Notes: generated from the sequence alone by a model not told the origin. 40,520 bases of DNA from an uncultured cyanobacterium (GCA_963697335.1 CAVONQ010000017.1:1-40520); one strand, 5' to 3'. Shown: positions 1-40,520, numbered from the stretch's first letter. A program made the numbers and translations.

Positions 1-206
1 ACCCGGGAACCACACCTTTTTGCTGGTGCGCAGGTACCAGAACCCCCAGGCACGCCCGCTCACGGCACGGTTGCCGGGGGTGGAGTAGACGATGCCCGGG
101 AGCTGGTTCGCACGGGCACGGGCACCCGAGCTGGTTCCTGCAGCGGCCAGTGGGTGTTCCTCTCGGTCGGGGCGTCGCAGCTCAGAATGCACCCCTGACT
201 GCTGCC

Positions 207-2180
207 ATGGCGATGTCTGAGGCCACGATCGAATCCGTGCTCCACGAAAGTCGCGTCTTTGCCCCGCCGGCGGAGCTGGCCGCCACCGCTGGAATCGGGT
301 CCATGCAGGCCTACCACGACCTCGTGGCCGAGGTGGAGGCCGACCCCGACGCCTTCTGGGGCCGGCAGGCCCGCGAACACCTGCACTGGTTCGATCCGTT
401 CCACACGGTGCTCGACTGGAGCAATCCGCCCTTTGCCCGCTGGTTCGAGGGCGGCAGCACCAACCTCAGTTACAACTGCCTCGACCGCCATCTCCAGGGC
501 CCCCGGGCCGACAAGACGGCCCTGATCTGGGAGGGGGAGCCCGGCGACACCCGCCGCTTCAGCTACCGCGAGCTGCACGGGGCGGTGTGCCAGGCGGCCA
601 ATGCCCTCAAGGCCCTCGGCATCGGCAAGGGCGATCTGGTGGCCCTCTACATGCCGATGGTGCCGGAGGCGGCCATCGCCATGCTGGCCTGCGCCCGCAT
701 CGGGGCACCCCATTCGGTGGTGTTCGGGGGCTTTTCAGCCGAGGCCCTGCGGGACCGGCTGATCGACGGCGAAGTGAAGCTGGTGGTCACCGCCGACGGG
801 GGCTTCCGCAAGGACAAGCCTGTGGCCCTCAAGCCGGCGGTGGATGCGGCCCTGGCCGATGGCGCCGCCCCCAGCGTGGCGCACGTGCTGGTGGTACGGC
901 GCACCGGCCAGGAGTGCGCCATGGAGCCGGGGCGGGATGTCTGGTGGCAGGAGCTGGTCGAGGCCCAGAGCAGCGACTGCCCGGCCGAGCCCATGGCCAG
1001 CGAAGACCGGCTGTTCGTGCTCTACACCTCCGGCTCCACCGGCAAGCCCAAGGGGGTGGTGCACACGACCGCCGGCTACAACCTCTGGGCCCACCTCACT
1101 TTCCAGTGGATCTTTGACCTGCGCGAGGACGACATCCACTGGTGCACCGCCGATGTGGGCTGGATCACGGGCCACAGTTACATCGTCTACGGGCCGCTCT
1201 CCAACGGCGCCACGACGGTGATGTACGAGGGGGCACCGCGGCCCTCCAAGCCGGGGGCCTTCTGGGAGGTGATCCAGAAGCACCGGGTGAGCCTGTTTTA
1301 CACCGCCCCCACGGCGATCCGCGCCTTCATGAAGAGCGGGCGGGAGGTGCCGGATCAGTACGACATGACCAGCCTCAGAATCCTCGGCACGGTGGGCGAG
1401 CCCATCAATCCCGAGGCCTGGATGTGGTATCGGGAGGTGATCGGCGGCAACCGCTGTCCCGTGGTGGACACCTGGTGGCAGACCGAGACCGGTGGCGTGA
1501 TGGTCAGCCCGCTGCCAGGGGCCACCCCCACCAAGCCCGGTTCCTGCACCTTGGCCCTGCCCGGCATCGTGGCCGACGTGGTGGACCACGAGGGGGTCTC
1601 CCAGCCCGCCGATGCCGGCGGCTACCTGGCGGTGCGGCGCCCCTGGCCCGGGATGATGCGCACGGTCCACGGCGACCCGGAGCGCTTCCGCAGGAGCTAC
1701 TGGGAGGAGATCCGTCCGGCCGACGGCTCCTGGCTCTACTTCGCCGGCGACGGCGCCCGCCGCGATGCCGACGGCTACTTCTGGGTGATGGGCCGCGTCG
1801 ATGACGTGATCAATGTGAGCGGCCACAGGTTGGGCACGATGGAGATCGAATCGGCCCTGGTGAGCCATCCGGCCGTTGCGGAAGCCGCCGTGGTGGGCCG
1901 GCCCGATGAGCTCAAGGGGGAAGGAATCGTGGCCTTCGTGACCCTGGACAGCGGCCGCATCGGCGACCAGGCCCTGATGGCCGAGCTGCGCGCCCATGTG
2001 GGCCAGGAGATCGGCCCGATCGCCCGCCCCGATGACATCCGCTTCAGCGATGCCCTGCCCAAGACCCGCAGCGGCAAGATCATGCGACGGATCCTGCGCT
2101 CCCTGGCGGCTGGCGAGGAGGTGAGCGGTGACACCTCCACCCTGGAGGACCGCACCGTGCTCGATCAGCTGAGGGTGTGA
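207..2180 (+). CDS. acs: acetate--CoA ligase (acetyl-CoA synthetase)
   Basis: AMP-binding motifs [37 protein letters not shown] and [11 protein letters not shown]. Start at ATG 207 or 213 is more plausible than the ORF-track start at 150. Confidence 0.96.
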
Positions 2181-2184
2181 GGAC

Positions 2185-2862
2185 GTGAGCCCAGGAAGCC
2201 CGCGGCCCGGCCGGGCCCGGCCGGGGCGGGTCCAGCTGCGCCGACGGCTGGAGGATTCGCTGCTGGCCACGTTCTTCAGGGGGCTGGTGATCGTGATCCC
2301 CCTGTATCTGGCCAGCCTGCTGGTGCTCAAGGCCATGCGCACGGTTGCGGGCCTGGTGCGTCCGGTGACCCTGGTGGTTCCCGACAGCGTGCCGCTGGAG
2401 AAGATCCTGTCGGTGCTGCTGCTGGCGGGGATCTGCCTGGCGGTGGGCGCGATCGTGCGCACCCCGGCGGGTCTGGAGTTGCACCAGCGCCTGGAGCGAC
2501 GGCTCTATGACCGCATTCCCGGCTATGGACTGATCCGCAGCCTGGTGCAGCAGCTGCTGGGCCTGTCGGAGGAGAACGTGTGGAAGCCGGCCCTGTTCGA
2601 ATCCGATGAGGGCCTGATCCCGGCCTTCATCATCGAGGAGTTCGAGGACGGACGCTTCACGGTGTTCATCCCGTCCGTGCCCACACCCTTCGCCGGCGCC
2701 GTGATGATTCTGGATGCAAGCCGGGTACACATCCTCAACGTGCCCTTCACCGTGGCGATGCAGAGCGTGGCCCGTTGGGGATCGGGCAGCAGGGAGATGG
2801 TGCTGGCCTTCGAGCGCGCCGGAACCCGGCTGCGGCCCCGCCCCCTGGAACCCCTGGACTGA
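2185..2862 (+). CDS. DUF502-family membrane protein
   Basis: Two N-terminal hydrophobic helices, RIPGYGLIRSLVQQL and the TVFIPSVPTPFAG motif typical of DUF502. Start uncertain. Confidence 0.7.
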   Translation: MSPGSPRPGRARPGRVQLRRRLEDSLLATFFRGLVIVIPLYLASLLVLKAMRTVAGLVRPVTLVVPDSVPLEKILSVLLLAGICLAVGAIVRTPAGLELHQRLERRLYDRIPGYGLIRSLVQQLLGLSEENVWKPALFESDEGLIPAFIIEEFEDGRFTVFIPSVPTPFAGAVMILDASRVHILNVPFTVAMQSVARWGSGSREMVLAFERAGTRLRPRPLEPLD

Positions 2863-2872
2863 AGAGGGCTCT

Positions 2873-3640
2873 TCAGCCGCGAGCCACTCCCGAGGCCCGC
2901 GACTCACTCCAGCCGCTGATCTGCTGGGCCAGCCGTTCCATGCCCCGCTGGCGGGCTGGATCATCGGCCCAGGCCCCGAGCACCTGCTTGCGCAGGCCGC
3001 CGCTGGCTGGCGTCAGATGGTCGCCCGGCAGCTCCAGCAGGGTCGAGTCGTCGCCGGGACGGGCCTGGAGCACCCCCAGCAGGCGGCTGCTCTGGTCGAT
3101 GCCGTCGCGGCTGAAGCGCACCAGCAGGTTGTGGGGCTGCAGGTAGGTGGCACTGATCTGGCGCAGGGTCTCCTCCGGTGAGGGGCTGAACTCACTGCGA
3201 AAACGCAGTTGCTGGCCCAGTTCGGCCAGCAGGGGGATGGAGCGCTCCGCTGAGAAGTTGTTGAAGCACAGGGCCACCAGGGCGGCGTTGCGGCGGCCAC
3301 CATCCGGTGCCAGCAGATGCAGTTTGCAGCCGAGGCTGTGGCCCAGCCGCACCACCGGCAGCTGCGCCGCCGCCGCCGGTTCGAGCAGGGCGCCGTCGCC
3401 GGCGCGGCTGAGCCGGAACTGCCGCCAGGCCTCATTGGCCTGGGCCTGGTGGTCGAAGCCTGGCACGTAGCTCCAGGCATGCACCCGCCAGCCCTGGGTG
3501 GCCAGGGCCTCCAGCAGGCGGCGATAGCTGAGCTGGGGGCTGGCGGCCAGGTAGCTGCCGCCGATGAATTCGATCAGCCCCCGGGGGCTGCCGGACGGCT
3601 CCACGCACCAGAGCTTGTCCCGTTGTTGCCAGGGCGCCAT
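2873..3640 (-). CDS. DUF1350-family alpha/beta hydrolase-like protein
   Basis: FIGGSYL, GHSLGCKLHLL nucleophile elbow, EFSPSPEET and LPGDHLTP. Confidence 0.85.
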   Translation of the reverse strand: MAPWQQRDKLWCVEPSGSPRGLIEFIGGSYLAASPQLSYRRLLEALATQGWRVHAWSYVPGFDHQAQANEAWRQFRLSRAGDGALLEPAAAAQLPVVRLGHSLGCKLHLLAPDGGRRNAALVALCFNNFSAERSIPLLAELGQQLRFRSEFSPSPEETLRQISATYLQPHNLLVRFSRDGIDQSSRLLGVLQARPGDDSTLLELPGDHLTPASGGLRKQVLGAWADDPARQRGMERLAQQISGWSESRASGVARG

Positions 3641-3669
3641 GGCGCTCGCTCCGCGTCGGTGATGGGCTG

Positions 3670-4128
3670 TCAGGTCGCCTGCAGCGCCTGCAGGGCCTGG
3701 AGGGCCTCGCGGCGATGGGCTGGGCCGTCGAGCAGGTTGTTGAACTGGTGACGCACCACCCCCGCCCCATCGATCACGTAGGTGACCCGCCCGGGCAGCA
3801 GGCCCAGCACGCTGGGCACCCCGAAGGCCTTGCGCAGGGCATTGCCCCGATCCACCAGCAGGGGGTAGGGGAGGTTGTGGCGCTGGGCGAAGCGGCTGTG
3901 GCTGGCGGCGTCATCACCGCTGACGCCCCAGACCTCGGCGCCGAGGGCCTGCAGGTCGGCGAAGCTGTCGCGGAAGGCGCAGGCCTCCATGGTGCAGCCA
4001 GGGGTGTCGTCCTTGGGGTAGAAGAACAGCACCAGGGCCCGGCCCCCCAGCTCGTCGCTGCGCCGTTCGCAGCCGCTCTGGTCGGGGAGGGCGATCAGGG
4101 GGGCCCGATCGCCGACGGCAACACCCAT
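3670..4128 (-). CDS. peroxiredoxin (BCP/PrxQ family)
   Basis: FFYPKDDTPGCTMEAC and GRVTYVID motifs. Confidence 0.93.
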   Translation of the reverse strand: MGVAVGDRAPLIALPDQSGCERRSDELGGRALVLFFYPKDDTPGCTMEACAFRDSFADLQALGAEVWGVSGDDAASHSRFAQRHNLPYPLLVDRGNALRKAFGVPSVLGLLPGRVTYVIDGAGVVRHQFNNLLDGPAHRREALQALQALQAT

Positions 4129-4220
4129 GGTCAGCAGTCGTGGTGCCCAGACCCTAAGCAGGGGCAGGGGCTGGTCGCTTGCCGGGGCTGGGAGGATGGA
4201 TCTGCGCGACCGCCAGCCCT

Positions 4221-5126
4221 GTGCGTGGTACCCCTCCGGAACAGGACAGCCTCTGGCAGCAGCAGGACCTGCTGGGAAGTCTGCTGGCTGCCCCTGAGGC
4301 CGAGCTGCAACTGGTGTCGATCCCTGCAGCCGAACCTGAACCTGACCCCGAATCGCATTCGCAACCGGAATCGCAACCGCAACCGCGCCCGCAACCGGCT
4401 CGAGCGTCCTCAGGGAAACAGCGGGCTGTGCCCGAGTTTCTGCTGATCCTCGACACCGAAACCAGCGGGCTGGACCCCCGCGAGCACGTCTGCCTGGAAG
4501 TGGGAGCCATCCTGTTTCACGTCAGCGGTCGGGCTGTGCTCAGCCAGGTGTCTTTCCTGCTGCCGGCCCAGAGCAATCCGGCTGAGGGCATCAATGGCAT
4601 CGACCCCGCCATCACCCGGCTGCCCCAGCCCTGGCGGCAGGGGCTGGCCTGCTTCGAGGCGATGGCGGCCCACGCCGATGCGGCGCTGGCCCACAACGCC
4701 CGCTTCGATCGGCAGTGGTTCGGTCGTCAGCAGCTGCCGGAGCTGGCACTGCCCTGGATCTGCTCCATGGATGACATCCGCTGGCCGGCTGAGCGTCAGC
4801 TGCGGCCCAGCCCGTCGGTGCGGGATCTGGCCCTCGCCTATGGCGTGCCGGTGTGGGCCGCCCACCGGGCCCTCACCGACTGCATCTACCTGGCGGAGGT
4901 GTTCGCCCGCTGCGACGACCTGGAGCGCCTGCTCGAGGCGGCACTGGAACCGCGGGAGCTGTTCCGGGCCCAGCTGTCCTACGCGGAGCGTCATCAGGCC
5001 AAGCAGGCCGGGTTCCGCTGGAACAACCCCGTGCCCGGCGCCTGGACCAGGCGCCTGAGTGCCCGCGAGGCCATGGCCCTGCCCTTTGCCGTGGAGCCGG
5101 TGGCCGAGGGCAGCGCCGCGGCTTGA
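4221..5126 (+). CDS. DEDDh 3'-5' exonuclease (Pol III epsilon-like)
   Basis: ILDTETSGL, AHNARFD and HRALTDC. Low-complexity P/E/Q N-terminal linker. Start uncertain (4179 or 4221). Confidence 0.85.
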   Translation: MRGTPPEQDSLWQQQDLLGSLLAAPEAELQLVSIPAAEPEPDPESHSQPESQPQPRPQPARASSGKQRAVPEFLLILDTETSGLDPREHVCLEVGAILFHVSGRAVLSQVSFLLPAQSNPAEGINGIDPAITRLPQPWRQGLACFEAMAAHADAALAHNARFDRQWFGRQQLPELALPWICSMDDIRWPAERQLRPSPSVRDLALAYGVPVWAAHRALTDCIYLAEVFARCDDLERLLEAALEPRELFRAQLSYAERHQAKQAGFRWNNPVPGAWTRRLSAREAMALPFAVEPVAEGSAAA

Positions 5127-5244
5127 TGGCCGGCTTGATGCCCTGCCTGCACCACTTTGCTTCCAGTGGTTGAAGCGCAGCGGTGGGTTCCGGCAACGGC
5201 CGTGCCGCCCTCTGCATCCTGGGTCCATCAGGGTTGTTCGACCG

Positions 5245-5607
5245 ATGTCCATGCCCTCTCGCCCCTGCCGGTCCATGGGGAGGCCTTCACCGCGGCTGCG
5301 GCTCAACCGCTGGCAGGTGAGCCGCTCCTGGGCCCGGTTGATCCGGGAAGCCGAAAGCCTCTGGAGCGTGGATGTGCGGGCCCTGCACCGGCTGGCCGCC
5401 CAGGAACTGGGCCAGCTGCACGAGGAGGTGCCCTGCCTGCTGCGGGGCCGCGTCAACCGCTGGCTGGTGGGTTTCAGGGCGCGCACCCGCCTGGTGGCCA
5501 GCCCAGCAAAAAGCCGGCTGGGGAAGCCGGCGAAGGAAGACATGACTCCTGAACAACGCCAGGTTGGCCGCTCAAGAGGCCGGTTGAATCGGAGCGGCGG
5601 GATTTGA
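5245..5607 (+). CDS. hypothetical protein
   Basis: Plausible ORF filling the gap (WARLIREAESLWSVDVRAL...RVNRWL). Its 3' end overlaps the tRNA on the opposite strand. Start uncertain. Confidence 0.5.
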   Translation: MSMPSRPCRSMGRPSPRLRLNRWQVSRSWARLIREAESLWSVDVRALHRLAAQELGQLHEEVPCLLRGRVNRWLVGFRARTRLVASPAKSRLGKPAKEDMTPEQRQVGRSRGRLNRSGGI

Positions 5608-5662
5608 ACCCACGACCCCCACTACCCCAAAGTGGTGCGCTACCAAGCTGCGCTACGCCCCG
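5589..5662 (-). tRNA. tRNA-Pro (GGG)
   Basis: Reverse complement CGGGGCGTAGCGCAGCTTGGTAGCGCA-CCACT-TTGGGGT-AGTGG-GGGTCGTGGGTTCAAATCCCGCCGCTCCGA folds as a cloverleaf with anticodon GGG. No encoded CCA. Confidence 0.95.
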
Positions 5663-5677
5663 GCAGAACAGAAGCTA

Positions 5678-6034
5678 TCACAGCGCTTTGCGCCTTCTCA
5701 GGCGCCTCAGCAGGCGGGCCGCGAGCTGCTGGCGCGACAGTCCCGCATAGCCCGGCAGGCGGAGTTGCCTGGCCAGCAGCCTCAGCTCAGCCATGGACAT
5801 CCCGGCCAGCCGCAGCTCCGGCAGCCGTCGCCAGGCTGCGGAGGCCGGAGCCAGCAGCTGCCCGCTGCGCTGGTCTCGGAAGCCGCTCAGCACGCTGCCG
5901 GCCATCCACTCGGGCACGAGCACGAACAGCACCGCCAGCAGCCCGTAGAGCTCCACCAACCCGCGCGGCAGGGGGTGCAGCTGGCGCTCGGGCCTCTCCT
6001 GCTCGCTCTCCTGTGGTTCGCTGGCAGGGGTCAC
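5678..6034 (-). CDS. hypothetical membrane protein with a C-terminal Rho-N-like helix-turn-helix
   Basis: TM segment LVELYGLLAVLFVLVPEW and C-terminal MSMAELRLLARQLRLPGYAGLSRQQL. GTG start overlaps the upstream stop (GTGA). Confidence 0.6.
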   Translation of the reverse strand: MTPASEPQESEQERPERQLHPLPRGLVELYGLLAVLFVLVPEWMAGSVLSGFRDQRSGQLLAPASAAWRRLPELRLAGMSMAELRLLARQLRLPGYAGLSRQQLAARLLRRLRRRKAL

Positions 6035-6213
6035 AGCAGCCGGCCGCGGTCGCCAGCCGGCCAGGCCGGGCGTTCGGCGGCTGGGGCGTCCCGCCACTGC
6101 ATCGGCAACTCGAGCCGGGGATTGAGCTTCACGGTCCAGAACACCAGGGCGAAGCACAGGCCGATGGTGCAGACCACGGCCACGATCACGACACGGTCCG
6201 GCAGGGGGGTCAT
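6031..6213 (-). CDS. small hypothetical membrane protein
   Basis: 60 aa with one TM helix, translationally coupled to the downstream ORF. Confidence 0.55.
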   Translation of the reverse strand: MTPLPDRVVIVAVVCTIGLCFALVFWTVKLNPRLELPMQWRDAPAAERPAWPAGDRGRLL

Positions 6214-6233
6214 GGGGGCAGGGGCAGGGGGCG

Positions 6234-6530
6234 TCAGACCCGCTCGGTGCGGGTGCAATCAATGCGGCTGGGCAGCTGCTCAAGGGTGAGGATGTCGCCC
6301 CGCAGAATCAGCGTGCGGCCCCGGTTGTGGTAGCGCAGGCCCGGCAACTGCGACGATTCCCGGAAGTAGGTGGCCCTGGTGCCACCGCTGATCAGCGAAG
6401 CCTGGGAATCGTTGCGCTCCACCAGCACCCGGCCCTTGTTCGGGCAGATGAAACTCTCGGTGCTGTCGTAGTTCTCCCACCAGGGGGAGAACTGGCTCAG
6501 CAGCAGCATCGACAGCAAAAGGCTGGGCAT
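6234..6530 (-). CDS. hypothetical secreted protein
   Basis: Signal-like MPSLLLSMLLLSQF and PWWENYD...CP motif. Starts just after the msrA stop. Confidence 0.6.
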   Translation of the reverse strand: MPSLLLSMLLLSQFSPWWENYDSTESFICPNKGRVLVERNDSQASLISGGTRATYFRESSQLPGLRYHNRGRTLILRGDILTLEQLPSRIDCTRTERV

Positions 6531-6540
6531 CAGAGCGGGA

Positions 6541-7269
6541 TCAGTCGAAGCGGATGGGCGCGTTGTCGCCCCGCAGCACGCAGTGGCTGATCGACCAGTC
6601 GTAGGCCTGCCAGACCCTGGGGTCAAGCCTGTAGTCGGCATCCGCGAACGCCCCCAGGGGCACGCCGGTGGGCTGGGCCGAGCAATAGGGCCTGCTGCCC
6701 GGCTTGGCCAGGTACTGCTGGTGGTAGGTCTCGGCGGGCCAGAAGGGCACCGCACTGAGCAGTTCGGTGGTGATCGCGCCCAGGCCGGCGGCACTCAGCA
6801 GGGCCTGGTAGCTCTCACGGCTGGCCTCGGCCTGCCGCAGTTGCTCGGCGCTCGTCACGTAGAGGGCTGAGCGGTACTGGGAGCCACGGTCGTTGCCCTG
6901 GCGATCGCCCTGGGTGGGGTCATGGCATTCCCAGAAGAGCTTCAGCAGGTCGGCAAAGCCGATGGCGCTGGGATCCCACACCACCCGCACCACTTCACTG
7001 TGGCCGCTGCGGCCCGAGCACACCTGCTGGTAGCTGGGGTTGCTGAGGGCGCCACCGGCATAGCCCACGGCGGTGGTGACCACCCCGGGCAGACGCCAGA
7101 ACCCCTTCTCCGCTCCCCAGAAGCAGCCGCAGCCGAAGAACACCTCCTGCTGGCCGTCGGCCACGGGGGCGTCGATGGGGGTACCCAGCACGGCATGGAG
7201 CCGCTCTGGCTGGCCCCCCGGATACTGGCTGGTGGCGGAGGAGTCTGGCTTCTGGAAGAGGCCGAACAA
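6541..7269 (-). CDS. msrA: peptide-methionine (S)-S-oxide reductase
   Basis: GCGCFWGAE, HDPTQGDRQGNDRGSQYRS and AETYHQQYL. Confidence 0.96.
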   Translation of the reverse strand: MFGLFQKPDSSATSQYPGGQPERLHAVLGTPIDAPVADGQQEVFFGCGCFWGAEKGFWRLPGVVTTAVGYAGGALSNPSYQQVCSGRSGHSEVVRVVWDPSAIGFADLLKLFWECHDPTQGDRQGNDRGSQYRSALYVTSAEQLRQAEASRESYQALLSAAGLGAITTELLSAVPFWPAETYHQQYLAKPGSRPYCSAQPTGVPLGAFADADYRLDPRVWQAYDWSISHCVLRGDNAPIRFD

Positions 7270-7297
7270 CGGCTTCAGGCAAGTGGGGCCAGCCTAG

Positions 7298-7585
7298 TCA
7301 GGCCGAGGGGGCGGCCGGCCTGGGCTCCAGGGCGATGTGGTTCAGCAGGGTGGTGGTGAAGGCGAACAGCAGGAACGGCAGCGACAGCACCAGGATCAGG
7401 CCCACCCCCACCAGGGCGACGATCGGTTTGCTGGCCCCCATCAGGGCCAGCCCCGCCGCCAGGCTGGCGAAAATCACCGCCATCCAGATCAGGATCTGGC
7501 CGTAGATGTCCCCGAAGGTGAGGGTGCAGCGCAGGGCGTAGGCGTGGGTGTCGAGCCGGGGTTGCAGGCTGCTGGCGGACGACAT
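7298..7585 (-). CDS. conserved cyanobacterial membrane protein
   Basis: CTLTFGDIYGQI motif with two TM helices. Confidence 0.7.
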   Translation of the reverse strand: MSSASSLQPRLDTHAYALRCTLTFGDIYGQILIWMAVIFASLAAGLALMGASKPIVALVGVGLILVLSLPFLLFAFTTTLLNHIALEPRPAAPSA

Positions 7586-7701
7586 GGCGGTGGGGGGCGA
7601 GGGGCAGAGGTTCCCACCCCACTCAAGCCAGCTCAGGGGGACGTGGCTGCAGCGCTCAACAACTGTTTGGAGAAGGCCCCCTCACCGCTACGGAGCGGGC
7701 C

Positions 7702-9483
7702 TCAACCAGCCGCGCGCAGCTGCTCGGTGGCCTGTTCGCGGGCCCAGAGCCGGCGATAGGTGCCGGGCTGGGCCAGCAGGGTGTCGTGATGGCCCTCCTG
7801 CACCAGGCGGCCCTGCTCCAGCACCAGGATCCGATCGCAGGCCGCCGCTGCCGAGAGCTGGTGGCTGATCATCAGGATCGTGCGGGCCGGCACGCCACGC
7901 GTGGCTCCATCCCCCTGCTGCCCCTGGCGGATGGTGCGCAGAATCTCGGCCGCGGTGGTGTTGTCCACGCTGGCCAGGGCGTCGTCGAGCACCAGCAGCG
8001 GTGCGTCCACCAGCAGGGCCCGGCCCAGGGCGGTGCGCTGGCGCTGGCCGCCGCTGAGGGTGATGCCCCGCTCGCCCACCAGGGTGCGGTAGCCGTCGGG
8101 AAAGGCCTTGATGTCGCCCTCGAGGCGGGCGTCCCGGGCGGCCTGCTCCACCGCCTGCAGCGACGCCTGGGGCTCGCCGTAGCGCAGGTTGTCGGCCAGG
8201 CTGGCGGTGAACAGGTAGCCCTCCTGGGGCACCAGGGCCACCTGGCGGCGCAGGTCGTTGAGGCTCAGGGTGGTGATGTCGTAGCCATCGATCCAGAGCT
8301 CGCCGGGGTCCACCTCCACCATCCGGCCCAGGGCGCGGGCCAGGGAGGTCTTGCCGCAGCCCACCGGCCCCACCACCGCCACCAGCTCGCCGGGCCGGAT
8401 CCGGAAGCTCACGTCCACCAGGGCGGGCCGCACGGCCCCCGGGTAGCGCACGGTGAGGCCGCGCGCCTCCACGGCGCCGCGTCCGCGGCCCCGGAAGGGC
8501 ACCGGATCGGAGGGGGACTCCACCAGGGGCTTGCGGCGCAGCAGGTCCTCCACCCGCTCCAGGCTCACCTGGCCGGTCTGGAAGGTGTTGAGGGTGAAGC
8601 CGAGCAGGGCGGTGGGGAACACCAGCCGTTCCACGAACAGAATCAGGGCCACCAGGTTGCCGATGCTGAGCCGGCCGCTCTCCAGCTGGCCGCTGCCCAG
8701 GGCCAGCAGCAGCAGCAGGCTGATCGAGGAGATGCCCTCCAGCAGAGGGAACAGGGTGCTCCGGGTCCGGGCCAGCCCCAGGGCGGCATCGCGGTAGAGG
8801 CGGTTGCGCCAGGCGAAGGCCTGCTGCTCCGTGGCCTCCTGGCCGTAGATCTTGATGGCGCTGATGCCAGAGAGGTCTTCCTGGATCAGATCGCTCAGGC
8901 CGGCGAGGGCCTCCTGCTGGCGGCGCTGCTGGCGCATCATGCGGCCGCCGAACAGCCGCACCGTGATCAGCATCAACGGGTAGAGCCCCACGGCCGCCAG
9001 GGTCAGCCAGGGGTCGATGCTCAGCATCGCCGGCAGGGTGAGGGCGTAGGCCAGGGCGGTGTTGGTGAGGCTGAGCACGGCGAAGCCGAGCAGACGGCGC
9101 ACGTTCTCCACGTCACTGGTGGCGCGGCTGATCACCTCGCCGCTGCCGATGTTCTGCACCCAGCCCGGCTCCTGCAGCAGCAGGTGGTCGAAGATCTGCT
9201 GCTTGAGGTCGGCCTCCACCTGGCGCCCCACCCCGAACACCAGCACCCTCGAATAGAGCCGCACGGCACCCATGGCCGTGGCCAGCGCCATGATCAGGCC
9301 CGCCTGCAGGTACACATCCCGCAGGGCGAAGCCGTCCTGGAGGTCGTCGATCACGCCGCGCACCAGCAGCGGAATGCTCACGCTCAGCAGGTTCACCACC
9401 ACCAGGGCGGCCGCCCCGATCAGCACGGTGCGCCGGTGGGGCCGCAGATAGCGTCTGATCAGATCGAGCCGGAACCCGCCCAC
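7702..9483 (-). CDS. ABC exporter, fused permease/ATPase
   Basis: N-terminal TM domain, Walker A GPVGCGKT, LSGGQRQR and LDDALASVD. GTG start at 9483 inferred. Confidence 0.92.
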   Translation of the reverse strand: MGGFRLDLIRRYLRPHRRTVLIGAAALVVVNLLSVSIPLLVRGVIDDLQDGFALRDVYLQAGLIMALATAMGAVRLYSRVLVFGVGRQVEADLKQQIFDHLLLQEPGWVQNIGSGEVISRATSDVENVRRLLGFAVLSLTNTALAYALTLPAMLSIDPWLTLAAVGLYPLMLITVRLFGGRMMRQQRRQQEALAGLSDLIQEDLSGISAIKIYGQEATEQQAFAWRNRLYRDAALGLARTRSTLFPLLEGISSISLLLLLALGSGQLESGRLSIGNLVALILFVERLVFPTALLGFTLNTFQTGQVSLERVEDLLRRKPLVESPSDPVPFRGRGRGAVEARGLTVRYPGAVRPALVDVSFRIRPGELVAVVGPVGCGKTSLARALGRMVEVDPGELWIDGYDITTLSLNDLRRQVALVPQEGYLFTASLADNLRYGEPQASLQAVEQAARDARLEGDIKAFPDGYRTLVGERGITLSGGQRQRTALGRALLVDAPLLVLDDALASVDNTTAAEILRTIRQGQQGDGATRGVPARTILMISHQLSAAAACDRILVLEQGRLVQEGHHDTLLAQPGTYRRLWAREQATEQLRAAG

Positions 9484-9556
9484 GCGGCCTTCGCCAAAGT
9501 GGGTCCAACCTAGGGATCGCGGGGTTGCCCCCCGCGCCTGCCTTCTCTCCCCTCCC

Positions 9557-9862
9557 ATGTCCCAGCCCCAGAGCCATCCCCTCCATGCCCTCGACCGGGT
9601 GGTGGTGGATCGGCTGCTGGCGGCCGCCGAACCAGGCGATGCGGATCTGGTGGATGCGGCCCGGTTGCTGATGCGTTACGAAGGATTTCCAGGCGCCCAG
9701 GACATCCAGGACGATCTGGCCAAGGTGCTGCGCTTCTGGAAGCTCAGCCGCCATGCCCTGCACGAGCGAACCCGCGCCATCTGGGCCGCCGACTTCCGGC
9801 CATCGCCCAGCAGCGGCGAGGCCGTGGGATCGGGTTTTGACACCTCCGCCCAGGAGAGCTGA
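9557..9862 (+). CDS. DUF3288-family protein
   Basis: QSHPLHALDR, ARLLMRYEGFPGA and LHERTRAIW motifs. Confidence 0.8.
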   Translation: MSQPQSHPLHALDRVVVDRLLAAAEPGDADLVDAARLLMRYEGFPGAQDIQDDLAKVLRFWKLSRHALHERTRAIWAADFRPSPSSGEAVGSGFDTSAQES

Positions 9863-10045
9863 GGCTCGAGCTGGTCTGGCTGCGGCGCCAAGGCCCCGGT
9901 CGGCTGTCGCCCGGTCCTGGGCTGAGCATGTTGCGCCGCGGGTGTGTCCCACAGGGCCGCTCTTCAGGTGATAGTGGGGGGGTCCCCATCACCCGGCCCG
10001 GAGTGCTCTGCACCCGGGCTTTTTCTTGCCGATTTCTGCCCAGCC

Positions 10046-11128
10046 ATGGCCGCCACTCCCCCTCCCGCCAGTCCGTCCCCAGGCTCCGCTGCGCCCGGCC
10101 GCCCGGCCGCCTGGAGCGCTCTGCTGGAGCAGCTGCTGGCCGGCGAGGCCCTCTCGGCGCAGCAGGCCACGGCGCTGATGCGGGGCTGGCTGGACGAGGA
10201 GATTCCTCCCGTGCTCACCGGCGCCCTGCTGGCCGCCCTCCGGGCCAAGGGGGTGGAGGCGGAGGAACTGGCGGCGATGGCTGAGGTGTTGCTGGAGGCC
10301 TGCGCCCTGCAACTGCCCCGGCCGGCCCTGGCGCTGGTCGACACCTGCGGCACCGGGGGCGACGGCGCCGACAGCTTCAACATTTCCACGGCCGTGGCCT
10401 TCGTGGCGGCCGCCTGCGGTGTGGCCGTGGCCAAGCACGGCAACCGCAGCGCCAGTGGCCGGGTCGGCTCGGCGGACGTGCTGGAGGCCCTGGGGATCCA
10501 TCTGCAGGCGCCCCAGGAGCAGGTGCTGGCCGCCCTGCCCCGGGCTGGACTCACCTTTCTCTTTGCCCCCGGCTGGCACCCCGCCCTGGTGGGTCTGGCG
10601 CCGCTGCGCCGCAGCCTGGGGGTGCGCACCGTGTTCAACCTGCTGGGGCCCCTGGTGAATCCCCTGAGGCCGGAGGCCCAGGTGCTGGGCGTGGCCCGTG
10701 CCGACCTGCTCGACCCCATGGCCGGCGCCCTGGCCCGCCTCGGCCTGCGTCGGGCCGTGGTGGTGCATGGAGCCGGCGGGCTCGATGAGGCCTCCCTGGC
10801 CGGGGTGAATGAGCTGCGGCTGGTGGAAAACGGCCAGGTGCGCAACGACCAGCTCGACCCGGAAGCGCTCGGCATGGCCAGCGCCCCGATCACGGCCCTG
10901 GCGGGTGGCGACCTGGCCACCAACCAGGCCATTCTCGAAGCCGTGCTGCAGGGCCGTGGCAGCCAGCCCCAGCACGATGTGGTGGCCCTCAATGCCGCCC
11001 TGGTGCTGTGGGCGGCCGGCCTGAGCGAGACCCCGGCAGCGGGCTGTGAACCGGCCCGCCGGGCCATGGCCGATGGCGCCGCCTGGCGCACCCTGCAGGC
11101 CCTGCAGGAGGCCCTGGCGCCGGGTTGA
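10046..11128 (+). CDS. trpD: anthranilate phosphoribosyltransferase
   Basis: DTCGTGGDG, NIST, KHGNRSAS and RTVFNLLGPLVNP. Confidence 0.96.
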   Translation: MAATPPPASPSPGSAAPGRPAAWSALLEQLLAGEALSAQQATALMRGWLDEEIPPVLTGALLAALRAKGVEAEELAAMAEVLLEACALQLPRPALALVDTCGTGGDGADSFNISTAVAFVAAACGVAVAKHGNRSASGRVGSADVLEALGIHLQAPQEQVLAALPRAGLTFLFAPGWHPALVGLAPLRRSLGVRTVFNLLGPLVNPLRPEAQVLGVARADLLDPMAGALARLGLRRAVVVHGAGGLDEASLAGVNELRLVENGQVRNDQLDPEALGMASAPITALAGGDLATNQAILEAVLQGRGSQPQHDVVALNAALVLWAAGLSETPAAGCEPARRAMADGAAWRTLQALQEALAPG

Positions 11129-11320
11129 GCCGGGCAGTGCCCATTCACACCGGCGGCGGCGGCGACCCAGGTGATGATCGACGCGGCGGCAAGCGTTCCC
11201 CGGCGCCATTCGACCCCCAACCTCTCTCCGCAGCCTCTCTCCGAGTCCTCTCCCCGCACCCTCTCTCTTCGCCAGCCTGTGCCCGACACCGCCCTCCTCG
11301 ACACCGCTCTGCCCGACACC

Positions 11321-12460
11321 ATGACCGCCTCGCCGCGAGCCGCCCTGCTGGTGCTGGCCGACGGCACCCTGTTGCGGGGTGAGGCCTTCGGCGCCGTGGG
11401 CACGGCCATCGGTGAGGTGGTGTTCAACACCGGCATGACCGGTTACCAGGAGGTGATGACCGATCCGAGCTACTCCGGCCAGCTCGTGACCTTCACCTAC
11501 CCCGAACTGGGCAACACCGGCGTCAACTCCGCCGACCAGGAAGCTCCCCGGCCCCATGTGCGCGGCGTGATCGCCCGCCAGCTGGCCCCCGTCGCCAGCA
11601 ACTGGCGATCCGAGGCCAGCCTGTCCTCCTGGCTGGAGCAGCACGGCGTGGTGGGCATCCGCGGCGTCGACACCCGCGCCCTGGTGCGCCACCTGCGCGA
11701 AGGCGGCGCCATCAACGGGGCGATCAGCAGCGATGGCACCTCCGCCGCCGCCCTGCTGGCCGAGGTCACGGCGGCTCCGTCGATGCAGGGGCTGGATCTG
11801 GCCTCCCGGGTCAGCACCGCCGAGCCCTACACCTGGACCTCCACCTGCCAGGCGGGCTTTGACGAGCGGCTCCAGCCCTCACCGGATCAGCCCTACCGCG
11901 TGGTGGCGATCGATTTCGGCATCAAGCGCGCCATCCTCGATCGCCTGGTGGCCCACGGCTGCGCCGTCACCGTGCTGCCCTCCAGCTCCAGCCTGGAGGA
12001 GGTGATGGCCCTCCGCCCCGAGGGGGTGTTCCTCTCCAACGGTCCGGGCGACCCCTCGGCCGTCACCAGTGGCGTGGCGTTGGTGAAGGGGTTGTTGCTG
12101 CAGGCCGATCTGCCCCTGTTCGGCATCTGCATGGGGCACCAGATCCTGGCCCTGGCCCTGGGGGGGCGCAGCTTCAAGCTGGGCTACGGCCACCGGGGCC
12201 TCAACCATCCCTGCGGCAGCCCTGGCCAGGTGGAGATCACCAGCCAGAACCACGGGTTTGCGATCGCCGCCGATTCTCTGCCGCCGGAGCGGGTGACCAT
12301 CACCCATCTCAATCTCAACGACCGCACCGTGGCGGCCCTGGCCCTGCGCGATCAGCCGGTGTTCGGGATCCAATACCACCCTGAGGCCAGCCCGGGGCCC
12401 CACGACGCCGACCACCACTTCGGCCGCTTCGCCGCCCTGATGGCCGAGCGCCGGGTCTGA
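11321..12460 (+). CDS. carA: carbamoyl-phosphate synthase small subunit
   Basis: [29 protein letters not shown] and [12 protein letters not shown]. Confidence 0.96.
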
Positions 12461-12575
12461 AGCGTGGCGCCACGCGCACTTTTGTGCTGGTCTGCTGCAA
12501 GCGCGGTAGGGCTCTCTACACTCCCCGCAGTCACGCCTTGGGGGCAGAGCTATCACCGATCTGCAGCGTCTCACG

Positions 12576-12914
12576 GTGTCCCTGCGCGGCGGCTTTGAGC
12601 AGCAGGCCCGCTGTCAGTTGTTCCGTTTCACCGGGCAGCTGGATGCCTATTCCGACAAGCAATTCGGCACCTTCATTGCCGAGCACCGCAGCCCGAGCCA
12701 GCCCCTGGTGGTGGATCTGAGCAGCATCGACTTCATCGATTCCTCAGGACTCGGTGCCCTGGTGCAGCTGGCCAAACAGTGCAACACCGACAAGCAGCAG
12801 TTTCTGCTGGTGGGCAATGCCCGGGTGGTGCAGACGGTGAAGCTGGTGCGCCTCGAGGAGTTCCTGCACCTGCAGCCCGACCTCAGCACCGCCCTTGACC
12901 GCCTCACCGCCTGA
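12576..12914 (+). CDS. STAS-domain anti-sigma factor antagonist
   Basis: VVDLSSIDFIDSSGLGALV motif. Confidence 0.9.
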   Translation: MSLRGGFEQQARCQLFRFTGQLDAYSDKQFGTFIAEHRSPSQPLVVDLSSIDFIDSSGLGALVQLAKQCNTDKQQFLLVGNARVVQTVKLVRLEEFLHLQPDLSTALDRLTA

Positions 12915-13329
12915 GCCGGACGGCCCAGCCCCGTTGAGCTGGTTGGCGGATCTGCAGGCCCGCCCCCCGGCCTCCGAGCTGGGTCCACTGCAGCTGGCCT
13001 GGCTTGGCGATGCCGTGTGGGAACTGCACCAGCGGCTGGAGCGCTGCCGCACGCCGGCCCGGGCCAGGGATCTGCATCGCCAGGTGGTGGACGAGGTGCG
13101 CGCCGAGGCCCAGGCGAGGCTGTTGGGCCAGCTGGAGGACTGGCTGACGCCGGCGGAAGCGGACCTGGTGCGGCGGGCCCGCAACCGTGCCGGCCGGGGA
13201 CCGCGGGGCAGCGACCCCGCCACCTACGCCAGGGCCACGGGGTTTGAGGCGTTGCTGGGCTGGCTGTTCCTGCACGATCCGCCCCGGTTGGTCGTGCTGC
13301 TAGATCACTTGCAGCACCACAACCCCTGA
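12895..13329 (+). CDS. mrnC: Mini-ribonuclease III
   Basis: LAWLGDAVWEL, RRARN and YARATGFEALLGWL, upstream of rlmB. Start uncertain. Confidence 0.88.
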   Translation: MTASPPEPDGPAPLSWLADLQARPPASELGPLQLAWLGDAVWELHQRLERCRTPARARDLHRQVVDEVRAEAQARLLGQLEDWLTPAEADLVRRARNRAGRGPRGSDPATYARATGFEALLGWLFLHDPPRLVVLLDHLQHHNP

Positions 13330-13341
13330 TCCGCGCCGACC

Positions 13342-15081
13342 ATGAGCCCTCGATTCGATCGCCGTCCGGACAAGCGGACGGGCAGTGGGGGCCGAGGGGC
13401 CGCGCGCCCGGGCCGGGATGGAGGCCGTTTCTACGGCCGCGACCGGGAGGGTTCCAAGGAGGGCCCCAGGGAGGGCCCCCGCGAGGGCAGCCGCCCGGGC
13501 CGGGACGATTCGGGAGGCCCCCGCAGCCGAGCTGGCGACACGGGCTGGGATCGCGCCCGTCCAGCGGCCGCCCGCCGGCTGGCAGGCCCCCGCAGCCAGG
13601 GGGAGCGCAGCTCCTTCTCCCGCCGCAGCCCGGATCGCCCTGGCACGTCGGGCCGTTCCGGCTGGAACCGGGAGGGGCCGCCCCGTGACGGCGCCGCCGC
13701 AGGCGGCAGCCGCGACTGGAGCCGCCCGCCCGCCCGCCGCGAGGGCACAAGCCGCGGTCCGGCCCGCCGTTTTGAGGCTGGCCGCTCCGGCGACGCCCCC
13801 CGCAGCTACGGCGGCCCACGCCGCCCCGGAACCTCCGAGCGCCCCGCCCGGGTGGTGGCGGTGGACGCGGACCAGGCCCGTCCCCTGCCGGAGGCCGAGC
13901 GCCATGGCGAGGACAAGACCCCTGATGACCTGATCTGGGGCCGCCATCCAGCCCAGGCGGCCCTGGAAAGCGGCCGGCCGGTGCACCGCATCTGGTGCAC
14001 GCCGGAACTGCGCTTCAGCCCCCGCTTTCTGCAGCTGCTGCGCGAGGCCAAGGCCTCGGGTGTGCTGGTGGAGGAGGTCACCTGGGCCAGGCTCGGCCAG
14101 CTCACGGGCGGGGCCGTGCACCAGGGCATCGTGCTGCAGGCCGCCGCCGCCGAAACCCTCGACCTCACCTCCCTGATCGAGGGGTGCCGCACGGTGGGCG
14201 AGCCGCCGCTGCTGATGGCCCTTGATGGCATCACCGACCCGCACAACCTCGGCGCCATCGCCCGCAGCGCCGAGGCCCTGGGAGCCCACGGCATGGTGTT
14301 GCCCCAGCGCCGCAGCGCCGGTCTGACGGGCTCGGTGGCCAAGGTGGCCGCCGGTGCCCTGGAGCACCTGCCCGTGGCCCGGGTGGTGAACCTCAACCGG
14401 GCCCTCGAGACCCTCAAGGAGGAGGGCTACCGGGTGGTGGGCCTCGCTTCCGAGGGCACGGTGAGCCTGGAGCAGGCCGACCTGGAGGGTCCGCTGGTGA
14501 TCGTCACCGGCTCCGAATCCGACGGCCTGGCGATGCTCACCCGCAAGCATTGCGACCAGCTGGTGAGCATTCCGCTGCGGGGCGCCACCCCCAGCCTGAA
14601 TGCCTCCGTGGCCACGGCGATGCTGCTCTATGAGGTGGCCCGCCGCGGCTGGATGCAGGGCCTCAAGGGGGGCCAACCCGCGCCCCGGCTGCGCCGCCCC
14701 CAGCTGCCGGTGCCCCAGCCGCTCGCTGAGGCCCAGCCTGCCGTCCTCGATGTGCCTCCTGCTGCGGAACAGGCCCTGGAGTCAGTTGCGTCTGAGGCGG
14801 CCGCCGAACCGCAGGAGCCCTCGGCAGCCTTGCCAGAGGCTCTCTCAGAGGTGTCTTCGGTGCTCGAGTCAGAAGGGCTGATTCAGGCCGATTCCGTGGA
14901 GCAGCCCGAATTCCTGCCTGAGCCCAGCTCCGACACCCCTGCCGCACCCCTGGCCGAGGCCCCCATCCCCGAGCCCCCTGTTCAGCCCGTTCCGGAGTTG
15001 CCCCAAGCCACTCCCGAGCTGGTGCAGGCGGACGCTTCCCCCAGCTCCGATCCGGCCTTTGGCGCTGACATCACCCTCTGA
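13342..15081 (+). CDS. rlmB: 23S rRNA (G2251-2'-O)-methyltransferase with long disordered N- and C-terminal extensions
   Basis: IWGRHP, HQGIV, DGITDPHNLGAIARSA and SLNASVA SPOUT motifs. Confidence 0.92.
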   Translation: MSPRFDRRPDKRTGSGGRGAARPGRDGGRFYGRDREGSKEGPREGPREGSRPGRDDSGGPRSRAGDTGWDRARPAAARRLAGPRSQGERSSFSRRSPDRPGTSGRSGWNREGPPRDGAAAGGSRDWSRPPARREGTSRGPARRFEAGRSGDAPRSYGGPRRPGTSERPARVVAVDADQARPLPEAERHGEDKTPDDLIWGRHPAQAALESGRPVHRIWCTPELRFSPRFLQLLREAKASGVLVEEVTWARLGQLTGGAVHQGIVLQAAAAETLDLTSLIEGCRTVGEPPLLMALDGITDPHNLGAIARSAEALGAHGMVLPQRRSAGLTGSVAKVAAGALEHLPVARVVNLNRALETLKEEGYRVVGLASEGTVSLEQADLEGPLVIVTGSESDGLAMLTRKHCDQLVSIPLRGATPSLNASVATAMLLYEVARRGWMQGLKGGQPAPRLRRPQLPVPQPLAEAQPAVLDVPPAAEQALESVASEAAAEPQEPSAALPEALSEVSSVLESEGLIQADSVEQPEFLPEPSSDTPAAPLAEAPIPEPPVQPVPELPQATPELVQADASPSSDPAFGADITL

Positions 15082-15144
15082 CCCCGGCCGGGTAGGAGCG
15101 GTCCAGCGGGCGGGCACAATGGGGCCCTCTGAAGACTTCCGTGC

Positions 15145-15384
15145 ATGAACCTGCTGCTCTGGCCTGTGCGCAGCTGCGCCAACGGTCTGGGTCTGGCCTG
15201 GTGGGCCCGGGTTCGTACCCAGTCTCCCGAGGTCACGTACTGGTTCGGTCCCTTTTTGCGGCGCAGCAGCCTGGAGGCCCGGCTGCCGGCCTTTGTGGCC
15301 GATCTTCAGGCCGAAGCGCCCGGTTCCCTGGATGTGGATCTGCTGCGCCTTCGACGCGGTGAGCCCCTCACCGAGGTTGGCTGA
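15145..15384 (+). CDS. DUF1816-family protein
   Basis: GLAWWARVRTQSPEVTYWFGPF motif. Confidence 0.85.
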   Translation: MNLLLWPVRSCANGLGLAWWARVRTQSPEVTYWFGPFLRRSSLEARLPAFVADLQAEAPGSLDVDLLRLRRGEPLTEVG

Positions 15385-15414
15385 TAGCGTCGCTCCAGAC
15401 AGCTGAGCGGTTGG

Positions 15415-16875
15415 ATGGGTATCGCCGAATGGCGTGGGCAGCTGGAGCGCGGCGAGGTGTCAGCCCGGGAGCTCACGGATCTCCATCTGGCCCGCATCGA
15501 CGCCGTGGACGGCACCGTGAAGGCCTTCCTCACCGTGACGGCCGAGCGGGCCCGGTCCGATGCCGACCGCATCGATGCCGCCCGGGCCGCCGGTGAACCC
15601 CTGCCCCCCCTGGCCGGGATTCCGCTGGCGATCAAGGACAACCTCTGCACCGCCGGCATCGCCACCACCTGCTCCAGCCGCATGCTGGAGGGCTTCGTGC
15701 CGCCCTACGAGTCCACCGTCACCGAACGGCTGTGGCAGGCCGGGGCGGTGCTGGTCGGCAAGACCAATCTCGATGAGTTCGCCATGGGCAGCTCCACCGA
15801 GACCTCCGCCTTCGGGCCCAGCCACAACCCCTGGAACCCCGAGACGGTGCCGGGCGGCAGTTCGGGCGGCAGCGCCGCGGCCGTGGCCGCCGGGGAGTGC
15901 CTCGGTTCGCTCGGCTCGGACACGGGCGGTTCGATCCGTCAGCCCGCCTCCTTCTGCGGCGTGGTGGGGCTCAAGCCCACCTACGGCCGCGTCAGCCGCT
16001 ACGGGCTGGTGGCCTTCGCCAGCTCCCTCGATCAGGTGGGCCCCTTCAGCCGCAGCGTGGCCGATGCGGCGGAACTGCTGCAGGTGATCGCCGGCCCCGA
16101 TCCCCGCGACTCCACCTGCCTGCGGCTGCCAGTGCCCGACTACCGCGTCGCGCTGCAGCAGCCGGTGGCGGGGCTGCGGGTGGGCATCGTGCGCGAGTGC
16201 CTGGAGGCCGAGGGCCTGGCCCCCGAGGTGAAGGCCTCCGTGCTCGAGGCCGCCGCCACCCTGGAGCGGCTGGGCTGCGAGCTGGTGGAGGTGAGCTGCC
16301 CCCGCTTCAACGATGGCATCGCCACCTACTACGTGATTGCCCCGTCGGAGGCCTCGGCCAACCTGGCCCGCTACGACGGCGTCAAGTACGGCTACCGGGC
16401 CGAAGGGGCCACCAGCCTGGCGGAGATGACAGCCCGCAGCCGCGCCGAGGGCTTCGGCGACGAAGTGCAGCGCCGCATCCTGATCGGCACCTACGCCCTC
16501 TCGGCCGGCTACGTGGACGCCTATTACAAGAAGGCCCAGCAGGTGCGCACCCTGATCCGGCGCGACTTCGACCGGGCCTTCGAGGCGGTGGACGTGCTGC
16601 TCACCCCCACCTCCCCCACCACCGCCTTCGGCTTCGGCGCCCACACCGACGACCCCCTGGCCATGTACCTGGCCGACCTGCTCACGATCCCGGCCAACAT
16701 GGCCGGCCTGCCGGCGATCAGCGTGCCCTGTGGCTTTGATGGGCGCGGCCTGCCGATCGGCCTGCAGCTGATCACCAATGTGCTGGAGGAGGGGCTGCTG
16801 CTGCAGGTGGCGCACCACTATGAGCTGGCCGCCAGGGTGATGGAGCAGCGTCCCGAGGCGGCCCTGGCCGTCTGA
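15415..16875 (+). CDS. gatA: Asp-tRNA(Asn)/Glu-tRNA(Gln) amidotransferase subunit A
   Basis: [35 protein letters not shown] and [14 protein letters not shown]. Confidence 0.97.
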
Positions 16876-16935
16876 GCTGCCCCCCCCAGATCTGGTGGTG
16901 TGGACCTACTCTGACCACCACAGATGCGGTTGTCC

Positions 16936-19900
16936 GTGGCCTTCGTCCCCCTCCACAACCACAGCGACTACAGCCTTCTGGATGGGGCCAGCCAGCTGCC
17001 GGCCATGGTGGAGCGCGCCGTGGCGCTGGGCATGCCGGCCCTGGCCCTCACCGACCACGGCGTCATGTACGGCGCCATCGAACTGCTGAAGCTCTGCGCC
17101 AAGGCCGGCATCAAGCCGATCATCGGCAATGAGATGTACGTGATCAACGGCTCTCTGGACGATCCCAACCCGCCCAAGAAGGAGCGGCGTTATCACCTGG
17201 TGGTGCTGGCCAAGAACGCGGTGGGCTACCGCAACCTGGTGAAGCTCACCTCCCTCAGCCACCTGCGCGGCATGCGCGGCCGGGGCATCTTCGCGAGGGC
17301 CTGCATCGACAAGCAGCTGCTGCGCCAGCACAGCGAGGGACTGATCGTGGCCACGGCCTGCCTGGGCGGCGAGATCCCCCAGGCGATCCTGCGGGGCCGG
17401 CCCGAGGTGGCCCGCGAGGTGGCGGCCTGGTATCAGGAGGTGTTCGGCGACGACTTCTACCTCGAGATCCAGGACCACGGCGGCCTTGAAGATCGCATCG
17501 TCAACAGCGGCATCGCCCGCATCGGTGCCGAGCTGGGCATCGAGCTGATCGCCACCAACGACGCCCACTACCTCAGCGTCGGCGATGTGGAGGCCCATGA
17601 CGCCCTGCTGTGCGTGCTCACCGGCAAGCTGATCAGTGACGAGAAGCGGCTGCGCTACACCGGCACGGAATACATCAAGAGCGAGGCCGAGATGCTCGGC
17701 CTGTTCGCCGATCACCTGGAGCCGGAGCTGATCGAGCGGGCGGTGGCCAACACGGCCCGGGTGGCCGAGAAGGTGGACGACTACGACATCCTGGGTCGCT
17801 ACCAGATGCCCCGTTTCCCGATCCCGGCAGGCCACACCGCCGTGAGCTATCTCACCAGCGTGGCGGAGCAGGGCCTGCGCGATCGGCTGGAGCTGGCCGC
17901 CGAGGCTCCCTTCGATCCCGCCTATGGCGAACGGCTGCACTTCGAGCTGCAGGTGATGGAGCAGATGGGCTTCCCCACCTACTTCCTGGTGGTGTGGGAC
18001 TACATCCGCTTCGCCCGCGACAGTGGCATCCCGGTGGGACCGGGCCGGGGGTCGGCGGCGGGTTCCCTGGTGGCCTATGCCCTGGGCATCACCAACATCG
18101 ATCCGGTGGTGCATGGGTTGCTGTTCGAGCGCTTCCTCAATCCGGAGCGCAAGTCGATGCCTGACATCGACACCGACTTCTGCATCGAACGCCGCGGCGA
18201 GGTGATCGAGTACGTGACCAAGCGCTACGGCGAAGACAAGGTGGCCCAGATCATCACCTTCAACCGCATGACCTCCAAGGCCGTGCTCAAGGACGTGGCC
18301 CGGGTGCTGGACATTCCCTATGGCGATGCCGACCGCCTGGCCAAGTTGATCCCGGTGGTGCGCGGCAAACCGGCCAAGCTCAAGGAGATGATCGGGGCGG
18401 AGTCACCGGCGCCGGAATTCCGCGAGAAGTACGACCGGGATCCCGAGGTGCGCCGCTGGGTGGACATGGCGATGCGCATCGAGGGCACCAACAAGACCTT
18501 CGGGGTGCACGCGGCCGGCGTGGTGATCGCCGCCGATCCCCTCGATCAGCTGGTGCCGCTGCAGCGCAACAACGACGGCCAGGTGATCACCCAGTACTTC
18601 ATGGAAGACGTGGAGTCGATGGGGCTGCTGAAGATGGACTTCCTCGGCCTCAAGAACCTCACCATGATCGACAAGACCCTGGCGCTGGTGGAGCAGAGCA
18701 CCGGCACCCGGGTGGATCCCGACCGCCTGCCGCTCGATGATCCCGCCACTTACAGCCTGCTGGCCCGCGGCGATCTGGAGGGCATCTTCCAGCTGGAATC
18801 GAGCGGCATGCGCCAGATCGTGCGCGATCTCAAGCCCTCATCCCTGGAGGACATCTCCTCGATCCTGGCGCTCTACCGGCCGGGCCCACTGGATGCGGGG
18901 CTGATTCCCAAGTTCATCAACCGCAAACACGGCCGCGAAGCGATTGAGGTGGTGCACGCAGCCCTGAAGCCGATCCTGAGCGAAACCTACGGGATCATGG
19001 TGTACCAGGAGCAGATCATGAAGATCGCCCAGGACCTGGCCGGCTATTCCCTGGGTGAGGCGGATCTGCTGCGCCGGGCGATGGGCAAGAAGAAGAAGAG
19101 TGAGATGGAGAAACACCAGAGCCTGTTTGTCCAGGGGGCCACCGATCGCGGCGTGGAGCCCCAGGTGGCCGAAACGCTGTTCGAGCAGATGGTGTTGTTC
19201 GCCGAGTACTGCTTCAACAAGAGCCACTCCACGGCCTATGGCGCCGTGACCTTCCAGACCGCCTATCTCAAGGCCCACTACCCCGTGGCCTACATGGCGG
19301 CCCTGCTCACGGTGAATGCCGGGGCCTCCGACAAGGTGCAGCGCTACATCGCCAACTGCAATGCTATGGGCATCGAGGTGATGCCGCCGGATGTGAATGC
19401 CTCCGGCATCGACTTCACGCCGGTGGGTGATCGCATCCTGTTTGGTCTCTCAGCGGTGCGCAATCTGGGCGATGGCGCCATCCGCCAGCTGCTGGAGATC
19501 CGCAGCAACGATGGCCCGTTCCTGGGGCTTGCCGATCTCTGCGACCGCATCCCCGGCCACCAGCTCAACCGCCGCGCCCTTGAGGCCCTGATCCACTCGG
19601 GGGCCCTCGATGCCCTGGAGCCCGCCGCCAACCGGGCCCAGCTGATGGCCGATCTGGATCTGGTGCTCGACTGGTCCAGCTCCCGGGCCAAGGACCGGGC
19701 CAGCGGCCAGGGCAACCTCTTCGACCTGATGGCTGGGGCCAGCGACGAGGGCCCTGACGCTGCCGCCGGCCGGGCCGATCTGAGCACGGCCCCGAAGGCC
19801 GCCCCGGTGAAGGACTACCCCCCCACCGAGAAGCTGCGGCTGGAGAAGGAGCTGGTGGGCTTCTACCTCTCGGACCATCCGCTCAAGCAGCTGGCCCGGC

Positions 19901-20472
19901 CGGTGAAACTGCTCTCACCGCTGGCCCTGGCCCACCTGGAGGAGCAGGCCGACAAGGCCAAGGTGAGTGCCGTGGTGATGGTGCCGGAGCTGCGCCAGGT
20001 GAACACCCGCAAGGGCGATCGCATGGCCGTGCTGCAGCTCGAAGACCTCACCGGCAGCTGCGAGGCCGTGGTGTTCCCCCGCAGCTACGCCCGCCTGGCC
20101 GACCACCTCATGGTGGATGCCCGCCTGCTGGTGTGGGCCACGGTGGATCGCCGCGATGACCGGGTGCAGCTGATCGTGGACGACTGCCGCTCGATCGACG
20201 ATCTGCAGCTGCTGATGGTGGAGCTGCCCGCCGACCAGGCCGGTGACATCGCCATCCAGCACCGCCTGCGGGAATGCCTGCACCGGCACCGTCCGCCCCA
20301 GGACGAAGTCGGCCAGCGGGTGCCGGTGGTGGCCCTGGTGCAGCAGGGGGAGGCGGTGCGCTTCGTGCGCCTCGGCCCCCAGTTCTGCGTTTCGGATCCC
20401 GCCGCCGCCCTGGACACCCTCACGGCTGCGGCGTTTCAGGCGCGCATCAGCGCGCCACTGCTGGCGGCCTAG
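16936..20472 (+). CDS. dnaE: DNA polymerase III alpha subunit (unsplit, intein-free)
   Basis: PHP motif [29 protein letters not shown] and AEYCFNKSH. Start at 16924 or 16936. Confidence 0.97.
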
Positions 20473-20915
20473 CTGCCGCCGCGCAGGCTCCGCAGCGACT
20501 GGCGCAGGCGGCCGATGTTCAGGCCCAGTTGTTCCTGACCGAGCAGGCTGCCGGGCTGGTCTTCCCAGCTGGCGGAGAGCACGCCATAGCTCAGGCCCAC
20601 CAGCCCCAGCAGGAAGCAGGCGCCGGAGGCGGCCAGGGTGAGGCCAGGGGAGATATCGGCGATCTGGCGGCTCACCAGCAGGTAGCTGCCCACGAACACG
20701 CCCATGCCCATCACGGTGGGAATGCCGGTGGCGATGGCCACCCGGCGGGCCATGCGGTTGGCCACGGCATCGGGAATGGCCCGGGCCGGAGCTTTCTTGC
20801 TGGTCGCAGCCGGAGCCTTCTTGCTGGGAACAGCCGGTGGCTTTGAGCGGCCGGAGGATGCCCCCTTGCGGCTGGCGCGGGCGGCCGCGTCATCTCCCAA
20901 CCCCTTACCGGCCAT
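20469..20915 (-). CDS. PAM68-family photosystem II assembly protein
   Basis: [12 protein letters not shown], two TM helices and YGVLSASWE...GSLLG. Downstream of rpsO, as is usual in cyanobacteria. Confidence 0.88.
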
Positions 20916-20950
20916 GGACTCGCTCTGCGGTGGCGTGCTGCTGGACGGCC

Positions 20951-21220
20951 TCAGCCGCGGATGCCGAGCTTGGCGATCAGATCGGCGTAGCGCTGCTGGC
21001 TGATGCCCTTGAGGTAGCCCAGCAGGCGCTTGCGACGGCCGATCATCTTGAGCAGCCCCTGGCGGGAGGAGAAGTCGTGCTTGTTCTGCTGCAGATGGCC
21101 GGTGAGCTGGCTGATGCGCTCACTCAGCATCGCCACCTGAACTTCCACGGAACCGGTGTCGGTGCCATGGGTCTGGTGACCGTTGATCAGGTCCTGCTTC
21201 TGGGCGGTGGTGAGCGGCAT
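20951..21220 (-). CDS. rpsO: 30S ribosomal protein S15
   Basis: [12 protein letters not shown] and [20 protein letters not shown]. Confidence 0.98.
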
Positions 21221-21316
21221 GGAGTTGGGAAGTGGCGGAGCGCGAGCCTGCAGCCTGGTGGCCCCGGCAGGGCCTGCCCCGGCCTCTGCGGTGCAAACCG
21301 ATACTTTACCGCCCTG

Positions 21317-21961
21317 TCAGGCCGCCGATCGGGCCAGCCAGCGCAGGCAGCAGCGGATCCACTCCTCGGCGCTGGCGTCGGCGGCCAGCCCCTGGGCGGC
21401 CACGGCCCGCACCGCCCGGTGGATCTCCAGCCCCTCGTAACCCAGGGCGGCAAGGGTGGCGTGCAGGTCGTCGCGGCTGCCCTCGCTCAGGGCGGGCAGG
21501 GGTTCGAGATCGGCCTCGCCGCCAGGGCCCGGCCCCCCCAGGAAGCGCTCCTGCAGCCGCACCCGCAACTCCACCGCCAGCCGCTCGGCGGTGCGCTTGC
21601 CCACCCCCGGCGCCTGGCAGAGCTGGCGCAGGTCGGCCTGCACGATCGCCAGCACCAGGGCGGTGGGCTCCAGCACCCCCAGCAGGCCCAGGGCCATCTG
21701 CGGTCCGACCCCGCTCACGGCTACCAGCTCCCGGAACAGATCCCGCTCCTGGCGCTCCGCAAAGCCGAAGAGGGTCCAGCCGTCTTCGCGGATGCTCTGG
21801 TGGATGTGCAGGCCCAGGCAGGCGCCCTGGGGCGGCAGGCGCTGCCACTGCCGCTGGCTCACCTGCACCTCGTAGCCCACGCCACCGCAGACCAGCAGCA
21901 GGCCGCAGCGCTTGTCGTGCTGCCACGGATCGGTGATGTCCCCTTGCAGCCAGCCGATCAT
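21317..21961 (-). CDS. ruvA: Holliday junction branch migration protein RuvA
   Basis: MIGWLQG start, GVGYEV, VSGVGPQMAL and PGVGKRTAERL. Confidence 0.95.
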   Translation of the reverse strand: MIGWLQGDITDPWQHDKRCGLLLVCGGVGYEVQVSQRQWQRLPPQGACLGLHIHQSIREDGWTLFGFAERQERDLFRELVAVSGVGPQMALGLLGVLEPTALVLAIVQADLRQLCQAPGVGKRTAERLAVELRVRLQERFLGGPGPGGEADLEPLPALSEGSRDDLHATLAALGYEGLEIHRAVRAVAAQGLAADASAEEWIRCCLRWLARSAA

Positions 21962-21982
21962 GGGGGAAGTGAAACCGTCCCC

Positions 21983-22441
21983 ATGCTGCCCGCCCTGCGG
22001 ACCCTTGCCCAGCGGCTGCTGCCACCTCTGCTGCCACCGCTGCTCGCACCCCTGCTGTGCCTGCTGCTGCTGTTGCCGATCAGCGGCTGCGGCGCCGTCG
22101 GCCAGCCGCCCCGGGGGGTGCTGCTGAGTGCCCTGGCCCTGCAGATCCAGCTCACCCAGGGGTCGATCGCCCAGTCCCTGGGCCTGGAGCCCGTCGGCGT
22201 TCCGGAGGTGAGCCGGGTGCGGGTGAGTGAGCAGCAGGCGGTGGCGATCGGCGAGGCCCGCGGCCTGCGGCTCAGCGGCAGCTTCGACTGGCGCCTGCCG
22301 GGCGATCGGGTGCGGGTGGACAGCCCCTTCGAGCTCTACCTGCAACGGGGCGAGCGGGGCGAGAGCTGGCGGCTGGCCCGCCCCAGCGGTGCCATCGGCG
22401 GCGACACCCAGCTCTGGCTCACCGACCCCCTGCCCTCCTGA
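21983..22441 (+). CDS. putative lipoprotein
   Basis: Leu-rich signal with lipobox-like ISGC and C-terminal ESWRLARP. Confidence 0.65.
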   Translation: MLPALRTLAQRLLPPLLPPLLAPLLCLLLLLPISGCGAVGQPPRGVLLSALALQIQLTQGSIAQSLGLEPVGVPEVSRVRVSEQQAVAIGEARGLRLSGSFDWRLPGDRVRVDSPFELYLQRGERGESWRLARPSGAIGGDTQLWLTDPLPS

Positions 22442-22474
22442 GGGGTGGCCCAGACCCTGCTCCCACCGTGAAGC

Positions 22475-23356
22475 TCAGCCGCCCCTGATGCTCAGCAGGG
22501 TGGCGCCCAGCACCAGGGCGGCGGCCAGCAGCAGGGAGGGGGCGAGGGTCTCCTGGAACCAGAACACGCCCCACAGCGCCGCCAGGGGCACCTGCACGTA
22601 GCTCATCGCCGTGGCGCGGCCGGCGGCCATGCCCATCAGGCCATAGGTGAGGCCCAGCTGCCCCAGCTGGGTGAACAGCCCCACCCCCAGCAGCCAGGCG
22701 AACTCCACGCCGGTGGGCTGCACCGGCTCCAGCAGCACCAGGGGCAGGCTGATCGGCAGGGCCATCAGCGGGAAGTAGAACACCACCACCAGGGGATGCT
22801 CGCTGCGGCGCAGGGCCCTCACACTCACGTAGGCCAGGGCCGAGAGCAGGGCGCCGGCCAGGGCGAGCAGCAAGGGCAGCGTGGGCAGCTGTTCGGAGAG
22901 GGCCGCCAGCCCATCGCCCGATGGGATGGTGAGCACCCCCACCCCGAGCAGGCCCAGCAGCACCGCCGCCCCCACCCGCCAGCCGGGCCGTTCGCCCAGC
23001 AGGGGCCAGGCCAGCAGCGCCGTGAAGGTGGGGTGGAGGTACTGCAGCAGCGTGGCCACCGCCAGGGGCAGGCCGGCGATGGCCTGATAGATGCAGTAGA
23101 GCCCTGCCGTTCCGAGCAGGCCCCGCCCCATCAGCAGCCCGCGGCGGTTCCCCCAGGGATCGATCCCGGCCCGGCCCAGCAGCCACCAGCTGATCAGCAC
23201 GCTCACCACGGCCCGGGCCAGCACCACCTCCGACACCGGCAGGCGCCCCCCCAGGGCCTTGACGCACACCCCCATCAGGCTGAAGGCCAGGGCACTGCCC
23301 AGCATCCACAGGGGCGCCCAGTTGTGGTGGCGTCCGGCAGAATGGGGCCGATTCAA
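22475..23356 (-). CDS. DMT/EamA-family transporter
   Basis: About ten hydrophobic helices with a duplicated EamA pattern (PLAVATLLQYLHP, LLGERP). Start uncertain (23356 TTG or 23305 ATG). Confidence 0.85.
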   Translation of the reverse strand: MNRPHSAGRHHNWAPLWMLGSALAFSLMGVCVKALGGRLPVSEVVLARAVVSVLISWWLLGRAGIDPWGNRRGLLMGRGLLGTAGLYCIYQAIAGLPLAVATLLQYLHPTFTALLAWPLLGERPGWRVGAAVLLGLLGVGVLTIPSGDGLAALSEQLPTLPLLLALAGALLSALAYVSVRALRRSEHPLVVVFYFPLMALPISLPLVLLEPVQPTGVEFAWLLGVGLFTQLGQLGLTYGLMGMAAGRATAMSYVQVPLAALWGVFWFQETLAPSLLLAAALVLGATLLSIRGG

Positions 23357-23378
23357 CCCCCACCGGTAGCGCCACTCC

Positions 23379-25532
23379 TTGAGCCAGCCCGCGCTCCATC
23401 CCCGCCTGCATCCGCGCACGATCGAGGCCGTCAAGGAGCGTGCGGACATCGTCGATGTGGTGGGGGAGCACGTGGTGCTCAAGAAGAAGGGGCGCGAGTT
23501 CGTGGGGATCTGCCCCTTCCACGACGACACCTCGCCGTCGATGACGGTGTCGCCGGCCAAGCAGTTCTACTACTGCTTCTCCTGCGGCGCCGGCGGCAAC
23601 GCCATCAAGTTCCTGATGGAGCTGCAGCGCCACAGCTTCAGCGATGTGGTGCTGGAGCTGGCGCGCAAGTACCAGCTGCCGGTGGAAACGCTGGACGGCC
23701 CCCAGCAGGAGCGGCTGCGCAAGCAGCTCTCCCGCCGCGAGCAGCTGCACCGGGTGCTGAACCTGGCGTCGGGCTGGTTCCGCAGCCAGCTGCGCGCCCC
23801 CGGGGGCGCGGCGGCCCTGGACTACCTGCGCCAGCAGCGGGGCCTGAGTGAGGGCACGATCGAGGCCTTCGAGCTCGGTTTCGCCCCCGATCGCTGGGAT
23901 GGGCTGCTGAACCACCTGGTGCAGGTGGAGGGGGTGGCACCGGAATGGCTGGAGGCCGCCGGCCTGGTGGCGGCCCGCAAGGGGGAGGCCGGGGACAGCC
24001 GCCGTGGGCACTACGACCGCTTCCGCGGCCGGGTCATGGTGCCGATCCGCGACCGCCAGGGGCGGGTGATCGGCTTCGGCGGTCGCAGCCTCGATGGCGG
24101 CGAGCCCAAATACCTCAACTCCCCGGAAACGGAGGTGTTCGAGAAGGGGCAACACCTGTTCGGCCTGGATCGGGCCGCCAACGAGATCCGCCGCGATGAC
24201 CGGGCGGTGGTGGTGGAGGGCTACTTCGATGTGATCGCCCTGCATGCCGCCGGCATCACCAATGCGGTGGCCTCCCTGGGCACGGCCCTCAGCCGCCAGC
24301 AGATCACCCAGCTGTGCCGCTGCTGCGAGAGCCGCCGCCTGATCCTCAACTTCGACAGCGACGGCGCCGGCGTGAGAGCGGCCCAGCGGGCCATCGGTGA
24401 GGTGGAGCAGCTGGCGCTGCAGGGGCAGCTGGAGCTGCGGGTGCTGCACCTGCCGGCCGGGAAGGATCCCGATGAGTTCCTCAAGCAGCAGGGCGCCGGC
24501 GACTACCGCGCCCTGCTGGATCAGGCGCCCCAGTGGCTCGACTGGCAGATCGAGCAGGTGCTGGAGGGCAAGGACCTGGCCCGCTCGGATCAGTTCCAGC
24601 AGGCGGTGAGCGCCCTGGTGGCCCTGCTCGGCAAGCTGCCCCAGAGCGCCGTGCGCAGCCACTACCTGCAGCAGGTGGCCGAGCGGCTCAGTGGCGGCCA
24701 GGCCAGGCTGGCGATCCAGCTGGAGGACGACCTGCGCCAGCAGGTGAAGGGCCAGCGCTGGCACGGCCGCTCCCAGAAGTGGGAGCAGCCCGGCGAGGCG
24801 GGCCTGCGGGAGCGCGCCGAGGCGGAGGTGTTGCGGCTCTACCTGCACTGCCCGCCGGAACGGCCCCGGATCCGGGCCGAGCTGCGCCGCCATGAGCTGG
24901 AGGACTTCGGCCTGGCCCACCACCGCCAGCTCTGGGCCGCCATCTGCGCCCTGGAGGAGGACAACCTGGGCGCTGGCCGCCTGGAGGCCGTGAACCGGGG
25001 CCTCGATGCCGGCCTCGACCTGGCCGACCTGGAGCTGCCCCGCCTGCTCAGCGACCAGCTGCTGGTGGAGGAGAGCAGCCTGCTGGCGCGGCTCACACCC
25101 CTGATCGAGCCCAGCGAACTGCAGCAGCTGCACCTGGGCCAGCCGCAGCTGCAACTGCGCGGTGCCCTGGCCTCCCTGGAGCGCCAGCGCAGCCTGAAGC
25201 GTTGCCGCCATCTGCTCGATGCCTGGAGCAGCCAGCGCCTGGAAACCCTGGAGCGCTGCATCGCCCGCCTGCTGGAGCTGGAGCGCAGCGAAGAGCACAC
25301 CGGGCTGGTGCCGATCGGCGACATGGAGGGCCGCATCGACCAGCTGTTCGCCGAGCTCAACAGCGATGCCCTGCGCTTTCAGGAGCTGTACTACAACGAG
25401 CGCCGCTATCTCGAGGCCCTCGATGCCCGGCGGCGGGCGGGCTATGCCGAGCTGGAGGCCGGCCCGGCTGAGGTCATCCCCCTGGAGCAGGCCCGAGCTC
25501 CAGGCCATCCCGGGGTGGCGCTGGGGGCCTGA
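23379..25532 (+). CDS. dnaG: DNA primase
   Basis: Zn finger CPFHDD...CFSC, KYLNSPET, TOPRIM VVEGYFDV and NFDSDGAG. Confidence 0.97.
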   Translation: MSQPALHPRLHPRTIEAVKERADIVDVVGEHVVLKKKGREFVGICPFHDDTSPSMTVSPAKQFYYCFSCGAGGNAIKFLMELQRHSFSDVVLELARKYQLPVETLDGPQQERLRKQLSRREQLHRVLNLASGWFRSQLRAPGGAAALDYLRQQRGLSEGTIEAFELGFAPDRWDGLLNHLVQVEGVAPEWLEAAGLVAARKGEAGDSRRGHYDRFRGRVMVPIRDRQGRVIGFGGRSLDGGEPKYLNSPETEVFEKGQHLFGLDRAANEIRRDDRAVVVEGYFDVIALHAAGITNAVASLGTALSRQQITQLCRCCESRRLILNFDSDGAGVRAAQRAIGEVEQLALQGQLELRVLHLPAGKDPDEFLKQQGAGDYRALLDQAPQWLDWQIEQVLEGKDLARSDQFQQAVSALVALLGKLPQSAVRSHYLQQVAERLSGGQARLAIQLEDDLRQQVKGQRWHGRSQKWEQPGEAGLRERAEAEVLRLYLHCPPERPRIRAELRRHELEDFGLAHHRQLWAAICALEEDNLGAGRLEAVNRGLDAGLDLADLELPRLLSDQLLVEESSLLARLTPLIEPSELQQLHLGQPQLQLRGALASLERQRSLKRCRHLLDAWSSQRLETLERCIARLLELERSEEHTGLVPIGDMEGRIDQLFAELNSDALRFQELYYNERRYLEALDARRRAGYAELEAGPAEVIPLEQARAPGHPGVALGA

Positions 25533-25643
25533 GGGCAGCTGGGGCCGGAGCCGCCCGTGGATCCAGGAGCAGGGCCTTGATGGTGGCGACACAGTTGATG
25601 GCTGCCGCTCCTGGAGTTGCCTCATCACGACAAGGCAGCAACC

Positions 25644-25826
25644 ATTGCAGCGAAGAAACCCAGCATCCTGATTCTCTGGAGCGATGACGAGGGCTAGTGG
25701 ACTATCAGCTGCAACAGCCGTGGTCAGATGGGCTGGCGCCCGCCGAATATCGATCACCTGGCCAACTTGGGTGCGACGTTGACCGACCCCTAGGCTCAGC
25801 AGAGCTGCACGGCGGTGCGGGCCGCC
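25644..25826 (+). pseudogene. arylsulfatase N-terminal remnant
   Basis: Reads AKKPSILILWSDDEG*WTISCNSRGQMGWRPPNIDHLANLGATLTDP*AQQSCTAVRAA, matching the sulfatase KPNIL..DD / TPNID / CxAxR pattern, with two in-frame stops and truncation. Confidence 0.8.
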
Positions 25827-25909
25827 AGGTGTTGCCGCAGCAGGGAAATCCCGACTGCAGTGCCCCTGCAGGAGCAGTTCCGCGATTGCACCAGGCGCGG
25901 CGGCATTCT

Positions 25910-28294
25910 TTACGACAAGGAGTGGATCTGCTGGCGCGATGAGGCGAGCCGACGATCAAGCAGGCCCGCCAGCAGCAGGGCGAGCGCCGTGGTGATCAGC
26001 ACCGTGAGGATCTCGGAAGGCTGCAGCGGGGCGAGACTGAGCAGCTGCTGCAAGCCGGGAATGGCCAGCAGCAACAGCCAGAGCCCCAGGCCGATGCCGG
26101 CACCGGCGGCGGTGATGCGGCTGCGGGGATCCCCGTTCAGCCACACCAGCCCACCGCCGGCGAGCAGCAGCAGCGAGAACACCAGGCTGCGGTGGGTGGC
26201 GGCGTCGGACTCGGGCCAGAAGACCAGCACGAGGGCGGCCGCCATCACCACGACGCCCTGGCTGAGCGCACGGCGCCAGGTGTCGGGTCCGAACAGGGGC
26301 GCCTCCGGCGGGCGGGGGGGCTGCCGCATCAGGCCCGGTGTGGCGGGCAGCGCCTCGAACACCACCGTGCAGGCCGGATCGATCACCAGGTGCAGCAGGG
26401 CGATGTGCACCGGCAGCAGGATCAGCGCCTGGCCGCTCAGCAGCAGGGGCACCAGGCCGAGCGCCGCGATCGGCAGGTGGATCGCCAGGGTGTAGCCCAG
26501 GGCCCGATGCAGGTTGGCGTCGACACGCCGGCCCAGCTTCAGGGCCGCCACCAGATCGCTGAAGGTGTCGTTGAGCAGCACCAGATCGGCGGATTCGCGC
26601 GCCACGGCGGTGCCGCGCTTGCCCATCGCCACGCCGATGTCGGCGGCCTTGAGGGCAGGGGCGTCATTGACGCCATCGCCGGTCATCGCCACCACTTCAC
26701 CGGCGGCCTGCAGCGCACGCACCAGCTGCAGCTTCTGCTGGGGCATCACCCGGGCGAACACCGTCACCTCGCGGATGCTGACAGCCAGTTCCTGTGCCGA
26801 GAGGGTGTCCAGCTCCGGGCCGGAGAGCACCGGACCGGGCGGCAGGCCCGCCTGATCGGCGATCGAGCGGGCCGTCACGGGGCTGTCACCGGTGATCATC
26901 ACGATCCGAACGCCAGCACCCCGCGCCGTGGCGATCGCCGCGGGCACATCCGTGCGCAGCGGATCCGCCAGGGCCACGAACCCCAGCGGCTCGAACAGGT
27001 AGCCGTGCACATGATCCGGCAGCGCGCCGCCGTCTGCGGACGGCTGGCCTTCGTGCACCGGCACGCCATCGAGCCCGCGGGCCACCGCCAGCACCCGCAG
27101 CCCCCTGGCGGCGAGCCCATCGGCGGCGGCCAGCAGGGCGGTGGTCTGCCCGCCATCGAGGTGACACAGATCGGCGATCGCCTCGGGCGCCCCCTTGGCG
27201 GCCAGCTGCAGGCTGCCTTCGCCGTCGTGCCAGAGGCGGGAGAACACCAGCAGATCGCTCTGCAGGGGGTATTCCCGCTCAAGGGGCCAGTCGGGATGGA
27301 GGTGTTCGGTGCCGCCGAGGTGGTCGGCGGCCAGGCGCTGGATCGCCAGTTCCATGGCATCCACCGGATCACCGCGGCTGGCCAGCACCGCCAGCTCGAG
27401 CAGCTGATGAACCGGTTCCTCCAGAGTCTCCCCCGCCTGCCAGCCCTCCAGCTGCGGCCAGGTGAGCAGCTGCTGCACCCCCATGCGGTTCTCGGTGAGC
27501 GTGCCGGTCTTGTCGACGGCAAGCACGGTGGCGCTACCGAGGCTCTCCACCGCCGCGGGCCAGCGGGCCAGCACCCCGATCCGGGCCAGGCGCAGGGCGC
27601 CGAGGGCCAGGAACAGGGCCAGCACCACGGGAATTTCGTTGGGCAGCACCGCCAGGGCCAGGGCCAGGGCAGCGAGCAGGGCCTGGGGCCAGTCGCCGCT
27701 GAGTGCTCCCTGGATCACCGCCAGGGCCGCGCAGAGCCCCAGCGCCAGCAGGGTGAGGCGTCCGGTGAGGCGACGGGTCTGGCGCTGCAGCCGGGTGGGC
27801 GGTGGTTGCACCGTGGCCAGGCTGCTGCCGAGCCGGCCCAGTTCGGTGGCGCCGGCCACGGCCACCACCTCGGCCCAGCCGCGGCCACTGGCCACCAGCG
27901 AACCCGCCAGGATCTGCTCCCCGGGCGTGGTGCGGGCAACCGGCAGCGATTCACCGGTGAGCAGCGATTCATCCAGCCACAACCCCACCGCCTCGGTGAT
28001 GGCGGCGTCGGCGGCCACCCGATCGCCTTCCTCCAGCCGCAGCAGATCGCCCACACGCACCTGCTCGGCGGGCAGGTCGAGCTCCTGGCCTTCGCGCCGC
28101 ACGTGGGCGCGGGGTGCCGAGAGGCGGGCCAGCTCGGCCAGGGCATGGTTGCTGCGCTGCTGCTGGACGGCATCCAGCAGGCTGATGCCCAGCACGAATA
28201 CCAGCAGGATGCCGCCATCGACCCATTCCCCGATCAGGCCGTAGATCAGGGCACAGGCCAGCAGCAGCAGGTTGGTGGGCTCCAGCCAGCTCAT
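25910..28294 (-). CDS. cation-translocating P-type ATPase
   Basis: DESLLTGES, DKTGTLT, KGAPE, MITGD and TGDGVNDAPALK. TM4 reads PNEIPVV. Short N-terminus. Confidence 0.92.
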   Translation of the reverse strand: MSWLEPTNLLLLACALIYGLIGEWVDGGILLVFVLGISLLDAVQQQRSNHALAELARLSAPRAHVRREGQELDLPAEQVRVGDLLRLEEGDRVAADAAITEAVGLWLDESLLTGESLPVARTTPGEQILAGSLVASGRGWAEVVAVAGATELGRLGSSLATVQPPPTRLQRQTRRLTGRLTLLALGLCAALAVIQGALSGDWPQALLAALALALAVLPNEIPVVLALFLALGALRLARIGVLARWPAAVESLGSATVLAVDKTGTLTENRMGVQQLLTWPQLEGWQAGETLEEPVHQLLELAVLASRGDPVDAMELAIQRLAADHLGGTEHLHPDWPLEREYPLQSDLLVFSRLWHDGEGSLQLAAKGAPEAIADLCHLDGGQTTALLAAADGLAARGLRVLAVARGLDGVPVHEGQPSADGGALPDHVHGYLFEPLGFVALADPLRTDVPAAIATARGAGVRIVMITGDSPVTARSIADQAGLPPGPVLSGPELDTLSAQELAVSIREVTVFARVMPQQKLQLVRALQAAGEVVAMTGDGVNDAPALKAADIGVAMGKRGTAVARESADLVLLNDTFSDLVAALKLGRRVDANLHRALGYTLAIHLPIAALGLVPLLLSGQALILLPVHIALLHLVIDPACTVVFEALPATPGLMRQPPRPPEAPLFGPDTWRRALSQGVVVMAAALVLVFWPESDAATHRSLVFSLLLLAGGGLVWLNGDPRSRITAAGAGIGLGLWLLLLAIPGLQQLLSLAPLQPSEILTVLITTALALLLAGLLDRRLASSRQQIHSLS

Positions 28295-28516
28295 GGGGTC
28301 TCCGCTCGTGCCTTCCCTCTAGCGGGGTCTGCCTGCCAGGGCGATCAACCCCTGCTCTTTCTGTCGATTCCACCGCCTCGGCTGGCCGCGGAATGGTTGG
28401 GGGACGCCGCCAGGGGCCGATTCCGCGCGCCTGGCAGCAGTGCCGAACGGGGTGCGGATGCAGGCGGCGCTGCCATTGCAGCGCGATAGGATTGACAGCA
28501 CAACATCACCATCGTG

Positions 28517-29797
28517 ATGACAGAGAGAAGCCCTCTGAAAGGGTTTGATTGTCTTCACTACAAGCCCCGGGGCGATAAGCGGAACACCCTGTTTTTCGAG
28601 GAGTTTCTGCCGCAGGTCTACGAACGCCGGGCCCGCAGCGGCATCGACGAACTGGTGGGGTCGATGGCAGCTGTGGTGATTCAGGTTGACCATGGCCATG
28701 CGGTGGCCTACATGGCGGAACTGGCCCTGATGGGCCCCTACAGGTTTCGGGAATGCTGGTTGATGGCCACCCATCGGGTCCATCTGCTGGCCGCGGATCC
28801 GCGTTGGCCACGGCTGATCCTGCTGGAGCCGCTGACGGGCGAATTCGAGGATGAGATCACACGCTGGAATGGCATGTATCCGCTGGCGATGAAGCGCCCG
28901 AATGCCAGATATGTGGGCGAAGTGTACTCCACGAGCTCAGCTAAAGCCACGCGCGAGGTCCTGGAGTCACAGAACATCCGCTTTGTCTACCCAGGTGATA
29001 CCAGAAATCCGTTCTATGCCCACCAGCACTATGCCCACGACCATCTGATCTTCACCTTTCTCTCGGATCACACCTACAACCGCGTGGGGTACGTTGATCT
29101 GCCGCTGGATTCCCTGGCGCCGCTGGACCTCGGCGACCGGGTGCTGCTCGATGACGACACCGAGCGCCCGATCGTGGAAGCGGCTGAACGCCATGCCCAG
29201 CTGGGGCTTGAGGGGAAGGTGCTGGGGCTGGATCACATGGCCACCCGGGTGCTGGCGGGCGATCGGGAGGATGCCATTCTTGAGTATCTCACGATGGTGC
29301 CCTACTACTTCTGGGGCGCTTACAACATCAATGAGATGAATTCGTCCACCAATGTGACGCGAGACCCCAGGGTTGACGACGACAAGCTTTCACCGGCGCG
29401 AGTGTTCACAGCCAACAACACGCCCTCCTATCTGAATTCACTCGTGAACCTGCCGATGCCCACCGAAGACTTCGTGCGCAACTTCGGGCGGCGCATGCAT
29501 CATCTTGCCCTGGAGGTGGCCGATGGCGAGGTGGATGGCATCAAGAATGTCGATTTCGTGGTGGGCCAGCTGCGTTCAGCAGGTGTGTCTTTTCTGGCCG
29601 ATGTGGTGGGTGAATGCAGCGATCAGCCCAATCTCAAGCAGATCTTTTCCAAGAGCTCAACCTACTCACTGCTCATCACCGAGTATGTGCAGCGCTGCAT
29701 GGGGTATGAGGGATTCTTCACCCGCGCCAATGTGGCCTCACTCACGGAAGCCGCTGGCCATGCGGAGCGCTATCGGCACGGCAACGTGTTCGACTGA
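28517..29797 (+). CDS. divergent VOC-fold protein resembling 4-hydroxyphenylpyruvate dioxygenase
   Basis: LDHMATRV, MHHLALEV and LKQIFSK...TEYVQR..GYEGFF..NV match the His/His/Glu metal triad and C-terminus of HPPD-like enzymes. Confidence 0.6.
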   Translation: MTERSPLKGFDCLHYKPRGDKRNTLFFEEFLPQVYERRARSGIDELVGSMAAVVIQVDHGHAVAYMAELALMGPYRFRECWLMATHRVHLLAADPRWPRLILLEPLTGEFEDEITRWNGMYPLAMKRPNARYVGEVYSTSSAKATREVLESQNIRFVYPGDTRNPFYAHQHYAHDHLIFTFLSDHTYNRVGYVDLPLDSLAPLDLGDRVLLDDDTERPIVEAAERHAQLGLEGKVLGLDHMATRVLAGDREDAILEYLTMVPYYFWGAYNINEMNSSTNVTRDPRVDDDKLSPARVFTANNTPSYLNSLVNLPMPTEDFVRNFGRRMHHLALEVADGEVDGIKNVDFVVGQLRSAGVSFLADVVGECSDQPNLKQIFSKSSTYSLLITEYVQRCMGYEGFFTRANVASLTEAAGHAERYRHGNVFD

Positions 29798-29970
29798 CAC
29801 CCGAACACGCGACGGTCAGGGAGTGGCTGGAGCAGGGGTAGGGCTCTGCCCGTCTGGATGGCTGGTCTGCGTAGAAACGCTGCAGCTTGCCTGCGATCGT
29901 GGCCATTTCGCTTCCCCCCCGCCCTCAACCTGCCACCACCAGCTGCGGATGGAGCATCCCTGGAACCTCC

Positions 29971-30051
29971 GTGGTTGCGTTCAGCCGATGGCTGGTAGGC
30001 GATGACGTAGGCCCATTCCGCCAGGAGAGTCTTGATCAGTCGTTCCGCCTT
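29971..30051 (-). mobile_element. IS481-family transposase remnant
   Basis: KAERLIKTLLAEWAYVIAYQPSAERN resembles the KAERFIKTLL.EWAY segment of IS481 integrase cores. No other IS part recognised. Confidence 0.65.
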
Positions 30052-30125
30052 AGGCAAAGCCATGAATGGCAGGGTGCTGCTGGTGAGCGGATCCAAGCAG
30101 TGGGTGGTGTCGCCCGGCCCAGAGG

Positions 30126-30276
30126 CGAACACCCAGCTGCCGCGCTAACTGTGGTGGATGGAGCGCTGCCCCAGGGATGAGGCTTCGCGGCTGAGGCTCT
30201 GGCTCTCCCAGTGGACCCCGCGTGGGGAGATGGCGACGTCGTTGTATCGGGTGGAGGAGGACAGGTCACCCTGGGT
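30126..30276 (-). pseudogene. R0: degenerate DUF3427 fragment
   Basis: TQGDLSSSTRYNDVAISPRGVHWESQSLSREASSLGQRSIHHS*RGSWV. Nucleotide similarity to R1 (gtggtggatgg.gcgctgcc...gatgaggcttcgcgg and ggctctggctctcccagtgga). Confidence 0.8.
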
Positions 30277-30375
30277 GGCCCCCCAGGACCTGAGCGGCAT
30301 CCATGCCTTGTTGATGGCCGACACTCCACTGCCTTCAGGCGGGCCATCCTGAAGGCCACCCAGCCTGTTGATCCG

Positions 30376-33216
30376 GTGCTGCTTGCTGCTTCCCAGCCGA
30401 TCTGGTCTCTGCCGCTGGAGCAGGTGTATCCAGGTCTGCGCACCACCCCTGAGGGTCTCAGCCAGGCGGAAGCGGAGCAGCGGCTGGAGCGTTACGGCGC
30501 CAACCGGCTGCCGCCGCTGAAACGCCGCCCCCTGGTGCTGCGTTTCCTCGACCAGATGCTGCATTTCATGGCCCTGCTGCTGTGGATCGCAGGGGTGCTG
30601 GCCTTCGTGGCCGGCACCCCGCAGCTGGGCTCGGCGATCTGGGCGGTGGTGCTGATCAACGGCATCTTCTCGTTCTGGCAGGAGTTCCAAGCGGAGCGCA
30701 CCCTGGACGCTCTCACCCGCTCGCTGCCCCGCCAGGTCCAGGTGTGGCGCGATGGCCGGCTGGGCTTCCGCTCCGCTGAGCAGCTGGTGGCGGGTGACCG
30801 GCTGCTGCTGGAGGAGGGCGATCGGGTGCCGGCCGACTGCCGCATCAGCGTCAGCCATGAGCTGCGCGTCGATCTTTCGGTGCTGACCGGTGAATCGGTG
30901 CCGGTGGCTCGCCAGACCCTGGACCTGCCCGCCGCTCAGGCGGAGCTGCGTCTGCCCAGCGGTGAACGACCCAACCTGCTGCTGGCGGGAAGCACGATCG
31001 CCTCCGGCCGGGGCGAGGCGATCGTGTATGCCACCGGCTCCGAAACCGAATTCGGCCAGGTGGCCCGCCTCACGGCCGGCACCCACCGCAGCGCCAGCAC
31101 CCTGGAGCAGCAGGTGGCCCGCATCGTGCACACGATCAGCACGATCGCCATCACGATGGGCCTGCTCGCCTTCGCCCTGAGCCTGGTCTTCGTGGGCATG
31201 ACGCCCCTGGAGAGCCTGGTGTTCGCGATCGGGATCATCGTGGCCAACGTGCCCGAAGGCCTGCTGCCCACCGTCACCCTGGCGCTGGCCTTGAGCGTGC
31301 AGCGCATGGCCCGTCGCAAGGCGCTGGTGCGGCGTCTCTCGGCGGTGGAAACGCTCGGATCGGTGAGTGTGATCTGCAGCGACAAGACCGGCACCCTCAC
31401 CTGCAACCGCATGGCGGTGGAGGAAACCTGGCTGCCGGTGCCCGGCGAGGATCTGCAGCGGCTGCTGCTCGAGGGGGCCGCCCTCTGCAGCAACGCCCGC
31501 CTCGATGCCGGTGGTGCCGTGGGTGATCCCACCGAAACGGCGATGCTGCAGGCGGCCCAGGCCGCCGGCCTCGATCCGGCTGAGCTGCAGCGCCTCCACC
31601 CACGCCGCCGGGAGATCCCCTTCGATTCACACCGGCGGCGCATGACGGTGCTGGTGATGTGGAACGACCCGCCGTTGTCGATCGCCGACGGCGGCAGCCT
31701 GGTGATCACCAAGGGAGCGCCGCTGGAGGTGCTGGAGCGCTGCGAAGCCTGGCTCACGCCCAGCGGCAGCGAACCGCTCGATCAGAGCCGCCGCCGGCAG
31801 GTGGTGGCCGCCAACGACGACCTGGCCGCCAGGGGCTTCCGGGTGATTGCCGTCGCCCTGCGCGCCGGGCCGGAGGACATGCAGGCGGCGCCGGCAGACG
31901 TTCTGGAGTCGGGCCAGACGCTGCTCGGCCTGCTGGGCCTCTACGACCCGCCCCGACCGGAAGTGCCCGACGCCATCCGCCGCTGCCGCGATGCCGGCAT
32001 CAGGGTCACGATGGTGACCGGGGACTACGGCCTCACGGCCCAGGCGATCGCCCTGCAGATCGGCCTGCTGGAGCCGAGCTCCGCCCATGGCCAGGGAACG
32101 GAAGTCCATCACCGGAGTGGTCGGGCAGGTGCCGATCCCGTGCGGGTGATCGAGGGCTCCACCCTGGCCCAGATCAGCGACGTGCATCTGCGGCAGTTGC
32201 TGAAGTATCGCCACCGGCTGGTGTTCGCCCGCATGGCCCCGGAGCAGAAGCTGCGGCTGGTGCAGGCCTACCAGGCCCTCGGCGAGGTGGTGGCCGTCAC
32301 CGGCGATGGCGTCAACGACGCACCGGCCCTGCGTGCCGCCGATGTGGGCCTCGCCATGGGCATCAGCGGCACCGATGTGGCCCGCGAGGCCGCCGACATC
32401 GTGCTGCTCGACGACAACTTCGCCACGATCGTGGAGGCTGTGCGTTTCGGTCGCTCGGTGGTGGCGAACATCGGCAAGTTCATCACCTACATCCTGGCCT
32501 CGAACGTGCCGGAGATCCTGCCGTTCCTGGCGATGGTGGTGCTGCGGATCCCGGCGGCCCTCACGGTGCTGCAGATCCTGGCGGTGGATCTCGGCACCGA
32601 TCTGCTGCCGGCCCTGGGCCTGGGCTCGGAAGCCCCTGAAGCGGGGGTGATGCACCAGCCGCCACGCCGCCGTGACCTGCCCCTGCTCAACCGGCCCCTG
32701 ATGGTGCGGGCCTACCTGGTGCTGGGGCTGGTGGAGGGACTGATCTCGATGGCCGGCTACCTGCTGGTGTGGCACAACAACGGCGTCGACCTCTCCGCCC
32801 TGCAACAGCTGGCCCCCGATCTGCTCCACCACCGCGCCGCGCCTGCGGTGCAGGCGATCCAGCAACGGGCCTCCACGGTGGCCTTCTGCCTGATCGTGGC
32901 CGGCCAGATGGGGGCACTGCTGGCCTGCCGCAGCGACCGGCGCCCCTTCTGGGAACTGCTTCCCAATCCCAACCCGCTGCTGTGGCTGGGTTGGCTGAGT
33001 GAACCGGTCGTGGCCGGCCTTCTGGTGCTGGTCGCCCCCATCGCCGCCGTTTTCGACATGGCCCGCTTCCCGCTCGGCTACCTCGGCCCGATCGCGCTGG
33101 CACCGGTGGCGGTGCTGGCGGCGGACACGCTGCACAAGTTGTTCATCCGTGAGCGTGGCGGCCCTGCCCAGCACCCCCCTTCTGTGCATCCATGGGCCTC
33201 TTCGAGCGCTGGTTGA
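30376..33216 (+). CDS. cation-transporting P-type ATPase (type II)
   Basis: GLSQAEAEQRL..YGAN, TGES, IIVANVPEGLL, CSDKTGTLT, GDPTE, TGDGVNDAPAL, SNVPE and VDLGTD. The ORF-track start at 30211 runs through R0, so GTG 30376 is preferred. Confidence 0.93.
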   Translation: MLLAASQPIWSLPLEQVYPGLRTTPEGLSQAEAEQRLERYGANRLPPLKRRPLVLRFLDQMLHFMALLLWIAGVLAFVAGTPQLGSAIWAVVLINGIFSFWQEFQAERTLDALTRSLPRQVQVWRDGRLGFRSAEQLVAGDRLLLEEGDRVPADCRISVSHELRVDLSVLTGESVPVARQTLDLPAAQAELRLPSGERPNLLLAGSTIASGRGEAIVYATGSETEFGQVARLTAGTHRSASTLEQQVARIVHTISTIAITMGLLAFALSLVFVGMTPLESLVFAIGIIVANVPEGLLPTVTLALALSVQRMARRKALVRRLSAVETLGSVSVICSDKTGTLTCNRMAVEETWLPVPGEDLQRLLLEGAALCSNARLDAGGAVGDPTETAMLQAAQAAGLDPAELQRLHPRRREIPFDSHRRRMTVLVMWNDPPLSIADGGSLVITKGAPLEVLERCEAWLTPSGSEPLDQSRRRQVVAANDDLAARGFRVIAVALRAGPEDMQAAPADVLESGQTLLGLLGLYDPPRPEVPDAIRRCRDAGIRVTMVTGDYGLTAQAIALQIGLLEPSSAHGQGTEVHHRSGRAGADPVRVIEGSTLAQISDVHLRQLLKYRHRLVFARMAPEQKLRLVQAYQALGEVVAVTGDGVNDAPALRAADVGLAMGISGTDVAREAADIVLLDDNFATIVEAVRFGRSVVANIGKFITYILASNVPEILPFLAMVVLRIPAALTVLQILAVDLGTDLLPALGLGSEAPEAGVMHQPPRRRDLPLLNRPLMVRAYLVLGLVEGLISMAGYLLVWHNNGVDLSALQQLAPDLLHHRAAPAVQAIQQRASTVAFCLIVAGQMGALLACRSDRRPFWELLPNPNPLLWLGWLSEPVVAGLLVLVAPIAAVFDMARFPLGYLGPIALAPVAVLAADTLHKLFIRERGGPAQHPPSVHPWASSSAG

Positions 33217-33302
33217 GTGGCTGAGTGGGGGCCTGGCCGATGCCTGTTGCGGTGTTTGGCCGAGCACCGTGAGGCATCTCTTGGAGGGGTGCAGCCGCAG
33301 CC

Positions 33303-33388
33303 TCGGGGATGTCGAGGCCTTCGTTGCACAGTGCTTGGTCGCAGAACACCGTGGCGAAGAGGATCTGCAACTGGCCGTGGCGCAGGAT
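33303..33388 (-). pseudogene. SF2 helicase C-terminal (motif V) fragment, probably from the same parent gene as the DUF3427 repeats
   Basis: LRHGQLQILFA-TVFCDQALC-NEGLDIPE resembles the G.LQ.LF.VD.FNEG.DIP motif. Same strand as the repeats. Confidence 0.65.
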
Positions 33389-33409
33389 CAAATGCTGAGA
33401 GGTAGGGAT

Positions 33410-33655
33410 TCAGAGGAGACCCAGGAACGTCTCCACGTCAATACCTGCCTGGCGCAGCACGCTCCCCAGGGTGCCCACCGCCAGATCCCGGCGATGCAAC
33501 GGCACGACGCAGGTGACGCTGGCTTCGCCACTCTCAGGGTTGCTCGACGGTCTTCGCAGCACCACATGGCTGCCTTTCTGACGCACCACTTGAAAGCCCA
33601 GACGCTGCAACGCGGCGATGACGGCGGACGCCGGCAGCCGTGGCAACTTAGGCAA
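33410..33655 (-). CDS. HicA-family toxin
   Basis: LQRLGFQVVRQKGSHVVL...VVPLH..DLAVGTLGSVLRQAG. TTG start overlaps the hicB-like stop. Confidence 0.9.
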   Translation of the reverse strand: MPKLPRLPASAVIAALQRLGFQVVRQKGSHVVLRRPSSNPESGEASVTCVVPLHRRDLAVGTLGSVLRQAGIDVETFLGLL

Positions 33656-33866
33656 CGTTGACCTCGAAGGTGGTCAGCAGACGGGGCGCCAGCACCGGCT
33701 GGGGGCACTCCTCCAGGTAGAGCTCGGTGGCTTCGCGCAGATTGGCCAGGGCTTCCTCGATGGTGTCGCCCTGGCTGGCGGTGCCGACTTCCGGGCACTC
33801 CGCCACATACAGCTCCTCTTCCCGGTACAGGATCGCCGTCAGGCGCTGGGGGGTGGCGGTCGTCAT
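33648..33866 (-). CDS. HicB-family antitoxin
   Basis: YVAECPEVGTASQGDTIEEALANLREATELYL. Confidence 0.9.
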   Translation of the reverse strand: MTTATPQRLTAILYREEELYVAECPEVGTASQGDTIEEALANLREATELYLEECPQPVLAPRLLTTFEVNVA

Positions 33867-33903
33867 GGTCGCCAGCAGCTTGGTTGATCCAGTTTGGCCC
33901 CCC

Positions 33904-34281
33904 TCACACCGCCACCGCCTGCTCCGGAACGAACGCCGCAGGGATCGGCTGCTGCAGGCGCCAGCGAATCGCCATCGGCCGCTCGCCTTCGTGGCTCACG
34001 TCTTCGGCAAAACCGAGGCAGTGGAACGGCTTGGTGACGACGCCCCGGTTGTTCACGGTGGTGGATGGTGCGCTGCCACGTGGATGAGGCTTCGCGGGTG
34101 AGGCTGCCCAGGGGAGGCTCTGGCTCTCCCAGTGGAGCTCCCATGGGGAGATGGCGTCGTCCTTGGTGCGGCTGGTGGGGGAGAAGAGGGCTTCGCTCTT
34201 GTTGAGGGTCACGAACAGCAGGTCGGTGTGGCTGGGTTCGTGCCAGAGCACGCCTTCACGGTGGATCCAAGGGGCGTCGTC
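33904..34281 (-). repeat. R1: DUF3427 gene 3'-tail repeat (mosaic, decayed)
   Basis: DDAPWIHREGVLWHEPS.TDLLFVTLNKSEALFSP...HWESQS...SHEGERPMAIRWRL...AVAV*. Contains a 14-nt insertion and a compensating deletion. Confidence 0.92.
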
Positions 34282-34624
34282 AGAGAGATGAACGAACTTC
34301 TACCCAGTGCTCTCCTTCAAGAAGGCTGGCGATGGCCTGATCAAGCGTTTGCAGCAGAACCTCTTGAAGGGCTTTGTTGGAGCTGTTTCCCACACGAAGC
34401 CAGATCACCTGTGGTGGGGGACCTTGCTTGAAGAGGAGAGCGAGGAAGTCGCGATCTTTTGTCATCACAACAGCCCCTGCAGACCTCGCCTGGGCGAAGA
34501 TCTCCTGGTCTTCGGCATCTCTGAGGCCCAGATTCCTGACAGGCACGGCTTGGATGTGAGGCCATTGCGCCATGATCCAGGTCGCCAGGGCTGGCGAGAG
34601 CTGGGCATCAAGCCAGAGGATCAC
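34280..34624 (-). CDS. DUF5615 (PIN-like, VapC45-type) toxin
   Basis: LWLDAQLS, LRDAEDQEIF, VMTKDRDF and PPQVIWLRVGN. GTGA overlap with the upstream DUF433 gene. Confidence 0.88.
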   Translation of the reverse strand: MILWLDAQLSPALATWIMAQWPHIQAVPVRNLGLRDAEDQEIFAQARSAGAVVMTKDRDFLALLFKQGPPPQVIWLRVGNSSNKALQEVLLQTLDQAIASLLEGEHWVEVRSSL

Positions 34625-34839
34625 GCCACGAGCACCGGGTGATCCAATTCGCGAGCGGCATAGGTGAGAGCAGCCTGTAGATCTTCGGGCTCAAGATCCG
34701 GTAGCTCGGCAAGGATCTGGTCGGGGCTGAGCCCGGCCGCGTAAAGGTCAAGCACATCGCTAACCCGGATCCGCATCCCTCGGATGCAGGGCTTGCCGCC
34801 GCACTGTGCAGGGTTGTACGTGATGCGTGAATCACTCAT
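34621..34839 (-). CDS. DUF433-family antitoxin
   Basis: RITYNPAQCGGKPCIRGMRIRV and LPDLEPEDLQAALTYA. Confidence 0.92.
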   Translation of the reverse strand: MSDSRITYNPAQCGGKPCIRGMRIRVSDVLDLYAAGLSPDQILAELPDLEPEDLQAALTYAARELDHPVLVA

Positions 34840-34867
34840 CCCAGAAATCTAGCCGGCCTGAGCATTC

Positions 34868-35710
34868 TCAAACCGCCAACCCCATCCCCTGCATCCACGC
34901 CGCCGGTATCGCCCGCTCGAGCCGCCACCGAATCGCCATCGGCCTCTCCCCCTCGTGGCTCACGTAGCGGGCAAACCCCAGACACCGAAACGGCTCGGTG
35001 ACACCCCCTGCCCGGCCGCCCTCACGCCGGTGCTCGCGCACGTCGCCGCAGGCTTCTGCGAAGAAGTACAGCAGCACCCGTGAGCCCCGCGCCTCGTGGT
35101 GGATGTAGCGCTGGCCGGTGGGGGAGGCAGCGGTGGTGGTGCTCTGGCTCTCCCAGTGGAACAGCGCGGGGCCCAGGGCCAGGTCGCGGTAGCGGGTGGT
35201 GGGGGAGAAGAGGGATTCGCTCTTGTTGAGGGTCACAAAGAGCAGATCGCACTGGCTGGGTTCGTGCCAGAGCACGCCTTCGCGGTGGATCCAGGGGGCG
35301 TCGCCCGTCAGGATCCCGAACGCCGCTTCGATTTCGGCCCGGCTGTAGCGGCCGTGGACGCGCAGGGGAACCGGCAGGGCCCAGGGCAGCGGGTGGAGGC
35401 GGCGTTCGGTGCGCTCGGCCAGCAGGTGCAGCAGCTGGCGCAGTTCGTCGCGCCAGGCGGATGCCTGCCAGAGCAGGGCGAGGGCATCGGGCAGGGGCCG
35501 CCAGCGCTTGCCGGTGCCGCACAGCTGGGCGGTGGCGCGCAGGCGATCGGGATCGTCGAGGCGGAGCAGGCTGGCGCCGATGGCGCGGGTGAGCGATTCC
35601 TCGCGGGGATGGGGCTCGCCAGGGAGCCAGCCCAGCTCGCGCCGCAGGCTGGTGAAGCCGGCGCCCCGCACCCCGTAGAAGTCGGCCGGGTCCATGGCCA
35701 GCGCGTCGAG
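34868..35710 (-). repeat. R2: longest DUF3427 gene 3'-tail repeat (open frame, 5'-truncated)
   Basis: About 280 codons from LDALAMDP through PLRVHGRYSRAEIEAAFG, HREGV, FVTLNKS, FHWESQS and SHEGERPMAIRWRL to WMQGMGLAV*. The 5' limit is approximate because no longer copy is visible. Confidence 0.92.
35042..35068. mobile_element. small double-hairpin insert (+24 nt) at site B of R2
   Basis: gtcgccgcaggcttctgcgaagaagta replaces the single Phe codon present in R3 and R4. Confidence 0.7.
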
Positions 35711-35870
35711 CCCTTCGACCTGCAAGGAGGCGCCGTGAGTGCAGACCACCCAGCGGCTGGAGTCCCGAGCGATGCCGTTCCACTTGGTGGTGAGCACCAA
35801 CACCGCCTCGCCACTGCCTGAACCGCATCCAGCTCCAGGCAAACCGAGCGCTTGTTCCTACGATCGCCCC

Positions 35871-36098
35871 ATGGCCTTCCCGCGCATCAGCCACGATCCC
35901 GCCGTGATGGGCGGCAAGCCCTGCATCCGTGGGTTGCGTATCACCGTGGGCACGATCGTGGGACTGGTTGCCCGTGGCAGCAGCCGCGAGCGCATCCTGC
36001 AGGCCTACCCGCTGCTTGAGCCGGCCGACATCGATGAGGCTCTCGCCTACGCGGCCTGGCGCATGGAAGAGAGGGAAGAGGCTCTGGTCCTGAGCTGA
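35871..36098 (+). CDS. DUF433-family antitoxin
   Basis: MAFPRISHDPAVMGGKPCIRGLRITV and YPLLEPADIDEALAYAAW. Confidence 0.92.
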   Translation: MAFPRISHDPAVMGGKPCIRGLRITVGTIVGLVARGSSRERILQAYPLLEPADIDEALAYAAWRMEEREEALVLS

Positions 36099-36475
36099 TG
36101 GCCAGGCTTCTGGTCGACATGAACCTCTCTAGAGAATGGATCCCGCTCCTTCAGGCCGCAGGCCATGAGGCTGTGCATTGGTCAGAGGTGGGCGACCCGA
36201 AGGCTCCTGACAGGACTCTGATGCAGTGGGCCACGACCAACGACTACGCCGTCTTCACGCACGACCTGGACTTCGGCACGATGCTTGCCCTCAGCGGCGC
36301 CGATGGACCCAGCGTGGTGCAGGTGCGCTGCCTCAACGTGCTCCCTGAAGCCATCGGCTCTCTGGTGCTTTCGCTTCTGCGAACCTATGCCGCCGAGATC
36401 GAGCAAGGGGCACTCGTGGTGGCTGATGAACGGCGTGAACGGGTACGAATCCTGCCGCTGAGCCGACAGGGCTGA
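36098..36475 (+). CDS. DUF5615 (PIN-like) toxin
   Basis: LLVDMNLS, AVHW, APDRTLM, VFTHDLDFG and GPSVVQVR. TGATG coupling with the DUF433 gene. Confidence 0.9.
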   Translation: MARLLVDMNLSREWIPLLQAAGHEAVHWSEVGDPKAPDRTLMQWATTNDYAVFTHDLDFGTMLALSGADGPSVVQVRCLNVLPEAIGSLVLSLLRTYAAEIEQGALVVADERRERVRILPLSRQG

Positions 36476-36633
36476 GCCAGCTTTCTGTGTGCGGCTCAGC
36501 TGCGGCAGGCCGGCCAGCAGCATTGCACCACGATCACGCGCGGTCTCGAGATCTTCTGCCTTTCCGGCACACTCTCCCGGAATGGTGGTGACTGGGCGAG
36601 GGGGGCATCGTGAGAGCAAGGAGGCTACGGCCC

Positions 36634-37155
36634 TCAAACCGCCAACCCCATCCCCTGCATCCACCCCGCCGGTATCGGCCGCTCCAACCGCCACCGAATC
36701 GCCATCGGCCGCTCCCCCTCGTGGCTCTCGTAGCGGACAAACCCCAGACACCGAAACGGCTCGGTGACACCCCCGGCGCGGCCACCCTCACGCCGGTGCT
36801 CCCGCACAAACAACAGCACCCGTGAACCCCGCGCCTCGTGGTGGATAGTCCGCTGACCGGTGGGCGAGGCGGCGGCGGTGGTGCTCTGGCTCTCCCAGTG
36901 GAACAGGAAGGGACCGAGGGCCAGGTCGCGGTAGCGGGTGGAGGGGGAGAAGAGGGCTTCGCTCTTGTTGAGGGTCACGAACAGCAGGTCGGTCTGGCTG
37001 GGTTCGTGCCAGAGCAGGCCTTCGTGGTGGATCCAGGGGGCGTCGTCGCGCAGGATCCAGAAGCCGCAAGGCTTCTGCGCAGCAGTAGGCCGCTTCGATC
37101 CCGGCGCGGCTGTAGCGGCCCTGGACGCGCAGGCGCACCGGCAGGGCTCAGGGCA
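36634..37155 (-). repeat. R3: DUF3427 gene 3'-tail repeat
   Basis: Closely similar to R2 and R4 from the PWAL region to GLAV*. A 25-nt insert causes a frameshift, and there is a TGG>TGA change near the 5' end. Confidence 0.93.
37060..37087. mobile_element. small double-hairpin insert (+25 nt) at site A of R3
   Basis: gaagccgcaaggcttctgcgcagcagta is absent from R2, which has a single TTC codon at this position. Confidence 0.7.
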
Positions 37156-37194
37156 CCGTGGCCTGTGCTTGGAAGGCTCGCGATGATGAAGCCC

Positions 37195-37457
37195 ATGACC
37201 ACCACGCCGACACCTCTGGTGACCCGGGAGGCGCTGTTTGCGTTCACGCAGCGGCTGGTGGAGCGCTACGCCCTCAAGGAGGTGATCCTGTTCGGTTCCC
37301 TGGATCTGCTGGTCCTGCGGCCGGAGGAGGTTGAGGTTCGCTACCGGGGGGCGATCCGGTCGTGCGCGGGGCGATTGACCATGGAGAGGTGCTCCATGGA
37401 TGAACCCTGGTGGGCCGTTCCGGAGTGGATGCCTAGGCGGAAGGCGATTGGGAAGCC
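37195..37457 (+). pseudogene. decayed MNT-HEPN pair
   Basis: PLVTREALFAFTQRLVERYALKEVILFGS, then an internal deletion, LDLLVLRPEEV, a frameshift and GDPVVRGAIDHGEVLHG*, followed by the HEPN start remnant EW...EGDWEA. Paralogous to 38777-39491. Confidence 0.8.
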
Positions 37458-37531
37458 CAAAGAACATCTGAGCTGGCGCCCATCCTTTCTGGGCCGAATG
37501 AGGCGGCTGGTGATCTTTTTGCAGAATCACC

Positions 37532-37921
37532 TCATTCCAAGCTCTTGATCATTTGCCGAACCCAGTTGCTCAAGGCCTGGCGCCCAAGCGCTCCGGAGGC
37601 CACAGCGAGAATGGTGGCTTCCGCTGCTTCCGTCGAAGCGGTCAGTTCGTACCCGTTCAGCATCAGCATGACTTCCATGGCGGCATGACCGATGCGTTTG
37701 TTGCCATCCACAAAGGGATGGTTCCGGATCAAAGAAAACCCAAGTGCTGCTGCCTTATCGACGAGAGTGGGGTAGAGATCAGTGCCCGAGAATGTCTGGC
37801 GGGGCTGCGAGAGTGACGCCTCCAGTAGGCCAAGGTCCCGCAATCCGGGCAATCCACCAGAGGTGGCGATCAGACGGCGATGCAGCTCCAGAACCTCGCT
37901 GAGGCTGAGAAAGCGGATCAA
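37532..37921 (-). CDS. Fic/Doc (death-on-curing) family toxin
   Basis: GLRDLGLLEA and the Doc-type motif HPFVDGNKRIG. TTGA overlap with the upstream gene. Confidence 0.92.
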   Translation of the reverse strand: MIRFLSLSEVLELHRRLIATSGGLPGLRDLGLLEASLSQPRQTFSGTDLYPTLVDKAAALGFSLIRNHPFVDGNKRIGHAAMEVMLMLNGYELTASTEAAEATILAVASGALGRQALSNWVRQMIKSLE

Positions 37922-38112
37922 GCCAGGCGCCGGTAGAGCTCCTCATTCTTTGCCAGCACCTGGGAGGCGGCGACTTCAAAGTCGGCGGAGGGCCTGCTCA
38001 ACAGATCGCGAACGGCGGCTGCCGCCAGGTCCTGCTGGGCCACATTGAGCCGTACAGCCACCTCGGCGAGGGCACGGGATTGCTCTTCACTGAGATTGAT
38101 GGCGAGGGCCAT
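37918..38112 (-). CDS. putative antitoxin of the Doc toxin
   Basis: 64 aa with an RHH-like N-terminus and C-terminal VLAKNEELYRRLA, typical of Doc partners. GGAGG RBS upstream. Confidence 0.8.
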   Translation of the reverse strand: MALAINLSEEQSRALAEVAVRLNVAQQDLAAAAVRDLLSRPSADFEVAASQVLAKNEELYRRLA

Positions 38113-38163
38113 GTCACTCCTCCAGGACACTCACTTTAGGAGGGGTTGATGGGGGTTGCCCCC

Positions 38164-38732
38164 TCAAACCGCCAACGCCATCCCCTGCATCCACCCCGCC
38201 GGTATCGCCCGCTCCAGCCTCCAGCGAATCGCCATCGGCCGCTCCCCCTCGTGGCTCTTGTAGCGGACAAACCCCAGACACCGGAACGGCTCGGTGACAC
38301 CCCCGGCGCGGCCACCCTCACGCCGGTGCTCCCGCACAAACAACAGCACCCGTGAACCCCGCGCCTCGTGGTGGATGGTGCGCTGGCCGGTGGGGGAGGC
38401 GGCGGTGGTGGTGCTCTGGCTCTCCCAGTGGAACAGGGAGGGGCCGAGGGCCAGGTCGCGATAGCGGGTGGAGGGGGAGAACAGGGCTTCGCTCTTGTTG
38501 AGGGTCACGAACAGCAGGTCGCTCTGGCTGGGTTCGTGCCAGAGGACGCCTTCGCGGTGGATCCAGGGGGCGTCATCGCGCAGGATCCCGTAGCCGCAGG
38601 CTTCTGCGCAGCAGTAGGCCGCTTCGATCTCGGCGCGGCTGTAGCGGCCGTGGACGCGCAGGGGAACCGGCAGGGCCCAGGGCAGCAGCTCCAGCAGTTG
38701 GTGCAGGTCGTGGCGCCAGGCTGCGGCCTGCC
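38164..38732 (-). repeat. R4: DUF3427 gene 3'-tail repeat (frame open throughout, no start at its 5' end)
   Basis: QAAAWRHDLHQLLELLPWALPVPLRVHGRYS...MALAV*. Has a 33-nt in-frame deletion relative to R2 and a 24-nt in-frame insert. Confidence 0.93.
38590..38616. mobile_element. small double-hairpin insert (+24 nt) at site A of R4
   Basis: gtagccgcaggcttctgcgcagcagta, flanked by GTA direct repeats. Encodes YCCAEACGY on the minus strand. Confidence 0.75.
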
Positions 38733-38776
38733 TGGCTGAAGGTCAAGCACCTGGCATAGCCGGCGATGATGGAAGC

Positions 38777-39100
38777 ATGGCAAAGGCACCGCTCGTCACT
38801 CAGGAAGCCCTGAAGGCCTTCACCGATCGCCTGGTGGAGGCGTTTGCCCCGGAGCAGGTGATTCTGTTCGGCTCGATGGCACGAGGAACAGCTGGTCTGG
38901 AGTCGGATGCCGATGTGTTGGTGGTGATGCCCTTTGAAGGGAGAGCCCTGGAGAAGATCCTGGAAATCCGCGAGGTTTGCCACCCTGAGTTTCCTCTGGA
39001 CATGCTTCTTTGGCGACCGGAGGACATACCCAGGCGCTATGGCTGGGGTGACCCGTTCATCCGTGAAGCCCTCGATCACGGTGTGGTGCTGCATGGCTGA
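38777..39100 (+). CDS. minimal nucleotidyltransferase (MNT) antitoxin
   Basis: VILFGSMARG...SDADVLVV motif. Confidence 0.9.
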   Translation: MAKAPLVTQEALKAFTDRLVEAFAPEQVILFGSMARGTAGLESDADVLVVMPFEGRALEKILEIREVCHPEFPLDMLLWRPEDIPRRYGWGDPFIREALDHGVVLHG

Positions 39101-39491
39101 GCGCAATCCTGTTGTTGACGAGTGGATCAGCAAGGGCGAGGGAGATTGGCGGGCCATGCAGTTGTTGCATCAGCAGCCAGGGCATGAGGATGCGGTGGTC
39201 TTTCACGCTCAGCAGTGTCTGGAGAAGTACTTCAAGGCAGCCCTGATTGCTCATGGGGAGACTGTGCAGAAGATCCATGATCTTCGGGAGCTCTCCAGGC
39301 AACTCGGGGCCCTGATGCCGGATTGGGAGGCTGATCCTTCCGATCTGACCCGGATCACCCAGGGAGGGGTGATGTTTCGCTACCCGGGGATGGAGGCCCA
39401 ACCAGAGGACGCCGCCAGGGCCGTTGCCATCACCCAAGGAGTGAGGCAGCGGCTTTCCGGGTGGCTGGGGACCCTTTCTGAAGCCGGTTGA
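39093..39491 (+). CDS. HEPN-domain toxin
   Basis: EWISKGEGD, VFHAQQCLEKYFKA, KIHDL and FRYP. Overlaps the MNT stop. Confidence 0.9.
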   Translation: MAERNPVVDEWISKGEGDWRAMQLLHQQPGHEDAVVFHAQQCLEKYFKAALIAHGETVQKIHDLRELSRQLGALMPDWEADPSDLTRITQGGVMFRYPGMEAQPEDAARAVAITQGVRQRLSGWLGTLSEAG

Positions 39492-39500
39492 ACGGCATCC

Positions 39501-39926
39501 TCAAACCGCCAACCCCATCCCCTGCATCCACCCCGCCGGTATCGCACGCTCCAGCCGCCAGCGGATCGCCATCGGCCGCTCCCCCTCATGGCTCTCGTAG
39601 CGGGCAAACCCCAGACACCGAAACGGCTCGGTGACACCACCCTGCCTGCGGTGCTCCCGCACGTAGCCGAAGGCTTCTGCGAAGCAGTACAGCAGCACCC
39701 GCGAACCTCGCGCCTCATGGTGGATGGTGCGCTGACTGGTGGGGTCGGCGGCGGTGGTGCTGCTCTGGCTCCCCCAGTGGAACAGCGAGGGGCCGAGGGC
39801 CAGGTCGCGGGTGCGGGTGGAGGGGGAGAAGAGGGCTTCGCTCTTGTTGAGGGTCACGAACAGCAGGTCGGTGTGGCTGGCTTCGTGCCAGAGGACGCCT
39901 TCGCGGTGGATCCAGGGGGCGTCGTC
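39501..39926 (-). repeat. R5: DUF3427 gene 3'-tail repeat
   Basis: DDAPWIHREGV through WMQGMGLAV* in one open frame, with a 24-nt insert and a 12-nt deletion. Same 5' junction as R1. Confidence 0.93.
39663..39689. mobile_element. small double-hairpin insert (+24 nt) at site B of R5
   Basis: gtagccgaaggcttctgcgaagcagta, flanked by GTA direct repeats. Encodes YCFAEAFGY. Confidence 0.75.
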
Positions 39927-39975
39927 TGTGAAGCTGACGAAACCGCCAGACTTCTGGGCAGAACTGGTCCAGTCT

Positions 39976-40155
39976 TCAACCCGCACCGAGGCTGGCGAGA
40001 ATCTTGCGGGCCAGAGGTTCTTTGATTTCGTTGTGTCTGGGGATGGCTTCCTTGACTCCAGTGGCTGGGTTGATCCAGATGGAGTGTGAAGCTCCTTCCC
40101 GTTTCAGGACACATCCAGCCATGCGAAGACGCCGTTCCAGATCGCGGCGTTTCAT
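39976..40155 (-). CDS. HicA-family toxin (59 aa, absent from the ORF track)
   Basis: Hand translation MKRRDLERRLRMAGCVLKREGASHSIWINPATGVKEAIPRHNEIKEPLARKILASLGAG*. ATGA overlap with the hicB-like stop. Confidence 0.88.
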   Translation of the reverse strand: MKRRDLERRLRMAGCVLKREGASHSIWINPATGVKEAIPRHNEIKEPLARKILASLGAG

Positions 40156-40370
40156 CCGATCTGCAGGGGCATGCGCACGGCATCAGGTGGCAGGCCACGG
40201 CTGATGTCAGCCGCACGATCCTCAAGGAGAAGCTCAATGGCGGCCTGCAGATCCTTTCTTGCTTCCTCCATGGTTTCTCCCTGACCGTTCGCGCCGGGAA
40301 GTTCCAGGCAGATCGCCCAGAAGCCACCCTCTGGAGCTGGCTCAATCACGGCAGTCAGTTCTCCCTTCAT
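40152..40370 (-). CDS. HicB-family antitoxin
   Basis: LTAVIEPAPEGGFWAICLELPGANGQGETMEEARKDLQAAIELLL. Confidence 0.9.
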   Translation of the reverse strand: MKGELTAVIEPAPEGGFWAICLELPGANGQGETMEEARKDLQAAIELLLEDRAADISRGLPPDAVRMPLQIG

Positions 40371-40471
40371 CAAACCCGCCTCGGTTACACATTCCAATCA
40401 GTTTAGGTACAACGAAGAGTGGCAGTAGCCATGGAGGTGACCAGGCGCCCTCTCCTGACGCGGAGCCCCCC

Positions 40472-40520
40472 TCAAACCGCCAACCCCATCCCATGCATCC
40501 ACGCCGCCGGTATCGCCCGC
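40472..40520 (-). repeat. R6: DUF3427 3' end cut by the window edge (another repeat or the intact parent gene)
   Basis: tcaaaccgccaaccccatcccatgcatccacgccgccggtatcgcccgc encodes RAIPAAWMHGMGLAV*. Confidence 0.9.

Follow-up and report, generated by a model that had tools for sequence, protein, structure and literature searches.

Several systems are known in which short genetic modules accumulate serially at one chromosomal position. In chromosomal integrons, a stabilising effect on the array is ascribed to toxin-antitoxin (TA) cassettes, the tyrosine recombinase IntI is encoded adjacent to an attI site, each cassette ends at its 3' side in attC, an imperfect palindrome that folds when the DNA is single-stranded, and most cassettes are promoterless and co-oriented with Pc. 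In ICE/CIME accretion, integrative elements come to lie in tandem at a target gene's 3' end, bounded by att repeats of fixed length which are produced by an element-encoded integrase, and the tycheposon islands of Prochlorococcus are reportedly also integrase-made accretion islands, the elements in both cases being kilobases long. C-terminal displacement has been described for Rhs genes, whose orphan arrays arise by sequential displacement (PMC2935791), and illegitimate recombination that is facilitated by homology has been proposed for the T6SS effector-immunity arrays of Vibrio cholerae, for which the comparison with integrons has been made as well (PMC5361080).

The array described here was found in a contig of 40,520 nucleotides from an uncultured cyanobacterium (GCA_963697335.1 CAVONQ010000017.1:1-40520), the whole of which is referred to as the window. 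As in integrons, short cassettes follow one another serially, with one recombination-relevant element on the 3' side of each and breakpoints at the end of that element; unlike in integrons, no adjacent IntI and no attC hairpin were found, the cargo is bidirectional and regulates itself, what is repeated is a coding sequence of 50-900 nt, and there is a second arm with another repeat. With ICE/CIME accretion and tycheposons the pattern shares direct repeats of the 3' part of a target gene between cargo blocks and an intact gene at one end, and with tycheposons also the host group, the picocyanobacteria; here, however, the stubs range from ~50 to >1400 nt, the units are TA pairs of ~0.7 kb, and no integrase was found.

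The resemblance to Rhs and T6SS orphan arrays lies in the directional, co-oriented array downstream of a conflict gene, in the gene leftovers between small modules, in the strain-variable content and in the lack of an integrase. Rhs, CdiA and T6SS loci nevertheless combine a conserved 5' core with a variable 3' toxic tip and an immunity gene, whereas here a conserved 3' tail is combined with an unrelated, self-contained TA pair; a further difference from Rhs and T6SS arrays is a mirrored arm that repeats the 5' head of another gene. A preliminary description of this DNA had named no known system with such an architecture, and the literature searches found none with this layout.

Anatomy of the array and source of its repeats

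Six tail copies of a DUF3427 gene (R1-R6), all pointing in the same direction, alternate with TA cassettes, and two decayed remnants accompany them. Stub coordinates were set by a profile of the gene ends of six relatives (nhmmer; 1497 profile positions), which places R1-R6 on the minus strand. The six co-oriented copies and their alternation with TA cargo had been recognized in the preliminary description, with coordinates that agree with the profile to within ~40 nt; its inventory was complete for the six copies but lacked the two remnants. The copies also appear as a 54-nt repeat family (starts at 33899, 34863, 36629, 38159, 39496 and 40467; 72-100% identity to the reference copy) and as longer repeat families. 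When each copy was compared by blastn with the whole 18-contig genome, matches were obtained on this contig only, at 70-94.5% identity (R3 and R4 share 94.5% over 525 nt), and the scattering over the genome that had been considered earlier was seen nowhere in the other contigs.

The leftmost trace is R0 (30128-30263, minus strand), a decayed tail fragment that covers profile positions 1190-1328 of 1497 (nhmmer E 5e-21), is matched by a relative's parent protein (tblastn, 52% over 50 aa) and belongs to repeat family D4. The second remnant (33302-33386, minus; nhmmer E 2.5e-8) corresponds to profile positions 153-222, farther upstream in the restriction gene, and lies directly distal to a HicA gene. 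Between these two old-stub remnants sits a P-type cation ATPase gene (30211-33216, plus; Pfam E1-E2_ATPase 9e-44, Cation_ATPase_C 1e-36), which is the sole non-TA segment.

The leftmost cassette, of family B (33410-33866, minus; 10 members in other species), consists of a HicB-like antitoxin gene at 33648-33866, whose DUF7387/HicB-like matches are below the curated cut-off, and a HicA toxin gene at 33410-33655 (Pfam 6.7e-17). On its right lies R1 (33904-34296, minus), a divergent allele type that is supported by repeats, blastn and the profile and has 58% amino acid identity to a relative's parent in one HSP with no frameshift. The cassette of family G (34280-34839, minus; 7 members) pairs DUF433 at 34621-34839 with a PIN-like DUF5615 gene at 34280-34624 (Pfam 7.4e-26 and 6.6e-25) and is a predicted TA pair. 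R2 (34868-35749, in the parts 34868-35534 and 35537-35749, minus) is the longest stub, an open frame of about the last 300 codons which is recognized by the profile, by Pfam DUF3427 (5e-13) and by PADLOC mREase_IV (1.5e-43, positions 747-934 of 945). A cassette of family X (35868-36475, plus, opposite to the stubs; 2 members) contains a second such pair, DUF433 at 35868-36098 and DUF5615 at 36098-36475 (Pfam 5.1e-23 and 8.1e-25). That DUF433-DUF5615 forms a TA pair with DUF5615 as a PIN-like toxin is a prediction, and none of the papers searched names both domains.

R3 (36634-37158, minus; Pfam DUF3427 2e-14, blastn, profile) has on its right a decayed remnant of an MNT nucleotidyltransferase antitoxin gene (37210-37458, plus), which has no Pfam or NCBIfam match but is detected with the intact MNT of the array (tblastn, 39% over 99 aa, E 9e-7), as the preliminary description had proposed together with a putative decayed HEPN partner. 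In the adjoining cassette of family J (37532-38130, minus; 5 members) a 70-aa ORF without a family match occupies the antitoxin position (37918-38130) beside a Doc toxin gene (37532-37921; Pfam Fic 4.4e-21; TIGR01550 62.9 bits, above cut-off). R4 (38164-38734, minus; Pfam DUF3427, profile) has a cargo-side junction that matches one which three other species show at profile position 343; an internal deletion comes next. The cassette of family C (38777-39491, plus, opposite to the stubs; 9 members) consists of MNT at 38777-39100 and HEPN at 39093-39491 (Pfam NTP_transf_2 1.4e-10, HEPN 3.3e-18), and R5 (39501-39963, minus; Pfam DUF3427 1.4e-8, profile) separates it from a cassette of family L (39976-40397, minus; 4 members), with a HicB-like gene at 40152-40397 (UPF0150-like, below cut-off) and a 59-aa HicA gene at 39976-40155 (Pfam 7.7e-10). 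R6 (40472-40520, minus; repeats, blastn, profile) comprises the last 49 nt of a further copy, inside which the contig ends.

The cargo comprises five TA pairs, either supported by Pfam or predicted, a Doc toxin next to a family-less ORF, and one decayed MNT; the claim that every segment carries a TA pair agrees with the two HicBA and the MNT-HEPN cassettes and, as a prediction, with the two DUF433-DUF5615 cassettes, but the partner of Doc matches no family. The two HicA, Doc and HEPN all exceed their Pfam cut-offs, and their partner genes overlap by 4-8 nt. Cargo lies on both strands, with two of the six cassettes opposite to the stubs, and four of the six cargo segments are AT-richer, at a GC content of 0.56-0.62 against 0.67-0.72 in the stubs, both as previously noted. 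The five main stubs are open frames from different alleles.

Judged by homology, the source of the stubs is a SauUSI-like Type IV restriction enzyme gene, of which each stub represents the C-terminal part of the DUF3427 domain, presumed to be the target-recognition domain of the enzyme. PF11907 (DUF3427) is above cut-off in R2-R5 and below it in R1. In all six relatives tested the parent gene has the composition PLDc_2, ResIII/Helicase_C and DUF3427, and it matches PADLOC mREase_IV over its full length (E 1.5e-268) and PDB 7clg_A (E 2e-74). This PLD nuclease, SF2 helicase and DUF3427 order of parts is shared with the SauUSI-type modification-dependent enzymes, but downstream arrays of stubs and TA pairs are not described in the parts of PMC3141236 and PMC6765204 drawn on here. 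The intact parent gene, which the preliminary description had hoped to find to the right, is absent from this assembly: tblastn against the 18 contigs gave no N-terminal PLD nuclease or SF2 helicase belonging to it, and its fragments occur in the window only.

Since the contig ends in a repeat and short-read contigs break inside every repeat, it might be supposed that the repeats and their order are artefacts of a mis-assembled repetitive region. This is extremely improbable, as the copies diverge by 5-30%, the single-contig genomes G002, G012 and G013 show this architecture too, and every cargo-stub junction is spanned separately, at an even depth of 22-30, by Logan contigs of run X1 (which may be the source sample); these contigs also break within repeats, and they confirm the junctions independently but not the order of the units.

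Distribution across relatives and the mirrored arm

The array pattern is lineage-wide in freshwater and brackish picocyanobacteria, and most relatives carry it with differing TA pairs, which points to an uncommon mode of accumulating such genes that has so far not been described. Tail matches occur in 25 of the 32 genomes of the genus, and 35 of the 42 informative picocyanobacterial loci (those that include the gene end and 3 kb or more of sequence downstream of it) contain 1-7 extra stubs, while none of 28 orthologous loci of Acidobacteriota and Actinomycetota contains an extra co-oriented tail copy. The segments between stubs (n=139) have a median length of 693 nt, and in eight relatives 31 of 32 of them have TA-family Pfam matches. 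There are 24 cassette families with several members, to which all six cassettes of the window belong, and these six are found at other ranks in other species; cassettes are therefore reshuffled between species, and the comparison of relatives bears out the variable cargo expected downstream of the orthologous gene.

The defence block is flanked on its opposite side by a second, mirrored array, in which 5' heads of a gene for an HNH-HIT nuclease stand between the TA pairs. Its boundary sequence is unrelated to that of the DUF3427-tail array, which favours a general mechanism over one sequence-specific site. The array of the window is best read as one arm of a two-armed TA accretion zone around a block of modification-dependent nuclease genes, at a rough probability of 0.55 that applies jointly to this reading and to the mechanism proposed below.

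These comparisons also bear on the idea that the stubs are a silent store of specificity domains, which would donate by gene conversion to change the restriction specificity, as in pilS or hsdS, with the TA pairs as passengers. That the stub corresponds to part of the presumed target-recognition domain (PMC3141236, PMC6765204) and that the main stubs of the window are open and allelically different would suit such a store. Elsewhere, however, many stubs carry stops, and of 148 stubs 46 contain internal gaps and 49 are 3'-truncated; arrays are kept in relatives G007 and G012, where no intact gene is seen; what is repeated in the mirrored array is another gene's 5' head rather than a specificity domain; and the near-exclusive TA content is left without a reason. 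A specificity store is for these reasons very improbable.

The evolving unit and its boundaries

The linkage of tails to their neighbours is asymmetric. Stubs with a common upstream cassette are more alike: over the initial 80 nt of the shared ~400-nt tail (profile positions 1100-1180) their excess identity is +0.076, it drops to +0.012 at the tail 3' end, and the observed value was reached in none of 300 label shuffles. A common downstream cassette has no effect on tail identity (+0.004, reached in 79 of 300 shuffles), and the upstream-only linkage also holds for fragments and for long copies taken separately. The breakpoints fall at the stop codon, within a core of 13-19 nt which is common to all alleles. 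Because tails co-vary with the upstream and not the downstream cassette and the breakpoints lie in this core, the evolving unit is a TA pair together with the 5'-truncated stub that follows it. Such a unit has one constant and one variable boundary: the 5' ends of stubs are spread over profile positions 133-1452, and a single cargo flank meets several truncation points from species to species.

This asymmetry speaks against a displacement of the Rhs, CdiA or T6SS kind, in which an incoming restriction allele with its own downstream TA pair, acting through homology-facilitated illegitimate recombination, would truncate the resident gene and shift the old tail and TA pair downstream. Under such displacement, and under the likeness to Rhs/CdiA drawn in the preliminary description, a tail should be linked to its downstream cassette; no such linkage was seen overall, among fragments or among long copies, and several tail types precede the same cassette, one family standing behind at least four visibly different tail-end types. 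Yet three blocks of the window match a parent tail with its first cargo elsewhere (33374-34287 in G002; 37501-38684 in G019, at 91%; 38730-39906 in G015), the stubs are different in-frame allele types, decay is greatest in the most distal copies, the original truncation points are variable and cassette-family-specific, and the model published for T6SS effector-immunity arrays is of the same kind (PMC5361080). Displacement is unlikely as a full account, but it may explain the birth of units, if not their distribution.

The precision of the boundaries lends itself to an integron-like reading, according to which a site-specific recombinase or nuclease encoded elsewhere would cut and join at the stop-codon core and move the units, with the stub or its 3' end acting as attC. 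Besides the confinement of breakpoints to the core and the one constant boundary, this would fit the segregation of stop codon type with cargo (TAG in 8/8 of family D, TGA in 9/9 of family B), the five occurrences of the core in the 2.58-Mb genome, all at stub ends (in the window, 8 at up to two mismatches against 1.6 expected), the co-orientation of all 208 tail copies at 69 loci, and six matches to the tyrosine recombinase family PF00589 on contigs C2, C10, C15 and C16. But PF00589 has no match on this contig, and no recombinase was found among 102 ORFs flanking the loci of six relatives or among the 45 larger window ORFs outside the array. Eight folded tail ends had z values from -2.33 to +1.33 with no shared attC-like hairpin, only one of the eight folds being attained in no more than 1 of 200 shuffles, and, with Xer/dif-type modules in mind, which 28-nt XerC/XerD sites flank, inspection of the core by eye revealed no obvious dyad; the earlier remark that neither integrase nor attC is visible is in keeping with these searches. 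The cargo consists of self-contained operons in both orientations, the 3' end is missing from the truncated stubs counted above, and the mirrored array has no copy of the core. An integron-like system is for these reasons doubtful. The earlier view of the locus as a serial gene-capture platform with the tail as recombination handle is partly supported, in that cargo moves together with the stub that follows it and breakpoints lie at the stub 3' end, but the HNH-HIT head array shows that DUF3427 tails are not the sole handle.

Proposed accretion by host recombination

The likeliest mechanism is accretion driven by host recombination and fixed by TA addiction. A new unit would be set directly behind the stop codon of a resident tail copy, and older units would be shifted outward; the placement would be carried out by the host, through RecA-type or short-homology recombination or through template switching, either from one chromosome copy to another or with incoming DNA. 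The stub would supply the long arm of homology, and the other joint would lie in the 13-19 nt at the stop codon. Stubs would afterwards shorten via internal deletions, for which the several truncation points at a single cargo flank speak. Recombination between the flanking direct repeats would lose a cassette and free its toxin, so that only addictive cargo would last, which is the reason proposed for the near-exclusive TA content. That the searches of the window and of six relatives' loci gave no recombinase, and the folded tail ends no consistent hairpin, agrees with this explanation.

Certain observations weigh against this explanation. Plain homologous recombination predicts symmetric linkage to both neighbouring cassettes, and from the asymmetry observed it follows that nearly all left-hand joints must fall within 13-19 nt; the usual minimum for RecA-dependent exchange is longer than this. 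Within genomes, the homogenisation of tail 3' ends is no stronger than that of 5' parts, and the simple homologous recombination model is therefore not rescued.

A more tentative possibility, of rather low probability, is that the arrays represent a new gene-capture platform, in which TA cassettes that each carry a stub of the neighbouring defence gene would enter the nuclease block exactly at its two natural outer margins, on one side behind the SauUSI-like stop codon and on the other ~40 nt before the HNH-HIT start codon, via a new enzyme or a defined short-homology pathway. If true, this would mean that addictive TA walls surround a defence island across an entire clade of picocyanobacteria.

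Tail stubs and their cargo in the window

A repeat search over positions 30000-40520 detects a 54-nt repeat family with six copies, starting at 33899, 34863, 36629, 38159, 39496 and 40467, and the longer repeat families from the same search cover the same places. The copies are stubs, that is, 5'-truncated 3' ends (tails) of a restriction gene that ends in DUF3427, and they can be delimited with a nucleotide profile built from the last 1500 nt of the genes of six relatives, in which the stop codon is position 1497. All six lie on the minus strand: R1 at 33904-34296 (profile start 1081), R2 at 34868-35534 plus 35537-35749 (577), R3 at 36634-37158 (1010), R4 at 38164-38734 (930), R5 at 39501-39963 (1057) and R6 at 40472-40520 (1449), within which the contig stops. 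Identity between copies by blastn is 70-94.5%, the value for R3 versus R4 being 94.5% over 525 nt, and when each copy is compared with all 18 contigs of the genome, the tails are confined to the window contig. The six co-oriented copies between short segments that were reported in the preliminary description are thus confirmed by repeat search, blastn and profile, and are not scattered genome-wide; its list of copies was incomplete, as it overlooked two remnants, at 33302-33386 (profile 153-222) and, the decayed fragment R0, at 30128-30263 (profile 1190-1328).

The two remnants flank a P-type ATPase gene (30211-33216) on either side, and the middle of one old long stub at 30128-33386 seems to have been replaced by about 3 kb of non-TA DNA. 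Another P-type ATPase gene is present at 25910-28294 on the minus strand. The minus-strand ORF at 29770-30132, which adjoins R0, has no Pfam match; we take its C-terminal motif to be like that of IS481/IS3-type transposases.

The segments between the stubs contain cassettes of toxin-antitoxin (TA) genes, which can be assigned to families designated by letters, and the order in the window is R6 - L - R5 - C - R4 - J - R3 - X - R2 - G - R1 - B - remnant - ATPase - R0. Pfam identifies two HicA genes, each with a HicB-like partner, two DUF433-DUF5615 pairs (one on each strand; a predicted kind of TA pair), MNT with HEPN, and Doc, the sole cargo named above the NCBIfam cut-off, with a 70-aa ORF upstream. 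The earlier statement that every segment carries a TA pair stands for most of them by Pfam; it does not extend to this partner of Doc, which has no family match. The decayed MNT gene that had been described is real, and the AT-richness ascribed to several cargo genes is reflected in a GC content of 0.56-0.62 in four of the six cargo segments versus 0.67-0.72 in the stubs. No paralogue of the 12 cargo proteins was found elsewhere in the genome at E 1e-4.

Every junction between cargo and stub is supported, because each is spanned at even depth by Logan contigs of X1, the sequencing run in which this DNA is best represented and which may come from the source sample of the genome; these contigs break within the repeats, and the order of the units rests on the assembly and on analogy with relatives. 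Metagenome contigs of three other runs (X2, X4 and X5) include joints that link stubs across cassettes, for example 39564 to 40466; these joints, accepted at a minimum likeness of 90 with short sides and possibly reflecting other strains or collapsed repeats, were excluded from the evidence.

Conservation of the array and its parent gene

The feature is real and is conserved across the lineage. Of 31 other genomes of the genus, 21 have matches to PF11907, in several cases as a long open frame followed by more matches, and the tail protein used as query finds matches in 25 of 32. When one genome per species is scanned, 79 loci emerge, from Cyanobium, freshwater and estuarine Synechococcus, Vulcanococcus and similar organisms, together with orthologues at about 48% identity in Thermoanaerobaculia and Actinomycetota. 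After removal of duplicate genomes and pooling of these loci with those found earlier, extra stubs are present in 35 of the 42 picocyanobacterial loci that include the whole gene end plus 3 kb or more of downstream sequence (one stub in nine loci, two in nine, three in eight, four in three, five in five and seven in one). The tail copies are co-oriented in 208 cases out of 208, in 69 loci, of which 35 have a convergent selO gene at the distal end, and the 139 inter-stub segments have a median length of 693 nt, 130 of them being shorter than 1.4 kb. None of 28 non-cyanobacterial loci, each queried with its own tail, has an extra co-oriented copy; short opposite-strand matches of 20-39 nt occur in two.

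In eight relatives, 31 of 32 inter-stub segments have matches to TA families in Pfam (HicAB, MNT-HepT or MNT-HEPN, DUF433-DUF5615, Doc, HigBA and PIN-MazE), and the one remaining segment contains DoxX and DUF1830. TA-type genes lie 3' of the gene in three of eight cyanobacterial loci that have no stubs, and a recognisable TA pair lies just 3' of it in one of the 12 non-cyanobacterial loci scanned. The segments fall into 115 clusters when grouped at a minimum of 72% identity over at least 60% of length, and 24 of these clusters have more than one member. For each of the six cassettes of the window there are counterparts in other species that occupy other ranks: family B, which is sixth in the window, is first after the gene in seven loci, and families C and J are first in five and three. 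The complete genome of one relative, G012, has a distal flank 95.6% identical to window 22474-25472, and yet only family G is common to the two arrays. The prediction that relatives would show variable cargo downstream of the orthologue is therefore borne out.

The stub is, in relatives, the end of a gene of about 1060 aa which combines PLDc_2, ResIII/Helicase_C and DUF3427 in all six parents tested. The PADLOC model for a Type IV methyl-directed restriction enzyme gives E 1.5e-268 for a relative's parent, over the full length, and E 1.5e-43 for R2 of the window. The nearest solved chain is 7clg_A (E 2e-74), which is named only 'Putative helicase' in the table and which we take to be SauUSI. 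The report on SauUSI and a later screen regard DUF3427 as the presumed target-recognition domain for modified cytosine (PMC3141236, PMC6765204). The preliminary description had looked to a rightward extension for the intact parent gene, and there the assembly gives nothing: the window is an entire contig, no tail or parent sequence occurs on the other contigs of the genome, and tblastn finds no PLD or helicase part of a parent-type gene anywhere in the assembly. The genome may have no intact parent gene, since the proximal copy in G012 is itself a 5'-truncated fragment, beginning at gene nucleotide 1614, or the gene may fall within an assembly gap.

In another relative, G007, SIR2-like, HsdS and HsdM genes occupy the usual site of the intact restriction gene (locus L032, 3031-7415) and only stubs follow, so that there the array persists without a parent gene. 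In three loci (L060, L071 and L083) the restriction gene, or at least its last 1.5 kb, is present twice in tandem with one cassette or short segment in between. The two copies in L071 belong to different allele types, at 56% and 49% identity to the query tail. The three loci may represent early stages that precede the trimming of stubs.

Joints, units and a mirrored second array

The 3' boundary of every stub is the stop codon, and the similarity between copies stops within a few nucleotides of it. The 5' boundary is variable and largely specific to the cassette upstream (in gene orientation): the stub starts at 1101-1104 in six of seven cases with family F, at 1035-1036 in seven of ten with family B, and at 343 in five of nine with family C. 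Stubs must in addition shrink by internal deletion, because one cargo flank is joined to several different stub positions across species and in R4 of the window the family-C junction, at position 343, is still present and the sequence resumes only at about 930.

The association of a stub with the cassettes on its two sides can be evaluated separately by comparing profile-aligned stubs in pairs from different loci against 300 label shuffles. An upstream cassette family in common is accompanied by an excess stub identity of +0.076 at 1100-1180, which none of the 300 shuffles reaches (an indication and not a probability, as stub pairs are phylogenetically non-independent), and by excesses thereafter of +0.052, +0.029, +0.048 and then +0.012 at 1420-1497. 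A downstream family in common has no effect (+0.004 at 1420-1497, reached by 79 of 300 shuffles, again as an indication), and the result is also null for fragments only and for long copies only. A unit made of a tail and its downstream cargo, as suggested by BLAST blocks, finds no support in these tests and was abandoned. Homogenisation of 3' ends within genomes was also rejected as the cause of the asymmetry, the within-minus-between identity difference being +0.036 for the 3' part versus +0.080 for the 5' part.

The position of the left-hand joint can be narrowed further. The nine family-B members whose upstream tail reaches the stop have, by eye, at least four types of tail end, and despite this their first 60 nt of cargo are nearly the same. 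The type of stop codon tracks the cargo and not the tail: it is TAG in all eight members of family D, TAG in five and TAA in one of the six of family F, and TGA in all nine of family B and all seven of family C. Since the stop codon follows the cargo, and the cargo follows several tail types, the left-hand joints fall within the core, the 13-19 nt at the tail stop codon which are common to all alleles. The genome contains five occurrences of the 13-nt core, each of them at a stub end, and no core-like secondary site elsewhere.

In the first nine loci, stub 5' ends seemed to be extremely enriched at a point about 408 nt ahead of the stop. When flanks are clustered across 71 loci, 15 of 55 junction classes have an end there (10 in one 20-nt bin versus 1-5 in the others), some of these ends being internal deletions or alignment breaks, and the enrichment is moderate, with no explanation found. 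The ends or starts of three or more different TA genes fall within 30 nt of this point (for example at window 34281-34296 and at 9046 and 12212 of locus L025), and internal deletions of parent-derived sequence end there as well. A G run after many stops (window 38150-38176) and a C run at 34281-34296 form a 7-nt inverted repeat around the 408-nt tail, in relatives also, which is absent from tails ending in TAG and may be due to chance in a genome of 68% GC.

A second array was located by genome-wide self-comparison for local direct repeats, at 1-8000 of contig C6 of the same genome (locus L130/L144). It contains three co-oriented 5' heads of an HNH-HIT gene, at 2016-2405, 4576-4751 and 5929-6662; measured on a 338-aa HNH plus HIT protein of the relative G009, they cover residues 4-133, 5-57 and 6-261. 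The heads alternate with VapB-PIN, an HTH gene, MNT-HepT, MazE-MazF, PIN_2 and RHH-PIN. Of the 32 genomes of the genus, 26 contain matches to the 370-nt head repeat, most of them several. In the comparable genomes (G002, G009, G012, G013, G015 and G023) the head copies are upstream of the restriction gene and border the defence block on its other side, the order in G009 being dcd - (TA pairs and HNH-HIT heads) - intact HNH-HIT gene - HNH-motif ORF - DUF2806 gene - SauUSI-like gene - (TA pairs and tails) - selO. The boundary that stays constant in the head arm is the one at the natural 5' end, about 40 nt ahead of the start codon, and its sequence is unrelated to the core of the tail array; the variable boundary is a 3' truncation. 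In both arms, cargo adjoins the natural outer end of the terminal gene of the block, and the stub of an older copy lies outside it. One locus probably has the end of the window contig on one side and the start of C6 on the other, and the two do not overlap. The HNH-motif ORF of G009 (237 aa; locus L134, 2605-3318), between the HNH-HIT and DUF2806 genes, has an HNH-like cysteine/histidine motif and no Pfam match at E 1e-4, and its N-terminal part presumably resembles EVE/PUA-type modification readers.

Mechanism, known systems and significance

Accretion is directional and co-oriented at both ends of a block of nuclease genes. The units are cargo plus outer stub, joined at the natural gene end; the stubs shrink secondarily, the cassettes are reshuffled between species, and the content is near-exclusively TA. 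Placement is most likely due to host recombination, in which the stub would provide the long arm and the short end sequence common to all alleles would provide the second joint. Since the donor arms map crossed onto a single resident tail, such a process would call for template switching, for a circular intermediate or for two copies of the chromosome. TA pairs would then survive because deletion between the flanking direct repeats is penalised. A general mechanism of this kind is favoured by the unrelated boundary in the second arm, by the lack of a recombinase nearby and by the lack of a hairpin at the tail ends: no recombinase adjoins the arrays in the window or in six relatives, and the tail ends have no attC-like folding signal, in agreement with what had been noted in the window. 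Simple homologous recombination is opposed by the asymmetric linkage, by the very short left joint and by 3' ends which are not more homogenised within a genome than 5' parts, and because of these points an enzyme-driven, integron-like process remains a serious rival to host recombination.

A single DDE transposase lies upstream in G002, and a Synechococcus locus without stubs (L052) has a 75-aa remnant of the phage-integrase family at 5537-5764, 680 nt after the restriction gene stop. Tyrosine recombinase genes occur within 5.3 kb of three contig starts of the genome (C2 1405-1905, C16 3437-5303 and C15 5-551); two of them score identically and are therefore probably copies of one repeated element, and none could be connected with the array.

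Analogues of the array include ICE/CIME accretion and, from the portion of their description available, the tycheposon islands of Prochlorococcus. The closest published models, as far as the accessible parts of the two accounts go, are Rhs C-terminal displacement (PMC2935791) and the arrays formed by sequential displacement of T6SS effector-immunity genes, the account of which also treats homology-facilitated illegitimate recombination and a likeness to integrons (PMC5361080). Displacement of the Rhs type may be how each unit first arose, since truncation points are family-specific and essentially arbitrary, but it is at odds with the absence of linkage between the tail and the downstream cargo. 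Tested for the defining features of integrons, of accretion islands made by integrases and of Rhs-type arrays, this array gave a negative result in each case.

The preliminary description knew of no named system with this architecture, and searches of the openly accessible main texts on DUF3427, on TA arrays and remnants, and on TA systems of Cyanobium and other picocyanobacteria found no account of such an array, nor was a paper on DUF5615 and DUF433 together found in that literature. The available part of one report places seven TA pairs of strain CB0101 in genomic islands and says nothing further of their placement (PMC5498466), and a 2025 preprint on subcluster 5.2 reports, on TA, HigB enrichment only.

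The array is of the displacement or accretion type, with a precise joint that lacks an explanation and with a mirrored second arm. Plasmids, phages, integrons or hot spots that lack an explanation are the usual reasons given for the accumulation of TA pairs in chromosomes. In this array the process has left a record that is uncommonly easy to read, with one stub per event, a constant joint, and dozens of cassette families across many species, and the locus provides a natural system for the study of recombination between diverged alleles at very short common sequences. It also joins TA modules physically to modification-dependent restriction genes, an arrangement which might stabilise the defence island against loss. 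If the proposed process is correct, it would show in concrete and testable terms how TA pairs can spread and ratchet up with no mobile-element machinery of their own, and would account for the large number of TA pairs in freshwater and estuarine picocyanobacteria.
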